Origin: an uncultured virus (IMG/VR IMGVR_UViG_3300020197_000011)
Taxonomy: Duplodnaviria; Heunggongvirae; Uroviricota; Caudoviricetes
IMG/VR virus record: IMGVR_UViG_3300020197_000011
Length of the DNA stretch: 64,000 nucleotides
Reading direction: 5' to 3' (one strand)
The notes below the pieces were generated by a model that worked only from the letters and a program-made list of their open reading frames with translations, did no database searches and had not been told where the DNA came from. Below, in pieces: positions 1 to 64,000 of this stretch (positions are counted from its first letter, which is position 1; the number at the start of each line of letters is the position of its first letter). The position numbers and the translations under genes were made by a program.

Positions 1-275
1 ATACCACGATCCTGGAAGTATGCCAGGGTAGCATTCTCATTGTCTGAACACCCTTTACAAATTAGCCTTTTCTCTTTTGGCTTTGGTAGTGCAACCTCTC
101 GGATTGCTGTCTTCTGAGCGTCAACAAGATCAAATTCCTTAATAACGGAAAAGGGCGCTTGTCCTGAAATAGGAGGTGGCGGCCCTTGCATCTTGTAATT
201 CTGGAATGGCAGTGTTGCCGTGCTGGTTGTAACCGTTGCCAGAAGGGGCAGGGCTACTGTAAGGAATTGTTGCAT
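1..275 (-). CDS. 5' part of a signal-peptide-bearing protein, possibly a cell-wall hydrolase/tail-lysozyme-like protein (runs off the window)
   Basis: Manual translation from ATG at 275: MQQFLTVALPLLATVTTSTATLPFQNYKMQGPPPP...CKGCSDNENATLAYFQDRG, open to position 1; hydrophobic N-terminus; catalytic domain is outside the window. Confidence 0.5.
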   Translation of the reverse strand, partial: MQQFLTVALPLLATVTTSTATLPFQNYKMQGPPPPISGQAPFSVIKEFDLVDAQKTAIREVALPKPKEKRLICKGCSDNENATLAYFQDRG

Positions 276-297
276 TAAAATCGATTGAACTCTACAT

Positions 298-345
298 CCG
301 TATAGAAAGGGGGTACACCCTCTTCTCAAAGGGCACTTTCCACGG
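298..345 (-). promoter_or_regulatory. candidate structured 5' leader RNA
   Basis: - strand CCGT-GGAAAG...CTTTCT-AT-ACGG outer stem enclosing a GCCCTTT-GAGA-AGAGGGT GNRA hairpin, ~22 nt before the ATG at 275. Confidence 0.45.
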
Positions 346-418
346 CTCTAATTTTCACTTCAAAATCTCATTATGAAAAATCCCACTCTTAAGGTGGGAT
401 TTTAACATTATAAGTGAT

Positions 419-425
419 TATTTAG
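419..425 (-). promoter_or_regulatory. T4-type late promoter variant (CTAAATA)
   Basis: TAAATA core upstream of the 377-402 hairpin and the leader of the ORF starting at 275. Confidence 0.5.
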
Positions 426-431
426 AATTTG

Positions 432-665
432 TCAAGTGTTCGGATATCTCACATCTATTTCCCGTTCTCCAAAATCATCCTCTTGCTCTAAGCAAAAATA
501 TTCCAATTTTATACCATCCTCAGGAATATTAATCCACTCATCGAATTCTTCAGCAATAGCCACTGCATCAAATTGCTGTTCCAAACTTCCAGTGTCAGCA
601 AGAAAATGAATGCGATCAATACACCAATCTCGAACCTGCACCACAGGTTCAATCTGCGTTTCCAT
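432..665 (-). CDS. acidic hypothetical protein (77 aa)
   Basis: ORF track 432..881; likely real start METQIEPVVQ at 665, because the upstream part overlaps the GIY-YIG gene. Confidence 0.7.
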   Translation of the reverse strand: METQIEPVVQVRDWCIDRIHFLADTGSLEQQFDAVAIAEEFDEWINIPEDGIKLEYFCLEQEDDFGEREIDVRYPNT

Positions 666-1089
666 AGTAATCCTTTCTGAAGTATCTGTTGAGGATGTTA
701 CTATTGTAGAACGCTGGTGTTCCGTTGTCAAGGGATTCCGTAAGAACTCCGTTAACAAAGAGTTGCCTGGTTTCTTCGAAGTTAGTTTTGCCCTTTGTAT
801 AATGTAATGATAGCATAGTTCGACTAAAATTTTCTCTGCCAAATTTGTCAACGTCTTCTTTAAGTTCCGGACAAGACCCATAATACTCTTTCCAATTAGA
901 TTCTGATTTTACTTTGCGTTTTTTACCTTTAGGAGTTCGAAACTGCCAAAGATATTTCCTACCAATATATTTTCTACCATTTAATTTGTTTTCAATTAAA
1001 TAAACAAATCCATAATAGTTGCCAATGTGTTCTGATAGAAATGGCTCACCTCTATAATACCATGGATTAGGATAATCGCAACTCATCAA
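649..1089 (-). CDS. GIY-YIG endonuclease (T4 EndoII/DenA-like)
   Basis: GFVYLIENKLNGRKYIGRK motif, WKEYYGS; short stand-alone domain downstream of nrdB, as with T4 denA. Confidence 0.8.
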   Translation of the reverse strand: MMSCDYPNPWYYRGEPFLSEHIGNYYGFVYLIENKLNGRKYIGRKYLWQFRTPKGKKRKVKSESNWKEYYGSCPELKEDVDKFGRENFSRTMLSLHYTKGKTNFEETRQLFVNGVLTESLDNGTPAFYNSNILNRYFRKDYYGNAD

Positions 1090-1222
1090 TATAATCTAAC
1101 ACTTCGTTCAGATATTTATTGATCATCCATTTCTCGTGATCGGATATTTGTTCATCATTAATTCTAAATTTTAACTTATGAATTTTTGATTGTAAGGAAT
1201 ATATGTCCGTGATATGAATCAT
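1067..1222 (-). CDS. small hypothetical protein (51 aa, not in ORF track)
   Basis: MIHITDIYSLQSKIHKLKFRINDEQISDHEKWMINKYLNEVLDYIDELRLS*; fills the gap between nrdB and the GIY-YIG gene. Confidence 0.6.
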   Translation of the reverse strand: MIHITDIYSLQSKIHKLKFRINDEQISDHEKWMINKYLNEVLDYIDELRLS

Positions 1223-1248
1223 AAAAAAAGAGGAGTGTTACCTCCTCT
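1223..1248 (-). terminator. rho-independent terminator after nrdB
   Basis: AGAGGAG-GTAACA-CTCCTCT followed by a T run. Confidence 0.75.
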
Positions 1249-1271
1249 ATCTATGAGAACTAATACTTATC

Positions 1272-2447
1272 TTAGAGTTTAAATCCACTAAATGTGTCCT
1301 TTTTCACATCTTGTTTAATGCCACCAACCACATATGACTCAACTTCCGTTTCCTGGGGAGCTACCTGGAGTCCTTTAGAAGAAATCCAGTGCTGAGTCCA
1401 AGGAAGTGGATTATTGTTTGCAGAAATATCATATGCTGGTTTAAGTCCAATTGCTTTCATTCTACGGTTTGCAATCCATTCGACATACTGCTGTAAAAGT
1501 TTATCGTTAAGTCCAATCATGGAACCATCTTTAAAGAGATAGTCTGCCCATTTCTTTTCTTCATTCACAGCACGATCAAACATTGCATAAACCCATTCTT
1601 CTTCTTCTTTCGCAATTTGTTTCATCTCAGGATCATCACCCTCTTTCCACTTGTTCAAAATATTTTGGGTGATTGCTAAATGTTGGTTTTCGTCTCTTGC
1701 GATAAGAGAAATGATTTTAGCTGATCCTTCCATAAGCTTAAGTTCACCGAATGCGAAAGAACAAGCAAAACTAACGTAGAACCGAATACCTTCAAGAATG
1801 TTAACATTTGCGATTGCTCTGTACAACTTTCGTTTGACATCGTTAAGTGTTTCTTTGGCGTAGTGTACTCCTTCAAGTTGATGCACCCAAGCATTGGATG
1901 ATCCATAATGTTGTGCTGAATTAATAAAGTCATTATATGACTCTGTAACGCTCTCAGCACGCTCCAGAATACGTTCGTCGTTGATGATTGTATCAAATAC
2001 CTCAGAAGGATCAGAATACACATTCTTAATGATGTAAGTATATGAGCGGGAGTGAATCATTTCCATGAATCCCCACACCTCCATACACGCTTCGAGTTCA
2101 GGAAGTGAACAGTATGGAAGAAATGCCATGCCAGGCCCGCGTCCCTGAATACTATCAAGCATAATCTGGTACTTCAGATTTGAAGTATAGATATGCTTCT
2201 GTTCAGGACGAAGTGTTTGATAATCACCACGATCTTTTTGTAAGGAAACCTCTTCAGGCCTCCAAAAATAACCAAGTTGTTGAGTTGTTAATTTTTCGAA
2301 AACTGGATACTTATATGAATCATATCTTTGAACCCCTAAAGGTTTACCGAAGAACATTGGTTGTTTTTTAGTATTCACCTTTTCAGTATTAAAAACTGTC
2401 ATCCCCTGAATTTTTTGCTCTTCGGTTTTCACAAAGTTGTACTCCAT
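1272..2447 (-). CDS. nrdB: ribonucleotide reductase class Ia beta subunit
   Basis: FWRPEEV, EMIHSRSY, ILEGIRFYVSF, IARDENQH, C-terminal QETEVESY. Confidence 0.98.
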   Translation of the reverse strand: MEYNFVKTEEQKIQGMTVFNTEKVNTKKQPMFFGKPLGVQRYDSYKYPVFEKLTTQQLGYFWRPEEVSLQKDRGDYQTLRPEQKHIYTSNLKYQIMLDSIQGRGPGMAFLPYCSLPELEACMEVWGFMEMIHSRSYTYIIKNVYSDPSEVFDTIINDERILERAESVTESYNDFINSAQHYGSSNAWVHQLEGVHYAKETLNDVKRKLYRAIANVNILEGIRFYVSFACSFAFGELKLMEGSAKIISLIARDENQHLAITQNILNKWKEGDDPEMKQIAKEEEEWVYAMFDRAVNEEKKWADYLFKDGSMIGLNDKLLQQYVEWIANRRMKAIGLKPAYDISANNNPLPWTQHWISSKGLQVAPQETEVESYVVGGIKQDVKKDTFSGFKL

Positions 2448-2513
2448 ACTTTCCTCTGGTTAATTGAACTCACAGTCACATAAAATATTTAATTTTTTGA
2501 ATTGTCATGAAAC

Positions 2514-4808
2514 TCAAATTTTACAAGATTCACAGTCTTCTTCTTGAGACTCTAAAATATCATTTAGGAGACTTTCAAGTTTGAGTTCTTCAACAACCTC
2601 ATCAGTCTTAATATCATAGGTGTTCTGATAATAAGAAGTCTTCCATCCATACTTATACGTTGTCAAGAAGTCTTGAGCCATTACGCTAACAGGGACTTCA
2701 TTATCTGGATAATTTTCTGGGTTATAGGACCAGTTTCCACTAATCGCTTGATCGAAGAATTTTTGCATAATAGCAACAATATTGATATAACCACGATTAC
2801 TAGGCATATCCCACAAAAGAGTGTAATTGTTTTTAAGAGTTTGATATTGAGGAACGATCTGCTTAAGTGGGCCCTTCTTTGACTTCTTAATGGACAGGTA
2901 TCCGCGAGGTGGTTCGATTCCATTTGTGGCATTTGACACAACGGAACTGCTCTCCGATGGCATCTGTGCGGACAGTGTTGAGTGCCTAAGCCCGTAGGTA
3001 AGAATAGATTGTCTAAGTGATTCCCAATCATGTTGCAAGGTGATTGAAGAGATTTCATCCACATCCTTCTTGTATGTATCGATGGGGAGAATTCCATCAG
3101 CATACTTAGTGCGTCCAAAGTATTCACAATGTCCCTTTTCTTTCGCAATCTGATTAGATGCTTTTAAGAGATAATATTGGAATGACTCTGAAAGTCCATG
3201 TACTGCATCCCATGCCTCTTGAGAGTCATACTTAAACCCGAGTTTAGCAAGATAATGAGCTAAACCAATAAAACCCACTCCAAGCGATCTACGTGCCTTT
3301 GTGGCAATCTTGGCTGCCTTTACGGGATACTTCTGATAGTCTACCAGTTCTTCCAATCCACGGACTGAAAGTTCGCAAAGATCTTCAAGTTCCTCATCAG
3401 ACTTTACCTTACCAACATTAATAGCAGAAAGAATACAAAGTGCAATTTCACCCATATCATCATCGATATGTTGAATGGGATAAGTTGGTAACGTAATCTC
3501 TTGGCACAAATTGCTCATCTCAACTTTATCCTTAAAGGATGAGTGAGAGTTGCAATGATCAATATTCATAATGTAGACGCGGCCCGTTTCAGCACGTTCC
3601 TTGAGAAGGTTAAGAATAAGTTCTTGTGCTTTGACAGTCTTTTTTGGAATGGACGCATCTTTTTCACACGAAACGTATAGATCATCAAATTTATCTGTTC
3701 CGAAAACAGTGTAAAGTCCAGGTACATCATGCGGGGAGAACAACGTAATTTCACCGTCTTGAATAAACCTTTCATAGAACAATTTACTAATTTGAATTGA
3801 ATAGTCAAGTTTACGGACACGATTATCTTCCGTACCCTTATTATTTTTAAGTACAAGAATGTCTTCTATTTCTTGGTGCCAGATTGGGAAGTGGACTGTC
3901 GCGGATCCACCTCGTATGCCATTTTGCGTGCAACATCTGACAGTCGCTTCAAACTTCTTGAGAAATGGTACAACACCTGTGTGTTGAACTTCTCCCCCTC
4001 GGATTTTACTGTTGATGCCACGGATTCTACCAGCGTTGATGCCGATACCCGCCCTCTGTGCAACGTATCTGCCAATAGCCATATCACTACTAAAGATACT
4101 ATCGAGGGTGTCATCAACATCAACAAGGACACAGCTAGCAAATTGTCTAAGCGGAGTCCGCACTCCTGCCATGATTGGCGTTGGGATGTTGATTTTGTGC
4201 TTTGAGATTGCGTCATAATACCTCTTGACATATGACATTCTGGTTTCTTTGGGATACTCTGCAAAAATAGTCAGAGCAATCAACATGTACATAAACTGCG
4301 GAGTCTCATATACTCCACCTGAACTCCGATCCTGAACCAGATATTTATCAACCACCTGGCGAAGTCCAGCGTAAGTAAACAGATAATCTCGATCATGATC
4401 AATGAAAGAGTCTGCCTTAGCAATTTCTTCTTGTGAATACTTTGTGTAGATGTCATGATCGTATACTTCTGCTGAAACACAATCCATAATATGCTGTTCC
4501 AGAGTAGGAAGCTCTTTCATTTTTCCGTAAAGTTGTTTCCTTACAGAAAAAAGAAGCAGTCTAGCTGCAACAAATTGATAGTTGGGATGATCTAGATCAA
4601 TTAAGTCTGATGCCGAACGAATCAGAATTTCCTGAATCTCTTGAGTTGAAATGCCATCATAAAACTGAATACCAGACTGCATTTCAACTTGACTCGCAGA
4701 GACGCCTGCAAGTCCTCTACATGCCTCCTCAACCATCACATGCATCTTATCCAGATCAAGAGACTCAATACGTCCATTTCTTTTGATTACTTTGGTGCCG
4801 TTACTCAT
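2514..4808 (-). CDS. nrdA: ribonucleotide reductase class Ia alpha subunit
   Basis: N-terminal ATP cone (VIKRNG), SNLCQEI, PSESSS...NGIEP, GWKTSYY, C-terminal CESCKI. Confidence 0.98.
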   Translation of the reverse strand: MSNGTKVIKRNGRIESLDLDKMHVMVEEACRGLAGVSASQVEMQSGIQFYDGISTQEIQEILIRSASDLIDLDHPNYQFVAARLLLFSVRKQLYGKMKELPTLEQHIMDCVSAEVYDHDIYTKYSQEEIAKADSFIDHDRDYLFTYAGLRQVVDKYLVQDRSSGGVYETPQFMYMLIALTIFAEYPKETRMSYVKRYYDAISKHKINIPTPIMAGVRTPLRQFASCVLVDVDDTLDSIFSSDMAIGRYVAQRAGIGINAGRIRGINSKIRGGEVQHTGVVPFLKKFEATVRCCTQNGIRGGSATVHFPIWHQEIEDILVLKNNKGTEDNRVRKLDYSIQISKLFYERFIQDGEITLFSPHDVPGLYTVFGTDKFDDLYVSCEKDASIPKKTVKAQELILNLLKERAETGRVYIMNIDHCNSHSSFKDKVEMSNLCQEITLPTYPIQHIDDDMGEIALCILSAINVGKVKSDEELEDLCELSVRGLEELVDYQKYPVKAAKIATKARRSLGVGFIGLAHYLAKLGFKYDSQEAWDAVHGLSESFQYYLLKASNQIAKEKGHCEYFGRTKYADGILPIDTYKKDVDEISSITLQHDWESLRQSILTYGLRHSTLSAQMPSESSSVVSNATNGIEPPRGYLSIKKSKKGPLKQIVPQYQTLKNNYTLLWDMPSNRGYINIVAIMQKFFDQAISGNWSYNPENYPDNEVPVSVMAQDFLTTYKYGWKTSYYQNTYDIKTDEVVEELKLESLLNDILESQEEDCESCKI

Positions 4809-5773
4809 ATTTTCTTCCAGGTGGTAAATTTAAGTTTTGCTTCTAATCCAGAATAAGTATTTAATTCTATCATGGACTTAACATCAAGTCCAGATAAAAC
4901 CATATCATTAATATCCTTTTCTTTTATACTAGAGGGCCAGATGACGATTCTTTCTCCTCGATCAATGGTACGAGCAATGCGGGAGACAATTTCGGCGTTA
5001 CGTGGTTCGTTATCATAGATCCAAACAGGATTGCTAATCCCCCACTTACCAAGATCACCGTCAGCTCCACAAAGAGCAATCGCGTTTGAAATGAATGTAG
5101 AGTCAAATGGCCCTTCTGTGACATATACCGTGCTTGTCTTGTCGATTTCATCGAGTCCATAAATTTTAGGTGCCTCCTCATCAAGCATGATAGTAATATA
5201 TTTAACCTTGCTAGGGCCTAGAGATCTCCCCTGATAACCCACAAATTCATTTTGATAGATCAATGGAATAATAATCCTTGGTTCATCATACTCCACGTTA
5301 TCAAAAGTATGAACTAATGAATTAGTCCATGCTTTAAATTTATCCACATAATAAAATTTATCTGGATTTAATTTTCTCTTAGTTAAATATGAACTTGCTA
5401 TTGGATTTGTTGATGCTTTAGGTAGATCAATTTTACATTTAAACTTTGGTGCTTCAAATTTAAAGACTGGTTCTGTAGTGACAAAATTTTTACCAAAGTG
5501 TCCTTCTTTAAACTTTTCAAAGATATATTGCTTATATGTTTCAGAATCAATTTGCTTTAAGAAGTTATTCAGAGAAATATTAACACCACAATTATGACAC
5601 TTAAAGTTGGTATTATTTTTGACAGAATAAAAGTATCCTCTGGCCTTGTTCTTATTCTTTTGAGAATCTCCACAAATTGGACAACGGCAGTTATAAAGAT
5701 TGGTTTTAATCTTTTTAAACTTTTGTAGTCGAACTGATACTAGATTGATGTATTTAACATCAACATAATCCAT
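4805..5773 (-). CDS. gp61: DNA primase
   Basis: Zn ribbon CPICGDS...CHNCG, TOPRIM VTEGPFDS, KDINDM. Confidence 0.96.
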   Translation of the reverse strand: MDYVDVKYINLVSVRLQKFKKIKTNLYNCRCPICGDSQKNKNKARGYFYSVKNNTNFKCHNCGVNISLNNFLKQIDSETYKQYIFEKFKEGHFGKNFVTTEPVFKFEAPKFKCKIDLPKASTNPIASSYLTKRKLNPDKFYYVDKFKAWTNSLVHTFDNVEYDEPRIIIPLIYQNEFVGYQGRSLGPSKVKYITIMLDEEAPKIYGLDEIDKTSTVYVTEGPFDSTFISNAIALCGADGDLGKWGISNPVWIYDNEPRNAEIVSRIARTIDRGERIVIWPSSIKEKDINDMVLSGLDVKSMIELNTYSGLEAKLKFTTWKKI

Positions 5774-5796
5774 AACAAGTCACAAGTATTTTACCC

Positions 5797-5824
5797 AGTC
5801 TAACACATCACCTGATTTTGTCAA
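5797..5824 (-). promoter_or_regulatory. sigma70-like early promoter for the primase-nrdAB genes
   Basis: TTGACA-16 nt-TAGACT with extended TGn. Confidence 0.6.
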
Positions 5825-5915
5825 GACACAAGGCAGTTATAATTCCCGTCCATTTTACAACTGCATTTGTTGCCTTTTGTATCGAGTATGTTGTTATCTT
5901 CCTTTTTATTTTCAT
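5808..5915 (-). CDS. small basic hypothetical protein (35 aa)
   Basis: MKIKRKITTYSIQKATNAVVKWTGIITALCLDKIR*; manual translation. Confidence 0.35.
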   Translation of the reverse strand: MKIKRKITTYSIQKATNAVVKWTGIITALCLDKIR

Positions 5916-5941
5916 TGGCACTTGGCCAACTCTATCATTAT

Positions 5942-6355
5942 TTATTTTATTTGCTCTGTTCTAACGGGTTGTGGATTGGGAGTTAAGAAATCAACAACAA
6001 TTGCTGACTGAGAAACAACAAATGACATAATAATTGCTGCTCCTACAAGTATCCAACGAAACTTTACAAATTCTTCTAACTTCGATTCTATCTTTTCAAT
6101 TCTATGTGTTACTACTTCATGTTGTTCTCTGTTCTCATCTCTCAGTTCATCTAACACTCTACCAATCATATCATCAGCTTTGTTACACTGTTCAATTTTT
6201 TCTTCGTGAACAGCAAGCATCTTGCTGATGTTTTGACTGGTTTTCCCCATTAATTGAATTGCCTCGTCTATTTTTTTCATCATAAGTTCATATGAAGAAA
6301 GACGTTCTTCTAATACGGCAATTTTAGTGTCAGATGAGGTGTTTTGATTGAACAT
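5942..6355 (-). CDS. coiled-coil protein with a C-terminal transmembrane helix
   Basis: Heptad-rich region followed by WILVGAAIIMSFVVS. Confidence 0.75.
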   Translation of the reverse strand: MFNQNTSSDTKIAVLEERLSSYELMMKKIDEAIQLMGKTSQNISKMLAVHEEKIEQCNKADDMIGRVLDELRDENREQHEVVTHRIEKIESKLEEFVKFRWILVGAAIIMSFVVSQSAIVVDFLTPNPQPVRTEQIK

Positions 6356-6359
6356 TGCT

Positions 6360-6560
6360 CTACTGTTGCCAACGCTTACGTGAACCTGGAGGGAGTTTGA
6401 TTTGAGGGCCTTTTCTTCTTCTTGTCATTCCCATAACAGGATCAAATCCAGCAGTTGGGCCTTTTGGATCTGAAGAACCACTGAATCCACCGCTAGCTCC
6501 AGGTGCATTAGCAACCATTTGCTCTCGAATAATTTTGATAATGCGATCAATCTTTTCCAT
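6360..6560 (-). CDS. hypothetical protein (66 aa)
   Basis: ORF track; its GASGGF...GPTAGFDPV segment resembles the gp23 N-terminal region. Confidence 0.7.
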   Translation of the reverse strand: MEKIDRIIKIIREQMVANAPGASGGFSGSSDPKGPTAGFDPVMGMTRRRKGPQIKLPPGSRKRWQQ

Positions 6561-6939
6561 TTTTGTTATAGATTTTTTGAATTTCAGATAAACAAGTTAT
6601 ATCAATCGCAATATCATGTATGTAACACTTAGGATATTGTGGAAGTTTATTCAAGAAAACTATAAAAGTTTTCATTGATGCCCAAAGTTCTTTTTCGATT
6701 TTGAAAAACAACATTGGTGTAGCAGCATCCCCAAATATATTGTAAAGAATAATGAAATGATTCAAAAGAAGATGGGTTTTAAGTTCACCTGTATTCTTAT
6801 ATCGTTTCAAAAGTCTTTTAATATACTTAAAATGATGTAAGTCTTTATCAAAATCTTCCTTAGTTACTGCCTGAGGATTTTCATAGTGTTTAATCGCAAA
6901 AAGAAGAAAATTTTCTTCATTCAATTCATTGAAAATCAT
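6547..6939 (-). CDS. T4-like phage hypothetical protein
   Basis: ORF track 130 aa; tightly packed with neighbours. Confidence 0.8.
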   Translation of the reverse strand: MIFNELNEENFLLFAIKHYENPQAVTKEDFDKDLHHFKYIKRLLKRYKNTGELKTHLLLNHFIILYNIFGDAATPMLFFKIEKELWASMKTFIVFLNKLPQYPKCYIHDIAIDITCLSEIQKIYNKNGKD

Positions 6940-6945
6940 ATATTA

Positions 6946-7467
6946 TCAGACTGTAGGATCGCCATCATAAATTGGAAGATTGCCAGTGGTGATACCAGAC
7001 ATTGCAACAAGAGTCTCAGTCTTAACTCTTAAGTTACCATGAGTATCGACATAGGTAGTAACGCCAACCCAACCAGCATGTGTTAATTGATACGAAGTGT
7101 TTTGAGCAGCAGCAAGGCCACCAGCAGCAACACCATAAATGTGTGGTTCATAACCAGTATTGGTTTCACTCCAACGACTGTCAAGAACGGTGTACTTAGG
7201 AAGTTCGCTGATTTGGAAGTCCGTGCTCGCAACTGCAACTCCACTCAAACCAGCAGTTGATGCAATGGAGAGTTGAGTGGTGCTTGCAATACCAACAATT
7301 ACAGCATTTCCAATCTCGCCTTTTGGGCCAAAACGAATTACATCACCAGTTGCAGCTGCTCCTACTTGGCCAAAGGTTGTACCACTACCAGTGACGACAA
7401 GGGTGGTATAATTAAGAGATACTGTGCCACCCGAACCCTTTGCGTCATTATTTCCCCAGAGTGCCAT
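6946..7467 (-). CDS. late hypothetical protein, probably virion-associated
   Basis: G/T/A-rich, HAGWV motif, perfect late promoter upstream. Confidence 0.7.
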   Translation of the reverse strand: MALWGNNDAKGSGGTVSLNYTTLVVTGSGTTFGQVGAAATGDVIRFGPKGEIGNAVIVGIASTTQLSIASTAGLSGVAVASTDFQISELPKYTVLDSRWSETNTGYEPHIYGVAAGGLAAAQNTSYQLTHAGWVGVTTYVDTHGNLRVKTETLVAMSGITTGNLPIYDGDPTV

Positions 7468-7497
7468 GTCTTTTCTCGTAAAAAATATTTCTAGTAA

Positions 7498-7505
7498 TAT
7501 TTATA
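7498..7505 (-). promoter_or_regulatory. T4 late promoter TATAAATA
   Basis: Exact consensus; similar (A/C)TAAATA boxes precede genes at ~7774, 11061, 30807, 39601, 42303, 43265, 43481, 45188, 48062, 51595, 54231, 54453, 56179, 56839 and 58308. Confidence 0.8.
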
Positions 7506-7533
7506 AAAAAAGGAGATCTTGAATTAGATCTCC
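7505..7533 (-). terminator. rho-independent terminator
   Basis: GGAGATCT-AATTCA-AGATCTCC followed by a T run. Confidence 0.75.
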
Positions 7534-7557
7534 AATATTAGATTTTTTTAAGTTTTA

Positions 7558-7743
7558 TCAAGGAGTTAAATCCTTTGCACCTTTTTTCTTCAAATGGTTT
7601 TGAGCCTGAACGAGAAGGAATGAAAAAATTCCGTTTGATTTGAACTTTGGAGTTGCGCCAAGTGCTTCTGAAATAAGAAAAAGAACGGTTGCAACCAATC
7701 CTTCATTTGCAGCAAGCCAAGCGCCGATAGCTGCGAGTGTCAT
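7558..7743 (-). CDS. small membrane protein (holin-like topology possible)
   Basis: 61 aa, hydrophobic segments, basic C-terminus, GGAGG SD. Confidence 0.7.
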   Translation of the reverse strand: MTLAAIGAWLAANEGLVATVLFLISEALGATPKFKSNGIFSFLLVQAQNHLKKKGAKDLTP

Positions 7744-7781
7744 AATGTCCTCCGTGTGAAGAGTATCCTGTCTTATTTAGA

Positions 7782-9767
7782 TCAGTCGAACCTTGAACTT
7801 ATCATGTCTTTGGATCTTTGAGCAGAAGCACGGCGAATTGCTACTCTCTGTGCGGGGGAAAGTGGGCCGCCATAATCACCTGCTTTAGGTGGTTTTTTTC
7901 CAGGAACTTTCTTCTGCTGTCCACGAGGAGTTCCTTCGGCACGACGTATACTCTGCTTGACTAATTCATAAGCACGATCGGTTTTTTCTCTTGGAGTTCC
8001 CGCAACCTTTTCCTCTTTTCTCCTTTCATCAATATATTCTTCTTTTGCAACTGCAGGTTTTTCTGCTTTAGAAAGTGATTGCTTCCTAAGCATTGCAATT
8101 TGAGTATCAAGAGTTGCTTTTTGTTTTTGCTTTTGAAGTTCTTGAGGACTTAATGCTACTTGATTAGCAACGGCCTCAGCAACCTTTTTTGCTTGTTTCG
8201 TGGCAGTAGCATACATGACTTCTTTACCACGACCAGGATATCTTTTTTCAAAATCACCTGCACTCTTCTTCATTGACTTTACAATCTCTTCTTTCTTCTT
8301 TGTCTCTGCAGGAGTTAAAGTTTTTTCATCAAGTTCAACTTCCTCTTTTTTCACACAGTTTGGATATCTCTTTCCAAACATAGTTTTCATACCTTTTTTC
8401 TTGTAACCAGGCCAACACTTCTCATCAATCTGTTCAAATTCTTCATTGTGTGCAGGAGACTGACCAATGCGATCAAATCTTTCCTTTTCTTTCTGTCTGG
8501 TGATTGCACTCACAATCTTAGAAGATTTGGTTTGTGCTTCTTCTTTTTTCTTTCCTCTTGAAGACAATGAAGTGCGAGCAAGATTTCCTGCACGGCGATA
8601 CATTGCAGACTCTTTTTCCCTATCAATTGGCTTGTAACCTTCTTCTACCTCAACTTCTTCATTTTTTAAGTGTTCTGCTGCCTTGTAACCTTTATGTCCT
8701 GCCTTGAACTTTTGATATGCTGAAGTATTTCCTCTCTTATCAGCAGCAGTTACAACCATTCTATCGTCTTTTGGTTCTTCCTTTTCACCACCATAAACTG
8801 CCTCATCAAGTTCAACCATTTCAAGAAGAGTTCCACCAATTTCTTCAACTGCTTCTTTTAATTCGGGATTGATGATAATTTTATTTTGAATTTTCTTTTC
8901 TTTGATTTGCTTTTCATTCCGCTCATCTGGGGCAATCTTATCCATAACTTCGGAAAGATCTTGTCTCCAATTTGAGTATCCTTCTTTTCTGACTGCAATC
9001 GCTTTACCAATTGCCTTGCGGCGCTTCTTCAGATATTGATCAGAAGAATCTAAGTCGCCATCATTATCAACATCATCATCCTCTTGTCCTACGGGATCCA
9101 GTGCCTCTTCAACTTTATGCTTTGCATATAAAACACTTGGAGAATATTTACCAAGCATTAATCTTTTTTCTCTTTCATCTTTAGTTTCTGATTTTTTTTG
9201 TTTAGCAGCATCAATTCTTGCTGCTCCTTTTGGATCAATTGCTTCCTCGACTTTCTTTTTGTCTTTTAAAGCTTTCTTCATCGACTCTTCTTTATTACCA
9301 TCCTTGTCAAAGTCAAGATAATCTGGTTTTGCTGCCTCATCAAACTTCTTTGCTGCAGTCGCTGCCATACTCTTGTAAGCAGCAGTCTTCTTCATTTCTT
9401 CCCTTGCCTTTTCATTCTGCTCTTGACGCTTCTTCATATCAACTTCAAGTGCTTCTTTCGTAACTAATCCAACAATATTTTTATTTCTCTTTGTTGCTTT
9501 ATCATATAGTTTAATAGAACTCATTTCCTTATCAGCATAATTTTTTACTTCACTTTTCCCATGAGGAGTTGTGCTTAATTTGGGCCCTTTTTTTCCTACA
9601 CCAACTCTGCCCTTTCTTCTAAACTCTGTTTCAGCCGCCCTTTCTACCCTTCTTTCTGCAGAAGCAGCTCTTCTTAATTCATTATCAGCACCCTTAACTG
9701 CCTCATCAACAGAAGCAACCTGCTCCAGATAAACTCTGGACAGATCGTGAAGTTGTCTCATTGACAT
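7782..9767 (-). CDS. large charged modular protein, candidate internal head polyprotein
   Basis: 661 aa, K/E-rich; about 12 short modules, most separated by [VILF]-x-E motifs; two DxDxDG loops. Confidence 0.7.
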   Translation of the reverse strand: MSMRQLHDLSRVYLEQVASVDEAVKGADNELRRAASAERRVERAAETEFRRKGRVGVGKKGPKLSTTPHGKSEVKNYADKEMSSIKLYDKATKRNKNIVGLVTKEALEVDMKKRQEQNEKAREEMKKTAAYKSMAATAAKKFDEAAKPDYLDFDKDGNKEESMKKALKDKKKVEEAIDPKGAARIDAAKQKKSETKDEREKRLMLGKYSPSVLYAKHKVEEALDPVGQEDDDVDNDGDLDSSDQYLKKRRKAIGKAIAVRKEGYSNWRQDLSEVMDKIAPDERNEKQIKEKKIQNKIIINPELKEAVEEIGGTLLEMVELDEAVYGGEKEEPKDDRMVVTAADKRGNTSAYQKFKAGHKGYKAAEHLKNEEVEVEEGYKPIDREKESAMYRRAGNLARTSLSSRGKKKEEAQTKSSKIVSAITRQKEKERFDRIGQSPAHNEEFEQIDEKCWPGYKKKGMKTMFGKRYPNCVKKEEVELDEKTLTPAETKKKEEIVKSMKKSAGDFEKRYPGRGKEVMYATATKQAKKVAEAVANQVALSPQELQKQKQKATLDTQIAMLRKQSLSKAEKPAVAKEEYIDERRKEEKVAGTPREKTDRAYELVKQSIRRAEGTPRGQQKKVPGKKPPKAGDYGGPLSPAQRVAIRRASAQRSKDMISSRFD

Positions 9768-9780
9768 GGTTAAAAAATTC

Positions 9781-11040
9781 TTACTTTTTCTTATACTTAT
9801 TTATGAAATTAAGTCCGTATGCTTTTCCACCACTTTGAAGATTCTCTTTACCAATACTTAATGATCCAGGTGTCATTTTTGCAGCAGTCTTAAAATATCC
9901 AGTTGTTCCAACTAAAGTATTAGGTTTCTGAAAAGTTCTCATCTGCTTATCCATTTTTACTTCAGTATATTCCATCAAATCTTTAATCCATGACTTAAAC
10001 ATCCAACCTTCTTTTGTAACACAGATTAAATGATTTGCACCACGACGCATAACCTCGCCAACAAGTCCTGTGTTTAAGTTTTCGACGAGACTTCCCATTC
10101 TAAAAATTTTCTTCGTGTAATAGTTCTCACGAAGTCCCTGCCAATCCATCTTGGGAGCAATTTCCCATAAGGAGTAACTCTCTTTTGCAGTTACCTTCAT
10201 AGACTTGCGAAGAGTGTTGAAGAGTGCTTTGGTTTCCTTATCGTCCAATGACTTGGGAATACCCATTCTAAAGGTATCAAAGTCATTGTCTGCTGCTGCT
10301 TTTCTCATTTTGGATGCAGACATTCCTTCTACACCAGCAGAATCTGCATCTCTTTCTCCAGCAGATATTATATTGATGCTATCAAAAGTATAAAGATCTC
10401 CATTATACTTATTAGCTAAGTTCTTAAATTCACCAAGACGATCAGCACCCACAACTATCGTTACATCATTGAATCCATCTTCATCTGCAGTCACAAGAAC
10501 ATCAAAGATTGTCTTCATCTTATCATCATCAATAATGTTCTCCTCATATTTTGGGAACATCATCTTCATATACTTAATCTTTGTGCTCGGATCCAATGGA
10601 TTTTTCTTTGGATCTTGAGATCTGGATGGGTAAATTCTAAGTTCACTTCCACCAGAAACATTTGATGCAGAGTTTAAAAGTTTCTGATGTCCTACAGTAG
10701 GAGGATTGAATCTACCAAATACCAACGTAACCGAACCACCTTCTTTTGCTGGTTTTTCTTCTTCGGGTTTTGAAGGTGCTTCCGGTGGTGTTGGTGTTGT
10801 TGCTGCTTGTGTTGCTGCAACCTGTTGATTTGCTTTTGTTTTTTGTTGAGGGGTATCTCTTTGTCCTACTTTCTGCCCTTGATTATAAAATTTGAGTTCT
10901 CCTTTTTCGGTTTTAGCAACAAACTCCCCTTGAGGGTTATACCATCCACCATGGCCATCACCTTTTAATCCCATGCGTTTTGCTTGGGAAGCCGCTTGAG
11001 ATTCTTTTGCTTCAGATAAAAATCGGAAAAAACTCTTCAT
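9781..11040 (-). CDS. cytidylyl-/nucleotidyltransferase (HIGH superfamily) with N- and C-terminal extensions
   Basis: VFGRFNPPTVGH, VVGADR, MSASKMR motifs. Confidence 0.88.
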   Translation of the reverse strand: MKSFFRFLSEAKESQAASQAKRMGLKGDGHGGWYNPQGEFVAKTEKGELKFYNQGQKVGQRDTPQQKTKANQQVAATQAATTPTPPEAPSKPEEEKPAKEGGSVTLVFGRFNPPTVGHQKLLNSASNVSGGSELRIYPSRSQDPKKNPLDPSTKIKYMKMMFPKYEENIIDDDKMKTIFDVLVTADEDGFNDVTIVVGADRLGEFKNLANKYNGDLYTFDSINIISAGERDADSAGVEGMSASKMRKAAADNDFDTFRMGIPKSLDDKETKALFNTLRKSMKVTAKESYSLWEIAPKMDWQGLRENYYTKKIFRMGSLVENLNTGLVGEVMRRGANHLICVTKEGWMFKSWIKDLMEYTEVKMDKQMRTFQKPNTLVGTTGYFKTAAKMTPGSLSIGKENLQSGGKAYGLNFINKYKKK

Positions 11041-11066
11041 AGTATGTGTTGAGATACTTATATTTA

Positions 11067-11972
11067 TTACCAGGGATCCCCAGACATTTTTAAACTACTT
11101 GCTAGTTTTTCAGACTCATATTTAAATCTCATCTTTAATATTTTTTTAGATCCTGCTTTAACACCCACAGAATCATTACCCACTTCTTCAAAAGTTATAC
11201 GTTCTGTCATAATCGCTTTAAGTTTTGGATTATTCAATGGATCCTCAACAGATGCAGAATAAGGTGCTTTTGTTCCTCTACCAGTAACCTTTACATATGG
11301 TGGATACAATTCTTCACTCGCATCAATCCAACTTTTAATAATATAATCTCTTCTTTGATCAGGTTTAAGAGTATTGAGTTTTTTTAAAAGAACATCTCTG
11401 CAATCATTCAATACTTTAGATCCTAATCTATCAGTTTGCATTTGTAACGCTTTATTCTTTCTTATTTCTGCTTTTCTCGCTGATGCGGAAGAAGATAGTT
11501 TGAATTGTTTTATTATCTTTTCTTGTTCTTTTTTATTGATATCATTTAACTTTAAATTAAGATCTTTATCAACTGTTCCCACACCAGGATTTTTAAATCC
11601 AATATCACCTTTACCCTTTGTTGACTTTGCAGATAAACCAAGATATCCACCTTTTCTAAATTTTATGAGAACATCAGTTGGATTTTTTCTTTGATCAACA
11701 TCTACTCCAACAACTGCTTTAAATGAAAATCCTGGACGAGCAGTCCAATAAGTTTCTTGTATTCCAGAATATCCATTACTTTTTGCCCACTTTAAAAACT
11801 CATCAACCATAGCCATGGCTCTGCCAATTTGCTGATCTGCTTGATCTTCAGTAATCATTTTCAATTTTTTATTATATTGCGCTTCTGATGCAGAATCTGG
11901 AAATTCGTTTCCATTTAATGCAAATGCACAATATATTTCATTTACGTCTGCTAAATCGGTATTTCTTGACAT
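11067..11972 (-). CDS. hypothetical protein, PD-(D/E)xK nuclease-like
   Basis: Start MSRNTDLADVNE at 11972 (the track extension runs through the tRNA); NPTDVLIKF...GLSAKS resembles a PD...xK core. Confidence 0.55.
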   Translation of the reverse strand: MSRNTDLADVNEIYCAFALNGNEFPDSASEAQYNKKLKMITEDQADQQIGRAMAMVDEFLKWAKSNGYSGIQETYWTARPGFSFKAVVGVDVDQRKNPTDVLIKFRKGGYLGLSAKSTKGKGDIGFKNPGVGTVDKDLNLKLNDINKKEQEKIIKQFKLSSSASARKAEIRKNKALQMQTDRLGSKVLNDCRDVLLKKLNTLKPDQRRDYIIKSWIDASEELYPPYVKVTGRGTKAPYSASVEDPLNNPKLKAIMTERITFEEVGNDSVGVKAGSKKILKMRFKYESEKLASSLKMSGDPW

Positions 11973-11991
11973 TATGAAATACTTTTTTAGA

Positions 11992-11998
11992 TATTTAT
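11992..11998 (-). promoter_or_regulatory. late promoter ATAAATA overlapping the tRNA 3' end
   Basis: tRNA ...TCCA is followed directly by TAAATA, ~20 nt before the ATG at 11972. Confidence 0.6.
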
Positions 11999-12070
11999 GG
12001 AGAATAGCGGACTCGAACCGCTGACATTCGCCTTGCAAAGGCGCTACTCTACCAACTGAGCTAATTCCCC
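11998..12070 (-). tRNA. tRNA-Ala (TGC)
   Basis: GGGGAATTAGCTCAGTTGGTAGAGT...TTTGCAA...GGTTCGAGTCC...ATTCTCCA; G3:U70 Ala determinant, A73; CCA not encoded; G27.A43 mismatch. Confidence 0.95.
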
Positions 12071-12080
12071 GATCACAGAT

Positions 12081-12109
12081 ATTATAAAACCCACTCAACT
12101 CAAAGTCAA
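12081..12109 (-). promoter_or_regulatory. sigma70-like promoter of the tRNA, embedded in a hairpin
   Basis: TTGACT-17 nt-TATAAT within AACCCACTTGACT-TTG-AGTTGAGTGGGTT. Confidence 0.75.
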
Positions 12110-12175
12110 GTGGGTTAGAGCAACCTTCCGTGGTTATTTAGTTCTCATCTCTTAACTCTCTCTTGATTTCATCTT

Positions 12176-12811
12176 TTAACCTTTTTCTGCTGCCTTGCTA
12201 TCAAGATATGCCTGCATTCTTGCGTCTGCCTCCTTTTTTTTCTGTTCATTTGATTTGAAATCATCACGACCGAATCTTTCGTCACCATAACGCTGCTTTC
12301 TTCTTTTTGCCGCTCTTTCTCTCATAGCGGCAATAGAATCTGCTTCAACAATACTCTGCTTCCACTCTTCGCTCATATTTGCCATAATAGCAAGAGCTGC
12401 CTTGTTGGTATCAGCATAACCCTCGGCAACTAAGTATTCTAGCAGGTAGTCAAAAAGATCAACACCTTCACCAAGTTCTCCCATTGCCCTTGCTTTACGA
12501 ACATTCTTTGCTCTCAGTGGCCCACCGTGTCCAGTTACACCTCCAGCGGCATCACGGGCAGCATCTCTACTAGGTTTTTTTTCTGGTGTATGAATATCTT
12601 TTCTTCTAGATGCTGCCTCTTTAGTTCCATAAGGTTTTCCAGTGAATCTATCAACGTGCCCTCTCTTTTTCGCATCATCAGAAGCAGCAGATCTTTGTGC
12701 TTTTTTGCGATTTGCCTGGAAGTCCTTCATCGTCATTCCTTCATCAAGTTGCTGATTTTCAACAACTTCCATATATATTTCTCGAAGATTACGAAGTTCT
12801 TGTGCGTTCAT
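12176..12811 (-). CDS. late modular hypothetical protein (candidate internal head protein)
   Basis: Perfect TATAAATA at 12831-12838; basic modules bounded by LDE/G, LGE/G and IVE/A. Confidence 0.75.
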   Translation of the reverse strand: MNAQELRNLREIYMEVVENQQLDEGMTMKDFQANRKKAQRSAASDDAKKRGHVDRFTGKPYGTKEAASRRKDIHTPEKKPSRDAARDAAGGVTGHGGPLRAKNVRKARAMGELGEGVDLFDYLLEYLVAEGYADTNKAALAIMANMSEEWKQSIVEADSIAAMRERAAKRRKQRYGDERFGRDDFKSNEQKKKEADARMQAYLDSKAAEKG

Positions 12812-12846
12812 CTTACTAATACTTTTTAGTTATTTATAAAAATTTA

Positions 12847-13032
12847 TCAGGAACCCAGAATAGCATCAAGGTTCTCATCAATGCTTTGAATGATCGAACG
12901 AATATCTGAAATACGAGGAGGAACACTCACTTCATCATAAGTGTATCCTTTTTGAGCATCAAACAAAACTTGACGCACTGCAGCTGCTGCACGAGTATCC
13001 ATTTTTACAGTTACTTGTTTTTCTTTAGTCAC
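12847..13032 (-). CDS. hypothetical protein (61 aa)
   Basis: ORF track; GTGA overlap with mazG and an AGGAGG SD. Confidence 0.7.
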   Translation of the reverse strand: MTKEKQVTVKMDTRAAAAVRQVLFDAQKGYTYDEVSVPPRISDIRSIIQSIDENLDAILGS

Positions 13033-13442
13033 AGATCTCCCTCCTTACGATTTTCAGAATAATGAACATCAAAAGTTCCCTCAGGATAACGAGCACTGAG
13101 TTTCTCAAAGTTCATCTGAAGAATTTCATTGAAGTCTGTATCAAGAGCCATACATGCTTGTGCGAGATACCAGCAGATGTCTCCAAGTTCACGCTTCATA
13201 TGAAAAACATTATCTTCATTGTATGGTTTACCTTGAAGAATAATCTTCTTTACAACTTCAGTGAACTCTCCTGCTTCTGCGGACAAACCAAGAGCAGCAG
13301 TCAAAAGGCGAGGAACATCAGCATCAGCAGATGTATCAAGTTCAGTTAATCGTGAAAGGAGATCTGCGAGATGTGTGCTTGCTGGACTTGTCGTTTGGCC
13401 AACAAAATCAATATACTTATCAGTGTCAATTTGTTGTGTCAT
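13029..13442 (-). CDS. mazG: MazG-like nucleotide pyrophosphohydrolase
   Basis: GLSAEAGEFTEVVKK...ELGDICWY...N.EKL.ARYP. Confidence 0.93.
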   Translation of the reverse strand: MTQQIDTDKYIDFVGQTTSPASTHLADLLSRLTELDTSADADVPRLLTAALGLSAEAGEFTEVVKKIILQGKPYNEDNVFHMKRELGDICWYLAQACMALDTDFNEILQMNFEKLSARYPEGTFDVHYSENRKEGDL

Positions 13443-13744
13443 ACTTTTATGGGTTCTGCTTGTCTATCTGGAAGTTTAATTTGTGGAAGTGGTTGTGGTT
13501 CACGAACTTCCCAGGAACCACCAACACCACCGTCCATATTTACGACGATTTCACTAGTTGGTAGTGCCTTAGGCATCTGAACATCCACCACCTGACCCAT
13601 CAGAAACTGATTGCGAGTATAAGTGCGGTTCTGTGGATCCATAGCAACCATCATAAGCGCATCTTGTTCATCACCACAATCTAATAGTTTTCTTCCAGTC
13701 TTTTTATCAATAACTGAGAAATACTCTTCAGAGTTGTACTTCAA
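13439..13744 (-). CDS. hypothetical protein
   Basis: ORF track 101 aa, 4-nt overlaps at both ends. Confidence 0.7.
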   Translation of the reverse strand: MKYNSEEYFSVIDKKTGRKLLDCGDEQDALMMVAMDPQNRTYTRNQFLMGQVVDVQMPKALPTSEIVVNMDGGVGGSWEVREPQPLPQIKLPDRQAEPIKV

Positions 13745-15117
13745 AACTTAAATCCCTCAAATGATTTCTTTGGTTTTCTTTCTTCATAATCATACTCTTC
13801 TTCTTGTGAATTGTCAAGTATGTCTTTTTGTGCTGACTGTTCACAATCGTATAAACGCATCTTAGCGCGATCAATACCAATCACAAATCTCTTATGAATG
13901 GTTGGATCATTGTAGCGGTTCTTAAGTTGCTTCACAAGAATCTGTCCGAGATCTTCCAACTCTTCAGTGCTAATAAGAGCGAACATAAGATCAGCAGTGG
14001 CAGGCAAACCAAAGGATTCGCTAGTATCAGTAAGTTCAACATCAGAACTACCATAACCTGAACGAGTGGTTTGGGTAGCGGAAACGATTGGTAGATTGAA
14101 TTCAACCGCAAGTCCACGGAGTTCTTCCGCAATAGCCTTAATATAAGAATAAGAGTTGACTGAAAGATTTCCTTTGTAGCGACTAGAAGCACAAATATTG
14201 AGATAGTCAATAAAAATGATATCTGGTTTAAATGACTTCTTAAGTGCAAGCTCATTAAGTAGGGATCTAAAATGTCCAGCATGAGCAGATGCAGTTGGGT
14301 ATTCTTTAATTATAAGAGTACCTTGAGTTTTCTTTGCAATACCTGCAACTTTGTTTTCGTAGAGTGATTTTGGAAGTTCTGCAATATCTTGAATCGGAAC
14401 ATTCAATAAGTTTGCATCAATTCTTTCAGCAATGCGTTCTTCTGCCATCTCCAACGTAATGTACAAAACGTTCCGTCCTTGGAGCAAGATGGAGCTAGCC
14501 ACATGGCACATGAATAGAGACTTCCCGACACCCGTACCAGCAAGAGCGATGTTAAGAGTTTTGTTAGGGATGCCACCTTTCGTGATTTTGTTAAAGTATT
14601 CAAGATCAAATTCAATTTTTTCCTCCTTTTTGTGATACAGTTCATAACGCTTCTCATAGTCAATCAGATAATCATGTCCAACATGATTATCAAAACTTAC
14701 TGCAAGAGCATCTTGAAGAATAGATGGAATAGCATCACGATTCTTCTTTTCATCTTTACCATCAGCAACTTGAATTGCCTCCATCAATGCTAAGTAGATT
14801 GCGCGATCACGACACCACTTTTCAGTGGTATCAGTCAACCAAGTTAAATCGGCGGGAACATCATCAAGACAATCAACAAGGTGAACAATTTCCTTAAAGG
14901 TTGTGTCATTGATATCAGTTCTCTTTTCAACTTCAATAGAAAGAACTTCTTTGGTAGCAAGTTGATTATATTGTTGAACAAAACTCAGAACTTCTTCGAA
15001 AACAATCTTTTGATTGTAGTCTTCAAAGTATTCTGCTTTTATAAATGGTAAAACTTTTCGAATGTATTCTTCATTGTGTAAAAGGTTTCTAAGAATTAGA
15101 AACTCAACTTTCTCCAT
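13741..15117 (-). CDS. gp41: replicative DNA helicase
   Basis: [35 protein letters not shown]. Confidence 0.97.
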
Positions 15118-16111
15118 AACTAAATTCCTTGCGTGCGATTTCGTCCAATTGTTGCATCACTTCTTCAGTAAAGTATACTTCGGGATTCTTCAGAATCTCT
15201 TTACCGTAGATTTTCTTCCCTTGAATCTCATAACGTCCAGCAACGTTTTTCCAGAGTCCACCGAGTTCTCCAAGTTCAAGAAGGCCATAGTGCCTATCCA
15301 ACCCACGCTCATCATAATACAAACGAACTTCAACACCTTTGTTCTCCTTACTCAGACGCGATTTAGCAGTCTTAGCTTTGATAATGTTGCCAACCACTTC
15401 TGTTCCATCCTTCTCTTTCTTTTTGCTAAGATAAATGATTGTAGATGCTGCGTATTTGAGTCCACTACCTCCCCCCATTTCTTTCGTTGGAACATAAGCT
15501 CCGATGACATCGTATGTATGATTTGTGACAATGAGTGGAACATTTGCTTGGCCTAGTTTGAGGGTTAACATTCGGAATGCACCTTTGACAAGTTGTGATT
15601 TAGTCATGTCACGAACTTGCTTATCATTTAGTGCATCTGTAATTTCTTTCTCGGTTGAAAGCATACCCAAAGAGTCTAGCACAAACATACAAGGTTTGCG
15701 TTCTTCTACAGGTTTTTTTAAGTAAATATCAACTGCTTTAAGTGCCTTAGTGCGAAACTCTTCAATCGTAACAACATTCACTACCACAAGACGTTGAGTA
15801 TCAATTCCACGAGACTCTACAAGTGACTTAGTGATAGCAGCCTCAGTGTCAAAGTAGAGACAGTAACCATCGGGATGAGTATCAAGAAAGTTCTTAACCA
15901 CGGCGAGAGAGAAAAAAGTCTTTCCAGTAGAAGACTCTCCAGCAATAGCAGTAATCTTATTGCCAGATACACCACCAAAGATACTACCTGAAACCAATGC
16001 ATTAAAGATGTAAGAACCCGTATCAACATAAGTTTCAGTTTCATCTATGTCTGCAGCGAGTTTGGTGTAATCATCACCAATCTCTTTTACAATATCTTTT
16101 AAAAAGTCCAT
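15104..16111 (-). CDS. uvsX: RecA-like recombinase
   Basis: [26 protein letters not shown]. Confidence 0.96.
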
Positions 16112-18606
16112 CAGGAAAAAAATGAATCAAGGTTTACAGTTTTCTCTACGTTCCACCCAATCGTATCAAGAATTGCCTTGAGTGGTTCTACAAAGCTCTT
16201 CTCGAATTGTAATTCATAATCAATGTATTTGTCAAGTCCAAGTTCTTTGGGAAAATCTTGAATGAATGAAATCACATTTTCATGAATGATGTTAGGTTTT
16301 TTAAGAAAGATGAATTTAATTTTCTCACCATTATTGATGAGTGAGTATTTGTTAGTCAGTTTTTTCTCCTTGATGTAATAATTAAAGAGAAGTGCTCCAC
16401 GAACATGAATAGGAGTTTTGGGAGCATAAATGTTTGATGAAGATTGATACTTTCTCACATCTGATGCGGTTCTTGGAAAGGCAATCACTTCTGGTGGAAG
16501 TGTTCTGAACTTCTTACGAGACTTTTCAATAAAGTCGATTACATCATCTTCAGTTCCACTCATCATCAACTTTAACCCATCCTTAATCATCTGACGGCAA
16601 GGAGCAGGAGTCGATGACTTAATTGCCTCAATACCCATAATCTTGAGTTTAGGTTCTTCGTAACGAACACCTTCACTATCCCACACATTCAGAATATAAC
16701 GCTTCTTAGCAGTCCAGATTCCGCGTTCGGCAATATTCTCACGCTTCATCTGCATCTTCTGAGCATATGCATTCACGTAGTCGGCCAGTTCTTGGTAGCA
16801 ACCTTCAATATACTTTTCAAGTTCCACCTGACAGACTTTATCAAGGAACGAAACAATGCTTTGAGTAGTTTTCGTTCTCCCCTTGTATACATTTTCAACC
16901 AAAGGGCCCATATTAAGATAAATGGAATCGGTATCAGAAGCAATGACATAATCAATCTCCTCAGTTTTTAATAGTTTGTTCAGATAAGCATTCATCTTAT
17001 TTTCAATCCAACGAATTGCTACCTGTCCAGACAAAGTAATTGCTTCAGCATTTGCTAGTTTGTAATACCTAAAATACTGATTGCCGATAGCACCATAAGC
17101 AGAGTTAAGAGAAATCTTCTTTGCCATTTGGATGTTGTTACATCTTGCAATTTCTTTCTCCAACTCTTTCGTCTTTTGCTTTTCATATGCTTTCTTTGCT
17201 TCAATCATCTTTTTCTTGAAGATGACTCGTTCGTTATACATCTTCTCCATCAGTTCAGGAAGAAACCCACGAACATCTTTGCGATACATGGCACCGTTTG
17301 CACATACCGCATAGTCCTTATAAAGTTCAAAGTTGGTTTCTTCACGCAGAATCTTATCCACATTGACATTAGGATGTCTTTCTTCCAGAAGAGTTTCTGG
17401 GGAAATATTGTACATCATAATTAGGTGAGGGTACAGTGAGTTCAAGTCAAAGTTCACCACCCACTCATAAACACCAGGAGTTGGTTCTTTCACATATGCA
17501 CCAGCATACTTCTCATCTTTTGCAGAACGTTCCTTTGGAGGAATAACAATGTTTCTTTTCTTAAGGTAATTGTAGATAATGTTGTCCCACATACGAACCT
17601 GATAGAACACATCTGCATAGTTCACTTTAGCATCATAAGCCATAGTGATTGCAAGTTCAATTAGTTTCATCTTGTCCTCAAGACGATCAACCAGTTCTAC
17701 GTCAACAATATTATACTCAACAAACTTCTGCCAACCTTTTGTATAAAAGTCTTTGAATGTATCAAACTCAGAGTGATCAAGTTTCTTTTGTCCAAGTTCT
17801 ACCTCAACAATGTGATCCAATCGATAAGATTCCTGTGCTTTATAAGTAAACTTTTTATAAAGATCGAGATAATCGAGTTGAGTGATTCCACCCACATCAA
17901 AATAGATTTGTTTCCTACCATTCACAAAGATTTCATTTTCCGTAGTCAATCCCCAAGGTGAAAAGCGTTTCATTGCTTTTTCGCTTACTACAGAATACAA
18001 ACGCTTGCAGATATAAGGAATATCGTAAAACTGAATATTCCATCCAGTCACAACTTCTGGAATATTTGCATCCCAATAATCAATAAAGTTAGAAAGCAAC
18101 CGATGCTCAGATCCACATTCAATATACTTGACATCAGATCGAGTATTATTGAATGGTTTAATACCCCAAGTAATAATTTTCTTGGTGGTATAATCCTGAA
18201 TTGTAATCGTCAGAATTTCCTCTGATGCAGATTCAGTGTCCGGAAATCCATTCTCAGAAGCCACCTCAATATCAAGAGTTACTAGTTTGATTTTAGTAAT
18301 ATCAAACTTAATTTCATCCTCAGGAAACTTATCAGAAATATACTGATAAACATAGCGATCGTTGCCGTAGATTTTAAAACCATCTACACCCTCATATTTT
18401 TTTACAAACTCACGACAATCACGAACAGAGCCAGGTTGAATAGGTTCTACATTGTCACCCTCAAGAGTTTTATATTTTGATTCTTTTTTAGAAGGGACAA
18501 AAAGAGTAGGAGTATACTCTTCTTTGAACATTACATGTTTACCATTTTCATAACCACGAACCAGGAATTGATTCCCGATCATTTGCACATTGGTATAAAA
18601 TCTCAT
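16111..18606 (-). CDS. gp43: family B DNA polymerase
   Basis: DIEV exonuclease motif, [26 protein letters not shown]. Confidence 0.98.
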
Positions 18607-18851
18607 TTAATCAAGTTCTGATACTTTTCAAGAAGAGTGGGTTTCGGATCAACGATTGTAAGAATTTTATCCGAATGAATCATAAATGTATTTTGACTAG
18701 AACATTCAATAAGCCAAGGAACCAAAGTTTCGTCAGAGTTGAGAACAAATGGTTCAATCAATTTACAATCTGGTTCACCTAGTTCAGTAGATACTTCTTC
18801 AATTTTAGAAAGAAGAATAACATTGTTCATTAATACTAAAAGTTTAATCAT
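18603..18851 (-). CDS. hypothetical protein (small beta-barrel-like)
   Basis: 82 aa; shares IKL.V....PW...P pattern with the upstream neighbour. Confidence 0.75.
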   Translation of the reverse strand: MIKLLVLMNNVILLSKIEEVSTELGEPDCKLIEPFVLNSDETLVPWLIECSSQNTFMIHSDKILTIVDPKPTLLEKYQNLIK

Positions 18852-18853
18852 AA

Positions 18854-19225
18854 TTACCTACATGTTTTGCAATCTTGAGTTTCATCATCATCTCGATTTA
18901 ATCCCTCTCCCCATTTTTTAGTTGAATCAAGCACATTTGTTTGATACATTTCCAAAAGCATATCAACAGGATCTGCCATTGTTACTGCCCAATCCAAAGG
19001 AATAGGAAGCGTTTCGCCTTTTGCTAAAGGAATCCATGGATAAAGACTGACATCAAATGCGGATTTTGTTCCATTAATCAAGACTTCTTCTTTGTCTCGA
19101 TTAATCATTTGAATTGAACAAGGTTTGTTAAGATAGTACCCAACTGCTTTATTTTCAACAACCATCTCTTGAATATCTGCAATGATCTGTTCTCCAGATT
19201 TCATCACAACAAGTTTAATTGACAT
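18854..19225 (-). CDS. hypothetical protein
   Basis: 123 aa, IKLVVMKSGEQII. Confidence 0.75.
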   Translation of the reverse strand: MSIKLVVMKSGEQIIADIQEMVVENKAVGYYLNKPCSIQMINRDKEEVLINGTKSAFDVSLYPWIPLAKGETLPIPLDWAVTMADPVDMLLEMYQTNVLDSTKKWGEGLNRDDDETQDCKTCR

Positions 19226-19246
19226 AATACTCCATTACCTCCAACC

Positions 19247-19275
19247 ATTCTACCAATAAAAAGGAGGGGTGTCAA
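19247..19275 (-). promoter_or_regulatory. sigma70-like early promoter for the gp43-uvsX-gp41 operon, overlapping the hsp20 terminator hairpin
   Basis: TTGACA-17 nt-TAGAAT; the -35 lies in the 3' arm of GAGGGGT-AACTGG...CCAGTT-G-ACACCCCTC. Confidence 0.8.
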
Positions 19276-19321
19276 CTGGATTGTGCCAGTTACCCCTCGC
19301 GGCGACGATATTCTTTTTTAT

Positions 19322-19765
19322 TTATTCAATATTATATACTTTTTTCTTTTGATGTTCTGGAATAACTCTATCCAGTTTGATAGTAAGTAGTCCATCAACG
19401 AAAGAAACATCACCGACTACAACATCATCAGAGAGTGTCCAGGAACGAGTAAATGCTCGTTTGGCTAATCCTCGATGGACATACTGATCTACAACATCAT
19501 CTTGACGTTTTGTTTCAATTGTGAGTTTATTCCACTCACTTGAAACCTCAATATCTTCCTTTTTATAACCAGCAAGAGCAACTTCCAATCCGAAGTTTGT
19601 CTCACTTTCTTTAATTAGATTATATGGAGGATAATTTGTGTGCGTCTCAAACGCACTATCAAATCTCCTAAACCACTCATCCAATCCAATACTATTTCTT
19701 TGAATAGCACTTAAATACTTTTCTGTTTCTGGAATAGACAGAGTAATTGAATTTGCGCCAAACAT
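19322..19765 (-). CDS. hsp20: small heat shock protein
   Basis: NYPPYN, EVALAG, HRGLAKRAF.RSW.L, DGLL.I alpha-crystallin motifs. Confidence 0.95.
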   Translation of the reverse strand: MFGANSITLSIPETEKYLSAIQRNSIGLDEWFRRFDSAFETHTNYPPYNLIKESETNFGLEVALAGYKKEDIEVSSEWNKLTIETKRQDDVVDQYVHRGLAKRAFTRSWTLSDDVVVGDVSFVDGLLTIKLDRVIPEHQKKKVYNIE

Positions 19766-19834
19766 AATAGACCTCCTAAAGCGTCTGTGTGATTGTGGAT
19801 CCTTTCGGCATCCACTACTAATTATAATAGATTA

Positions 19835-19861
19835 TAAAAAAAGCGGGATGTTGTTTCCCGC
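19835..19861 (-). terminator. rho-independent terminator after regA
   Basis: GCGGGA-AACAACA-TCCCGC followed by a T run. Confidence 0.75.
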
Positions 19862-19867
19862 ATCTTT

Positions 19868-20308
19868 TCATTCGGTTTCTACTGCCTTACCTTTTTTGCC
19901 AATGTTATACTTTTGCTCAAGAATCCAATCTCCCTTATCCTTATAAGAAAGAACTTTAATCTGATTAAGTGGAGCAATATCAGCGATCGAATCTTGTTTA
20001 ACAACAGTAATCAATCCCCAGTCAGCTAACAAACGGGTGATACGATTACGACGCTGAACATCATTGATTGTAAGGTTTGCGTGCTTACCGTCCAGGGCAA
20101 ACAGTTCCTTAAAGTGAACAAGGTAATATCTACCTTGCTTATGAAGGATGTGGCAACTTTGATAGAGTTTTTTCTCCTTCCTTGATGCAACTCCGATACG
20201 AGTTAAAGTCTCACGAACTTTTAAGAAGTCATCTGGTTCGTTCAAAAGAACTTCAACCATCATATCAGGATTCCAATTTACTTGGGGTTCAATTGTTTGA
20301 GTAGTCAT
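19868..20308 (-). CDS. regA: translational repressor RegA
   Basis: DDFLKVRETLTRIG...LYQSCHILHKQGRYY.VHFKE. Confidence 0.97.
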   Translation of the reverse strand: MTTQTIEPQVNWNPDMMVEVLLNEPDDFLKVRETLTRIGVASRKEKKLYQSCHILHKQGRYYLVHFKELFALDGKHANLTINDVQRRNRITRLLADWGLITVVKQDSIADIAPLNQIKVLSYKDKGDWILEQKYNIGKKGKAVETE

Positions 20309-20679
20309 TTTGTTCCGCCAGTTTCAAGTCGTTGTTTAATAAAATCAAGTTGTGATTTCGTAAGAATCTTCAAAGCTTGAGATGCTTTTTCATTACTATA
20401 ACCATAGTATTGTTTAACGCATTCTAAATCTTTGACTTTATCTTTTCGGATCCAAGGAGAAAATCTCTTTCGTTTCCTCAGAGTATTTATATAAAACGAA
20501 TATTGCATGTCTTTGTCAAGAGAAGAATGAATATTCATCTCATTTGCAAAAAGAATACAATCAATGTGTCCAGACAAACAACGATTGACAATATAAGGAG
20601 GATAAGATTTAATATCCTCGGATAAATCTTCTTTTGTGAAGTTAATAGAATTTAACCAATCTTTAAGTTCGTAAGTCAT
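20305..20679 (-). CDS. gp62: clamp loader small subunit
   Basis: LNSIN.TK...YPPYIVNRCLS...ANEMN...YYGYS; located directly upstream of regA. Confidence 0.93.
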   Translation of the reverse strand: MTYELKDWLNSINFTKEDLSEDIKSYPPYIVNRCLSGHIDCILFANEMNIHSSLDKDMQYSFYINTLRKRKRFSPWIRKDKVKDLECVKQYYGYSNEKASQALKILTKSQLDFIKQRLETGGTK

Positions 20680-20680
20680 C
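20632..20680. repeat. 49-bp perfect direct repeat, copy 1 (gp62 codons 1-16)
   Basis: ttttgtgaagttaatagaatttaaccaatctttaagttcgtaagtcatc, identical to 21260-21308. Confidence 0.97.
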
Positions 20681-20682
20681 TC

Positions 20683-21243
20683 TTATTTAGCCTTCAAGAC
20701 ACATACAAATAGGTATCTAATTTGATCATTTACAGTTATTGGACTAGAAGCATGAAAAGTATCTGCACTGTAGAGAATCACTCTTCCTGGATTATATTGA
20801 ACTGCAAGTTCACATTCTCCAGACTTATTTGCAAATAAAGTTTCACCATGCCAATTTTGATCCCAGTGATGATTTACATAATATGATAAAATCGTACATC
20901 CAGGCCAAACATTATCAGTATGAAAAACATGTCCTGATAGTGTTGGAGTAGATGCTAAAAACCAACTTTCTTTGATTTCAACATCATCACCAATGTGTTC
21001 TTTAACAATCATTTGCACATTTTCATTTTCAAATATACCAAATTTATTTACTTTTTCTTCGTTTAGATTAGATTTCAAATAATGTTGGAAATTATGCGAA
21101 AAAGGAGATGATGTAATCTTATTGATCATGTAAGTTGATTTATGAGAAAAAACCATATGGTTTTCTCTCTCAACTGCGGAAAAAACATCATCATATATGT
21201 GAACAATATTACCATCAGTTGTCGATAAACTTTTATATTTCAT
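20683..21243 (-). CDS. 2OG-Fe(II) oxygenase (prolyl-hydroxylase-like)
   Basis: HTD...W.GETLF...H...R jelly-roll motifs. Confidence 0.85.
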   Translation of the reverse strand: MKYKSLSTTDGNIVHIYDDVFSAVERENHMVFSHKSTYMINKITSSPFSHNFQHYLKSNLNEEKVNKFGIFENENVQMIVKEHIGDDVEIKESWFLASTPTLSGHVFHTDNVWPGCTILSYYVNHHWDQNWHGETLFANKSGECELAVQYNPGRVILYSADTFHASSPITVNDQIRYLFVCVLKAK

Positions 21244-21244
21244 A

Positions 21245-21307
21245 TTACCAACCTTTGGGTTTTGTGAAGTTAATAGAATTTAACCAATCTTTAAGTTCGT
21301 AAGTCAT
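21245..21307 (-). pseudogene. truncated duplicate of the gp62 5' end (20-aa relay ORF)
   Basis: MTYELKDWLNSINFTK+PKGW*; ATGA overlap with the upstream stop; its TAA is 1 nt before the next ATG. Confidence 0.85.
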
Positions 21308-21308
21308 C
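21260..21308. repeat. 49-bp perfect direct repeat, copy 2
   Basis: Identical to 20632-20680. Confidence 0.97.
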
Positions 21309-22410
21309 GGATAATTTGAATCTCATCATCATCTGTCCACAACTCGACTTTGTTGCGGAACCTACCTTCTTCTTTGAGTTTTTCATATCTCTTAGTTGCT
21401 TTCTTTTTCCACCAAGAGATAATGTTCTCAAGATAAAACTTATCCCAATTTTGTCCTCTGCGAAGTTCTGCTTGCTCACCAAGGATCACTTCACGAACAT
21501 TTTCATACCCATAGTCTGAGATATAAAATCTCTTTTTTTGAGTTAAAGAAAACGCAGCATCAATAACAGAGTTAAACTCATCAAGTTTATCTTTATCTTG
21601 CAACGAGTTTTTGATAATTGAAATCATCTTTGTCTGTCGCTTCATTTTCTTAGAAGAAGCTTTATTATCTGTGAGTGGAGTGTTGTTATTTAGATATGTA
21701 AAACGATCGTGAAGTTTATGAAAAACATCATCATGAAGCAATGGAAGAAACTTACTTTCGGTGAGTCCCTTGTATCTCATGAAAGGTTTCAAACCATCAT
21801 ACTGAGATGCATCTGTAGTAGAACCATAGAGTGATGTCGTTTCGAACAAAGCAATTTCTTTTTGAAATGACTCATTTAACACTTCTCGCGCATAATGTGA
21901 GCAGCAAAAAAGTGCAAGCAATTTACCACCAAGATAGTTATAACCGAAAGGTTGAGAAGGAACAATCACAAATCCCATCGCAGCATGACGATTGAAGACA
22001 GTAAGATCTGGTTGCTTTCCCAACCAAAGATTACGTGGTTTAGAATTAATTGTTGGCGATCCAAAGCGAATAAACCCAACTACTTTGTTAGTTGTCTCCT
22101 CATAGATTACCCACTTAAGTTCTCTGCCAGGAATATTTTGTTCGTTGTTATGAGAAGAAACTGCCATCAAAAGATTTGTATAAAACTTTTGATCAAGGCC
22201 ACCCCTCCCAACACGAACGATCTTAAACTTCATGTCCTCAGGATGAATATCTTCATTAAAGAACTCATCATGAAGAGGAAGTAAAGAAGATTCTGATCTT
22301 ATAACTTCCTTTTTAACAAATCGAAGATAATCTTCAATATTTCTCATGTTAGAGAAATAATCAATAAACTCATCTGCAGCCCAAACTGCGTCACTTTTAC
22401 TAATAATCAT
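21304..22410 (-). CDS. DUF4338/DruA-like protein
   Basis: IPGRELKW...GFIRFGSP...IVPSQPFGYNYLGGKLLAL...TTSLYG...SQY resembles DUF4338 motifs. Confidence 0.65.
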   Translation of the reverse strand: MIISKSDAVWAADEFIDYFSNMRNIEDYLRFVKKEVIRSESSLLPLHDEFFNEDIHPEDMKFKIVRVGRGGLDQKFYTNLLMAVSSHNNEQNIPGRELKWVIYEETTNKVVGFIRFGSPTINSKPRNLWLGKQPDLTVFNRHAAMGFVIVPSQPFGYNYLGGKLLALFCCSHYAREVLNESFQKEIALFETTSLYGSTTDASQYDGLKPFMRYKGLTESKFLPLLHDDVFHKLHDRFTYLNNNTPLTDNKASSKKMKRQTKMISIIKNSLQDKDKLDEFNSVIDAAFSLTQKKRFYISDYGYENVREVILGEQAELRRGQNWDKFYLENIISWWKKKATKRYEKLKEEGRFRNKVELWTDDDEIQIIR

Positions 22411-22955
22411 CGTTTATACATTGGGATACTAATACTTAACCTATCGGTTAGTGGTTCAAAAAGGTGATACTGCAAAGAAGGTATGAATATTGAATTTCCT
22501 GGTTCAAGGATAACTTGTTCTTTAATACTTAGATATTCATTTATATTTGCCCATCCAGAGAAATCACCAAATTCATTATAAACTGTAACTTTGGATTTGC
22601 CAATGCATTGAACAATTAAATTATCACGATTATCGGCATGAACTGAAAAAGAACGACTACCATACTTTCCCATGTAGATATGTGACTGAGCATCTACATT
22701 ATGATCTCTCTCAATTTCTTCAATCAATTGTCGGACATTTGGAGTTACACAACTTCCATGAACAATGAATGAATAACAATTTTCCCAGAAAGATCTTAAC
22801 TTGTCCATATCATGACGTTTTTCCCAAGAAGTTGTTATGATGTAATTTTCTGGGGGAATTTTTTCACCAGTTCCTGGATGAATTAATTGAACCACATCAT
22901 CAGTTACATAAGTGGTTTCAATAAAATACCAAATCTCATGAAAAGTAATAATCAT
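22407..22955 (-). CDS. JmjC/cupin-family oxygenase
   Basis: SFSVHADNRDNLIVQC.GK...LEPG.SIFIP...H...RLSIS. Confidence 0.85.
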   Translation of the reverse strand: MIITFHEIWYFIETTYVTDDVVQLIHPGTGEKIPPENYIITTSWEKRHDMDKLRSFWENCYSFIVHGSCVTPNVRQLIEEIERDHNVDAQSHIYMGKYGSRSFSVHADNRDNLIVQCIGKSKVTVYNEFGDFSGWANINEYLSIKEQVILEPGNSIFIPSLQYHLFEPLTDRLSISIPMYKR

Positions 22956-23896
22956 TTGAACTCACACTCTGCCATAATTTCAGTCAACGCTGCTAGGAGG
23001 TTAATTTCCTGATCAGCAACGAACGCAATTTGGTATTGATACTTAGCAATAACAAGAACGGCAGCGGGAATAGTGGAGGGTACAAGATTATCATACAAGG
23101 CGTCATAAACCCTGCGAAGAATGACAGAAGAATCGTTGTCCAAGTTGGATACCACCCACTTTCGTACCTCTGTGAAGTTTTTATCTTTGAGACATTTAAT
23201 GAGATCATTTATCGAAATATCAGAGAAAGTTGCAAGAATTCCAGAATCAATTTTACCGCCAGTTGAATAACGTTGACATTCATTCAAAACTCGACGCCAA
23301 TCTGGGAAATGAGAATTAATGAGTTGAGCAAGAACCTTTGGATCATATTCAATACCTTCAGCATCTAAAATATCTTGTAGGCGCTTGAAGAAAGATCCTG
23401 CTAGTTTGGCTTTTTCTTTTCCTTTGATTGAGAAATCAATAACCGCACAACGAGAGTGAAGAGGTTCAATGATTTTGTTCTTATAATTGCAGGTAAAAAT
23501 AAAGCGGCAGTTATTATAAAATGCCTCTATGTTTGCCCGCAACAGAAGTTGTACATCGTTTCCTGTATTGTCTGCCTCATCAATGATGATGACTTTATGT
23601 TTAGAAGATCCTGTAAGTGAAACTGTCGAAGCAAAATTCTTTGCTTGATTTCTCACAGTATCTAGAAAACGTCCTTCATCAGATCCGTTGATGACATAGC
23701 AATCTGCACCCAACTCATTGCAAAGTGCCTTAGCAATTGTAGTTTTACCAACACCAGGAGGGCCAGCAAGAAGGAGGTTTGGAATCTCCCCCCTCACAAC
23801 AAACTCTTTGAATGTTTTTTTAGTATCATCAGGGAGAATACAATCATCAATTACTTGAGGACGATACTTTTCCACAAAAAGAAATTCACTTGCCAT
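22952..23896 (-). CDS. gp44: clamp loader large subunit
   Basis: EKYRP, GPPGVGKTT, IIDEAD, PLHSRC. Confidence 0.97.
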   Translation of the reverse strand: MASEFLFVEKYRPQVIDDCILPDDTKKTFKEFVVRGEIPNLLLAGPPGVGKTTIAKALCNELGADCYVINGSDEGRFLDTVRNQAKNFASTVSLTGSSKHKVIIIDEADNTGNDVQLLLRANIEAFYNNCRFIFTCNYKNKIIEPLHSRCAVIDFSIKGKEKAKLAGSFFKRLQDILDAEGIEYDPKVLAQLINSHFPDWRRVLNECQRYSTGGKIDSGILATFSDISINDLIKCLKDKNFTEVRKWVVSNLDNDSSVILRRVYDALYDNLVPSTIPAAVLVIAKYQYQIAFVADQEINLLAALTEIMAECEFK

Positions 23897-23899
23897 AAT

Positions 23900-24412
23900 T
23901 TAGTTTACCCAGTCAGGTTTTCGTTGCGGCATACGAAGATAATTAGATGCAACCCAAGGTTTGGATGCAATATACATCTTGTAAGCAGTAAAAGTGTCAA
24001 TGCTTTCGTCAAGTTTATACTCATTTGACATTGCTCGTGCAAAAGGAGTTACCTTAGTAATTTTACCCTTAGGAAAAATATAATATGCATGAATAAGAGT
24101 ATTATAGCACGAGTGCATTTTATTGTATCGCAAAAAATACTCATCGCACAAATTCATTCCCCATTTGATCAACCAATAGGCATTATCAATTGACTTTGCA
24201 GCCCATTGAGTGCATGGATGATTGCGAAAAGCACCCTTCTCAGTTGCATATGGAGTACCATCTGTTTTGGGAAGAGTGCCATAATTATGATACCATTTAG
24301 ATCCCACGATAGAAAGCATTTGACAGCACTCTAGTGGCATCTTAACGATATGTTTATCTGGTAAACAAATAGCCGATTCGGCAGGATAAGGATTAGTTAC
24401 GAAGATATTCAT
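23900..24412 (-). CDS. pyrimidine-dimer DNA glycosylase-like protein
   Basis: MNIFV...DKHIVKMPLECCQMLS...NHPCTQW...EY..RY.K.H. Confidence 0.8.
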   Translation of the reverse strand: MNIFVTNPYPAESAICLPDKHIVKMPLECCQMLSIVGSKWYHNYGTLPKTDGTPYATEKGAFRNHPCTQWAAKSIDNAYWLIKWGMNLCDEYFLRYNKMHSCYNTLIHAYYIFPKGKITKVTPFARAMSNEYKLDESIDTFTAYKMYIASKPWVASNYLRMPQRKPDWVN

Positions 24413-24981
24413 GTTACCAAGTCGGTATTAATGATAATTCTATTTTTATATTCTGCTGGAGAACATCCCGTATGCAAATAACTACCATCAAAAAATAAAA
24501 GTCTATTTTCTTTTGGTTTAATTTTTTGAACTATATTTAAAGATGAAAAGTCAATATTATTATAATATTGATTGCAACTAAAGCATTGTTTATCAAAAAG
24601 AATTGTTTCAGCATCCGAATCTGTAATATAAAAAACTGATGCAACATGAGGAAAATATTCATCAACATGTATTGTATGTTGATATTTTTCTGGAGAATAT
24701 GTTACCATATCAATTCTTGATTTTGATATTTGATTGCAATTAGTAACATCTAGTAATTGACTATAAAATCCCGTTAAAATTTGAAAAAGATAGCAATTAT
24801 TTGATTGATAATTTTCAATTATCCATTGATCAAATCCATAAGAATACAAAGTATCATTTGGATCATTTGGCCAAGTAATATCTTTTTTAAAATTCCAAGA
24901 AAAATTATAATCTTCAATAATTTCTTTTACCCTAGAAAAATATCTAGGAGATAAAAAGTTATCAATGACAACTGGTTTCAT
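24409..24981 (-). CDS. 2OG-Fe(II) oxygenase-like protein
   Basis: Start MKPVVIDNFL at 24981; HVD...PKENRLLFFDG..LH...R.IIN. Confidence 0.8.
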   Translation of the reverse strand: MKPVVIDNFLSPRYFSRVKEIIEDYNFSWNFKKDITWPNDPNDTLYSYGFDQWIIENYQSNNCYLFQILTGFYSQLLDVTNCNQISKSRIDMVTYSPEKYQHTIHVDEYFPHVASVFYITDSDAETILFDKQCFSCNQYYNNIDFSSLNIVQKIKPKENRLLFFDGSYLHTGCSPAEYKNRIIINTDLVT

Positions 24982-24982
24982 A

Positions 24983-25675
24983 TTATCCGAAAGTTGAATC
25001 AGGTTCAAGGGCGATATAATATTCAACATTATAATCGGTATTCTTGAACTTTGAAAGCAGTTTTTGTGAAACTACAACTTCATATGTACCAGGAAGAATT
25101 TTAATATTCTCTACTTTGAAATTAAACACAAACTCATCATTTGTTTCTCCCACCACGATAGAGAAATCATTAGAGGTATCGTTCTTTTTATCACGAACGA
25201 CAAGTTTTACTACACCTGCTTCACCAACCACAGACAAATCTGGAAGTTGATAAATTGCAGCAGCTTTTAGAAGTTTATCAAGTTCTTTAGTATCAAGAAG
25301 GAAACAAACATCTTCACTTGGAAGTGAGATGGACTTGTCAGGGGGAGTAACGATAACGTTAGGATCAGCAAAGAAATACTTTGATCGTGACTTACCTTCC
25401 TTGATCATAACATAACCATCATTAGCAAAATCAAGTTCTGCACTTTGATGAAGATTAAGTCCATTCAAAAATTGATTCAGATCGTAGATGCCAAAGTCTT
25501 TAGGCAGATCTTCTTCAATAGTTGCCTCCGCAAGAATATTCTTCATCACAGAAATAGTTCGAAGTTGTTTACCTTGCTTAAACAAAATTGACTGATTGAT
25601 AGAGGAAAAATTCTTCAGAACAGTCAGGGTTTTATCAGAGAGTTTCATAGTTTGAGGTTTGAGTTTCATGATCAA
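24983..25675 (-). CDS. gp45: sliding clamp
   Basis: MKLS..T..VLKNFSSINQSI, FGIYDLNQFL; the true start may be a downstream Met. Confidence 0.96.
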   Translation of the reverse strand: MIMKLKPQTMKLSDKTLTVLKNFSSINQSILFKQGKQLRTISVMKNILAEATIEEDLPKDFGIYDLNQFLNGLNLHQSAELDFANDGYVMIKEGKSRSKYFFADPNVIVTPPDKSISLPSEDVCFLLDTKELDKLLKAAAIYQLPDLSVVGEAGVVKLVVRDKKNDTSNDFSIVVGETNDEFVFNFKVENIKILPGTYEVVVSQKLLSKFKNTDYNVEYYIALEPDSTFG

Positions 25676-26091
25676 CGGAATTCAGAAAGGCCATTATCTT
25701 GGCGAGAATAATGTCCATCAAAGTGAAGCAGAAGCATAGCATAGTGAATCACTTTGAGCAAGTCGCGCTTGCTGCGTCCATCTTTATCACCATAACGACT
25801 GCCATACTTCAGGATGTTTGCCTGACAAAAACCAGGAGCAAGATCCTTTGCAGCCATCAGATCAATAGTCTGAATATCTTTATAGGTGTCATTATGTCCA
25901 CAATAGTGACTTCCATAAGTACTCGTTACATACACCTCAACATCTTTGAGGATTTTATCTTCGTTATATTTCCAAAGATGATTTTTAGATTCAGTCATAG
26001 TAACAGGTATTTTTGTAAGATTCAACATTCCTGTCTCAGAATTTTGAGACAGAGTAAATTCATAAGGATGTTCATCCATAACAAAAGTCAT
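25672..26091 (-). CDS. DUF3310-like protein
   Basis: TYGSHY...ANILKY.SRYG.KDG....DL.K..HYA. Confidence 0.75.
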   Translation of the reverse strand: MTFVMDEHPYEFTLSQNSETGMLNLTKIPVTMTESKNHLWKYNEDKILKDVEVYVTSTYGSHYCGHNDTYKDIQTIDLMAAKDLAPGFCQANILKYGSRYGDKDGRSKRDLLKVIHYAMLLLHFDGHYSRQDNGLSEFR

Positions 26092-26105
26092 AGTAATCTC
26101 ACTTA

Positions 26106-26134
26106 ATTATATCAGGAAAAGTTGTGTGAGTCAA
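26106..26134 (-). promoter_or_regulatory. sigma70-like early promoter for the gp45-44-62-regA operon
   Basis: TTGACT-17 nt-TATAAT with TGn extension. Confidence 0.75.
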
Positions 26135-27239
26135 GACACTCTTTTTGCTGCTCTTCAGTAGGAAGTTGAAAATCGGCATCAACTTTATCGTACAGTTCCA
26201 GGAATGACTGTTTAGTTTCATCATCAAAGCGATTCACACACACTTGAATTGCTTTTGCTTTGTCTTGGAAGATGCTGTAGGCACGGATGATATGAACCAG
26301 GCGACGGGTGCTGATGATTTCTTCAATACCACCATCGTAGAAGGTTTTACGGATGATGTCTGCCCAGTCAACCAGGCGCTTACAGAAGTCACGATCTTCC
26401 ACACCCAGATCCAAAGCAATACCTTCTAGGATCTTCTGCTCAACAGTAGGAGCAGGATAAGATTGCTCAAAGGTTACAGGAAAACGCTCAAGAAATGCTT
26501 CGTTAAGAACATTGGTTCCGATAAAGCGTCCATCATCAGAACCCTTACCCTTCGTGTTTGCGGTAGCAATCACATTGAAACCAGCAGCGGGTTTCACGAA
26601 CCTACCGATTTTTTTGAGAAAGACTCCTTTACCTTCAAGGATTGACTGAAGGCAAAGAATCTTGTTGGAAGCCAAGTCAATTTCGTCAAGCAGAAGAATC
26701 GCGCCGCGCTCCAAGGATTCGACGACTGGGCCATTATGCCAAGCAGTTTCACCGTTGACGAGACGGAATCCCCCAATAAGATCATCTTCATCAGTTTCAA
26801 TAGTAATATTTACACGGATGAGTTCACGCTTGAGTTGAGCACACGCTTGCTCCACACTGAACGTTTTACCATTACCCGACAAACCCGTGACGAACGTCGG
26901 ATAAAAAAGACGGGACTGAATAATTTTTTTAATATCGTTAAAGTTACCAAACTTGACGAAGGTATCATCTTTATCAGGAATAAGATTTTGTTCTACAGCT
27001 GGAAGAGCAGCAGGTGCCTGATAAGAACGTTCAATTTCTTGAACACGTTCTTGAGTCACTTGAAGATTCCAACGTCCACGCGAAGTTTTAAATTGATCGA
27101 GACGACGAGTCACAGTCTGATAATTGATTCCACGAGACGCACAGAAACCCTTCAGATCTCCAGAAGTAATTTCAGAACCATAAAGTTCTTGAATAGAAGC
27201 AATCAGTTGTTCGTCAGTCAAAGCAATTTTGCGAGGCAT
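26112..27239 (-). CDS. cobS: CobS/MoxR-like AAA+ ATPase
   Basis: GLSGNGKT, LLLDEID, TANTKG, NEAFLERF. Confidence 0.9.
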   Translation of the reverse strand: MPRKIALTDEQLIASIQELYGSEITSGDLKGFCASRGINYQTVTRRLDQFKTSRGRWNLQVTQERVQEIERSYQAPAALPAVEQNLIPDKDDTFVKFGNFNDIKKIIQSRLFYPTFVTGLSGNGKTFSVEQACAQLKRELIRVNITIETDEDDLIGGFRLVNGETAWHNGPVVESLERGAILLLDEIDLASNKILCLQSILEGKGVFLKKIGRFVKPAAGFNVIATANTKGKGSDDGRFIGTNVLNEAFLERFPVTFEQSYPAPTVEQKILEGIALDLGVEDRDFCKRLVDWADIIRKTFYDGGIEEIISTRRLVHIIRAYSIFQDKAKAIQVCVNRFDDETKQSFLELYDKVDADFQLPTEEQQKECLDSHNFS

Positions 27240-27280
27240 GATTTAGTTAGGTGGTTTTCTCAACAAAGCCATAATAGAAC

Positions 27281-27306
27281 AAAAAGAGGGATTTGAAACC
27301 CCTCTT
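27281..27306 (-). terminator. rho-independent terminator
   Basis: AAGAGGGG-TTTCAAA-TCCCTCTT followed by a T run. Confidence 0.65.
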
Positions 27307-27309
27307 GTG

Positions 27310-27495
27310 TCAGTTTGCCAACTGGTTCCGAAGTGTCTCCAAATATTCTTTACTAGCACAACGGCCTTTATATCCCGGATAATATCTTTCAACTATAGCA
27401 GGAACACCCATAGCAGTGATTGAACTTTGACACAACACCCAAACTTCTTTGGTGTCGTGCTTGACAACATGTTCAAGTGAAAATTTAGTTTTCAT
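27310..27495 (-). CDS. hypothetical protein (61 aa)
   Basis: Likely start MKTKFSLEHVV at 27495. Confidence 0.65.
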   Translation of the reverse strand: MKTKFSLEHVVKHDTKEVWVLCQSSITAMGVPAIVERYYPGYKGRCASKEYLETLRNQLAN

Positions 27496-28039
27496 AAGTA
27501 AATGTTTTATTTTTAACTTTAGTATCAAATTCACCAGTTCTACCTGGTTTCATTTTTCCAACTTTGACATTTTTACCTTTACCAGGCCAAGATGTCTTAG
27601 AAGTTCCTTTAAGAGTTGCACCACTCTTTGGTTTACGTTGAATCAATACCGAATCTTGATCATCTTTTGATGAACCTTTAACATTACGCTTATGCTTTAG
27701 TCCACCTTCAGTTCCAAGTTTCTGAATTGTTTTTTTAAATCTTTTCTTACCCATTTTACCAGAAGAAACTACATGTGATTTCTCACCAACTTTCTTCTCT
27801 TGTGGGGTTCCTGGATTTTCGGTGTAACGTCCAGAGACTTTTGTAGGCCCTGGAAGGCCTGCTCCTCTGATTCTTCTTTCTGTTCTAGCAGATCTTGCTT
27901 TATTTTCTTTTTTAGATTTATCTCCTCTTTGTCCAGAAAGAATTGCTGTTCCACCCTTTTCAGTCTTTCTCATTACACGAGTAAGAGAAGTCTCTTGAAT
28001 AGAATAACATTCTAACATAAATTCTTGAAAAGTCTTCAT
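27485..28039 (-). CDS. basic protein with a T4 internal-protein-type capsid-targeting leader
   Basis: N-terminus MKTFQEFMLE compared with T4 IPIII MKTYQEFIAE; highly basic body. Confidence 0.7.
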   Translation of the reverse strand: MKTFQEFMLECYSIQETSLTRVMRKTEKGGTAILSGQRGDKSKKENKARSARTERRIRGAGLPGPTKVSGRYTENPGTPQEKKVGEKSHVVSSGKMGKKRFKKTIQKLGTEGGLKHKRNVKGSSKDDQDSVLIQRKPKSGATLKGTSKTSWPGKGKNVKVGKMKPGRTGEFDTKVKNKTFTYEN

Positions 28040-28052
28040 GATACTTGTTCAA
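28025..28052. repeat. direct repeat (26/28 identical to 28582-28609) covering the gene start
   Basis: ttg(a/g)aaagtcttcatgatactt(g/a)ttcaa. Confidence 0.85.
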
Positions 28053-28121
28053 TATTTTCACAAATTATAAATTCTTTTCTTTTTGGTAAGGACATTTTCA
28101 ATCATTTAAGAGCTAAAATAT

Positions 28122-28535
28122 TTAGAATATAAGTTTGTCCGAATTCTCATAAGGATTTGGAAAATCATAATTCAAATCTGGATGTAAATGTTTGAATTTT
28201 AATTTATAAACTAAATCATCCCATAATTGTTTTTTTGTACAAGGAGTTTTAAACAGTAAAAGATATATTACTTTATATTTGTTAAGTGAATCTACAAGAA
28301 ATAGAAAAAATTTAGCAAATTTAACTAAATCAGTTTCATTTCTATCAAAAATTTCTATTCTTTTTGTTATAGTGGGATTTAAAATATTTTCTTCTTCATT
28401 TAGATCAACAAGTATTAACTCTACTAAAATTAGAACATTATCTTCTTGTTCTAAGGTTTTATAATTAAAATAATAATTGTAATAATGTTTTCTAGTTTTT
28501 AATGAAAATTTATAATTGGTTCTTTCTGTTCTCAT
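28122..28535 (-). CDS. very AT-rich hypothetical protein (insert)
   Basis: 137 aa, AAGGT SD, flanked by repeats. Confidence 0.55.
   Translation of the reverse strand: MRTERTNYKFSLKTRKHYYNYYFNYKTLEQEDNVLILVELILVDLNEEENILNPTITKRIEIFDRNETDLVKFAKFFLFLVDSLNKYKVIYLLLFKTPCTKKQLWDDLVYKLKFKHLHPDLNYDFPNPYENSDKLIF
28141..28163. repeat. 23-bp perfect direct repeat (with 28566-28588)
   Basis: gaattctcataaggatttggaaa. Confidence 0.9.
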
Positions 28536-28601
28536 AAATATTAACCTTAAAATATTAGTTCATTAGAATTCTCATAAGGATTTGGAAAGTCTTCATGATA
28601 C

Positions 28602-29630
28602 TTATTCAAATTCTCTTTTACGAGCTTCATCAACAAGTTTTACAAAGTCTTCTATATTATAGACAGAACCATTGTGTTTGACTGTTGTAACCCTCTGAGA
28701 TTTCTCTGTGTCGAACAGTTTGTTGACATAGAAGATTAATCTAGCCATTGTTCGTTTGTTTCCAGCTTGGATGTTTGTTGGTCTCTTGTGTAGAGTAATT
28801 TCCTGATCCATGAAAACTACTTGGCCATCTTTCCAGTTTTGTGTGTACACATATTTGTCCTGAAAGATTATTTTTTTAATTTCATTCAAGATCTTATCAC
28901 TTTCTTCTCGGGAGAGTCCAACAAATCCATCAAAAGTAAAACTCGGAATCTTCATTCCAGATAGGCCAGATGCAGTCTCAGTGTAAAGGGAAGTCTCCAT
29001 TCCGTCAAGAGGAACCATGTTGTAACGGAGCAAAGATGCCTGAATATCGTTAAGAGCAGGAGCCATTTCATTGTCAATCCACCTATGTTTTACCACAAGT
29101 TCTTTGATCATACTCTTCATGTCTGAACTCAAAGATTCATAGGCATCATGAGTACATAGAAACTGTGTTTGACTGTTCTCGGAATCACTCACACTTTTAA
29201 GGCCAATGACTCTTTGTGCATCCTCAAATGCACACTGATCACTGTGCCAATTTAGTTCTCCATTCTGGAACATTCCAGTAGGACGACCTTTATCTCCTTG
29301 TATGTAACTTACTACCGAAGTTGCCTTGTACATATCATCTTTCGCATATGCTTTTGTGACGTACATGAGGTGAACATATAGTTCCCTCCAATGTCTACCA
29401 GTGACTTTTTTTTCAGTCACTTTTTCATGCATCAAAGCCATACTAGGATCACCCCAAGAGCTCATACAATCATAGAGAGTTTTTGTTGGGATATTTTCGT
29501 CAAGAAAAACAATACACTGGGATGCACACAATCTACCCAATTCTAACAATTCTTCCTTGCAATTCCAATCAATGTCATAAACTTCAACACCAACTGAGGA
29601 GTCATAATTCTGTAATGATCTTGTCTTCAT
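28602..29630 (-). CDS. TauD/TfdA-family dioxygenase
   Basis: WHSD...TQF...AY..L...W.DG.VVFMD...LHKR. Confidence 0.88.
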   Translation of the reverse strand: MKTRSLQNYDSSVGVEVYDIDWNCKEELLELGRLCASQCIVFLDENIPTKTLYDCMSSWGDPSMALMHEKVTEKKVTGRHWRELYVHLMYVTKAYAKDDMYKATSVVSYIQGDKGRPTGMFQNGELNWHSDQCAFEDAQRVIGLKSVSDSENSQTQFLCTHDAYESLSSDMKSMIKELVVKHRWIDNEMAPALNDIQASLLRYNMVPLDGMETSLYTETASGLSGMKIPSFTFDGFVGLSREESDKILNEIKKIIFQDKYVYTQNWKDGQVVFMDQEITLHKRPTNIQAGNKRTMARLIFYVNKLFDTEKSQRVTTVKHNGSVYNIEDFVKLVDEARKREFE

Positions 29631-29640
29631 CTGCCTGAAC

Positions 29641-29703
29641 CTAACTCAAATCAATGATAGCTATTGGTGTTGAAAATAAATTTTGTATTTGAAGATTTTT
29701 CAT
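29641..29703 (-). pseudogene. 20-aa orphan 5' gene remnant/relay ORF between the TauD genes
   Basis: MKNLQIQNLFSTPIAIIDLS*; starts 1 nt after the upstream TAA; its stop overlaps the AGGT SD of the next gene. Confidence 0.55.
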
Positions 29704-29704
29704 G

Positions 29705-30772
29705 TTAAGATATTGCATAGTTGAAAATTTCTAGATCCAGATCTCGTTGTTTTTGGAATTCTTCTTGAAGAAATGGATTATACTTATCTTCAAGGAGTTT
29801 ATTGTAATCGAATTGAATTCGATATCCTAACCTATCTGGTGCGGATCCATTTTCAATAGATCGGTTATGTTGTGTGATACTATTATCAAATATTAAAAGA
29901 TCTGTATCACTTTGATATTTATGTTCATAAATGTACTCTTCCGTGAAGATTTCACTACTAATTTTAGTTAGTAACTTATCACTTTCCGACTTACTCATCC
30001 CTTTAATATGATCAATAGATATCACGGAATAGTGTAATCCTTTTATTCCACCTGGACTTTTAATGATTAGAGGGAATTCTGCATTGGCAGTTGAACACTG
30101 ATTTTGACGATAATACGATCTTTGTGTTTCATCATAATTCATCATTTTTTCTAAAAATAATCTATTTTTATCGTCATATGGTTTATGCGTGATTCTAAAA
30201 TTATTAACCAAAACCATTTCATCCAGTTCACTTTTAAATGACTCTGATTGTTTCTCGTACCAGTCCACAGTTGTACAAAATCCGGTAGAACTTCCAATCA
30301 TATTTTCTACTCCCATCAACGAAACTCCAGGAGTAAAAGCTAAGTTTGCACATTCATTGCTGTGCCAGTACAACTCACCATCCCCAAAAATTCCAATTGA
30401 TTCTCCATTGGAATTTTTTCGTGGAGTGATTTTAATCATTCCCGGACATTTTTTATCGACTTGCCAACGTCTGTTACTTAAAAGATCATGGCGATCAACA
30501 GAATCCAACAATCTTTTAGATAATAACTCTTTTATTGGTTTATTGTATTTTTTATATAACTGGAGAGGACGAACCCAACGGCTATCGCCCCACTTCATCA
30601 TTAAATTATAATAGGTGACATGATCTACTTTATTACCTCTAATAATAGTTACCAGAGATTCCAGATGGAGTTTGCCAATTTCCATCCACTCTTCGTCACT
30701 AATGGTATTAAGATCTACATCATCAATAAAAATTCCAAATCTACCTAATCCGGGAATTTTACTTACTTTCAT
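29705..30772 (-). CDS. TauD/TfdA-family dioxygenase (HxN variant)
   Basis: WHSNE...STGF...DLLIFDN..TQHNR. Confidence 0.85.
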   Translation of the reverse strand: MKVSKIPGLGRFGIFIDDVDLNTISDEEWMEIGKLHLESLVTIIRGNKVDHVTYYNLMMKWGDSRWVRPLQLYKKYNKPIKELLSKRLLDSVDRHDLLSNRRWQVDKKCPGMIKITPRKNSNGESIGIFGDGELYWHSNECANLAFTPGVSLMGVENMIGSSTGFCTTVDWYEKQSESFKSELDEMVLVNNFRITHKPYDDKNRLFLEKMMNYDETQRSYYRQNQCSTANAEFPLIIKSPGGIKGLHYSVISIDHIKGMSKSESDKLLTKISSEIFTEEYIYEHKYQSDTDLLIFDNSITQHNRSIENGSAPDRLGYRIQFDYNKLLEDKYNPFLQEEFQKQRDLDLEIFNYAIS

Positions 30773-30812
30773 TTACACTACCTAAGTCATGGATCTGATC
30801 TTAAAATATTTA

Positions 30813-32948
30813 TCAGGCAACAAGTTCTACAAATTCACCAAGAACTTTTTTATTGAGTTTTTTACTCTTCAAGCTTTTAGCAAATGCAGATTTAATTTGT
30901 GCCTTAGAAGCATCTTCACTAACATCAAATTCAGTTTCATTTCCTAAAGCAGTTGCAGAAATACCAAAGTATTTGTGATATCCAGAACTTTTGATGGAAA
31001 AAGTTTTTTCCTTTTTCCAAGATGCAATTGTTTGCTCACATTCTTTAAGAGAATCACCATAGTAACGACGAATAAATGTTCCCGCATCACGAGATTCAAG
31101 AACACGGATACCAATAAAATTTACTGAAGGAAAACGATCTCGAAGATTGCGAAGCAACACGTCACTGAAATTATACCACTCAACATTCAAAGAATAAGTA
31201 AAACCAGTTTTACGATCACGCAAAAAAGAATTATAAGGATTGATACCAATAGATCCAATATAAGGTTCAGATTCCCAACGACGTTGAACTTCTTTATGAT
31301 GCTTCAAAGGTGATGCTTCACCATCAGTAAGAATCACACACTGAACTTTTTGAAGTTTATTGTCTTGTTGAAACTTTGGCAAAATTTCATGCAAACAAAT
31401 AAGAGATTCATTCAAAGGAGTTCCAGAAAGACTCCACCCCAAAGGAGTAGAATACCGACTATAACATCCTCTCCTAAAAGATCTTGCAATTCTAAAGATA
31501 TTGATCATTTGTTCCTCAAGAGTTCTGGTATTCACTTTACTCGTCAAAATATTCATCAAAGAAAACCATTCGGGCATCGCAACAACTCCATCACGTTTTT
31601 CATATGGTTGCTTTGGCATGATGGCATTGTGATTTTCATCATAACGAACACGAGGATAATCGTAAGTAAATGCATAAACTTCGAACGGAATATTTACTTT
31701 CCTACAAAACCACACAAGGTTAAAGAGTTGCTTCACAGTATCAAGCATAACATCTTGCATAGATCCGCTCCAATCAAGAATAAAAATCAACCCATGATTT
31801 TTACCATCGGCAAGAGTAGTAACTTTTTTGAAAAGATCTTCGTTGTACTTATAGGTATGAAGTTTAGAGCAATCCAATACGCCAGTACGAGCAGTTGATG
31901 CACGAGCATAAGAATCTGCCGCCTTACGGCACTCAAACTCCTTTACCAAATAATTAACTTCTTTTTGTGCAGAATGTTTAAAATCACGATATTCCTGATC
32001 CGATTCTTCAAATGCATTAATAGAATTATATTCAGGATCATTGTACACATTCCAAGAAATTCGACAAGATTCGTGAACATCGAAGTTTTTAACAATCAAT
32101 GAGTCAATATCAATCTTAGGAATCTCAAGGTAAGTATTTTCATACCCGTTATTATTCACAAGCTCTTTGAGTGCTTCCTCAAGAGCTTCTATAGTTTTGA
32201 CTTCGGGATTATCAGTCTCACCACCCATAGAGATAGTTTGCTTTTCTTGCTCGGCAGTACCACCATAAGAATCAGTGTCACCAGGTTGCTCCTGCTGATC
32301 ATTTTCTCCAGACTGTTGATCATCCAAATCTGAGGATGATTCATTCGAAAATCCGGACTGATAATTGCGCGAATCCAATTCAATTTTTGTTTCTTCTTCT
32401 TTTTTCTTTTTGCAATAATTGTAAAGAACCTCTGCTGCTTCAAGAACTTCGGCAAAAGTTTCAGATTTATCAATCAAACTGATAATATCTTGTTCTTCTT
32501 GGTTGAATTTAAGGCTAAGAAAGTTTCCAATTTTAAAGTAAAGATTTGCACGATCTGCAAGATTCATCTCTTGCACATTTTCATTTTCTAGTTGAAAGAA
32601 ATCTTCTTCGGCAAGTTCCTTATAACCGTTAAAGAAAGTCTTCGCAAGTCCAGCATATCGACGCTTCATCAGTTTCTCAATACGAGCATCTTCCACTACA
32701 TTGACAAACTGCAGAGGAACTTTGCATTGCTCACTCCAATCTTCATCGGGAGTATACAGTGCATGTCCGACTTCATGTCCCACAAGAAGATCATAGACAG
32801 TATTGCTTGCCTTTTCCCACATCGGCAGAGTCAGTACACGAGTGTGAACATTGAACTGAGCAGTCTCACACTTCTTATGTTCAACCACAAGATCTTCAGT
32901 GGCAAGCAGACGAGCGAGTTGTCCTTTGACTTCTTGATTAACAGTCAT
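30813..32948 (-). CDS. CobT-like protein: metallopeptidase-like N-domain plus vWA domain
   Basis: HEVGH...NVVEDARIE; MIDAS LDWSGSM, GTPL, LTDGE; likely partner of the CobS-like ATPase. Confidence 0.88.
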   Translation of the reverse strand: MTVNQEVKGQLARLLATEDLVVEHKKCETAQFNVHTRVLTLPMWEKASNTVYDLLVGHEVGHALYTPDEDWSEQCKVPLQFVNVVEDARIEKLMKRRYAGLAKTFFNGYKELAEEDFFQLENENVQEMNLADRANLYFKIGNFLSLKFNQEEQDIISLIDKSETFAEVLEAAEVLYNYCKKKKEEETKIELDSRNYQSGFSNESSSDLDDQQSGENDQQEQPGDTDSYGGTAEQEKQTISMGGETDNPEVKTIEALEEALKELVNNNGYENTYLEIPKIDIDSLIVKNFDVHESCRISWNVYNDPEYNSINAFEESDQEYRDFKHSAQKEVNYLVKEFECRKAADSYARASTARTGVLDCSKLHTYKYNEDLFKKVTTLADGKNHGLIFILDWSGSMQDVMLDTVKQLFNLVWFCRKVNIPFEVYAFTYDYPRVRYDENHNAIMPKQPYEKRDGVVAMPEWFSLMNILTSKVNTRTLEEQMINIFRIARSFRRGCYSRYSTPLGWSLSGTPLNESLICLHEILPKFQQDNKLQKVQCVILTDGEASPLKHHKEVQRRWESEPYIGSIGINPYNSFLRDRKTGFTYSLNVEWYNFSDVLLRNLRDRFPSVNFIGIRVLESRDAGTFIRRYYGDSLKECEQTIASWKKEKTFSIKSSGYHKYFGISATALGNETEFDVSEDASKAQIKSAFAKSLKSKKLNKKVLGEFVELVA

Positions 32949-32957
32949 GATGTGTTT

Positions 32958-33116
32958 TTATCTGTATCCATAATACGACGAAACCGCCCCATTGGAGCGG
33001 TTTATGTGACGCTTTTTGAACTGGGCCAATCGCGCTTTTGCTTGGCGCAGTGCTTGTGGTTTAAGTTTTCGTTTTTGTTCTTTTTTGGAATGATGCTTCC
33101 AGTTTGGAACTTGCAT
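32958..33116 (-). CDS. small basic protein (52 aa, not in ORF track)
   Basis: MQVPNWKHHSKKEQKRKLKPQALRQAKARLAQFKKRHINR...; strong AGGAG SD. Confidence 0.65.
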   Translation of the reverse strand: MQVPNWKHHSKKEQKRKLKPQALRQAKARLAQFKKRHINRSNGAVSSYYGYR

Positions 33117-33129
33117 GACTCTCCTTTCT

Positions 33130-34842
33130 TTAGGCTACCATACTCGAAAAACCTTTAATTTTTTCAAAGCGAAGGACACTTTCAAATTTGTCTTCCATAC
33201 CAGTCTTATGAGAAATCACAAAAATATTAGCATCTTTAATAACGTAACGAATAATCTTCAAAAACTCATCTGTACCAAAACCATCAAGGGAGGAATCAAA
33301 CACCTCATCCATAATCAGCAGATTGGTATTCACGGAGTTTTTATATTTGGCAACTTCCCTCCAAGTGAACAGAAGAGCCAAATCGATTCTCATTTTTTCA
33401 CCCTCACTAAAAGATGCATAAGAAAAATCTTCATGAATTGGAGATTGGACGGTTTCGTTAAACTCCTCATCTAAAGTAAAGTTAATATAGAAGTCCATCA
33501 TCTGTAGATATCGATTTACCTGTTGATTGATCAAAGGCAAATACTTTTTGATGATTTTGGTTTTTACTCCACCGTCTTTGAGCAAACTATACGAAAAATC
33601 GTAGTAATTGACTGAATCTTTTTTCTCCGCGAGTTCAGAGTATGTTGTTTTTAAGTTTTCTTTAAAGGACTCTAATTTCTCATGTTCAATATTTCGGTTT
33701 TCAAGTTGATTGGTAATAGTTTGAATTTCATTTTCAAGATCTCGGATTTGTCGCTGGTTAAGTGATATCCGAGTATTGTTTTGAGAAATTTCATTGTTTA
33801 GTTTTGAGATCTCCTTCGATAGAGCAATAAATTGACGCTCTCGTTCCTGTTCTAATTTTATAGTCTCCTCTAGATCTTGATAACCCTTTTGGAGTTCCTT
33901 TGCTTTATTTTGAGCGTCTGTAATTCTATTTAACCGAAACTCTTCCTCAATCGTCTGGGTGCAAGTAGGACAAACCGTATTTTCCGTGAAGAACTTATGC
34001 TCTTTCGTAATGACTGATACTTTCTGTGAGATTTTACCCTTAAGATTGTTAAGCTTTACTAACTTATCTTCGGCACCTACAACCTCTTCCTGCTCCTTTG
34101 TATACTTAAAAATATCCTCTTCAGTTCTAGCATTTTCAGTCATATAAACGCCAACTTCTACGTCTAACTTGGAGATCTTTTCTTTATTGGCATTAATATT
34201 GGCATTACCACGACTTTCCAATTCATCAATAAAGTTTTGTTGCATCTCAACTTTATCTTTGAAAGATTCTTTTTTAAGTTCAAGAGTCTTGATCTCTTCT
34301 CGCGTCTGACGAATCTTCTCTTTGATAATTGTATTCATAGACGAAAAGATTTTAATATCCAAAAGATCCTCAATCACCTCACGGCGATGAGCTGCAGGAA
34401 GTTGCATGAAAGGGACAAAAGTGCTAGAACCCAGGATTACAATCTGAGTAAAAGACTTATAATTCATCTTTAGAACATTTTGTTCCAACCACTTCTGCTG
34501 ATCTAATGCAGCAGAGTTTTGATCTAACAAACTCCCATTCCGATAGATCTCAAAGATATTTGGTTTAATACCTCTTATAATTTTCCACTCAGTCGATCCA
34601 ATCCGAAACTCAACTTCAACTCTACAATCTTTCTCATTTGTAGAATTTGCAAGTTGCGGTTTATTAATCTTACGAAAAGGTTTTCCAAACAAAGAGAATG
34701 TAAGCGCATCCAACACGGTGCTTTTTCCAGCACCATTTGTCCCAACAATCAGAGTTGTTGCATTTTTTGTAAACTCAATTGTAGTTGGTTGATTACCTGT
34801 GCTTAAAAAATTCTTCCAACTAATCTTCTCAAATAAAATCAT
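33130..34842 (-). CDS. gp46: recombination endonuclease ATPase subunit (Rad50/SbcC-like)
   Basis: GTNGAGKST, CPTC hook, FSEGEK, IMDEVFD, ISH. Confidence 0.97.
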   Translation of the reverse strand: MILFEKISWKNFLSTGNQPTTIEFTKNATTLIVGTNGAGKSTVLDALTFSLFGKPFRKINKPQLANSTNEKDCRVEVEFRIGSTEWKIIRGIKPNIFEIYRNGSLLDQNSAALDQQKWLEQNVLKMNYKSFTQIVILGSSTFVPFMQLPAAHRREVIEDLLDIKIFSSMNTIIKEKIRQTREEIKTLELKKESFKDKVEMQQNFIDELESRGNANINANKEKISKLDVEVGVYMTENARTEEDIFKYTKEQEEVVGAEDKLVKLNNLKGKISQKVSVITKEHKFFTENTVCPTCTQTIEEEFRLNRITDAQNKAKELQKGYQDLEETIKLEQERERQFIALSKEISKLNNEISQNNTRISLNQRQIRDLENEIQTITNQLENRNIEHEKLESFKENLKTTYSELAEKKDSVNYYDFSYSLLKDGGVKTKIIKKYLPLINQQVNRYLQMMDFYINFTLDEEFNETVQSPIHEDFSYASFSEGEKMRIDLALLFTWREVAKYKNSVNTNLLIMDEVFDSSLDGFGTDEFLKIIRYVIKDANIFVISHKTGMEDKFESVLRFEKIKGFSSMVA

Positions 34843-35098
34843 GATCTTCGGGTGGAATTACAATGTCATCTTTGGTGATAATCGTATACTGGTAGTTTTG
34901 TAGTTCACATGTTTTAATCATAAGATCGTCATCAACTTCAATTACATGCATTTCTGGAAAGTTTTGTTCTTCAAGCATTAATGCAAATCTAGTTGCATCA
35001 TCTTCTTCTTCAAAAATATAAAGAACATTATCTCCATCTTCATCAACTACGGCATATGCACCTTCCTTTTCTCTACCATTAATTGTTAAAATAAACAT
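34829..35098 (-). CDS. acidic hypothetical protein
   Basis: 89 aa between gp47 and gp46. Confidence 0.75.
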   Translation of the reverse strand: MFILTINGREKEGAYAVVDEDGDNVLYIFEEEDDATRFALMLEEQNFPEMHVIEVDDDLMIKTCELQNYQYTIITKDDIVIPPEDHDFI

Positions 35099-36138
35099 TA
35101 AACCAACTCACATGCCTCTTGATACACCTCTTGAAGTATATTTTGAACTTTGGTTTTGTCAAGTTTTACTTCTGCTTCTTCTATGTATCGACTCAGAATT
35201 GATAGAGTATCTTCAGATTCAAAAGCTTCAAAATCTTCATTCTCTTGAATTTGAAAGTTCTCCACAACCTTAAGTTCAAATACGTTGGAAGAATAAAGTT
35301 TATCAATAAATTTTTCAAACTTTTTAGGATCAGATTTTTTGCGAACAATAACTCTTACAATTTTATCTTGATATTCCCGAGTATCAAAAGTTTGATAATT
35401 AGTATCCTCATAATAGATGTTATAAAACATTCTAAAAGGATTATTGATTGGAGTATGCTCCAAAGTTTCCGTATCGAAGATATGAAAACCGCGAGCGTCG
35501 TTTACATCATTCCAATATAATTCATATGGATTACCAAGATAATAGACATTATTTTGATTAGAACGAGTGTGATAGTGTCCAGAAAATACTTTTTGAAACT
35601 TGGAGAATACCTTGGCATCCATTCCATATTCCATAACAATCTGATTGTTAACTCTAAATCCACAAAGCTCAAGATGTCCCATAGCCACTGATGCTTTTGT
35701 TTTAGCAATCATCTTGAGTGTTTGTTCTTCATTCTCTTGATTAATCCAAGGAACAAAGAGAACTTTGAGTTTATCAACAACACACTCTTTCGGTTCTGAA
35801 ATTACAGTTACATTCTCGTATTCACGAAGCAATAAATCAATTGCATTAATCTGATTAGTGTTTTTGTAGTATGCTGTATGATTACCAATTACAGTATAAA
35901 CAGAACACCCCATTTCATGGAGACGATCATAGTAATTGTTTTTTGCCCATGCAAGAGCAGAAAAATCAATTCCTTTACGACTATCAAAAGTATCTCCCAT
36001 GTCTATAACAATACGAATCCCATGCTCTTCGAGTGTTGGGAAAAATACTTCATTATAGAACTTCAGGAAATAATCATGAAAGAGTTTGGAATTCTTTCGT
36101 GCTCCGAAGTGTTGATCCGTGATGATTGAGACTTTCAT
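35098..36138 (-). CDS. gp47: recombination endonuclease nuclease subunit (Mre11/SbcD-like)
   Basis: TDQHFG, GDTFD, GNH, SGHYH. Confidence 0.96.
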   Translation of the reverse strand: MKVSIITDQHFGARKNSKLFHDYFLKFYNEVFFPTLEEHGIRIVIDMGDTFDSRKGIDFSALAWAKNNYYDRLHEMGCSVYTVIGNHTAYYKNTNQINAIDLLLREYENVTVISEPKECVVDKLKVLFVPWINQENEEQTLKMIAKTKASVAMGHLELCGFRVNNQIVMEYGMDAKVFSKFQKVFSGHYHTRSNQNNVYYLGNPYELYWNDVNDARGFHIFDTETLEHTPINNPFRMFYNIYYEDTNYQTFDTREYQDKIVRVIVRKKSDPKKFEKFIDKLYSSNVFELKVVENFQIQENEDFEAFESEDTLSILSRYIEEAEVKLDKTKVQNILQEVYQEACELV

Positions 36139-36636
36139 TCAATATCGTAGCTTTGAATGCACAGCATCTTTAATGCTATTATAATCGGAATAGTTGGATC
36201 CGTCAATAGTGTTGTTGTCATCAAACACTTGATCAAATCCGGTTCGTTCGAGAATCTTATTCTTAATTTCTAACTGCTTTTTCTCCTTTTGGATTCTACG
36301 GAGAAAGGCATAATGGATAATTTGCGTGAAATATGCAAAAGGATTTTGAGACTTTTCTGGATTGAAGTTATGAATATATTGCACACAATTTTCAATACCA
36401 TCACAAATCATATCATCCTTAAACATGTAATTGACAAAGTTAGGTTTGTACGATAAGTGTGTAGCAATCTTTAAGAAGCATTCACCCAGGTAGTTTGTAA
36501 TTCGTGGTTTTGGTTCTCCACGAATCTGAGCAAGTTCTACGTTTTCACGATAAGCAATAAGGGCCGCAAGAAACTCTTTGTTATTAACATAGTGTTCTGA
36601 TCTTTTTCTTTTGGCCATAACGGCAGTGGTAATCAT
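36139..36636 (-). CDS. gp55: late-transcription sigma factor
   Basis: HYVNNKEF, NF.NY...DMI.DGIE, NPFAYFTQI. Confidence 0.96.
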   Translation of the reverse strand: MITTAVMAKRKRSEHYVNNKEFLAALIAYRENVELAQIRGEPKPRITNYLGECFLKIATHLSYKPNFVNYMFKDDMICDGIENCVQYIHNFNPEKSQNPFAYFTQIIHYAFLRRIQKEKKQLEIKNKILERTGFDQVFDDNNTIDGSNYSDYNSIKDAVHSKLRY

Positions 36637-36660
36637 TAAGTTTTCTCATTATTATGTAGA

Positions 36661-36689
36661 ATTATACCACTTTTTAAAATACTTGACAA
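36661..36689 (-). promoter_or_regulatory. sigma70-like promoter for gp55-47-46
   Basis: TTGTCA-17 nt-TATAAT with TGn extension. Confidence 0.75.
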
Positions 36690-36711
36690 GATCTTAAAAT
36701 GTGTGTAGAAT
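36683..36711 (+). promoter_or_regulatory. divergent antisense sigma70-like promoter
   Basis: TTGACA-17 nt-TAGAAT on the + strand, pointing into the 3' end of the uvsW operon. Confidence 0.6.
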
Positions 36712-36737
36712 ACCTTTGTTGGGTTTGATGGGACATC

Positions 36738-37130
36738 TTAGCTGCTCTTAAAGAGCTTTTCCAAGATCTCTTTAGCATCGTTGACGTTAGACAGATATCC
36801 CATCTCACGAGTGATCTTAGTGTTTTTGTTTCGAGTCTTGAATGATTGACGAACAAAAGACTGATACATCATAATCATTTCTATATCAGAAGATTCGCTC
36901 ATTGTCAACACATCATCAAGATTAATAATGAATAAGTCTTCAGTGGTTGTCTTTAACCAAGGTTCAATCTTGTAACCACAGACACCACCTCTTGCTTTGA
37001 CTTCTTCAATAATAATTGGATTTGAAACAAGAAGAATAGTTTTATCTTCTTCTTCAGAGGCTGCTACTTTGGCAAAGATTTCTTCACCTGTTTTTAATTT
37101 TATAGTTGCATAAAAATCGTCTTCGATCAT
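36738..37130 (-). CDS. hypothetical protein
   Basis: 130 aa, IKLKTGEEIFAKV; located downstream of uvsW. Confidence 0.8.
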   Translation of the reverse strand: MIEDDFYATIKLKTGEEIFAKVAASEEEDKTILLVSNPIIIEEVKARGGVCGYKIEPWLKTTTEDLFIINLDDVLTMSESSDIEMIMMYQSFVRQSFKTRNKNTKITREMGYLSNVNDAKEILEKLFKSS

Positions 37131-38599
37131 GGTTTTAATTGAATTGTAATTATTTCGTAGTTAAAATTTTCCTCATTATAAATTTTAATTCTTTCTATAA
37201 GGTGATTGAGGGTGTAATTTTTTCTTGCTTTGTACGTACTATCATCTGCAATATCGTAAAGAATAGCTTTTGTTTTATTCTTTCCTTTTCTAAGTACTCT
37301 TCCGATACTTTGCAAATTTCTAATTCTTGATTTGGATGGACTTGCAAAGATTACATTGTGAAGATTTTTAATGTTGATGCCTGTAGAGAATGTTCCATAA
37401 GAAGCAACAATAATTGCATTATTTTCTCTCTCAGTGATTTCTCTTACAAGTTCTCTTTCTTCTGCATCTACGCCACCATGAACGAAAAATACTTTTCTAT
37501 CATCTCGCTTATCAGTATTTATGAGTTGGTAAATTGGTTCTCCATGGGTGGCAACCCTACTATAAAGAACAAGAGTGTTTCCTTTTAAATCAAGAGCTAA
37601 ATTTTTGATGAAGTTATTTCTTTTTTCGTGATTGATAAGATATTGAATTTCATCTTCATAAGTTTCAAACTTTTGTGGTGGATGTTTGAGAACTACACAA
37701 CGAATGTTAAGTTTTGAAATATATCCTTGCTCCATTAACTCAGTTGTTCGAGTTACTTTATATGATGGGCCAAACAATCCCTCCAATACCCATTTGTGTG
37801 TCTGTGTTCCATCAAGAGTTCCTGTGAAACCAAATCTATACTTGGCATGATGTAATTTTGTCATTATAGATATAAGTGACTTACTCTTGAAAAGGTGAGC
37901 TTCATCACCTATAATGACTCCATAATCCTTAAAAAAAGAACGTTCTAATTTGTAAACTGATTGCCAAGTTGTAATGGTTATGGGGTGTTCATTGCTTTTT
38001 TCTTTGCCCGAATATATCTGGTGACAACATGACTCGACATCTAAACCATAACTTCCAAAATCCCCGTACATCTGACTTACAAGACTGGTCGTTGGAACGA
38101 CTACAAGAATTTTTTGATTCTTATCCATATAATACCGCACGAGGGCGTAGATCATTAGGCTTTTTCCAGACGCAGTGGGACTTATCAGTAACTTTCGATT
38201 GTGTCGTAGGGCATCATATACTCCCTCAATTTGGTATTGACGTGGTTGATTGGAGCATATAGAATACATATAGTCTTTTACGCCCTCCATTGAGATCTCT
38301 TCGTTTACCTCAAATGGAAGTCCGTAATATTTGTTATCGTCAAACTTGTAGGTGTAATTGTACTGTTTACAAAAACTTACAACCTTATCTAAAAGTCCAA
38401 CGTATATTTGTTTTGATCTAGAATCAAACAGGTGAATTTCTCCGTTCCAGTTACGTCCTCTAAACTGAGGCATAAATTTTGCATTTGGAACTTCAAACTT
38501 AAAATGATCTCTAAGTTCGTATTCTATGTGTGGTTCTGTCCTTATCTTTAAGTAAACTTCGTTTGCTTTAGAAATTACTACATCAACATTATCAACCAT
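37127..38599 (-). CDS. uvsW: SF2 DNA helicase
   Basis: PTASGKS, DEAH, TGT, QSIGRVLR. Confidence 0.96.
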   Translation of the reverse strand: MVDNVDVVISKANEVYLKIRTEPHIEYELRDHFKFEVPNAKFMPQFRGRNWNGEIHLFDSRSKQIYVGLLDKVVSFCKQYNYTYKFDDNKYYGLPFEVNEEISMEGVKDYMYSICSNQPRQYQIEGVYDALRHNRKLLISPTASGKSLMIYALVRYYMDKNQKILVVVPTTSLVSQMYGDFGSYGLDVESCCHQIYSGKEKSNEHPITITTWQSVYKLERSFFKDYGVIIGDEAHLFKSKSLISIMTKLHHAKYRFGFTGTLDGTQTHKWVLEGLFGPSYKVTRTTELMEQGYISKLNIRCVVLKHPPQKFETYEDEIQYLINHEKRNNFIKNLALDLKGNTLVLYSRVATHGEPIYQLINTDKRDDRKVFFVHGGVDAEERELVREITERENNAIIVASYGTFSTGINIKNLHNVIFASPSKSRIRNLQSIGRVLRKGKNKTKAILYDIADDSTYKARKNYTLNHLIERIKIYNEENFNYEIITIQLKP

Positions 38600-39029
38600 A
38601 TCCTGCCTGGAATTTTACAAATTCAATTGCATTCTTAATCTGATAAGTTCGATTTTGAATAACTTTAAGAATGCTCTCTAAGTAATTTAGCATAGTTTCA
38701 TAGTAGTCAATTTTGAGACAGACATTTGATAGTTTCTCGTCTGCATCAAGATATTTTTGAAGAGTGTCTTTATCCCTAATCTTTTTAGGAAAAGGATTCT
38801 CAATATAAACTTCTGGATCTGCTTTTCCAGTGTAATACTCATAACGATCATGCCGAATGTTTCTTTTTTGCTGTTCGGCTTTCTTTCTAAGAAGAACTAG
38901 ATTGTTATAAAGATCGAAGTATTTTGCGTGAAGAACTGGAATGTTTAGGGATTCTGTATGAAGATTATCAATATCAATTTTGGAATCTTGTTCCCACATT
39001 CTTTGAATCATATCAAGATCAATATTCAT
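38592..39029 (-). CDS. uvsY: recombination mediator
   Basis: D.KID...L..ES...P.LHAKY...YY.G...R.YQIKNAIE. Confidence 0.92.
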   Translation of the reverse strand: MNIDLDMIQRMWEQDSKIDIDNLHTESLNIPVLHAKYFDLYNNLVLLRKKAEQQKRNIRHDRYEYYTGKADPEVYIENPFPKKIRDKDTLQKYLDADEKLSNVCLKIDYYETMLNYLESILKVIQNRTYQIKNAIEFVKFQAGYG

Positions 39030-39589
39030 AAAGGAGTGCCATTCAAATCAGTGATTTCATAGATAGTATACTTGAAACTAGCCTCTGCAGTCAAATATTC
39101 AATGTCTGTATCGGTAGCATCAAACTGCAAATTTGACAAGGAGTATGGAAACAAATCTCTAAACTTAACTTTAAAGTTTGCATTTTGAGAACTTGTTAAT
39201 ACATTTAAAGTTGCATCAGAATAGATATTCATCAACTTTGTGTCAGTTGTGTCAACATATTTTTGTTCTCTTTGAAGATCATAAATTTCATCAAGTTCTC
39301 TTGGAAATCCAAGTCCTCTCATCCAATTTTGAATTTCCATGTAGTTTTCAAGATTTTCATCTACAAGGAAACGAATTGTTAAGTCTTCAAAAACAATTTT
39401 ATCTCCAGGAGTATCAATGTCTTTGAGATATGACGGTTGATTTGCAACACCCAAAGTCATACCTGGGATGTTTGCAGAATTAGAAAAGAACGCAACTTTA
39501 GGTGAACGATTTAAGGTAAACTTAAATCCAACTGGTGCTAAAAAGTTTCGGTTCTGTATTTGATTACTAAATGCGTTACCGACTGCCAT
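39026..39589 (-). CDS. gp3: tail completion / sheath stabilizer
   Basis: N.L....F.F....P...F......IPG..LG; FLVDE.LENY.E...W; located after gp23. Confidence 0.88.
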   Translation of the reverse strand: MAVGNAFSNQIQNRNFLAPVGFKFTLNRSPKVAFFSNSANIPGMTLGVANQPSYLKDIDTPGDKIVFEDLTIRFLVDENLENYMEIQNWMRGLGFPRELDEIYDLQREQKYVDTTDTKLMNIYSDATLNVLTSSQNANFKVKFRDLFPYSLSNLQFDATDTDIEYLTAEASFKYTIYEITDLNGTPL

Positions 39590-39610
39590 CTTTTTCTAAC
39601 TATTTAGAAT

Positions 39611-39637
39611 AAAAAAAAGGGATCCCGAAGGATCCCC
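39611..39637 (-). terminator. terminator after the major capsid gene
   Basis: GGGATCC-cTTCGg-type hairpin followed by a T run. Confidence 0.85.
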
Positions 39638-39658
39638 CCTAAAGTATGTGAATCGAGA

Positions 39659-41095
39659 TCACATAAGGTTCTTAACGGCAACGCGACGATAGTAGCGGTT
39701 GCTGTTAACACGGAGTCTTCCAAGACCCTGCTCAGTACCTTCAGCAAATGGGTTTGCAACGATACCGTAGCGAGTCTTAAAGCCGATCTTAGGCTGGAAG
39801 CTGTTCTCACCAACGGCACGAACCATTTGGAGAGGAACATAAGGACAGTAGAAGAGTCCAGCGTCATAAGGCGAGGAACCCTTGTAACCAACAACATAGT
39901 ATTGGTTGCTACCTTGTGCCAGTCCGCTGTTATCAGCAGCCAGGTTTGCCGAATAAGGATCGATATATACGCGATACTTACCTTGGATAGTACCAGCAAA
40001 GGTGTTGCCAGCATCATCAACGTTCAGGTTAGCATTGAGTGCAGGGGTATAATCGAGAACACCAGCCATGGTGAGTGCTGAAGCAACGTCAGCAGAGCAC
40101 ATGATGATGTTGCCCTTTCCTCTACGAGTTCTCTGAGCGATTCTGTTAGCATCTCTTTCGATTTGGAACAGAAGACCCTTGAACTTCTCAACGCTCCAAC
40201 GTCCGTTGGAATCGATGTCGAGGTCGAATACACCAGCAGTTGCGGTATTTTCTACAGCACCTTGCTCAGCGATCTTATAGATGGTACGGATAACTTCACG
40301 GTTGATTTCAGCAAGAATCTCAGTTGACAGAATGTTTGCCAACTCAGCTTCTGCATTGAGTCCGTGAATTGCCTTGAGATCCTGAGCGAGCTCGAGTGAG
40401 TACTCAGCCTTCAGAGCGCGTGACTTAGCAGTAACAGTGACTTTCTCGATCGAGAATGCCATCTGGTTGAAAGCATTGCCAGCAGTGCCATCAAGGTTCT
40501 CAGAATCGCCAGTTGCCATACCTGAACCGACGTTATATGCGGTTGAGGTTGCAGATCCAACTGGGTTGAGGATTGCTGGGTTGGTGCCACCCTGAGTGGT
40601 TGTACCGATACCAGCAGCAGCGTCAGCGAAACCAGCGGTAAGATCGAATCCTGCATCCTGGCCAGAGAAAGTTGTATCAACTTCATTGAAGAATGCTTCG
40701 GTTCCGCTCTGGTTATTGTAGCGTGAACGCATTGCGAAAATGAGTCCAGTAGGGCCGCTCATTGGTTGAACACCAGCCAAGTCGTAAGCGACGAGGTTAG
40801 GCATTGAACGACGAATGAGTGAAATCAGAACTGGATCGAAACCAGCGGTTGGGCCGCCAGCGGCTGAAGTGCCACCGAAACCACCACTAGCACCAGCAGC
40901 GTTTGCACTGTTGGTTGGGGATTCCATCAGGCTCATACCGCCTGTGGTGAATGCAGCTTCCTCACGGAGGAATTTTTCTTGGTTCTCTAACAGGACAGCG
41001 GTTACTGCTCTTCTGTGCGAATCTTTGATTGCATCAAGACCCTCATAGTTGAGGAGTGGAGCCCACTTTTCCTGCAGATGTTCTGCGTTGAACAT
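39659..41095 (-). CDS. gp23: major capsid protein
   Basis: LLENQE, GVQPMSGPTGLIFAMR, KSRALKAEYSLELAQDLKAIHG, FQPKIGFKTRYG. Confidence 0.99.
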   Translation of the reverse strand: MFNAEHLQEKWAPLLNYEGLDAIKDSHRRAVTAVLLENQEKFLREEAAFTTGGMSLMESPTNSANAAGASGGFGGTSAAGGPTAGFDPVLISLIRRSMPNLVAYDLAGVQPMSGPTGLIFAMRSRYNNQSGTEAFFNEVDTTFSGQDAGFDLTAGFADAAAGIGTTTQGGTNPAILNPVGSATSTAYNVGSGMATGDSENLDGTAGNAFNQMAFSIEKVTVTAKSRALKAEYSLELAQDLKAIHGLNAEAELANILSTEILAEINREVIRTIYKIAEQGAVENTATAGVFDLDIDSNGRWSVEKFKGLLFQIERDANRIAQRTRRGKGNIIMCSADVASALTMAGVLDYTPALNANLNVDDAGNTFAGTIQGKYRVYIDPYSANLAADNSGLAQGSNQYYVVGYKGSSPYDAGLFYCPYVPLQMVRAVGENSFQPKIGFKTRYGIVANPFAEGTEQGLGRLRVNSNRYYRRVAVKNLM

Positions 41096-41141
41096 TTGCG
41101 TTTACCTTTGGTGAATGTTTACGTTTGATTTAATGTTAAAT

Positions 41142-42269
41142 TCAGTTTTTTGCAACTGCCTGAAGAGTTCTCAGGTATGCAGCCATCGTTCCTGAAACAG
41201 ATTCAGGTGATTGATCTACACCCTCAGAAAGGGTTTCAGTGTGTGCCTTTGGAGCTTTACCTGCTGGGAAATATGATTCCTTCAGCATCTCCAGTTTTTC
41301 ACGATATTCTTCTTCACTTTCAAACTCAACACTTTCGGCAAGTGAAGCGAGCTTTTCTTTCTGAGTAGCAGCAAGCCCTTCAGAAACTTGATCTAAGATT
41401 CCGTCAGCAACCGACTCTGCGAGACGCTTGTTGAGTGAAACGTTTTTCTCAATCTGCTCGTTGAGTTTTTCTTCCATTTCATCTAATTTTTCTACCATAT
41501 TCTCAAGTACATCATATTTGTCTTCAGGGATTGTTACATAATGATCTTCAAAAAGTCCCCTCATACCTGAAAGGAATGATTCAGTAAATTCGGTTTTGAG
41601 TCCTTGCTCAATAGCAAGTTCATTCTCAGTGAACCACTCTTCTGCAACGTATTCGAGATATGCATCTACACGCTCAGCGAGTGCTCCTTTGATTTCTTCA
41701 ACTTCTTCAACCAGTCTCTGCTCATATTCGGCTTCAACTGATTCTCTAATTTGAGCAACCTTCGACTTGAGTGCTGCTTCAAAAATGGTTTTTGCCTTCT
41801 CTTTGAAACCTTCGGAGAGTTCTTCACCACCGAGAAGAGCATTAACGTCATCTTCAATTTCGAATGACTCTTCCATCTCTTCTTCTTTTTTACCTTTTTT
41901 GCTATGCTTTTCTTCTTTCTCCTCTTCTTCCTCTTCTTCCTCTTCTTCGTTCTTAGCCTCTAAGAGTTCTTCGTCTTCATCATACTCTTCCTCTTCCTTC
42001 ATACCCTTCATAGGATCAGCAGCCTTAGCACCCTTGTTGACAACATCTCTGACTTGCTTCAGAGTTGCGCCAGGTGTTTTCAACTTTGCTGAATCGTCAT
42101 CAGGACGATAGTTGGAAGGATCTGGGCCACCCAGATCTTCTACATGTCCAAGTTGAGTACCTGGATCTGCCATATGTGGCATTGCATCTCCTGCCTTAGC
42201 GTTAGCATTTACGGCAGTTTTGGATTGCTTAGTGCCTACTTCCATTTCTTGTAAATCTCCACGAGACAT
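41142..42269 (-). CDS. gp22: prohead core scaffold protein
   Basis: Acidic coiled coil, IFEAA, YLEYVAEEW; located between gp21 and gp23. Confidence 0.93.
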   Translation of the reverse strand: MSRGDLQEMEVGTKQSKTAVNANAKAGDAMPHMADPGTQLGHVEDLGGPDPSNYRPDDDSAKLKTPGATLKQVRDVVNKGAKAADPMKGMKEEEEYDEDEELLEAKNEEEEEEEEEEKEEKHSKKGKKEEEMEESFEIEDDVNALLGGEELSEGFKEKAKTIFEAALKSKVAQIRESVEAEYEQRLVEEVEEIKGALAERVDAYLEYVAEEWFTENELAIEQGLKTEFTESFLSGMRGLFEDHYVTIPEDKYDVLENMVEKLDEMEEKLNEQIEKNVSLNKRLAESVADGILDQVSEGLAATQKEKLASLAESVEFESEEEYREKLEMLKESYFPAGKAPKAHTETLSEGVDQSPESVSGTMAAYLRTLQAVAKN

Positions 42270-42317
42270 TTGAACTCTCCGTTTAACCTTAGTTATAAAC
42301 TATATTTATTTATTAAA

Positions 42318-42968
42318 TTAAAGATTTGAAAGAAAATCATTAAACAGATTTAATTTCTGTTCGTCGAGTTTCTTCTGATCTACAAGAGTGTTAATTCTCT
42401 TGTAGGTTTTAGCAGCATACTTTTCACGAAGAATGCCACCATCCCATACCCATTCTTTACCTTCCATAATTCCTGAAACAAATGCATCGGGTGCAGATGG
42501 ATCAGCAACAATATCAGCGGCAGTTGCAAGCATAAAATCTTCACCAACCATATTGATTCCTTCTCTTGTCAGTTTGAGTGAACCAACACCACGAGAAGAA
42601 ACGCCAAGTTTAACTCCTTCTCCAATCAGAGATTCTGCAATTTTACCCATTGGAGTATTCAGAATCTTTGCCTTACCAATAAAGTTAGATCCACTTTCAC
42701 GAAGAGAAGTAATTTTATGTGAAACACGATCGAGATTTACAGTTGGGCCATCAGGATGTCCAAGTTCACCAAGAGCTCTTCCTTGCATGATATGATTTTC
42801 GTTGTATCTAGCAACTTCACGACGAAGAGTATCCATTGGATACAAACGTCCATTGCGGTTTTTAATGTCACCCTGAAGGAAAACACCTTCAATGTAGAGT
42901 GACTTTTTACCGTTGCGTTCTTCAACGATAAATTCGACTGACTCGATTTCTTCTCTGATGAGTTTCAT
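42318..42968 (-). CDS. gp21: prohead protease
   Basis: NRNGRLY, ALGELGHP, GVSSRG.GS, D.VADPSAPDA. Confidence 0.97.
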   Translation of the reverse strand: MKLIREEIESVEFIVEERNGKKSLYIEGVFLQGDIKNRNGRLYPMDTLRREVARYNENHIMQGRALGELGHPDGPTVNLDRVSHKITSLRESGSNFIGKAKILNTPMGKIAESLIGEGVKLGVSSRGVGSLKLTREGINMVGEDFMLATAADIVADPSAPDAFVSGIMEGKEWVWDGGILREKYAAKTYKRINTLVDQKKLDEQKLNLFNDFLSNL

Positions 42969-42972
42969 GGCC

Positions 42973-43239
42973 TTAGTTTGTAAATCCTACTTTTGCTGCT
43001 TTGATTGCTGAAGATGTCCAAATAACATCTGTTGGAAGTTTTTCTAAAAACTCAACGGAGTTTCCTGGCATTGAAAAATAATTAGTTGTTGCAGCACCAA
43101 CGATTGTTGAAACTCCAACAGTAACAATACCTGAAGTATTATTATGAAGTCTCACGCATGTTGCATTACCGATGCTTGTTGCAGCACCAGCTGTTGCACC
43201 TGTTGCAACCTCAGATTCAACGATTTTAGTTCTTTGCAT
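42973..43239 (-). CDS. hypothetical protein
   Basis: 88 aa in the head module. Confidence 0.7.
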   Translation of the reverse strand: MQRTKIVESEVATGATAGAATSIGNATCVRLHNNTSGIVTVGVSTIVGAATTNYFSMPGNSVEFLEKLPTDVIWTSSAIKAAKVGFTN

Positions 43240-43267
43240 CGGTATAATAAAGTCCTATACTTTTTAT

Positions 43268-43456
43268 TTATGATTCTTCGTACTCTTCGCTATCTTCTTC
43301 GTAATCTACCTGATTATCATTAAACAAAGATGATGCAACTTCTGGTTTAAATGCATCAATTTTTTCTGAAGCTTTTGAAAAGAGCAAATCTTTAATTTTG
43401 TCACTAATTTGAGAAGGACTCTTATCAGTAACAATCATATCCATTAATTCATCCAT
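43268..43456 (-). CDS. small acidic protein, in the position of prohead core gp67
   Basis: 62 aa, acidic tail, directly after the portal gene. Confidence 0.65.
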   Translation of the reverse strand: MDELMDMIVTDKSPSQISDKIKDLLFSKASEKIDAFKPEVASSLFNDNQVDYEEDSEEYEES

Positions 43457-43486
43457 GATTTTAAAATTAATAATCGTTGTTATTTA

Positions 43487-45160
43487 TTAAATTTCGCCAC
43501 CCTTGGGCATTTTAATTTCTGGTGGTTCAACTGCAGATGCATCAATTTCTGGTTCCATAACCGAAGCACCCATTTCTCCACCTGGCATTCCTGGCATTGG
43601 TTGTCCAGTTGCAGGATCAATTACCATTTGACTTGGATCGGGAATAATACCTTCTTCAATTTCCCTTTCAATTAACATATCTTGCTCAATAATTTCTTCA
43701 TCAGTTTGACGAAGAACTCTTCTGCGAATATAATCTTGTGAAAAATATTTGCCCACATAGGGTTCTGCTTGAGCAACCATATTCAGACGTTCGGTGAGAA
43801 GTTCAGTTTCTTTGAGTTCTGCAAAATGGTTGTCGTAAAGGAAATCATATTGAATATGCTCACTCATAATCTCCCAATCTTCTGGAGTGATAATATTTTT
43901 TAAAATTAATTGAGTCTTGAGCATATCATTGAACATATTTGAGAATCTTTTTCTCAAGCGTCCAACGAACTTACTAAACTTAACTTCATCACGAAGAATT
44001 TCGGATGAGCGTCCAAGATTAAATCCACCTTCTCCACCAATTCTTGAAGTTGGAACATTTAATGATCTGTAAAGTTTTTCTTGAAAATATTTGATATCAG
44101 TAATTTCTCCAAGGTTTTGTCCACCAGGAAGTGTGGTGATTTCAGTTCCTCTACCACCTTCACGGCGAGGAAGCCAAAAATCTTCAAGCATACTCATGTA
44201 CTTGCGATCGTCACGAACTTCACCAGTTGCTGCATCGTAAACTAACTTATTACGATAACGCATCATAACATCACGAAGATATTGTTCTGCCTTTACTTTT
44301 GGAAGATTGCCAACGTCAATGTAGAAGATTCTTCTTTCTGGAGCTCTTGAGAGTCTGTAGATAACAAGAGAGTCCTCAATCATACGAAGCTGATTGAGTG
44401 CCTTGATTGCTTTGTGAAGATATGAAAGTGTTGATCCTTTATTTCTATCTACAAGTCCAGAAGTGCAATAAGTGATAGAATCTCTAGACATTTTAATGCC
44501 TTTTTTATCACCTAAAGCAGATGGATTTGATGTGGGATATGTTGCTTGGGGAGTGTAAATAAAGTATTCTTCAATCTTAGGAAACTCATATTCCATTGGA
44601 TTGTCGGTGTTAATATTCGACAACCTCATTCGATCATCATTTTTTTCTTTTTTAGTCTGCCGTACATAACGAATTTTCATGGCATCAATGTATCTTAACT
44701 CCTGAATACCTTCTTCAGGACGTTTGAAATCGATGACTTTATGATAATAAAGTCTTCCATCAATATACCAATTTCTATAAATTTCGTGACACTTTTTATC
44801 AAAATCTAATAAGTCTAAAATATATTTAAATTCTTCTCTAATTTTTTTCTTAATACCATCACTTGCATTAAGATTTGATAATTCAATTTCAACAGGAGTA
44901 TCATTAGTGTCTGATACAATCGCTTCATTTACAATATCTTCAATCGCACTATCACACTCAGGATGTAGTGCCATCTCACGATATCTTTTGATTAAGTCAA
45001 ATTCTGTTCTATAAATTCCTTCAAGATCTACATATGAACCAAAAAAACCACTTGTCAGATAGTGATCAACCCCGTCCTCATTATTAGGAGGAACGGGGGA
45101 AACAACTGTCGGTGAAAGTGGTTCGTTATCCTCAATAGAGAATCCAAATAATTTTGCCAT
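43487..45160 (-). CDS. gp20: portal protein
   Basis: WYIDGR, YRLSRAPERRIFYIDVGNLP, EDFWLPRREG. Confidence 0.98.
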   Translation of the reverse strand: MAKLFGFSIEDNEPLSPTVVSPVPPNNEDGVDHYLTSGFFGSYVDLEGIYRTEFDLIKRYREMALHPECDSAIEDIVNEAIVSDTNDTPVEIELSNLNASDGIKKKIREEFKYILDLLDFDKKCHEIYRNWYIDGRLYYHKVIDFKRPEEGIQELRYIDAMKIRYVRQTKKEKNDDRMRLSNINTDNPMEYEFPKIEEYFIYTPQATYPTSNPSALGDKKGIKMSRDSITYCTSGLVDRNKGSTLSYLHKAIKALNQLRMIEDSLVIYRLSRAPERRIFYIDVGNLPKVKAEQYLRDVMMRYRNKLVYDAATGEVRDDRKYMSMLEDFWLPRREGGRGTEITTLPGGQNLGEITDIKYFQEKLYRSLNVPTSRIGGEGGFNLGRSSEILRDEVKFSKFVGRLRKRFSNMFNDMLKTQLILKNIITPEDWEIMSEHIQYDFLYDNHFAELKETELLTERLNMVAQAEPYVGKYFSQDYIRRRVLRQTDEEIIEQDMLIEREIEEGIIPDPSQMVIDPATGQPMPGMPGGEMGASVMEPEIDASAVEPPEIKMPKGGEI

Positions 45161-45193
45161 TATTAAAGTTTAGACTTTGATTTCTACTATTTA

Positions 45194-45808
45194 TTAAGCG
45201 CCAGAACCAGGTCTTTCTGGGTAGTAGTATTGAACTTGGAATTCAACAGTGAACTCTTCAATCGTGTCGCCAGTTTCATACGAAAGATCAATTGCCGAAA
45301 CTGCGGTTGGGAAAATATCTTGGAACTTATACTGTGCCAAAATATTTGCAGGGCCTGAGGTTGTTCCTTGTCCCTGAGTTCCTGAAGCAGTTCTTCCGAG
45401 TTGATAAACTGTAGCATTACCCATATAAGATGCAGGGCTGGTTAAACCAGAATGATCTCCATATTGAGCAACGTTTTGCATCCATGCTTCAAATGCTCTT
45501 CTGTGTGAGAAGTTTTCATCGTTGATGATTGTTACAGCCCAAACATCAAAAGTTCTGTCTCCAGCAACTTTTAAAATGCGTCCACGGAAAGGAACTTCGA
45601 TAGGAGTAACTGTAGATCCTGGCAATGCAGCAGCTTTGCAAAGGAATCTAAAGTTTTCGCTATCAAACTGTCCACTTCCATCTCCCTGAAGATTGAGATT
45701 TAAACCTTCAGGGAAAGCAACGTTAACTTCAAACAGATTAGGACGAGCACCGCCACCGATCAGTTTTGATTTAAATTGGGAGATGTTTCTTGTTGGAATT
45801 TGTGCCAT
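45194..45808 (-). CDS. gp19: tail tube protein
   Basis: GGARPNLFEV, FRGR.LKVAGDRTF, IEEFTV.F. Confidence 0.95.
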   Translation of the reverse strand: MAQIPTRNISQFKSKLIGGGARPNLFEVNVAFPEGLNLNLQGDGSGQFDSENFRFLCKAAALPGSTVTPIEVPFRGRILKVAGDRTFDVWAVTIINDENFSHRRAFEAWMQNVAQYGDHSGLTSPASYMGNATVYQLGRTASGTQGQGTTSGPANILAQYKFQDIFPTAVSAIDLSYETGDTIEEFTVEFQVQYYYPERPGSGA

Positions 45809-45839
45809 GGTTGGATCCTCCTTTAGTAATTAATTAAAA

Positions 45840-48026
45840 TCAAACTCTACCAGCGACTTCTTCGAAGCTAACTCCAGTACGGGTAGCAACGAAGGTAAGT
45901 GTAACGTAGTTGATCGACTTGGCTGGTTTCAAGAAGATGTCAGCTCTGAATTCATTATTATCAATTACGTCAGGAGTGTTATTTGTTTCATCACAGATGA
46001 CGAGGAAATCAAAAACTCCTCGTTTTGCTTGAATATCGCGGAGATATGGTTCAACAATATTGACGAAGTTTGATCTTGTGATTTGATCGTTTAGTTCAAA
46101 GAGTTGTGCTTGTGCAGATCTCTGAAGTGCTTGCTCAACTGTGAGGAACAACCTACGAACGTTGATTCTATCAAATGCCGATGCAAAACCAAGAGCGGTT
46201 TTGTCTCCAAAAAGAAGAATACCGATTCCTGCTTGATTGACGATCGAATTAATTCTCAGAGGATACAGTTGATCTCTTTGAGCTTTATTTGGATTGTATG
46301 CAAGTTTGATAGCATTGTTCAGAATACCTCTTTGCTGTCCTGCAGGTGAGAACCAAGGATATGCAACGATACTTGTTCTAACCATCAATCCAGCAACATC
46401 ACCATTACATGGAACGTATCTAAAGGTGTTATTGAATCTATCATACATGTACTTGTAACCCGAATCAAATACTGCGTAAGATGAAGATGATAGTGGGTTA
46501 AAGAACTCGATGATATTATCAGTTTGAGTGTCTGTATTTGTGATGTTAATTACGTCAGCTCTGTGTGGAGAAATGACTGCCATGCAATCCTTTCTGTCTC
46601 CAGCAACTGAAATCAGGTAATTTGCCTTTGCTTGCGATTCAAATTTGTTAGCCAAACCAGGGCCCATTACAAGATAATCGACTTGAACCTCATCTTTGTT
46701 TGAGAAAAGTCCATATCCTGTAACGAGATTTCCAAGAGTTGCAGTCATTCCACCGTTTGCACTATAATCGACACCTCCACTTAATGTGTAGGTAACATTT
46801 CCAATAGCACTGTAAACTGTGTTTTGTGCTGCAATGTTCCACTGTCCTGCTGATTGGGTATAAGCAGTGAAATTAGTTGAGAATCCAGTTGCTCTGGGAA
46901 CAGTATTATTATAAGTATCTGCACCAACTGAAGGATTATCTCCGACATAAACATAAGAAGAGAATTGAGCAACGTATTCTTTCCAGAAATTTTTCTGTGG
47001 AGAATTTACTGCTGAGATTGAATCGCTGGCTTTTGAAAGTCCAAGGTGCTTTTCGAGTAAATTACCTTGAATACCAGTTACAGTGCCGCGATCATCTATG
47101 ATTGCAATGTGAACTTCGTCGTTTCTTCCTTGTCTTTCAGAAACATAACCACTTGTACCTGGTTTTGGTGCAATTGATTTCCAGTAAACTGTGGAATTGG
47201 TTAACCCGAGTTGTTGTTGATCGTACCAGTCAACTGCTGTTGCTATACTGGCAGTTCCAGCAAGGTTTGATGCGTTTGTGATGAAACTAACTGTATCTGC
47301 AACCGAGAAAGAAGAATTGCTATCTCCTTGCTTGTAATCAATTGCAGTTTCAGAACCAGCAGCAGAAACCCTAGAAACAATCTTAACATCGACTGTGCTG
47401 TTTGAGTTTGTTGCGTCTGTTGTAACTCCAGTAATGATACCTTTCAAGTATCCAGTAAATGTAGAGGTTCCACCGTTTCCTGGAATCGTAACACTAGACA
47501 AGGTAAGAGTTACTCCATAACCAACAACTGCACCAGCAGTTCCTGGATTGGTTGTGGTGATACCAATGATTTGATCTGCCTTGTTGTCAATTAAGCAAAC
47601 TTTTAAGTTGTTTGCCCAAGAACCTGGATTCTTTGCTGCAAAGACATAATCTGCAATATCATCAGCATAATTTTGAGTATAATCATCAAAGTTTTTAATT
47701 TTAAGACTTGTGGTATATGCAAATCCAACGCCAGCATTTGCGTTATTCAGAGTTGTACCATCAACTCGAACAACCTTCATTACACCACCATAACTGAGGA
47801 AGGATGAAGCAGTCATCCAATACTCATACTGTCCATCGGTGGATAATGGCTTACCGAATACGTTAATTAATTCGTTTTCCGTAGTGATATCAATTGGATC
47901 ATTAACTGGGCCAATTGCAAAAGGTGCAGCAATTGCTCCAATGTTATCTAATACATTATCAGCTCTCCCTACAGTTAAATCAACCTCTCTGGTAAGAACA
48001 CCTGGAGATAATTGAGGAGTCGCCAT
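45840..48026 (-). CDS. gp18: tail sheath protein
   Basis: LSPGV..RE.D, PWFSPAG, GDKT, FDRINVRRLF, KPAKSINY. Confidence 0.97.
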   Translation of the reverse strand: MATPQLSPGVLTREVDLTVGRADNVLDNIGAIAAPFAIGPVNDPIDITTENELINVFGKPLSTDGQYEYWMTASSFLSYGGVMKVVRVDGTTLNNANAGVGFAYTTSLKIKNFDDYTQNYADDIADYVFAAKNPGSWANNLKVCLIDNKADQIIGITTTNPGTAGAVVGYGVTLTLSSVTIPGNGGTSTFTGYLKGIITGVTTDATNSNSTVDVKIVSRVSAAGSETAIDYKQGDSNSSFSVADTVSFITNASNLAGTASIATAVDWYDQQQLGLTNSTVYWKSIAPKPGTSGYVSERQGRNDEVHIAIIDDRGTVTGIQGNLLEKHLGLSKASDSISAVNSPQKNFWKEYVAQFSSYVYVGDNPSVGADTYNNTVPRATGFSTNFTAYTQSAGQWNIAAQNTVYSAIGNVTYTLSGGVDYSANGGMTATLGNLVTGYGLFSNKDEVQVDYLVMGPGLANKFESQAKANYLISVAGDRKDCMAVISPHRADVINITNTDTQTDNIIEFFNPLSSSSYAVFDSGYKYMYDRFNNTFRYVPCNGDVAGLMVRTSIVAYPWFSPAGQQRGILNNAIKLAYNPNKAQRDQLYPLRINSIVNQAGIGILLFGDKTALGFASAFDRINVRRLFLTVEQALQRSAQAQLFELNDQITRSNFVNIVEPYLRDIQAKRGVFDFLVICDETNNTPDVIDNNEFRADIFLKPAKSINYVTLTFVATRTGVSFEEVAGRV

Positions 48027-48109
48027 GTTTTTCTCCTGATACTTTCAGTTTATCTAAAAAATATTTATTAAAAAGATACTTTTCATTGGGGAAACGACGC
48101 ATGAACAAA

Positions 48110-48334
48110 TTACCAGTCAGGATATGCCCACGTATTGTTGTCGCCTTTATTTTTTCTATTTTGAATAATTCTTTCTTTTGTGCATTCTTTGCATTCATAT
48201 GAATAAGAAGAAGCAGACACACCTCTTCGTATTCTATAAAAATCCTCTAACAGAACTTTATCAACTCCACAACTTCTACAACGTCTTTCAATAAAAAATA
48301 AATGTCCAAGTTTAATTTGGCCATCTATATCCAT
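48110..48334 (-). CDS. small Zn-ribbon protein
   Basis: CRSC...FY...ECKEC; start at 48334 gives a TAATG overlap with gp17. Confidence 0.7.
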   Translation of the reverse strand: MDIDGQIKLGHLFFIERRCRSCGVDKVLLEDFYRIRRGVSASSYSYECKECTKERIIQNRKNKGDNNTWAYPDW

Positions 48335-49980
48335 TACATGTACTCCCACATGTATGCTCGATCGCCATATTCATCAAGATGCCAACGATCACCATCCACA
48401 TCTACAAAGCTTGATTCTTCAGATCCATCCACAATAAATCCAAAAGGTGACATATCTTGTTCGATTTGATTCTTCTGTTCTTCATATAATCTTTTTCTTA
48501 CATCTTGATCGGTAAGTTCCTTAAAGTAATCTTGTGCAACTAACCATGCATAAATGACAAGACACATTGCTAAGTCATCATTACAACCCTCTTCAGCCTC
48601 AAAGGAGTTATTTTTCTGAATGAATGTTGTAAGTTCACTCATAATATCATAATCATTAAAGTATAACTTATCCTCTTCAATCATTGTCTTGAGATTCAAG
48701 CAACCAACCTTCTTAACTGCCTTGGACATCTTTACTCCAAGTTGAGTTTTCTTTCCAGAAAATCCTTGTCCAACGATTTGTCCAGCACGTCCACGCATTG
48801 AGCACATGAGTAAGTTATTGTATTCAAGATCATAATGAATAATTGATGCTACTTGATCTCCAACATCATTGACTTCACAAAGAATAAAAGCACCATTATA
48901 ATTTTTTGCAACATCTACAATGATGCTTGGAAAAAGCATTGGTTTAATTTCGTTGTTTCGATACTTTGCAACTACTTTATGTGGAAACTGAGTAATATCA
49001 ACCACAGTAAATGCTGAGTAATCGTTTCCAACCCCTCTGGCTACGTCTACAGTGATAAGATAGTCGTGTTCCTCTATAGGATCAACATATACGTCTAAAC
49101 CCGCGCTACGTGCCTTAGGATGATCGTATACGAGGTTCCTCAACTTAGATGCTGCAATCAATGTATCAACAGATCCTAAGAATTCACATTCAAACTCGAC
49201 TTTAAATTGCTGCTCAGAAGTGTTTGCAATTGTTTGTTTTTTCCATTTATCATCTCTTCCAGGAACTTCACTCCAATGAACATCTGTAAATACATATTCA
49301 TTTTTACCACGCTCCGCATCGTGCCACATGCGGTAAAAGTGATTCATACCATGTGGCGTAGAAACAATAATAACTTTGGTTGATTTACCAGAAGTAATTG
49401 TAGGATAAACCGATGCAAAGAATGAATCTGCAATATGATTTGGAACGAACGCAAATTCATCCAAGAACAGAATGTTGAATGACATTCCTCGAACGGCTGA
49501 TGCTGATGTAGATGCTGCAAGAATCTTTGAACCATTCTCAAGTTCAAGAGATCCTCGGTTCCAAATTAATACCCCTTGCTGCATCCACTTGGGAAGATTT
49601 TCATAAGCAGTTTGAAGACGATCTAAAAGTTCTCTTGCAGTTGCTGCTTTGTTAGCAAGAATGCCAATATTTACATTATCATTAAAGATTGCATAATGAA
49701 GCAAAAACGATACGACAGTAGTGGATTTACCAGTCTGTCGAGGCATCTTACAGATATTAAATCTGTGTTTATGAAAATTATTAACTAATTTTTCTTGAAA
49801 TGGATAAAGCTCAAATGGTTGCAAACCTTTATCAAGGGTTACAATTTTAATATAATTTTTTGCAAAATATACGGGATCTTCTTTACACTTTACAAATTCA
49901 ACAATTTGTTCTTGTGTAAACTCAATCGGGGTGTTAGCCTTCTTGAGTAGTGGATTTCCCAAATAAACATCATTTGCCAT
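48334..49980 (-). CDS. gp17: terminase large subunit
   Basis: PRQTGKST, FLDEFAF, STPHG, DVARGVG.DYS, DDL.M. Confidence 0.98.
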   Translation of the reverse strand: MANDVYLGNPLLKKANTPIEFTQEQIVEFVKCKEDPVYFAKNYIKIVTLDKGLQPFELYPFQEKLVNNFHKHRFNICKMPRQTGKSTTVVSFLLHYAIFNDNVNIGILANKAATARELLDRLQTAYENLPKWMQQGVLIWNRGSLELENGSKILAASTSASAVRGMSFNILFLDEFAFVPNHIADSFFASVYPTITSGKSTKVIIVSTPHGMNHFYRMWHDAERGKNEYVFTDVHWSEVPGRDDKWKKQTIANTSEQQFKVEFECEFLGSVDTLIAASKLRNLVYDHPKARSAGLDVYVDPIEEHDYLITVDVARGVGNDYSAFTVVDITQFPHKVVAKYRNNEIKPMLFPSIIVDVAKNYNGAFILCEVNDVGDQVASIIHYDLEYNNLLMCSMRGRAGQIVGQGFSGKKTQLGVKMSKAVKKVGCLNLKTMIEEDKLYFNDYDIMSELTTFIQKNNSFEAEEGCNDDLAMCLVIYAWLVAQDYFKELTDQDVRKRLYEEQKNQIEQDMSPFGFIVDGSEESSFVDVDGDRWHLDEYGDRAYMWEYM

Positions 49981-49997
49981 AATAAATTATTTTTATA

Positions 49998-51575
49998 TCA
50001 ACAGTTCCAAGCTCTAAGTGATTTATTAATTCTACTATTTGGATCGTTAGCAGTTTTTGCTGAAGTCAGTTTCTTTTTCATTCCAGACATCCGAGCACAA
50101 AAACTCTTTCTACGTGGATTACCAACTTTCTTTGAAGGTGCCTTCAGATCACTTCCAGGATTTTCACGCTCATAAGACTTGCGTCCTTTCTCATTCAAAC
50201 CACCGCTTTTGTTCTTACCTTCTTTACGTTGCCATGCAGCAACTTCTTCAATATTTTCTTCGCCAATAGTTTCATTATTTAAAAGATAATTTTTAGATCT
50301 TTTTGGATCATATACCTGAATCAAAGGTTGTCCTGGCTCAAGTCCAGCAATGTTGTATTGGAGAACCATTGCTCCAGGATATACCTTTTGAATCTGATCA
50401 GTAACATCTCTTCTTGATGGCATATTCAGTTGAGGGAAGAACATCTTATTCATATAAGTCTTCCCCCTCCACGAAAATACCACTGAGATGATATTTCCGT
50501 TAGTTGCAGGAAGTCTTACTGCTTCTTCAATCCCAACTTCTTCATTTGCTGGGACACAGTTAGGAACCATTTTCTTTCCTTTCTTTTTCATTCCAACTTG
50601 CTTATAACCAGTCCAACATGCTTCTTCCATTTCACCACTGTTGACATAATCTGCAGCAGTATCAATATAATCTGCAGCTTTGGTAATTTTTGACTGAACC
50701 CATGCCTCTAAATTTCCTTCACCTTTACCAACCTTCATTTCAAGTCTTTTTAGCGCATCATGAATAGTCTGCAATTCAGATCTGGCCATTGAATACTCTT
50801 CATCTCTTACAGAAAATTTATCCCATGCTTTTTCGCCGTAAGAACATTCAGATCTTGCCTCTCTTTTATCGCACAAAGGACAATATCTTTTTTCTTCCAT
50901 TGCCTCCGATTTTGTTCCCCAATTAGCAGCACCTTTTTTACGGCATTTTACGAGAGCACCTGAGGCATATGCACTTGGCCAAACATCATATCTTGCTTTT
51001 ACTTTATGATAACAGGCATCTTTTTTACCACTACTTTTTCCTTTTTTATCAGTTTCTTCGTTCATTTTTTTTCTTGGGGAATCTGTGGAAACATATGTTG
51101 GTTTTGCAGCACCTGTTTTTTGTTGTTGTCCAGGATCTGCTGCCTTTTTTCTTCTTGCAGCAGAACGTCTTTCTGCTGGAGTCATAGTTGCTCTTTTTGA
51201 TGAAGAAACACACTTTGGAGTTCCTTCTCCAGGTTCATCACTTGCACAAGTTCCACCAGTTACAACATTTACCCAACCCGGTTTACCTTCTTTAGAACGA
51301 GAACCTTTAAACCACTGATGTAGATTGCCTTCTTTTACATCTTTAAATTTTTTATGATGTTTTTTGGCATCTGCTTCCATTTTTTTCAAACGAGTATAAT
51401 AATCTGGAATCTCATCTAAATGTTGAAGAGTAATATCTCTGGCAAGATCATGATCTTTAGTGTGTTCATGCTCGATTGGTTCTCCTATATCCAGTTGCTT
51501 TTGAATGAAAGAAGCATCAAGGCGATGCTTCTTTGCAATCTGCTCAACTGTTTTATGAGATTTAAGTTTATTCAT
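49998..51575 (-). CDS. late multi-module protein, candidate internal head polyprotein
   Basis: 525 aa of short Cys/Lys-rich modules, most separated by [VIM]-x-E motifs; late promoter at 51595. Confidence 0.7.
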   Translation of the reverse strand: MNKLKSHKTVEQIAKKHRLDASFIQKQLDIGEPIEHEHTKDHDLARDITLQHLDEIPDYYTRLKKMEADAKKHHKKFKDVKEGNLHQWFKGSRSKEGKPGWVNVVTGGTCASDEPGEGTPKCVSSSKRATMTPAERRSAARRKKAADPGQQQKTGAAKPTYVSTDSPRKKMNEETDKKGKSSGKKDACYHKVKARYDVWPSAYASGALVKCRKKGAANWGTKSEAMEEKRYCPLCDKREARSECSYGEKAWDKFSVRDEEYSMARSELQTIHDALKRLEMKVGKGEGNLEAWVQSKITKAADYIDTAADYVNSGEMEEACWTGYKQVGMKKKGKKMVPNCVPANEEVGIEEAVRLPATNGNIISVVFSWRGKTYMNKMFFPQLNMPSRRDVTDQIQKVYPGAMVLQYNIAGLEPGQPLIQVYDPKRSKNYLLNNETIGEENIEEVAAWQRKEGKNKSGGLNEKGRKSYERENPGSDLKAPSKKVGNPRRKSFCARMSGMKKKLTSAKTANDPNSRINKSLRAWNC

Positions 51576-51604
51576 TATAAATCACACTTTTTTATATTTA
51601 TTTA

Positions 51605-53446
51605 TTATGAGAAGTTATAGAGGGAAAGGTTTCCCCACCAAATCGAACCAGAATCATAAGTAAAGAACGTATAAACATCAGTTTTGTTTGCTGCTTCAGT
51701 TCTTACCGGAACTGTTGCATTAGGCCACTTAACAGACGCTGGCCAAGTGATTGTTCTACTTGGAGTTGCATCATTAGTTAAAACTAAAGTAAATGACACT
51801 GCGCCGTTACTTGGATTTGAGAAAGTAAATGTGCAGTTATCTGTCAATGTTGCTGTCACAAATGATCCATTGTCTAAATTGATAGTTGCAGCTGCACCTG
51901 TGTTTCCTACGAAATTAATTTTTTCGGATGGTTTTGTAACTGTACCAACACCCGTAACATTCAAACCAACTACATTTAATGTATTTGTAACAGCATCAAA
52001 AGTTAAATCTGCATCTGTAGCAGTTGCAGTCATTGAACCAGAAGTTTGTCCTGTTACTACTATTCTTTGAGTTCCTGATGCTGCAGATAATGTTGAGCCT
52101 GCATTTGTAATACCAGATCCATCACCATAGAAAAAAGCTGCTGTTATTGATTGTGCAGCAGATACATTAGATGCAGTTACTGATTGAACATCAAGTAAAT
52201 TATCATATACTGTAAATCCTGCTCCAACAGTTAAGCGACTACCAGATAATGCTGAAGTGGTTCCGATTGAAATTGGATAGTTGGAAATCCAAGTGTCAGT
52301 ACCCAATCCACTGAAACTATTTTCTTTGAACCACATAATCTTTTTGTATGTGGCGGGATTGGTTTCTCCAATGCCCACATCAAAAAGTGTAATTAGTGGA
52401 GTTCCTTCAGTTGATGCAACAGCAATACCACCATGATTGGCAGTATTATCGGTAGAAATATCATTACCAAATGCATCAGTTCTATATCCTACAACAATAT
52501 CAGCATCGAAAACATTTAATTCTGTTGCTGTGATATAAGCATTGGTTCCTCCAATAGTAATATTACCATCAACATTCAAATTGCGAGTAACCTGCAAGTC
52601 TCTAGTAACTATTAAATCTCGTGTAACTGTTAAATCTTGAGGAACAACTAATCCTGTTGGAAGACTTAAAACGGGAGTTGATCCTTCTCCAGTTCCACCA
52701 GTGACTGTAATTTGACTTGCAGTTCCAGAAACTGATTGAACATAATCACCAGTGGTATCAGAACCAAGTGCAACGCTGTTAGGTTGAATTGTTGCGGCTA
52801 ATGAAACATTGCCGGTTCCATCAAAACTAATTGCAGATGCAACGACATCTCCAGTGATTTCAAAGGTTCTTGGGGTTTCAAGTTGAGTTGCAGACGCTGC
52901 TACTCCAGTTATACTTCCTGTTATACCTCCACTTGCATTAATTGCTCCTAAAAATGTAGAAACTCCAGAAACATTTAATGCATTTAGAGTTAAACCACTT
53001 GAATGTAAAGTATTAGATCCAACTTGAACTCCATTAGTATGATTAAGAGTAAGTCCAGCACCAACATTAACTTGATTATTGCTTCCATCAAGAGTAATTG
53101 AACTTGATCCTATGGTTAAAATTCCAGTAATTCTAGCGTCACCATTTACAATGAGTTGAGTTGTTCCACCACCGACGACAGTGTTACCTAATGTGGAAAC
53201 ACCAGAAGAGTTTATATTACCAGTTACATTTCCAGTCAGATTTCCACTAAACGTTGTAGCAGTTAAAACACCAACGTTTTCAGTATTCGATAAATCTGCT
53301 TTTGCTACTTCAAATCCACCTGCAGTTGTTCCATCATGAACATGCAAAGATTTATTTGTTGTATTTACTGTAATTTCTGCAGTTGCCCCAGTAAATGAAG
53401 AGTGTTGATCTTTTGTTCCTCTTCTAAATTGAATTTGTGTTGCCAT
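51605..53446 (-). CDS. tail fibre-like protein
   Basis: N-terminal QIQFRRGT...HDG.T.GG, G/T/V-rich repeats, C-terminal ITWPASVKW...D.Y.F domain. Confidence 0.8.
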   Translation of the reverse strand: MATQIQFRRGTKDQHSSFTGATAEITVNTTNKSLHVHDGTTAGGFEVAKADLSNTENVGVLTATTFSGNLTGNVTGNINSSGVSTLGNTVVGGGTTQLIVNGDARITGILTIGSSSITLDGSNNQVNVGAGLTLNHTNGVQVGSNTLHSSGLTLNALNVSGVSTFLGAINASGGITGSITGVAASATQLETPRTFEITGDVVASAISFDGTGNVSLAATIQPNSVALGSDTTGDYVQSVSGTASQITVTGGTGEGSTPVLSLPTGLVVPQDLTVTRDLIVTRDLQVTRNLNVDGNITIGGTNAYITATELNVFDADIVVGYRTDAFGNDISTDNTANHGGIAVASTEGTPLITLFDVGIGETNPATYKKIMWFKENSFSGLGTDTWISNYPISIGTTSALSGSRLTVGAGFTVYDNLLDVQSVTASNVSAAQSITAAFFYGDGSGITNAGSTLSAASGTQRIVVTGQTSGSMTATATDADLTFDAVTNTLNVVGLNVTGVGTVTKPSEKINFVGNTGAAATINLDNGSFVTATLTDNCTFTFSNPSNGAVSFTLVLTNDATPSRTITWPASVKWPNATVPVRTEAANKTDVYTFFTYDSGSIWWGNLSLYNFS

Positions 53447-53469
53447 TTGCTTTCTCCTTTAAGGTAAAA

Positions 53470-54177
53470 TTAAGATACAATTGCTCTGTCCGTAACTCTT
53501 CTCCAGTTTGTTCCATCAGAGAAAGCGGGTACTGAACCTCCTGTTTCGTCAGTAACAAATAGCATTTGTCCTGCTGGACTTGCTGCTGGTAATGTTGATA
53601 CTGTATAAGGTGGCAAAATAAACTGATCTGGACTTATAATTCCTGCGAGGATTAATAATCCTAAATCATAGGCATTTGCAACCGAGTTAATAATTAATCC
53701 AGAATCATCTGATGCGGTGACAGCTTCTGTAATTAGTCCAAAATCGCTATCATTGTTCCAATTGAACGGAATGATTGATGATGCATTTATAAATTGAAGA
53801 ACTCCAGATCCATTTGTTGCTAGTACCTGATTATTAGCACCATCTGTTGTTGGATATGTGAGTCCGTTTATTGTTGCGCCAGATCCAACAGTTAAATTTG
53901 TTACTCTGGCAGATCCGATAACATCGAGTTTTTTTGTCGGATTTGTTGTTCCAATGCCAACATTTCCAACTGTATAATAAGTATCATAAGTATTCGTCCC
54001 TGTTCCTACAGTCCATGGATTAACCACAAAAACTGTAGTCCCTATTCCTACATTTTTGGATGCATAAAACTTGCCATCAAAGGTATTAAGAGCTACTTCT
54101 CCTAAAGGCACCTGATCGGGTGTAGGTATCTTGCCTTCTATAGAAGATCGTTTAATCCTAATAACTGGATCAGCCAT
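53470..54177 (-). CDS. tail fibre-associated protein
   Basis: IRIKRS...GE.ALN..DGK.Y, GNVGIGTTNP, C-terminal AFSDGTNWRR. Confidence 0.75.
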   Translation of the reverse strand: MADPVIRIKRSSIEGKIPTPDQVPLGEVALNTFDGKFYASKNVGIGTTVFVVNPWTVGTGTNTYDTYYTVGNVGIGTTNPTKKLDVIGSARVTNLTVGSGATINGLTYPTTDGANNQVLATNGSGVLQFINASSIIPFNWNNDSDFGLITEAVTASDDSGLIINSVANAYDLGLLILAGIISPDQFILPPYTVSTLPAASPAGQMLFVTDETGGSVPAFSDGTNWRRVTDRAIVS

Positions 54178-54239
54178 TCAACCTCATGATGGTAAAAACC
54201 GTAAACTCAGTATATACTGAGCATTAAACTTATTTATTA

Positions 54240-54425
54240 TTAAAAATCATCAGACTTTGTAGTTCTTTTTGCTTTTGTTGACAATGATTGAACTTCATTT
54301 CTGAGATCTGTAATTGTTTTATTTAATTGTTCAATTTGAGTTTCAAATACAATATTTTGATTAAACAATTCAAATGCTTTTTGTTGATACTTTGCAAGAA
54401 CTGCCTTTAAATCATCTTCAGACAT
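54240..54425 (-). CDS. small coiled-coil protein (possible fibre chaperone)
   Basis: 61 aa heptad pattern between fibre genes. Confidence 0.65.
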   Translation of the reverse strand: MSEDDLKAVLAKYQQKAFELFNQNIVFETQIEQLNKTITDLRNEVQSLSTKAKRTTKSDDF

Positions 54426-54456
54426 AAAAAAATACCCTCAGGTTTCTGAGGGTATT
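54426..54456 (-). terminator. terminator hairpin overlapping a late promoter
   Basis: AATACCCTCAG-AAAC-CTGAGGGTATT plus a T run. Confidence 0.7.
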
Positions 54457-54474
54457 TAGATTTTTTAATTAATA

Positions 54475-56148
54475 TCAGAATGTTCCAGCATCAACGGTGA
54501 TATTTTCAAGAAATCTTTCACTACCAGTACATGAAATAACTTGAGATTGTCCTGCACAGTCATTTACCCACAATGCACCGATTTCAACTGGAGCATATGC
54601 GGAAACTGTAATAACTGGAGTTGATGTATTACCTTCTGAAGCTGGGTTATCAGAATTAGCAGAAAGAACAAATCTTTCAGTTGAATAATCCCAAATAACA
54701 CCAGCAGTCTTGGCAACACCAGCGTCGCCATAATTCATCATAACTCCAAGATCCCATGTTGTGGTTGCTGGAGTTGAACCAGTTTGAATACCAAGAGTAA
54801 TAGTTCTGTCGTTTACAGTTAATTCAGTGGTATTGATTTGAGTAGTTGTTCCATTTACATAAAGATCACCATTAACCGTAAGATTATTTGATGCTACTAC
54901 AGCACCAGTAGAATTTGCAATTGTAAGTGCTGCAGTTCCATCATTTGCTCTTACATTCGATACATTAATTGTGGGAGTAGTGAGAGCAGTTGTGACGGTA
55001 ACACTATTTGGAAGTCCAACAGTGATTGTTTGTCCACTAGCAGATGTTTCAATCTCATTTGCTGTTCCAGCAACTGTAAGTGATTGATCATCTAAATTAA
55101 TGCTACCCGTTCCAGTGTCACCTATAATTCCAAGATCATCATCAAAATCAAAGGTGTTGATGTAGTCAATAATAGCAGAAGAAGTTGGAACAGAGGAAGT
55201 TGAACTTCCTGCTGAAACTGATGATGAGAATTGGGTAACGCCAACACCAGTTCCAAAAGTAGTAATACCCGAAACTAAAAGATTTCTGGTGGTAACATCT
55301 AATCCAATCGAAGCACCACCATTAACCTCTAAACCACCAACGAATAATTGATTATTAACATAAACATTAGATGTTGTAAAGGTAGCAACACCAACAACAG
55401 TAACAACATCAGATCCAGCATTTCCTAATGTTACATCTCCTTGAGCGTTTAATGTGCCAGTTACGGTTAATGATGCTCCAACGATTACATTATTAGGAAG
55501 CCCAACAGTAACGGTTGAGTTGGTTCTTGAAACTTCTATTTCGCTGGCAGTTCCATTGATTGTTTGAACAGCACCAGTGGCACTATCTGCAAGAACAACA
55601 TTACCAGAAGTTACTGTAAAATCTCCAGAGTCAAAAGATGCAACACCTTTATTTGTATCTGATGCATCTTCTGCAGCAATAGTAATAGTATTATCAGTAA
55701 CAGTTGTATCAATACCTTCTCCACCAGCAAAAGTAATTGTAGAACCTGTACTTACAGTATCTGGAGCTCCAGAATCTGCAGCGATGGTAAAGTCACTAAC
55801 AACTTCGGCCCAGGAAAGATCTCCAGAACTATTTGTTTTAAGAAAATAATTATTAGTTGGAGTTGCTGGAAATGTATAAGTCGTAACACCAGCAAGAGTA
55901 TCTGGAGATTTTAATTGAATATAATCAGATCCGTTACTAGTTCCTTCAACAAGGTTGATTCCACTACCAACCGTTGTTGTTTCTTTTCTCCAATATCGAT
56001 GAGATCCAAAAAACTTGTTATTATTTGTTGTGCTGTCAATACCCACAAAAAGATCAAATGAATCTGTAGTGAGTGCGGGTTCACCTGCTCTTAATCCGGG
56101 CAGACTGGCAAAAGCGCCTCTCTTAAACTGAAGAACTGGTGCAGACAT
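54475..56148 (-). CDS. tail fibre-like protein
   Basis: LQFKRG...GEP, T/G/V-rich repeated GTA.EIE.S.....TVGLPN units, C-terminal DAGTF. Confidence 0.8.
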   Translation of the reverse strand: MSAPVLQFKRGAFASLPGLRAGEPALTTDSFDLFVGIDSTTNNNKFFGSHRYWRKETTTVGSGINLVEGTSNGSDYIQLKSPDTLAGVTTYTFPATPTNNYFLKTNSSGDLSWAEVVSDFTIAADSGAPDTVSTGSTITFAGGEGIDTTVTDNTITIAAEDASDTNKGVASFDSGDFTVTSGNVVLADSATGAVQTINGTASEIEVSRTNSTVTVGLPNNVIVGASLTVTGTLNAQGDVTLGNAGSDVVTVVGVATFTTSNVYVNNQLFVGGLEVNGGASIGLDVTTRNLLVSGITTFGTGVGVTQFSSSVSAGSSTSSVPTSSAIIDYINTFDFDDDLGIIGDTGTGSINLDDQSLTVAGTANEIETSASGQTITVGLPNSVTVTTALTTPTINVSNVRANDGTAALTIANSTGAVVASNNLTVNGDLYVNGTTTQINTTELTVNDRTITLGIQTGSTPATTTWDLGVMMNYGDAGVAKTAGVIWDYSTERFVLSANSDNPASEGNTSTPVITVSAYAPVEIGALWVNDCAGQSQVISCTGSERFLENITVDAGTF

Positions 56149-56188
56149 TTCTTTTTGCTCTTTACAATGTGATATTAATATTTATCAA

Positions 56189-56485
56189 TTAAAATGTGCC
56201 AGCATCTAAATCAATTCTGTTATCCAAATCTATGTCCAACTCATCTACAAAAGGATCTGGAATTCCTGGAGAAATTGGTTCTGTAACAGATGCAGTTAAA
56301 ACATCATCTGGATTTACATTTTTCCATTTGTTAGTTGCATGATCATACATCAAAACATACTTATCAAGATCTCCTGTAATTTCTACATCTGTAAGATCAT
56401 TTAATGTCTGTGCCATATCTATTTGATACGATAGTCCTACTTTGTAACTTTTTGGTTGAGTTACTTTTACTTGATATTCAGTCAT
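56189..56485 (-). CDS. hypothetical protein (fibre-related)
   Basis: L.DLTDV...VL.YD...KW.N; C-terminal DAGTF as in the neighbouring gene. Confidence 0.7.
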   Translation of the reverse strand: MTEYQVKVTQPKSYKVGLSYQIDMAQTLNDLTDVEITGDLDKYVLMYDHATNKWKNVNPDDVLTASVTEPISPGIPDPFVDELDIDLDNRIDLDAGTF

Positions 56486-56817
56486 ACTGATACACTTTCA
56501 TATACTAGAGCAGTTCCTTTAACAACTTTTATTCTTTTAGTATCTATAGTTAAAACCACATCAAAATAATTTCTACCTTCGGATAAATTTGAAGTTTGTT
56601 CTGCTGTCAGAGATAATTTTATTGTTCCAGTTGCAGCAGTGATTAATTTTGCAAATTCTTCATATGCTGTTGATGTTGGATATTTACGAATAGATGCATA
56701 TGATGTGCTCAATCCAGCCAATGAACTGGACGAAGAATCACTATTAAATAAATTAAATGTTGCTTCAAAATCAACACCTTTTTCAATAACCAAATTGTTA
56801 ATTTCAGCAACGGCCAT
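56482..56817 (-). CDS. hypothetical protein (baseplate/adaptor-like beta fold)
   Basis: NL.IEKG.DF...G.I.LSLT..QT..L..GR.Y.DV. Confidence 0.7.
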   Translation of the reverse strand: MAVAEINNLVIEKGVDFEATFNLFNSDSSSSSLAGLSTSYASIRKYPTSTAYEEFAKLITAATGTIKLSLTAEQTSNLSEGRNYFDVVLTIDTKRIKVVKGTALVYESVSV

Positions 56818-56844
56818 TGATTTGATGAATATTTTAACTATTTA

Positions 56845-57282
56845 TTATTCTTGTTTGTCTATTGGTTGATTTTTTAAAAGTTTTGACAATTCTGCAGTTG
56901 ATCCAACAAATAATGCATTGGTAACATTTGTTGGGCCTTTTGATTTTGTTTCATCAATATCTTTGAGTTTCTTTTGAAGATCAATTAATTTATCAGTTGC
57001 ATCTGCTACATTTTTAATAAGTTGTCCTGCAACTTCATAAGCCCTTGGCATTTCACTTTCTTGTGCTAATTCTAGAATACCATTTAATGCCTCTTGTCCT
57101 TTTTCAATAATAGCATATAAATTTCCTCTTGTATACTCATAATCTTTTTTAAGATCATTTGAAACTTCTTCTATCTCATCAATTTTTTTTTCGATAGTTT
57201 CTACTTTTGTCTCTACAATTTCATTAGAAACATTGAAAGTTTTATTTAAATCGTCAAACTTTTTTGTCATTTTCATAATCAC
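56845..57282 (-). CDS. gp16: terminase small subunit
   Basis: DYEYTR.NL, PRAYEV...LIK, FVGSTAEL. Confidence 0.93.
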   Translation of the reverse strand: MIMKMTKKFDDLNKTFNVSNEIVETKVETIEKKIDEIEEVSNDLKKDYEYTRGNLYAIIEKGQEALNGILELAQESEMPRAYEVAGQLIKNVADATDKLIDLQKKLKDIDETKSKGPTNVTNALFVGSTAELSKLLKNQPIDKQE

Positions 57283-58271
57283 CCACTAAATCCAAAATCA
57301 TCTCCTGCTTGAATTAATGCATTATCTGCAGCGACGATTAGATTGACAGCACTACCTAATACGTGAGGTGCTGCAATCGTGTTATCTGCTCCACGTTTAA
57401 CCGTAAGTTGATTTGAGGTTTTTGATTCAACATACATCTCTTCATTATCAATGGTAATATAATCTCCCACTACAATGCCAGAAGCGTCATTAACATCAAT
57501 AAATTTGGTTGTTTCATTAATATCTACACCTAAGTTAGTAACAACATTTTCACTGTAACTCTTAATCGCTCTGGGTTCTGTGGAATATGTAATATCTCTT
57601 GTTGGCGTTCCTGTGGCATCTCCAGCAATATAACCGATAGAAACTTTTTTGATAACGTCTTTGGAAACATCGGTAATAGGGCCAAAAAGATAAGTTTTAG
57701 CAGTGAATCTTAAAGTATAAATTAAAGCTCTTCTTGTATCAAAATTTCCCTCATAATCATCTTGCATTGAAATACCTTCAAAGATGACAGGTATGTCTCT
57801 TTTTTCTCCAATCTGTTCTACCAAATCAACTGTCAATGTATATTGTGGTTGAAAATATGGGAGCACCTGTTCAATAATTTGAAGCATATCATCATTTAAT
57901 TTTGTCATGATGCTCAGTTCAAATGTCATGTTATAAGGAACTGGCATATAAACTCTTCTGATTTGCTTTTCATCAGAAGATAATCCAGACAAGAAAGTTT
58001 GAGTTGTAGTTACTTTTCTTGATGGATCGTATGTTAATCCAGTAAATTCAAATGACATTCTTGGTAATGACATTTGAACTGGTTTATTCGAATTTGGAGC
58101 CTGCTCAAGTCTTGCTAAAAACTTTTGAGTTGGCCCATATGCCAAAGGAACTTCAATCACACTTACTGTTTGATCTGAATCATTAACATGTTTGATTTTC
58201 ATACCATTAAAAAGAGTTCCAAACCCAATAATGGTTTTTCTCAAAATTTCGTGGTAAAAATATTCAAACAT
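57279..58271 (-). CDS. gp15: tail sheath stabilizer / head-tail connector with a C-terminal extension
   Basis: YFYH..RK....FGTLFN, VPLAYGP..KF, LPRMSF, QI.EQ.LPYFQP. Confidence 0.94.
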   Translation of the reverse strand: MFEYFYHEILRKTIIGFGTLFNGMKIKHVNDSDQTVSVIEVPLAYGPTQKFLARLEQAPNSNKPVQMSLPRMSFEFTGLTYDPSRKVTTTQTFLSGLSSDEKQIRRVYMPVPYNMTFELSIMTKLNDDMLQIIEQVLPYFQPQYTLTVDLVEQIGEKRDIPVIFEGISMQDDYEGNFDTRRALIYTLRFTAKTYLFGPITDVSKDVIKKVSIGYIAGDATGTPTRDITYSTEPRAIKSYSENVVTNLGVDINETTKFIDVNDASGIVVGDYITIDNEEMYVESKTSNQLTVKRGADNTIAAPHVLGSAVNLIVAADNALIQAGDDFGFSG

Positions 58272-58310
58272 GTCAGTAAAAGTTTATATTACTATTTAAT
58301 GTTGCATTAT

Positions 58311-59693
58311 TTATGGTGTTCCAAAAGGATTCTTTTCACTAAAATCAATAATTTGATCAGATTCTTCTTCAATTACATCATTCTGTGCATAAGGATCGAC
58401 AAGATTATATGCTTGAACCTTCCTTAATTTATAAGATGCTGATGATGCTGTTCCAACAACAACATCACCATCTACAAAATCTTTTGTGATTTTGTAAACT
58501 TCTAATGCGCCAGTTGTAGCATTCCAAGACTTAACTAATGCGGATGCTCCACTTATACTGCCAGTAACCGTTTCGTTAATAACATAAGTTCCAATACCGA
58601 TCATATATGGGGATCCAATTGTAATTGTAGGTGCAACAGTATATCCGAGGCCTGCGTTAGTGATTGTAATTGACGTAACCACACCAGCAGTATTAATTTT
58701 TGCTCTACCTGTTGCTGTAATACCTGTTCCAACTGGAGCCGCGCTAAAAGTAATGATTGGTGGAGTCGCATATCCACCACCACCACTTGTGAGATTTATT
58801 GCTCCCACAATACCATCACCAATAGTTGCTGTTGCCGCGGCCCCTGCACCACCTCCACCAATAAAAACAACAGATGGTGCTACAGTATATCCAAATCCAG
58901 GGTTTGTAAGTTCAACTCCCTGAACTTTTAATGCACTTGTACCATTACAATCTACAAGATTACCAATCATTGTAGCGATACCAATTGCAGTTTGTCCTCC
59001 TGATGGAGCAGATGAAATTGCAACTGTTGGAGTTGATTTGTATCCACTACCTCTATTAGTGATCGTTATAAATCTAACGCCACCATTAACTACATTAGTA
59101 GTCGCTGTTGCAGTTGTACCAACTCCAACTAAAGTGAGTGTTTGAATATAACCATCATTTTCTACATTATCGTCAATTTCTTCAATTCCAGTATCAACGA
59201 CTTCATCTTCATATCTAAAGAGTTCACACCTCAGTTCATAAACATATGTTTTTTGAAGTTGATAAAATGGTTTTTCTTGCTCAACAAATTTTATTTCAAA
59301 TAATCTATCGCCTAATGGAAAATAAATTAAGTCCCCCTCTTTGGGACGAGTTGATAATTTAATATTTGGTAAATTTTGAATCAATGGAGTAATATAATTT
59401 TCAAATCTGTCTTTTGAAATAATTAAAGTTAAATCTGTGAGTGGTTGAATTCCAAATTTTGATAAAATTGTTCCTTGTCCTTCATATCCTTCATAAGTAT
59501 CAACATATGCTTCTAATGGATATGCATTATCAAATTTTGATTCGATAACTTCTTTAATAATCGTTTTTTCCGTTACATATTGACGAGGAAGATAATGAAT
59601 ATCAACACCATACATGCGGAGTTGTTCATTGATCAAATCTTGAATCAATCCTTGTTCGTTTTTTGATCCCTGTAAAAAAAATGGATTGAGCAT
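58311..59693 (-). CDS. gp14: neck protein with an inserted repeat domain
   Basis: LNPFF, EQ.L..DL..E....YG, RPKEGDLIYFP, C-terminal DFSE.NPFG. Confidence 0.92.
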   Translation of the reverse strand: MLNPFFLQGSKNEQGLIQDLINEQLRMYGVDIHYLPRQYVTEKTIIKEVIESKFDNAYPLEAYVDTYEGYEGQGTILSKFGIQPLTDLTLIISKDRFENYITPLIQNLPNIKLSTRPKEGDLIYFPLGDRLFEIKFVEQEKPFYQLQKTYVYELRCELFRYEDEVVDTGIEEIDDNVENDGYIQTLTLVGVGTTATATTNVVNGGVRFITITNRGSGYKSTPTVAISSAPSGGQTAIGIATMIGNLVDCNGTSALKVQGVELTNPGFGYTVAPSVVFIGGGGAGAAATATIGDGIVGAINLTSGGGGYATPPIITFSAAPVGTGITATGRAKINTAGVVTSITITNAGLGYTVAPTITIGSPYMIGIGTYVINETVTGSISGASALVKSWNATTGALEVYKITKDFVDGDVVVGTASSASYKLRKVQAYNLVDPYAQNDVIEEESDQIIDFSEKNPFGTP

Positions 59694-59694
59694 T

Positions 59695-60540
59695 TTATCC
59701 GATCATGTCCAGTGGGGGTAATTCGTATGTACTGGACATTCTCTCCATAAGAATATCTAGTTCTCTCTGAGCATCGTCATATATCTGTCTTCCGTTCAAT
59801 TCAACTCCTCCAGGAAGTTTGACTCCTTGGAATTTAATTAAATTTTGTCCCCACTGACGTTTAATCAACGCTGTTAAGTATGGTTTTAAGAAAGAATCAT
59901 TCCACACTCGTGCATAATCATTACCGTCCATTGTTCTCCAACAATCGATAATGATCCAATTTCCCACTGCTGCACTACCCCAATCAATATCTAAGTAAAG
60001 TCTATCTTGTCTTTTATTAAACCTAATTTGTTTATCAGTTGTCAAAAGAAAATCAATATCTTCAAGATAAGTTTTAACCATTGCATAAGTTAACAATTCA
60101 GTAGATCCCCAATAATAAACATCGTTGAGAAACAACTGATATTTAACACTAAACATATTATGAGTAATACTATTAGTGCCGTCAAATTTATAAATTTTGT
60201 TTACTCCAATTACGGATGGATGAACTGGCAAATAATTTCCATTCTCTTCATATTTAAATGATGTACTATATCCTACAGTTTCAGTTACAGTTGTGGTTGT
60301 AATGCCTACAGATCCAGATGATCCACCTCTTGCTCTTCCTCTATCAATATCATCTTGTGTGATCTGATATTTCATATAAGTTTGATAGACACCATCAAAG
60401 TGTCTTTCTTGGAAGAATTGAACTGCATCATCAACAAGATCTTCAATCTGCTCATCAGCAACATTGATCTCTAAAACTGGATAACCCAGTTTTCTTTTAC
60501 AATAATCGATAAGCTCTTGTCGAGTAGATGGTTGTGCCAT
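59695..60540 (-). CDS. gp13: neck protein
   Basis: L.DYC.R.LG.PV..INV, HFDG, K.QWGQNL.KF.GV.LPGG. Confidence 0.95.
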   Translation of the reverse strand: MAQPSTRQELIDYCKRKLGYPVLEINVADEQIEDLVDDAVQFFQERHFDGVYQTYMKYQITQDDIDRGRARGGSSGSVGITTTTVTETVGYSTSFKYEENGNYLPVHPSVIGVNKIYKFDGTNSITHNMFSVKYQLFLNDVYYWGSTELLTYAMVKTYLEDIDFLLTTDKQIRFNKRQDRLYLDIDWGSAAVGNWIIIDCWRTMDGNDYARVWNDSFLKPYLTALIKRQWGQNLIKFQGVKLPGGVELNGRQIYDDAQRELDILMERMSSTYELPPLDMIG

Positions 60541-60704
60541 TAGAGTTGTGTCAAGACTTCTTGTTGTTTTAGATACAACTTAATATACATCCTTGAAAGG
60601 GTTTTCAAAGTTTCAAGATCATTAATACTATCTATATCTCTTGAATGTTTCTCATATTCAAACATTTTATTAATATTTTCTAATGTAATACTATTTGGAT
60701 CCAT
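60540..60704 (-). CDS. small helical protein (54 aa, not in ORF track), NblA-like pattern
   Basis: MDPNSITLENINKMFEYEKHSRDIDSINDLETLKTLSRMYIKLYLKQQEVLTQL*; AGGAG upstream; TAATG overlap with gp13. Confidence 0.6.
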   Translation of the reverse strand: MDPNSITLENINKMFEYEKHSRDIDSINDLETLKTLSRMYIKLYLKQQEVLTQL

Positions 60705-60918
60705 TGATCATACTCCTGAGCAAATTTTTAATCTCATCTAAATCACTTTTCATAGAATTTACTTCATTTTCTAGAGACTGAATTTTTTCAAATTCAATCT
60801 CCTTAACACGTTTTTGTTCTAAGTAATTTTTATATTCAACCATGTTAACATTCAAAATTGCTTGAGTTTGTTCGTCACGAACTAAGTTGTCATGTCCGTC
60901 TACTTTAGAAAACATCAT
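60691..60918 (-). CDS. hypothetical coiled-coil protein
   Basis: KVDGH.NLVRD..T.AI.N; likely start at 60918. Confidence 0.75.
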   Translation of the reverse strand: MMFSKVDGHDNLVRDEQTQAILNVNMVEYKNYLEQKRVKEIEFEKIQSLENEVNSMKSDLDEIKNLLRSMINGSK

Positions 60919-60919
60919 A

Positions 60920-63900
60920 TCATGCGAGAGCAATAACTCTAAATTCTCTTAATCTTGGTGGATGAGCCTGATCTTGAGAAGATCCAATTAATTTAACACT
61001 AAAGTATCTAAACTCTGGTAAGTTATTAATAGTGAATTGATACTCTTTATATTCCAATTCAGGACTTAAGTTCTTAAAGTTTGCTGATTTTGCAATATTC
61101 TTGTCAGGAAGTCCATCATTATTTGCTGAATCAATGATTGATCCAAGATTAGTTAAATTATTATAACCTGGGAATGGATAGTATACTGGAGTTTCATTTG
61201 GATCTTTCATGATGGCATATAATGCTCTCAGATCGCTCAATTGATTTACATAACCAGCTGTGATAATCTTTAATGATGATGCAGGAACTTCAAGCGAAAT
61301 TGCATTTGTAGCATAAACAAATGCAGATGGATCGTCTTTCAAAGATGAAACTCTAAAGTCTGTAGCATAATTTGTGATTGGACTATTTACTCTATTGCTT
61401 GTAAGAATTACACTTACCCTATCTAAGTCAATAACTGGAGAAATATTTTCATCAGCACTACTTAATTTCATATTCAATGTCAAAGATTTACTTCCTGGGA
61501 ATGTTGCTGGGATAAGTTTAGTAGATTCGTTAATCTTAGATGCAATAATTCGAGGTGTTGAGAAGTAAGTGTTGCCATCCAAATTAATGGGTTCAAATCC
61601 TTGATCCAGATAGGACTCTTCGGTGCCATCAATACTACTACCACTAGTTGTTCTCACAGTTGCAGTAATATTAGTATTTGTCAACTTCATTGTTTGAATA
61701 TTTGGTTTGATGATTTCAAACGGAATATTTTGAGTTGCATAAATGTTTGGGCCGCCAGCAGACTTAGTTTCATTAATATAAAGTCTTGGGAATGAAGTAC
61801 TAACGCTCCTATCAACTTGTCCGTGTGGTGAAGATTCAGTCTTACCTGCCTGACTTGTATCTACTTTGATATAATAATAATCAAGATCTAAAGATCTATC
61901 TAAATCTGATGCATCTTGAAGAGTATGTGTTTTATTGATTCTTCTCAACGAAACACCATCAAGTTCATATTTAAATACTGGAGTTCCTGTAGTGTAAGTA
62001 AACGATTTGGTTTGATCAATTTGTCTTGTAATTCCAGTAAGAGTATTTCCACTTACACCTTCATAAGCAATAATTTCTTGATCAATTAATACATAACCTG
62101 GATTTGTAGAACTTACGCTTACGTTTTCAAATGTCTGGAAAATACTGATTCCCGTAATTGGATCAAGAATCATATCTGACAATGAAATTGATGCAGTAGA
62201 ATCTTTAGCAACATCAGCAGTTAAAAATGATGGTAAAGAATCTGGATATACTCCAGAAATTGTAACATCATTGTTTAATGCATACATTCCATGATTCTTA
62301 TGATTTACCTTAATGAAGGTTCCTTCCTTATCTTCAGAATCGACAGTAGCATAAGTTACCTCTACATTTCCTGCCGTTCCATTTAAGTTTGTGGATCCAA
62401 TTCCTGTTGCAATATACGCAATAGTGCTTCCTGCACCAGTTGTAAATGTTCCTTGAACATTATCAACGATCAGTTCATTAATTGCGTCAATTGATGAGAC
62501 TGACAGTCTCAGGTTTCTTCCCAATACACTACCACCAAAATTAGTTGCAGTTAAAACATCACCAACTCTATATCCAGAACCTGGATAACTGATTGTGGCT
62601 GCTGTAGCTACATTGTTAATAATTGTAATTTTTGCAGTTGCGTCTCTTCCAGATCCTGTTACATTTGCAAGAGCAACGTCTGCAAAAACACCATCAGAAT
62701 AACCGATACCTGCATTCACAATTGTCATGGTTCCTGTTGCAGAACCGGCAGCACCTACATAATTGCCACTTGCATTTGAATTCGTTTGAATAATCGTATT
62801 TCCAAGAGTTAATCCAGTGTCTGTTACAGTTTTTCCTAATCCTATTCGGAGAACTCTTGAATTAAGTTCCAATGGATTTATAAGCAAGTTTGCAATTTGC
62901 TTGTTTCCAATATTTAAATCTGGATTGTAGAAGTTGATGTCGCCAATTGAAGATGTATTAAACTCTGCCCTATACAGAGTCATCTTGAGATCTTCATATT
63001 GACTTGGATCCCAAGTTGATCCATTTTGAGACTTAAACAGAGATCCTAACAGAGGTTGTTGAGTAACAATAACTTGTTGAGACTCTGGGCCAGATGCCGT
63101 ATCTGCAGTCGCTTCTCCCAATCTAGAAATCCAAACATTATATTCATTGGATTCTGAAAGAAGAACAATTGCATGTTCTTGTCCACCTTTCAAATAAACT
63201 GGTGAGGGGAAGACAATAGTAGTTTTTACTGAACCATCATCTGAAACATTGATATCTTTTGGTTCTACCGCAATGGAACTTAATGGATAAACCTCAGATT
63301 TGGGTGTTCCCAATGTCATTGGACGAAATTGAACAATGACTGGTAAAGTGTCATCTTTTGTTCTAAAGTAAAGATCAACTTTGGTTACAAAAATACCATT
63401 CTCTTCGTCAACAAAGAACGATTGTGCGAGAGGATCCCAATAGCAGTATCCCCAACGTCCATATCTATACCAAGGATTATATCCAACAACATTAGATGAT
63501 GCACTGGTTGATGTTTCAGTTATAGTTCTATTTTCAGTTAATGTTTCTGACGTAAACTCAGCACTTCTAGTTGAAACAATAGTTTCTTGGATTGTATCAA
63601 GTTTTCCTTGAGCGTAATAACTTCCTTCGCCACTTGTATCAACTACACCGTCAATTTGAGAATTGACAGAACTACTTGTTAATCTAAAAGTTTTGGTTCC
63701 GGTTTCAAATGTTGGATTTGTTGGTACATTTGGATTTGGAATGAGGAAAGATCCAATAACTGTTCCTACATTGTCAGTAACTAATCGAACATTATTAATT
63801 GTTGCCTCAGCACCACTAGTTTGTCCCCTCAATTTAATACCACTAACAACACTTCCATAGAAAGATCCTAAAGCCTGCTCAGCAAGACTTGAAACGTCTA

Positions 63901-64000
63901 TATTAAGAATTGTAGATGTGGATGAGTAATCTGAAGGTAATGCAGTGGTATTTTGTTGATCATATGGGTTTCTTACAAATATATCTATTGGATTATTAAA
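60920..64000 (-). CDS. very large virion structural protein (3' part; 5' end outside the window)
   Basis: Frame open from 64000; DPLAQSF..., GSLFKSQNGSTW...EDLK, C-terminal PRL..FR.IALA; located upstream of gp13. Confidence 0.85.
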   Translation of the reverse strand, partial: FNNPIDIFVRNPYDQQNTTALPSDYSSTSTILNIDVSSLAEQALGSFYGSVVSGIKLRGQTSGAEATINNVRLVTDNVGTVIGSFLIPNPNVPTNPTFETGTKTFRLTSSSVNSQIDGVVDTSGEGSYYAQGKLDTIQETIVSTRSAEFTSETLTENRTITETSTSASSNVVGYNPWYRYGRWGYCYWDPLAQSFFVDEENGIFVTKVDLYFRTKDDTLPVIVQFRPMTLGTPKSEVYPLSSIAVEPKDINVSDDGSVKTTIVFPSPVYLKGGQEHAIVLLSESNEYNVWISRLGEATADTASGPESQQVIVTQQPLLGSLFKSQNGSTWDPSQYEDLKMTLYRAEFNTSSIGDINFYNPDLNIGNKQIANLLINPLELNSRVLRIGLGKTVTDTGLTLGNTIIQTNSNASGNYVGAAGSATGTMTIVNAGIGYSDGVFADVALANVTGSGRDATAKITIINNVATAATISYPGSGYRVGDVLTATNFGGSVLGRNLRLSVSSIDAINELIVDNVQGTFTTGAGSTIAYIATGIGSTNLNGTAGNVEVTYATVDSEDKEGTFIKVNHKNHGMYALNNDVTISGVYPDSLPSFLTADVAKDSTASISLSDMILDPITGISIFQTFENVSVSSTNPGYVLIDQEIIAYEGVSGNTLTGITRQIDQTKSFTYTTGTPVFKYELDGVSLRRINKTHTLQDASDLDRSLDLDYYYIKVDTSQAGKTESSPHGQVDRSVSTSFPRLYINETKSAGGPNIYATQNIPFEIIKPNIQTMKLTNTNITATVRTTSGSSIDGTEESYLDQGFEPINLDGNTYFSTPRIIASKINESTKLIPATFPGSKSLTLNMKLSSADENISPVIDLDRVSVILTSNRVNSPITNYATDFRVSSLKDDPSAFVYATNAISLEVPASSLKIITAGYVNQLSDLRALYAIMKDPNETPVYYPFPGYNNLTNLGSIIDSANNDGLPDKNIAKSANFKNLSPELEYKEYQFTINNLPEFRYFSVKLIGSSQDQAHPPRLREFRVIALA

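Follow-up and report, generated by a model that had tools for sequence, protein, structure and literature searches.

Single-gene gain by strictly lytic T4-like phages, especially inside essential and tightly coupled operons, has mostly been inferred by comparing distant genomes whose joints have since decayed. Illegitimate recombination at short homologies reportedly gives rise to mosaic phage genomes and adds genes to them, as in the "moron" and mosaic-joint ideas of Hendrix and Hatfull. Transposon target-site duplications and integron cassettes are flanked on both sides by a direct repeat of the target; usual transposon target duplications are far shorter than 49 nt. In T4-type phages, Arbiol et al. 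2010 (PMC2839356) and Comeau et al. 2014 (PMC4122927) describe PeSL modules, promoter plus stem-loop cassettes present in many copies in hyperplastic regions, in which a single accessory gene lies between short direct repeats and recombination between the repeats would delete the gene or release a circle, explaining indel differences among close relatives. Free-standing homing endonuclease genes of T4 (seg, mob) are single genes lying between conserved, often translationally linked genes, with a start that overlaps the upstream stop (PMC2988022), and in phage T6 microhomology-linked tandem repeats arise (PMC13096335).

We analysed a stretch of 64,000 nt (the window) in which a 2OG-Fe(II) oxygenase gene lies between two copies of the start of gp62, the clamp-loader small subunit gene. 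We consider it likely that a T4-like lake-water cyanomyovirus gained this oxygenase by ectopic, two-junction illegitimate recombination and not through a dedicated cassette system, and the capture is a well-resolved example of a known process. As in illegitimate-recombination mosaicism, unrelated genes are joined at a few shared bases without a recombinase of the new gene's own, and this gene is added to an existing transcription unit; unlike the usual joints of this kind, both parents can be named (gp62 codons 13-16 and the tail of a DUF6267 gene), and the second join is staggered, leaving a duplicated stop/start overlap and a chimeric mini-ORF.

Layout of the repeats, the insert and the gene chain

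All genes at the oxygenase/gp62 locus lie on the minus strand (Table 1). The two direct repeats are 49 nt each, 100% identical and spaced 628 nt from start to start; in gene direction each reads G + ATG ACT ... ACA AAA, that is, 1 nt followed by gp62 codons 1-16. An earlier, sequence-only reading had reported the identical copies, their coding content, the 579-bp insert and the 628-bp spacing, all of which agree with our coordinates and sequence. In a direct-repeat search of the 64 kb, restricted to the 20 largest of 36 families of at least 22 nt, the 49-nt pair was the sole family with all copies 100% identical, and its two copies were both at the gp62 locus. By an arithmetic estimate, about 1e-20 perfect 49-mer pairs would be expected by chance in 64 kb.

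The 579-bp insert between the copies consists of 16 nt, a 561-nt ORF and 2 nt. The oxygenase is its sole ORF of at least 60 aa, and the oxygenase stop is followed by GA, the opening G of the repeat and then the ATG of full-length gp62 (a 3-base gap). Repeat, ORF and Pfam searches found no transposase, integrase, terminal inverted repeats or attC-like palindrome in the insert, in line with the earlier remark that transposase and terminal inverted repeats could not be recognised. The insert does not fit a transposon or insertion sequence, lacking a transposase gene and terminal inverted repeats, and, unlike in transposons and integrons, its left end derives from a neighbouring gene of the donor locus. 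We also rejected a PeSL-type regulatory cassette: in contrast to PeSL repeats, the window repeat is protein-coding, the beginning of an essential gene, present at one site in two copies in 64 kb, without predicted promoter or terminator, and it would have been made by the insertion itself. Promoter-like sites numbered 23 against 19.5 expected, with no excess.

Table 1 Positions of the features of the oxygenase/gp62 locus in the window
Feature	Position	Strand	Remarks
Gene chain gp44 - JmjC-like - DruA-like - relic ORF - oxygenase - gp62 - regA	19868..23896	-	
DruA-like (formerly DUF4338) gene	21304..22410	-	PF14236 DruA, E 4e-10; phrog_19197, E 1e-164
Repeat copy, upstream in gene direction	21260..21308	-	Relic gp62 start; ATGA overlap with DruA-like stop kept
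Chimeric 20-codon ORF, MTYELKDWLNSINFTK then PKGW and stop	21245..21307	-	Reads as gp62 residues 1-16 fused to DUF6267 tail
Microhomology AACTTCACAAAA (N-F-T-K), upstream junction	21260..21271	-	AACTTCACA common to L092 DUF6267 3' end
Putative donor-origin 16 nt, CCCAAAGGTTGGTAA + T	21244..21259	-	DUF6267 codons PKGW + stop, then 1-nt spacer before oxygenase ATG
Captured 2OG-Fe(II) oxygenase gene, 186 aa	20683..21243	-	Conserved residues, PF13640, model, fold matches
GA after oxygenase stop	20681..20682	-	Putative last donor-derived bases; L092 homology stops (window TAAGA, L092 TAGGA)
Repeat copy, downstream	20632..20680	-	Working start of full-length gp62
gp62, clamp-loader small subunit, intact	20305..20679	-	Phage_clamp_A PF16790, E 4e-12, 47 bits vs cut-off 27
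Terminator-like hairpin	19843-19861		After regA

The surrounding genes form a tightly coupled chain, with ATGA overlaps at gp44/JmjC-like, JmjC-like/DruA-like, DruA-like/relic ORF and gp62/regA, a 1-nt gap at relic ORF/oxygenase and a 3-nt gap at oxygenase/gp62. The upstream repeat copy translates as MTYELKDWLNSINFTKPKGW followed by a stop, its TAA lying 1 nt before the oxygenase ATG (21243). The assignment of gp62 is backed by synteny with gp44, regA and gp43, and 597 gp62 relatives were found in IMG/VR. The proposal that the oxygenase was captured into the coupled gp44...gp62-regA chain, with gp62 left whole, is supported. The T4 genes gp44 and gp62 are translationally coupled (review PMC2988022); in the window, ribosomes should pass from the DruA-like gene through the relic ORF and the oxygenase to gp62, and the 20-codon ORF may act as a relay. 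A sequencing-run search returned 20 lake metagenome runs with the phage and 0 RNA runs containing the stretch.

The captured protein carries the residues H108-x-D110...H164...R176; among 81 homologues, H108 and H164 never vary, and conservation of D110 and R176 is 90% or higher. PF13640 was matched by 76 of these 81 at E <= 0.001, and by the window protein itself with 22.5 bits, under the 27-bit cut-off. A structure model built from the 81 sequences reached a pLDDT of 95.8 (an earlier one from 5 sequences, pLDDT 49.9, was set aside), and its best PDB folds were the 2OG oxygenases PolD, PasI and PHD2 (E ~1e-6, TM 0.6-0.69). The HxD...H triad, the basic 2OG-binding residue and the predicted double-stranded beta-helix fold are those of the 2OG-Fe(II) oxygenase superfamily. 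A homing endonuclease (GIY-YIG, HNH or similar) as cargo was ruled out, the gene being a 2OG-Fe(II) oxygenase; unlike homing endonuclease genes, the cargo is not a nuclease and therefore has no means of spreading of its own. The closest homologues stood at 89% (P0001), 78% (P0002), 76% (P0003) and 45% (P0004). A tblastn search of 50,697 phage records gave zero oxygenase matches at E <= 1e-5, and a scan of metagenome contigs with the oxygenase alignment returned nothing beyond the contig already known. The gene belongs to a large set of cyanophage 2OG oxygenases without assigned function.

The probable donor locus and the two joints

Contig L092 carries an oxygenase homologue (78% identical in amino acids, 82% in nucleotides) directly behind a DUF6267 gene (PF19782, E 2e-78). 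This DUF6267 gene ends in ...HYNFTLPKGW and a stop, and TAA-N-ATG leads into the oxygenase. The DNA there reads aacttcaca-ctt-cccaaaggttggtaa-c-atg, against aacttcaca-aaa-cccaaaggttggtaa-t-atg in the window, and 15 of 15 bases before the oxygenase agree at the same place. In the pairwise alignment, homology between the window and L092 starts at TAACTTCACA, ends at TA[A/G]GA and is absent beyond. Since the L092 gene ends in PKGW and a stop before its oxygenase, the PKGW tail of the relic ORF is a remnant of the DUF6267 C-terminus.

Among 77 DUF6267 loci fetched, the C-terminus was reached in 60; the tail was PKGW-stop in 16 of these and NFTKPKGW-stop, identical to the last 8 residues of the relic ORF, in 8. 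An oxygenase homologue followed DUF6267 with TAA-N-ATG in three loci (L101, which is the same as L092, L102 and L103). The 19-nt junction motif CCCAAAGGTTGGTAAYATG was found in IMG/VR solely in four window-type contigs and in L092. As read from these sequences, the relic ORF is a gp62/DUF6267 chimera whose tight stop/start link to the oxygenase would have arrived with the donor DNA. The claim that the capture wires the new gene into the translation chain therefore does not hold as worded, since the TAA-N-ATG link appears to have been imported from the DUF6267-oxygenase locus and not newly made. Likewise, the insert is not a free cassette of a Shine-Dalgarno sequence plus an ORF, its first 16 nt corresponding to DUF6267 end codons and stop, as L092 and the survey of tails indicate.

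The upstream junction falls within a microhomology, AACTTCACA[AAA] (NFT[K]), common to gp62 codons 13-16 and DUF6267, whose length is estimated at 10-12 nt, because the three bases following AACTTCACA are AAA in the window and CTT in L092, which is not the exact donor. No clear microhomology was seen at the downstream junction. DUF6267 was absent from all 80 of the best gp62 loci of IMG/VR (3 window-identical, 77 others), gp62, gp44 and regA were absent from all 77 DUF6267 loci, and DUF6267 was not found in the 64-kb window (best E 0.14). DUF6267 and gp62 loci never occurring together, the capture would be ectopic. A single unequal crossover was rejected for the lack, among the 80 gp62 and 77 DUF6267 loci, of a parent with DUF6267, oxygenase and gp62 in a row.

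According to the two-junction reading, the donor would have been a DUF6267-oxygenase locus sited elsewhere in cyanomyovirus genomes, either the phage's own or that of a co-infecting one, with the oxygenase ATG one base past the DUF6267 stop. At the upstream join, gp62 codons 13-16 (AAC TTC ACA AAA, N-F-T-K) would have matched the conserved DUF6267 C-terminal N-F-T-[K/L] codons; the final four DUF6267 codons, the DUF6267 stop and the entire oxygenase gene would then have been copied in, and the downstream join would have linked the second base past the oxygenase stop to the base preceding the gp62 ATG. Along the recipient sequence this second join falls 49 nt upstream of the first, and these 49 nt are therefore now present twice. 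The DNA was probably copied in while recombination-dependent replication was under way, by two template switches or a join-copy event, and the 20-codon gp62/DUF6267 chimeric ORF and the two tight stop/start junctions would be by-products. Because the DruA-like gene ends within the ATGA at which gp62 starts, a simple insertion at this point would disrupt one of the two; both stay whole only in products with a duplicated junction, and selection would have retained such a product. The resulting rule, that a gene can enter an overlapping stop/start junction only when that junction is duplicated, lends itself to checking in other phages, and scars of this kind document the way in which an essential operon of a lytic phage can take up a gene.

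A parallel was found in locus L091, where an HNH endonuclease gene (phrog_953, E 1e-68) after gp44, a case like those of T4 seg and mob, has on either side a perfect 20-nt copy of the gp44 3' end that includes the ATGA overlap. This gene also bears on a variant of the favoured explanation with another first step, in which a co-infecting phage supplied a homing endonuclease that cut close to the boundary between the DruA-like gene and gp62, and the break was then mended by copying from the DUF6267-oxygenase locus, primed at the microhomology. Free-standing endonucleases occupy such intergenic slots in T4 (PMC2988022), and a different, 534-nt ORF (177 codons) lies between the DruA-like gene and gp62 in locus L081, with an N-terminal motif that looks GIY-YIG-like by eye. 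We nevertheless regard a triggering break as quite unlikely: the L081 ORF had no Pfam family or solved-structure match (best E 0.49) and matched PHROGs of unknown function only, the window insert holds no endonuclease gene or relic, and one break gives two ends at one position, which by itself does not explain a 49-nt stagger.

Empty junctions in relatives

A DruA-like gene lay upstream of gp62 in 20 of the 80 loci, comprising the 3 window-identical ones with the insert, 16 in which it abuts gp62, and L081. Uninterrupted alleles, which the sequence-only reading had expected, are thus present in 16 of the 17 non-identical DruA-like/gp62 loci. The junctions compared (10 of the 16 abutting loci and the isolate Sf-CH5) were single-copy and equalled the window sequence once the insert and one repeat copy are taken out, the DruA-like stop and the gp62 start sharing ATGA; in L015-L019, L042, L064 and Sf-CH5 the junction reads ...ATTAT[A/C]CGATGACTTACGAAC...AACTT[C/T]ACAAA[A/G]GAAGAT. 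The nearest empty allele found was 91.5% identical in gp62.

Were the filled state ancestral, the empty junctions of all relatives would have to be secondary deletions. Deletion between the repeats would be easy and traceless. However, insertion alone can give rise to a second gp62 start joined to a DUF6267 tail, the oxygenase at the gp62 locus is confined to window-identical contigs (3 of the 80 loci), and the empty form extends across lineages 82-96% identical in gp62 and to isolate Sf-CH5, so that we find this direction of change hardly credible.

The locus thus shows what illegitimate recombination leaves behind: an identifiable donor with abrupt ends at both junctions, a short sequence shared at the upstream junction, and an empty target in relatives. 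With both joints intact, the donor context identifiable and the target uninterrupted in relatives, the event can be reconstructed base by base. The capture may be recent, although 49 identical nucleotides are too few to show it. It may also be reversible, as homologous recombination of the two repeats would remove 628 bp and recreate the ancestral junction, a possibility that receives a hint from sequencing depth (see below). A limited search of the literature on such recombination scars turned up no account from cyanophages of a captured gene bracketed by copies of a gene start.

The insert in lake metagenomes

An exact search of IMG/VR for the 49-mer returned 4 contigs, each from a different metagenome and each holding the repeat twice at a spacing of 628 nt. 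Their identities to the window are 100%, 100%, 99.98% and 97.7%, and the window may itself derive from one of them. Logan contigs are built from 31-letter words. In 4 of 4 lake-water runs examined, a 639-nt Logan contig covered positions 20651-21289, the insert plus 30 nt of each repeat, with 0 differences. The same structure recurring in the 4 IMG/VR contigs and in contigs of 4 runs, it is not an artefact of one assembly, a concern that the sequence-only reading had raised. It is also very improbable that the genome itself runs from the DruA-like gene through one repeat to gp62, with the oxygenase segment a separate molecule mis-threaded at the repeat. The 31-letter words of an empty allele plus a circle are those of the filled allele, and run contigs alone cannot separate the two; but the linear order was identical in the 4 IMG/VR contigs from 4 metagenomes, the gp62/DUF6267 fusion must exist as DNA because the 639-nt contig was present in all four runs, and an insert depth of 0.5-1.0 of flank depth is far too high for a stray fragment.

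Compared with the perfect-match flank contigs listed, the insert contig had a depth of 17.5 vs 21.8-25.9 in run X1, 63.2 vs 71.9-135 in run X3 and 66.6 vs 77.7-135 in run X4, and was not clearly shallower in run X2 (25.6 vs flanks of 24.3-34.6). These values give a hint that the lakes also harbour a near-identical strain lacking the insert, and no more than a hint, because the 31-letter words are shorter than the 49-nt repeat and an empty allele or circle adds no word of its own; a strain carrying some other sequence there could lower the depth as well, and the run contigs had 29 loose ends besides those listed. Two joints in the run contigs were considered as the 628-bp deletion and rejected. 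The one from 20489 to 21286, confined to X3 (depth 2853, shorter side of 30 letters), was attributed to other phages, a contig of theirs being placed on the second repeat copy, and the one from 20260 to 20383, present in all 4 runs (shorter side of 27 letters), comes from a diverged relative (6 differing letters in 59 in record 2 of X1). None of the contigs showed the 628-bp deletion, which 31-letter words could not reveal.

An insert-free allele would also fit a Campbell-type origin, in which a mini-circle with one 49-nt gp62 start and the oxygenase integrated at the resident gp62 start as a cycling cassette. Integration of such a one-repeat circle yields exactly the order repeat-insert-repeat, and PeSL mini-circles between nearby direct repeats are documented in phi1/RB49 (PMC2839356; PMC4122927). 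Such a circle, however, could itself be made only through both of these illegitimate joins, of gp62 codon 16 with the DUF6267 tail and of the oxygenase end with gp62 position -1, so that this route explains nothing extra. The repeat, moreover, is coding sequence limited to one site in the window and not a promoter/terminator cassette, and different cargo behind the same duplication, which had been predicted beforehand, was absent from all 77 gp62 loci other than the 3 window-identical ones. Overall, we consider a mini-circle origin unlikely.

Returning to capture by two illegitimate joins, junction-duplicating insertions numbered two among the 80 loci (49 nt in the window, 20 nt in L091). It is possible, if doubtful, that the oxygenase is a switchable module, repeat recombination continuing to yield insert-free genomes and small circles and both alleles persisting in lakes, and that junction duplication is a general route by which T4-like cyanophages add and drop single genes, homing endonuclease genes included, in coupled essential operons.

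The nearest record, an 11-kb contig (G001), was identical to the window, and the phage was abundant in many lake samples.

Layout and reality of the duplicated gp62 start

The window is a portion of a T4-like cyanomyovirus, with Synechococcus phages as its nearest isolates (about 75% nucleotide identity), and the runs holding this stretch are labelled lake water metagenomes. On the minus strand the gene order is gp45, a 2OG oxygenase-like gene, denV, gp44, a JmjC-like gene, a DruA-like gene (DUF4338), a 20-codon ORF, a 186-codon ORF, gp62, regA, hsp20, two small ORFs and gp43. The DruA-like, JmjC/cupin and second 2OG-like genes thus place three oxygenase-type or defence-related accessory genes amid essential replication genes. 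Two identical 49-nt copies lie 628 nt apart around a 579-bp insert; the window has 36 families of direct repeats of at least 22 nt, and of the 20 largest theirs is the sole one with all copies 100% identical. In gene direction each copy is a G followed by ATG...AAA, that is, gp62 codons 1–16. The upstream copy keeps the ATGA overlap with the DruA-like stop and continues into CCC AAA GGT TGG TAA, so that it reads MTYELKDWLNSINFTKPKGW*; one base then precedes the ATG of the 186-codon ORF, whose TAA is followed by three bases (GA and the repeat's opening G) and the true gp62 ATG. Re-derivation of copies, spacing and ORF layout reproduced every number of the sequence-only reading of this site. Elsewhere in the window, 37–50-nt repeats (82–84% identity, spacing 425–557 nt) are probably tandem paralogous small genes.

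Coordinates of features in the window and in IMG/VR loci (L numbers)
Feature	Coordinates	Strand	Remarks
49-nt copy, downstream	20632-20680		working gp62 start
186-codon ORF	20683-21243	minus	2OG-Fe(II) oxygenase
20-codon ORF	21245-21307	minus	
49-nt copy, upstream	21260-21308		relic
DruA-like gene (Druantia DruA)	21304-22410	minus	PF14236, E 4e-10; phrog_19197, E 1e-164
JmjC/cupin protein gene	22407-22955	minus	in replication operon
Second 2OG-oxygenase-like gene	24409-25029	minus	weak; between gp45 and denV
37–50-nt repeats	28016-28609		
ORF at DruA-like/gp62 junction	L081:3465-3998		177 codons
HNH endonuclease gene	L091:2098-2698		194 aa; phrog_953, E 1e-68
Repeat-flanked slot	L028:2985-4158		between regA and hsp20
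Repeat-flanked slot	L069:1595-2842		between regA and hsp20
Repeat-flanked slot	L077:2845-4074		between regA and hsp20
DUF6267 neighbourhood	L092:4900-7387		repeated intergenic unit

An exact search of IMG/VR with the 49-mer returned four contigs from four metagenomes, all of them carrying a pair of copies at the 628-nt spacing. Three are 99.98–100% identical to the window, and one of the four is possibly the window's own source. The fourth otherwise equals the window and carries 131 differences confined to 21900–23000 (none in 19600–21900) and concentrated in the JmjC-like gene and the 5' part of the DruA-like gene, a fresh homologous-recombination patch. Logan contigs are built from a graph of 31-letter words. 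A 639-nt Logan contig spanned 20651–21289 with no differences in each of four lake-water runs (X1–X4), separate perfect contigs entered the repeat from the gp62 side and covered 30 nt of it (to 20661), and those on the DruA-like side began at 21279 (X1) and 21282 (X3), the runs where one is listed; this is the pattern expected of a true two-copy 49-nt repeat in such a graph. Four IMG/VR contigs and the Logan contigs of four runs therefore establish the repeat-insert-repeat structure as real DNA rather than a quirk of a single assembly.

The oxygenase label given to the 186-codon ORF is correct. Its 186-aa protein matched 595 cluster representatives at E ≤ 0.001, a count that falls to 150 at E ≤ 1e-10 and to 6 at E ≤ 1e-30; among 81 aligned members, H108 and H164 were invariant, D110 and R176 were at least 90% conserved, and 76 matched Pfam 2OG-FeII_Oxy_3. 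The structure model from this alignment (pLDDT 95.8) had 2OG-dependent oxygenases as its best PDB matches (PolD, PasI, PHD2 and others; E about 1e-6, TM 0.6–0.69). No homologue was found by tblastn among 50,697 phage records, and metagenome proteins yielded four close homologues, at 89, 78, 76 and 45%.

Empty junctions in relatives and the donor locus

We mapped the window's proteins onto the best 80 of at least 597 gp62 loci in IMG/VR. A DruA-like gene lay 5' of gp62 in 20 of these: three were window-identical contigs with the oxygenase, 16 had the DruA-like gene abutting gp62, and one (L081) held a different ORF in between. The junctions of L015–L019, L042, L064 and the isolate Sf-CH5 read ...ATTAT[A/C]CGATGACTTACGAAC...AACTT[C/T]ACAAA[A/G]GAAGAT..., exactly the window minus one repeat copy and minus the insert, confirming that relatives carry empty alleles, as had been expected. 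In the nearest of them, L015, gp62 is only 91.5% identical and the DruA-like gene 77%, so a near-identical empty contig is absent from this set. Measured in 61 loci, the gp44-to-gp62 interval is at its shortest a 4-nt overlap, as in T4, and at its longest 2505 nt. This hyperplastic slot within the clamp-loader operon is a hot spot of gene gain and loss. The L081 ORF sits exactly at the junction, without duplication; its N-terminus (YVYAYL...PYYIGKG) is GIY-YIG-like by eye. It had no match in Pfam or PDB, and the PHROGs that it did match are all of unknown function (phrog_15526, E 1e-19). A further variable slot lies between regA and hsp20, where 22–46-nt repeats (TTAGTATTCAACAAGTAATACTCTTGTTAGTATTCA and variants) flank about 1.2 kb in three loci.

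A search with the oxygenase alignment found a homologue on contig L092 (78% amino acid, 82% nucleotide identity), directly preceded by a 325-codon DUF6267 gene (E 2e-78), of a family with matches in 469 phage records, mainly cyanophages. That protein ends in ...FSHYNFTLPKGW*, and its DNA, AACTTCACA CTT CCCAAAGGTTGGTAA C ATG, corresponds to AACTTCACA AAA CCCAAAGGTTGGTAA T ATG in the window. Pairwise homology runs from TAACTTCACA to TA[A/G]GA, two bases past the oxygenase stop; beyond it the window has gp62 sequence and L092 has DUF6267 and another gene. We fetched 77 DUF6267 loci, of which 60 reached the C-terminus: 16 ended in PKGW* and eight in NFTKPKGW*, the last eight residues of the 20-codon ORF. 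An oxygenase homologue followed after TAA-N-ATG in three (L101, which is L092, L102 and L103); L104, L139 and L159, of the same DUF6267 type, had no oxygenase before the next gene. The PKGW* tail and the one-base stop/start spacing are thus relics of the donor locus, and the 20-codon ORF is chimeric, with gp62 residues 1–16 (or 1–12) fused to a DUF6267 C-terminus, the two genes sharing N-F-T-(K) codons only. DUF6267 was absent from the window and all 80 gp62 loci, and gp62, gp44 and regA from all 77 DUF6267 loci; given this mutual exclusion, the capture was ectopic and needed two joins. In the DUF6267 neighbourhood (L092, L102–L104, L139, L141, L159), many copies of a 20–80-nt intergenic unit, laid out as ...CCCCCTTGTG... 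stem, GTATCTTGGCCATGTTGAGAGGAATCACC and ATG, stand in front of small genes; the unit resembles PeSL promoter/terminator cassettes and looks like their cyanophage counterpart.

Proposed capture mechanism and translation chain

Most likely, a growing or broken DNA end halted in gp62 codons 13–16, paired with a 10–12-nt match in a DUF6267 tail, copied its way from there through the oxygenase and was then rejoined to the recipient at the base preceding the gp62 ATG. This would place the return 49 nt upstream of the departure, and the 49 nt between the two would thereby come to be present twice. Since the DruA-like stop and gp62 start overlap, an insertion can separate them without breaking a gene only by duplicating or replacing the junction, and of many random products only a staggered type like this would have been viable. 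In T-even phages, microhomology-linked repeats form (T6; PMC13096335), and short-direct-repeat recombination gives deletions and mini-circles (PeSLs; PMC2839356 and PMC4122927). L091 bears another scar that follows this logic: an HNH endonuclease gene sits directly after gp44, and 20 nt of the gp44 3' end (TGGAGTGTGAATTCAAATGA), ATGA overlap included, stand in perfect duplicate on either side of it. The second copy supplies the nuclease gene's six final codons and stop as well as the ATG, overlapping that stop, with which the next gene begins, so that the nuclease has the same ...MECEFK* ending as gp44. In L056 and L059, for example, that next small gene adjoins gp44.

Layout, empty relatives and donor match bear out a gene capture that left the resident gp62 intact. 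Rather than the cassette of a dedicated system, the structure is a scar left by recombination, and its donor can be identified as an L092-type DUF6267-oxygenase locus. As a process it belongs to a familiar class, illegitimate recombination as seen in phage mosaicism, and the capture's "recent" and "reversible" character is unproven. The partial texts surveyed held no description of a duplicated overlapping stop/start of an essential gene with a chimeric mini-ORF.

From gp44 to regA, each junction is a 4-nt overlap or a 1–3-nt gap, a terminator-like hairpin lies 3' of regA, and promoter-like sites showed no enrichment; T4 gp44 and gp62 are translationally coupled (PMC2988022). Because the start of the 20-codon ORF still has its native overlap with the DruA-like stop, and its stop stands at the same distance from the oxygenase ATG as in the donor locus, a ribosome hand-over from the DruA-like gene through this ORF and the oxygenase to gp62 is plausible from the sequence. 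The tight TAA-N-ATG link that was held to wire the new gene into the chain is present, but was imported from the donor rather than newly made.

Insert depth and alleles in the lake-water runs

At a word length of 31 letters, neither an empty allele nor an excised circle would contribute a word of its own, and contigs are therefore blind to both. The insert contig had depths of 17.5 (X1), 25.6 (X2), 63.2 (X3) and 66.6 (X4), against 21.8–25.9, 24.3–34.6, 71.9–135 and 77.7–135, respectively, for perfect-match flanks; it was the shallowest of these contigs in X1, X3 and X4, and not clearly so in X2. A second allele with eight differences at 21604–21697 occurred in X2–X4 (depths 11.4, 41.9 and 33.2), minor in these three of the four runs and using the same perfect contigs beside the repeat. 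No diverged insert copy was found at ≥ 90% likeness in the Logan contigs of the four runs. The depths are a hint, and the pattern fits a near-identical insert-free strain at a share of roughly 20–40%; alternatively, since 29 contig ends lie beyond those listed, another insert may occupy the same site. The eight differences of the minor allele are a second small recombination patch.

Follow-up and report, generated by a model that had tools for sequence, protein, structure and literature searches.

Several accessory genes in the replication module of a T4-like freshwater cyanomyovirus are accompanied by short copies of neighboring gene starts, raising the question of how these single genes entered and whether a dedicated system brought them there. 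We analyzed a 64-kb stretch of this phage (the window), in which all called genes (73/73) lie on the minus strand, together with the corresponding loci of relatives, given here by L numbers; the features of the window are collected in Table 1. The original prediction had read four duplication signatures as the marks of an integron-like, accordion-style array of single genes entering at gene starts. All four signatures are in the sequence: those of 49 bp at gp62 and 26/28 bp at the MKTFQ gene exceed chance and are clearly true duplications because both self-comparison and Markov shuffles single them out, a 10-bp match is borderline, and an orphan ORF is a plausible gene stub.

Table 1. Positions of accessory genes, junction copies, and leftover reading frames in the window
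Feature	Position	Strand	Basis or remark
Downstream 49-bp copy, the start of intact gp62 (20305-20679)	20632..20680	-	gp62 = PF16790
Cargo, 186-aa 2OG-Fe(II) oxygenase-like gene	20683..21243	-	PF13640, E 2.3e-4, below Pfam cut-off
20-codon mini-ORF MTYELKDWLNSINFTKPKGW with stop: gp62 head plus 3' end of putative donor's upstream gene	21245..21307	-	Sequence read
Upstream 49-bp copy (1 nt upstream plus first 48 nt of gp62)	21260..21308	-	100% identical to 20632-20680
DruA-like accessory gene, 368 aa	21304..22410	-	Pfam PF14236, E 4.2e-10
JmjC/cupin accessory gene, between gp44 and DruA-like gene	22407..22955	-	Domain search, start comparison
MKTFQ184 gene (weak SAM-lyase family match), holding downstream 28-bp copy 28025-28052	27485..28052	-	
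Cargo, ORFan orf137	28122..28535	-	Inserted between 28-bp copies
Relic of orf137-like gene 3' end, ahead of orf137	28547..28588	-	36/42 to 28122-28163; translations compared
Upstream 28-bp junction copy (13 nt of TauD342 3' end plus first 15 nt of MKTFQ184)	28582..28609	-	26/28 to 28025-28052
TauD-family dioxygenase TauD342, 342 aa, accessory insert	28602..29630	-	PF02668
20-codon orphan ORF, putative 5' stub	29641..29703	-	L238 195-aa PF13759 gene starts MQINNLFSTPIAIS
TauD-family dioxygenase TauD355, 355 aa, accessory insert	29705..30772	-	PF02668
Two-codon mini-ORF ATGACTTAG (ATG ACT, stop TAG), after cobT-like stop	30782..30790	-	Sequence read

Self-alignment, proposed as the check on junction copies, confines significant short direct repeats to the 49-bp and 28-bp sites: there are three in the whole 64 kb, all arising from these duplications and the associated relic, and no repeat common to different cassettes was found in this comparison. 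Exact repeats of at least 18 nt within 3 kb number 3, compared with a mean of 0.03 in 30 Markov shuffles. Across 232 loci (1.82 Mb), both copies fall at gene boundaries in 31/64 short repeat pairs, against 3.5 ± 1.8 upon random relocation, and many of these 31, judged by reading the rows, are regulatory repeats (promoter-like leaders, stem-loops, tRNAs) rather than coding-junction copies. Repeats of at least 18 nt bracketing one ORF show no clear enrichment (5/2,131 ORFs vs. 9/6,407 control pairs, a control that is flawed because its i±2 pairs bracket genes too); junction scars are in any case rare, whatever the control. Where duplications occur, their lengths differ (20, 21, 28, and 49 nt, and 10 nt if the borderline match is counted), and each copies its own local target.

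At gp62 the duplication is the perfect direct repeat that had been described, with a spacing of 628 and the 186-aa ORF between the copies. The stop codon TGA of the DruA-like gene overlaps the ATG of the gp62 stub, and the mini-ORF that begins there stops 1 nt ahead of the cargo ATG. The cargo, for which a large protein search returned 4 homologues only, is missing at 76/80 gp62 loci, and the empty site is common: the DruA-like gene directly adjoins gp62 in 16 of the 17 other loci that carry it, and L006-L015, L033, and L055 have a single copy of the gp62 start, so that both 49-bp copies align to one single-copy target. The same arrangement of the 49-mer is seen again in four IMG/VR contigs from different metagenomes (L003/L184, L004, L005, and L185, the L004 record having also been recovered in a metagenome collection as L186). 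In addition, Logan unitigs from 4 runs pass through the insert into both copies, and at k = 31 they are too short to bridge the 49-bp repeat. The identity of the copies (49/49) could reflect a recent event or conversion that is still going on.

The joint itself is legible at this site. The tail of the stub, CCCAAAGGTTGGTAA (PKGW and stop), corresponds to the 3' end of a DUF6267 gene lying upstream of the cargo homologue in L187: before the ATG, the L187 upstream gene ends in AACTTCACACTTCCCAAAGGTTGGTAAC and the window reads AACTTCACAAAACCCAAAGGTTGGTAAT, and because of this match we take the tail to be donor sequence. Gp62 and the donor have AACTTCACA in common, a 9-nt microhomology at the joint. 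L187 is a stand-in for the real donor, since its cargo homologue is distant (78% protein identity) and lies in a different context; P0001 is a closer homologue, with 89% identity. Taken together, the donor-derived tail and the microhomology indicate that the joint was an illegitimate one.

The duplicated MKTFQ start (26/28 identical, as had been noted) brackets orf137, which has no matches in Pfam or PHROGs and no relatives in viral_contigs. The 13 nt ahead of the MKTFQ stub are the native 3' end of TauD342, and the MKTFQ allele of relatives, ATGAAGACTTTCCA, overlaps an orf137-like 3' end. The cobT-like gene adjoins MKTFQ in L090, L102, L107, L139, L140, L137, and L155, and TauD342, TauD355, and orf137 are found in 0/80 cobS loci. 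As no empty-site relative with a TauD342-MKTFQ junction was found, a single-copy target for the 28-bp case is something we infer. Homologues of TauD342 occur in unrelated contexts, and the 12 nt ahead of its ATG, AGGTTCAGGCAG, match the upstream gene of L168/L172/L182 in its coding 3' region; homologues of TauD355 lie at several different junctions in T4-like phages. The two dioxygenases hit each other's homologues at only about 25-30% identity, which argues against the recent tandem amplification that an accordion-style array implies. The ORF reported between them as an orphan 5' remnant is present, its N terminus resembles those in L080 and L158 as well as L238, and it is probably what is left of the 5' end of a 2OG-FeII_Oxy_5 gene.

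The remaining sequence signals are of mixed weight. The starts at 22946-22955 and 22401-22410 do have ATGATTATTA in common, at a borderline p of roughly 0.03-0.05 for the adjacent pair (at least 10 nt are shared by 2/2,628 gene-start pairs overall and 1/72 adjacent ones), and L009, L033, and L055 show the empty site, with gp44 next to the DruA-like gene and no JmjC/cupin gene between them. AGGT does precede the ATGs at 21243, 28535, 29630, and 30772, at -11/-12, in a set that was picked post hoc; the motif has this position in 5/73 genes, four of the five being these accessory starts. Because of the upstream-gene matches in L187 and L168/L172/L182, the AGGT motifs appear to be the cargo's own ribosome-binding context, derived from the upstream coding sequence of the donor. 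As to the claim that oxygenases dominate the cargo, the domain search identifies two genes of the TauD family and one of the JmjC/cupin type, along with two weak matches to 2OG-FeII_Oxy_3 that lie below the Pfam cut-off.

Relatives carry the mirror image of these scars. A 28-nt duplication of the denV end plus ATGAA is found in L089, and L044/L150, L082, L070, and L007 have a second ORF that ends in ECEFK and stop, like gp44, with a different cargo in each; homologues of the L044 cargo carry gp44-like tails that are progressively diverged. Entry at gene starts is therefore too narrow a rule, because in relatives it is the 3' end of the upstream gene that is duplicated. A near-identical gp44 tail around four cargo genes exceeds the regularity expected of random joints and is consistent either with homology-driven exchange or with a requirement to preserve the initiation region of the next gene. 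The sites are not fixed but vary from relative to relative, and they fall in hypervariable intervals, of which the one between gp44 and gp62 holds 33 gene families arranged in 35 ways across 63 loci. The repeats and empty sites thus bear out the insertion of single genes at gene junctions with a junction duplication of variable length.

Nothing points to a dedicated gene-capture machine. The window lacks an integrase, as the original prediction stated, and the 64 kb yielded neither a reverse transcriptase nor a homing endonuclease. We found no nuclease or mobility gene in the window inserts and no integrase or transposase among the examined inserts of relatives (Pfam and PHROGs in both cases), no terminator-like hairpins at the window cargo ends, and no attC-like site or PeSL hairpin in the window. 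Like integron gene cassettes, the genes form an array of single-gene units bearing their own translation signals; unlike them, they duplicate the target rather than carry a cassette-borne site, and IntI, attI, and attC were not found in the window. The integron-like reading thus fails: the duplications copy their own local targets, and the window has no shared recombination site, flanking hairpins, or integrase. A true integron- or transposon-like system with its recombinase encoded elsewhere in the genome is very improbable. It would account for the array-like clustering, and the machinery search covered the 64-kb window, but common cassette ends are lacking along with attC-like hairpins, the lengths of the locally copied duplications vary, integrase and transposase are missing from the examined inserts of relatives as well as from the window, and terminal inverted repeats are not evident at the insert ends, which were examined for terminator-like hairpins.

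We consider it probable that the scars were made by illegitimate microhomology-mediated recombination, or by template switching in recombination-dependent replication, between co-infecting phages. In this view, the recipient would acquire, close to a gene junction, a donor segment made of one gene and its ribosome-binding context, the latter lying in the final codons of the gene that precedes it in the donor. With the left joint within the opening codons of the downstream gene and the right joint just ahead of the start of that same gene, the two joints would overlap and leave the junction in two copies (49 bp at gp62, 28 bp at MKTFQ). The pattern would be shaped by selection rather than by a dedicated enzyme: survivors would be those with intact flanking genes (gp62 encodes a clamp-loader subunit) and translatable cargo, the scars having survived because the neighboring genes were left intact. 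The leftover gene head would persist as a short reading frame ending beside the cargo start, and where the downstream gene is dispensable, the stub alone may be left, as at 29641-29703. Of this scheme, the duplications, the empty sites, the donor-derived tail, the 9-nt microhomology, and the mirror-image scars of relatives are directly seen. The enzymes would presumably be the general machinery encoded in the window (UvsX, UvsY, gp46-47, and polymerase), the event could be either a single patch insertion or unequal crossing-over, and the mini-ORFs may have a relay function.

Other routes to the same structures are less probable. In PeSL-like small circles, the duplicated junction copies would recombine and release the cargo with one copy, and in related phages the circle would enter that junction again by UvsX-type recombination. 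Consistent with this, single genes lie between direct repeats of 20-49 bp, four contigs have different cargo enclosed by the same gp44 tail, and stem-loop or promoter-like repeats flank inserts in relatives (L014, L018, L019, L022, L060, L068, L139, and L140), at regA-hsp20 and gp46-cobT. Furthermore, the insert is present in one lineage only, with a depth of 8-20 on the insert against hundreds to thousands on the flanks, and the same lake runs hold far greater numbers of relatives whose flanks are at least 90% similar. PeSL mini-circles were demonstrated in RB49/phi1 by inverse PCR (PMC2839356). We nevertheless regard small circles as unlikely here: they leave the origin of the first duplication unexplained, the window cassettes have no common repeat, and the donor-derived tail and microhomology favor an illegitimate joint. 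Homologies of 20-28 nt are, moreover, short for strand exchange.

Faulty repair of junctions cut by the free-standing homing endonucleases of co-infecting phages, with duplications as by-products, is decidedly unlikely as an explanation in its own right, and possibly a trigger of illegitimate recombination rather than an alternative to it. In its favor, the ORF inserted after gp44 in L082, with a 20-nt tail duplication, matches HNH endonucleases (phrog_953, E 1.2e-68), and in L072 the DruA-like gene and gp62 are separated by a 177-aa ORF that shows a GIY-YIG-like motif by eye. Against it, the L072 ORF has no Pfam match at E ≤ 0.001 and matches PHROGs of unknown function only, and, in contrast to seg/mob insertions, the window inserts encode no GIY-YIG/HNH gene or other nuclease. 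Chance similarity or assembly artefact has almost no probability; a 10-nt match by itself could be chance, but for the 49-bp and 28-bp repeats this explanation is refuted by the recurrence in four contigs, the Logan unitigs, and the shuffles.

Illegitimate recombination as we favor it has a precedent in the model of phage mosaicism ascribed to Hendrix and colleagues and to Morris 2008, which is said to posit random non-homologous joints filtered by selection. Here, too, the surviving joints lie at gene boundaries; unlike in that model, they are still visible as duplications, donor relics, and microhomology rather than inferred from mosaic boundaries. Insertion with long target duplication, reportedly introduced by Nobusato et al. 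in 2000, is a second likeness. As described by Furuta, Abe and Kobayashi (2010, PMC2853133) for restriction-modification genes of bacterial chromosomes, the duplication exceeds 30 bp and measures 45-47 bp in several cases; the 49-bp gp62 duplication passes this length, and the 28-bp, 20-21-bp, and 10-bp cases fall short. The likenesses are an insert that is missing from related genomes and has no transposase or integrase, and long, variable repeats that align to a single-copy target and often overlap gene ends, while the differences are that here the phage is lytic and T4-like, the cargo consists of oxygenase genes and ORFans, one joint is resolved to a donor-gene microhomology, and the gene head forms a short frame beside the cargo. 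PeSL (promoter-early stem-loop) cassettes and their mini-circles (Arbiol 2010, PMC2839356; Comeau 2014, PMC4122927) are single ORFs between direct repeats in hyperplastic regions of T4-type phages, inserted, deleted, or replaced among close relatives with no dedicated recombinase, as here. They share one conserved regulatory motif throughout the variable regions, whereas the window has private coding-junction copies with no stem-loop or promoter, and PeSLs were deemed unlikely in cyanophage S-PM2 by Puxty 2015 (PMC4503421).

The gain of accessory and host-like genes by lytic phages is mostly inferred from mosaic boundaries. Here the joints can be read, and related phages from lakes and the sea supply the matching empty sites and the mirror-image scars. 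The result is a concrete, testable picture of how genes are gained where the T4-type replication module has hypervariable junctions, with cargo that would travel with translation signals lying in the last codons of the preceding gene. No new mobility machine is revealed. A bolder reading, to which we give little credence, is that T4-like cyanophages swap single accessory genes with no dedicated recombinase, using duplicated junctions as portable homology for small-circle excision and re-entry and leftover heads and tails as relay frames that couple the new gene into a translationally coupled operon; if so, the junction duplication would be a working part of a cassette system rather than a passive scar.

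Two smaller observations were made. L139/L140 contain a tandem unit of 606 nt with 97-99% identity. After the cobT-like stop in the window, the two-codon mini-ORF occupies the position at which relatives have the start ATGAAGACTTT (MKTFQ), and it is possibly a relic of a former downstream start codon.

We find a perfect 49-bp repeat bracketing 2OG186, an inserted 2OG-Fe(II) oxygenase-like gene, at the start of the clamp-loader gene gp62. The downstream copy is the real gp62 start, and the upstream copy, whose beginning overlaps the DruA-like stop in ATGA, continues as a 20-codon frame, MTYELKDWLNSINFTKPKGW(stop), that ends 1 nt ahead of the cargo ATG. In a self-comparison of the 64 kb (blastn-short), only this repeat, a 28-bp repeat, and a repeat of the end of the ORFan gene orf137 reached E < 0.05, and exact repeats of at least 18 nt within 3 kb numbered three, whereas 30 second-order Markov shuffles gave 0.03 on average. 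The original prediction had listed the 49-bp and 28-bp duplications together with a 10-nt match, ATGATTATTA, present at both the cupin and DruA-like starts; the two duplications are beyond chance, but the 10-nt match is only borderline, as at least 10 nt are common to 2/2628 start pairs and 1/72 adjacent pairs, and 36 of the 73 genes have an ATGA start.

Features of the insertion region and other sites discussed in the text (window coordinates)
Feature	Position	Description
Putative primase part	4805-5773	322 aa
Putative primase part	5942-6355	137 aa
gp62	20305-20679	Clamp loader
gp62 first 24 nt	20656-20679	
49-bp repeat, downstream copy	20632-20680	
2OG186	20683-21243	186 aa; PF13640, E 2.3e-4, below cut-off
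18-mer in 2OG186	21013-21030	Encodes ENENVQ
Mini-ORF (gp62 stub)	21245-21307	
49-bp repeat, upstream copy	21260-21308	
DruA-like gene	21304-22410	368 aa; Druantia DruA domain PF14236
Cupin gene	22407-22955	JmjC/cupin
MKTFQ184	27485-28052	
28-bp repeat, MKTFQ184 start	28025-28052	
orf137	28122-28535	ORFan
orf137 3' end likeness	28547-28588	36/42 identical
28-bp repeat, upstream copy	28582-28609	26/28 identical
TauD342	28602-29630	TauD-family dioxygenase
20-codon orphan	29641-29703	MKNLQIQNLFSTPIAIIDLS(stop)
TauD355	29705-30772	TauD-family dioxygenase
ATGACTTAG	30782-30790	
18-mer in cobT-like gene	32571-32588	Encodes ENENVQ

The setting is a T4-type replication and virion module by Pfam and PHROGs, with RNR, primase, gp41-like helicase, UvsX, DNA polymerase, RegA, clamp loader gp62 and gp44, clamp gp45, CobS/CobT-like, gp46/47-like, late sigma factor, UvsW-like helicase, and UvsY genes, as well as capsid, portal, sheath, and terminase genes. 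All called ORFs (73/73, from a crude custom caller with one start placed by hand) lie on the minus strand. The closest isolates are Synechococcus and Prochlorococcus myoviruses, with ~73-83% nucleotide identity in conserved genes only; no phage isolate is a close relative across the region (conserved genes reach ~77-83% at best), which is also carried by an 11-kb copy (G001) and is present in twenty public runs, all labeled lake water metagenome. Two neighboring minus-strand ORFs 168 nt apart match the C-terminal (322 aa) and N-terminal (137 aa) parts of the primase-associated family phrog_451, the larger also resembling DNA primase phrog_47, and look like a split or interrupted gp61-type primase.

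Mapping of 80 viral contigs encoding gp62 relatives returned the exact arrangement in four, all of the same lineage, one with a cupin allele just 74% identical in protein. The DruA-like gene, common among cyanomyovirus relatives, occurs in 17 further loci, in 16 of which it adjoins gp62 and the 49-bp sequence is single-copy; in one relative (L072) another 177-aa ORF lies between the two genes, and in three (L009, L033, and L055) gp44 adjoins the DruA-like gene, the cupin gene being missing between them. The L072 ORF (4465-4998) has a GIY-YIG-like motif by eye and no match in a Pfam search. The sites are not fixed in all relatives, empty ones having been found both at gp62 and between cobT and cobS. 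Depth over the insert (8-20, summed over contigs at least 90% similar in four lake runs), compared with hundreds to thousands in flanking bins, fits an insert limited to a minority lineage. The read data were Logan unitigs, whose k of 31 is smaller than 49 bp and unable to bridge an empty site on identical flanks or a circle joint; unitig joints (e.g., a skip of 1374) were rejected as evidence, their sides being 23-24 nt at 90% likeness. An exact 18-mer is common to 2OG186 and the cobT-like gene, 11.5 kb apart; the expectation for the full window is ~0.13 repeats of at least 18 nt.

The inserted oxygenase is rare: a search of 5.8 billion proteins gave four homologues, tblastn found no match to the protein or to the 20-aa stub in isolate phages, and a metagenome scan with the 2OG186 alignment returned the window's own lineage alone. 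An alignment-based scan located one diverged copy (78% identity) that follows a DUF6267 gene in unrelated surroundings (locus L187); a closer homologue, P0001, has 89% identity. In L187 the upstream gene ends in ...CACTATAACTTCACACTTCCCAAAGGTTGGTAAC followed by ATG, and the window reads ...ATTAACTTCACAAAACCCAAAGGTTGGTAAT ahead of the cargo ATG; the last five codons of the mini-ORF (PKGW plus stop) are therefore the 3' end of the gene that lay upstream in the donor, and this tail entered together with the cargo, whose native ribosome-binding context it is. Because gp62 codons 13-15 and the donor gene share AACTTCACA, the left joint carries a 9-nt microhomology. The right joint, TAAGA/GATG, has an overlap of 0-2 nt.

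A second insertion lies between cobT and cobS. TauD342, TauD355, and orf137 are found in none of 80 contigs with cobS relatives, and the cobT-like gene is directly followed by MKTFQ184 in L090, L102, L107, L139, and L140 (~30 nt gap), and also in L137 and L155, which makes the 2.65-kb stretch spanning TauD355 to orf137 an insertion in the window lineage. Ahead of the MKTFQ stub lie 13 nt similar to the native 3' end found in TauD342 homologues (AAGTATCA), and the 28-bp unit would therefore be the former TauD342/MKTFQ junction, with orf137 arriving later than TauD342. The MKTFQ allele of relatives, ATGAAGACTTTCCA, overlaps the orf137-like 3' end (GA.TTTCCAAATCC), which suggests that this junction may be another microhomology joint; orf137 itself has no relatives in viral_contigs. 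MKTFQ184 (27485-28039) weakly matches an S-adenosylmethionine lyase family (PF23780, 29.4 bits, cut-off 28). Between the gp46-like and cobT-like genes of two relatives (L139 1-1272 and L140 2226-3254), a 606-633-nt unit made up of a small gene, an ATAAATA-type leader, and a hairpin resembling a terminator has recently been amplified in tandem, the duplicates being 97-99% identical.

The 12 nt adjoining the TauD342 ATG, AGGTTCAGGCAG, recur in L168, L172, and L182, where they fall within the 3' coding part of a conserved neighboring gene, ~95 nt ahead of the start codon of the homologue, a match with a chance of a few in a thousand by rough estimate. Upstream regions of TauD355 in 25 homologue loci have nothing recognizable in common with the window, and any origin of ATGACTTAG is a guess. 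TauD355 homologues (L191-L237) occupy at least three other junctions in T4-like contigs (major head/tail tube, gp47-like/gp46-like, and after hsp20), some with their own promoter-like and SD-like leader. The two TauD genes, ~25-30% identical by cross-hits, are distant paralogues and no recent amplification. An AGGT ahead of four accessory genes, as originally predicted, is indeed present at -11/-12, where it precedes 5/73 genes, four of them the named accessory genes, but that gene set was chosen after inspection. AGGT was rejected as a recombination motif; the TauD342 match and the L187 result make it, in two cases, donor coding sequence acting as a ribosome-binding site, and no recombination site.

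The 20-codon orphan between the TauD genes gives moderate support for a 5' stub of a 2OG-FeII_Oxy_5 gene, apparently cut off when TauD342 entered. Its NLFSTPIAI pattern matched two viral contigs, about the number estimated by chance; one match is random-looking, and the other, in L238, opens a 195-aa ORF, MQINNLFSTPIAIS..., with PF13759 2OG-FeII_Oxy_5 (E 3.1e-15). Two further PF13759 genes in the fetched loci begin M(x8-9)[VI]FSTP[VL]. The pattern itself imposed nine residues, which keeps the support at moderate; Pfam gave no match on the 25-aa stub, PF13759 spanning the C-terminal 100 residues only. An intact copy is missing after the orphan, which therefore points to replacement and no duplication.

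We further surveyed 232 loci (1.82 Mb, window-lineage duplicates removed) for repeats of up to 60 nt spaced 150-5000 nt apart. Among 64 distinct pairs, 31 have both copies within 30 nt of a gene boundary, compared with 3.5 +/- 1.8 (maximum 10) in 1000 random relocations, a test that took the place of a crude one with a flawed control (ORF-bracketing repeats of at least 18 nt, 5/2131 ORFs vs. 9/6407 controls, which is no clear enrichment). We read most of the 31 boundary pairs as regulatory: late-promoter-like leaders, stem-loop arrays, and tRNAs. Coding-junction copies amount to approximately five events (two in the window and one each in L089, L044, and L082); readable scars are uncommon, and the majority of accessory genes lack them.

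The scars in relatives mirror those of the window. In L089, a perfect 28-nt duplicate of the denV 3' end plus ATT and ATGAA surrounds a 105-aa ORF, whose C terminus is therefore denV-like, KPEWV(stop). The gp44 3' end plus ATGA is duplicated over 21 nt in L044 (the same contig as L150) and 20 nt in L082, around unrelated 174- and 194-aa ORFs ending in ECEFK(stop), a gp44-like tail also found in L070 and L007; a second gp44 C-terminus motif occurs in 5/98 motif-bearing loci, or four distinct contigs. The L082 cargo (3114-3698), directly after gp44, resembles HNH endonuclease families (phrog_953, E 1.2e-68). In L147, L040, and L143/L144, the cargo homologous to that of L044 ends in NRVECKL(stop) and NRIKFDLK(stop), which we read as older, diverged gp44-like tails. 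Across 63 loci (L003-L082), the ORFs between gp44 and gp62 belong to 33 families and form 35 arrangements, gp44 adjoining gp62 in three; few families have Pfam names (DruA-like, Dam-type methyltransferase, JmjC/cupin, PurS, and 2OG oxygenases).

These observations are consistent with a donor segment having been joined in close to a gene junction by an illegitimate, microhomology-mediated event. Its two joints with the recipient would overlap, thereby duplicating the junction, and selection would keep only products with both neighbors and the cargo initiation region intact. Likely agents are the window's own general recombination proteins (UvsX, UvsY, UvsW-like, gp46/47-like, and EndoVII-like). 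The 49/49 identity is striking because relatives diverge at synonymous positions beyond the first 24 nt, and favors a recent event with both copies from one recipient; alternatively, two near-identical phages infecting the same cell may have undergone a single unequal crossover. The first 24 nt of gp62 are the same in 11 diverged relatives, suggesting constraint on the start region, possibly, and speculatively, as a translational operator. What a passive scar explains least well is the same gp44 tail recurring around different cargo, which may reflect either a need to retain the downstream gene's initiation region inside the gp44 end or homology-driven exchange.

A general model explains phage mosaicism by illegitimate recombination, and the window agrees with it. 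The pattern also agrees with "insertion with long target duplication," known for bacterial restriction-modification genes (PMC2853133). The cassette reading of the original prediction holds insofar as single genes were inserted at junctions with duplication and relatives have empty sites, but the different cassettes have no repeat in common in the 64-kb self-comparison. Its integron-like system is not borne out: the proposed self-alignment and recombinase search covered the 64 kb, and neither an integrase, as had been stated, nor a homing endonuclease, transposase, or reverse transcriptase was found in the window; the cargo is not flanked by terminator-like hairpins, and regA/hsp20 and orf61/cobS are the only nearby places with such sites on the minus strand. 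We found no description of coding-junction duplications in cyanomyoviruses in open-access papers and bioRxiv preprints, and regard the event as one of a known kind, here well preserved and in a new setting.

The nearest T4-type analogue is the PeSL mini-circle mechanism (PMC2839356 and PMC4122927), and by analogy PeSL-like mini-circles could act secondarily on duplicated junctions. In six relatives (L014, L018, L019, L022, L060, and L068), arrays of 36-48-nt repeats with a short stem-loop, TTAGTATTCA..., flank a ~1.1-1.2-kb insert at regA/hsp20; these are PeSL-like regulatory repeats in cyanomyoviruses.
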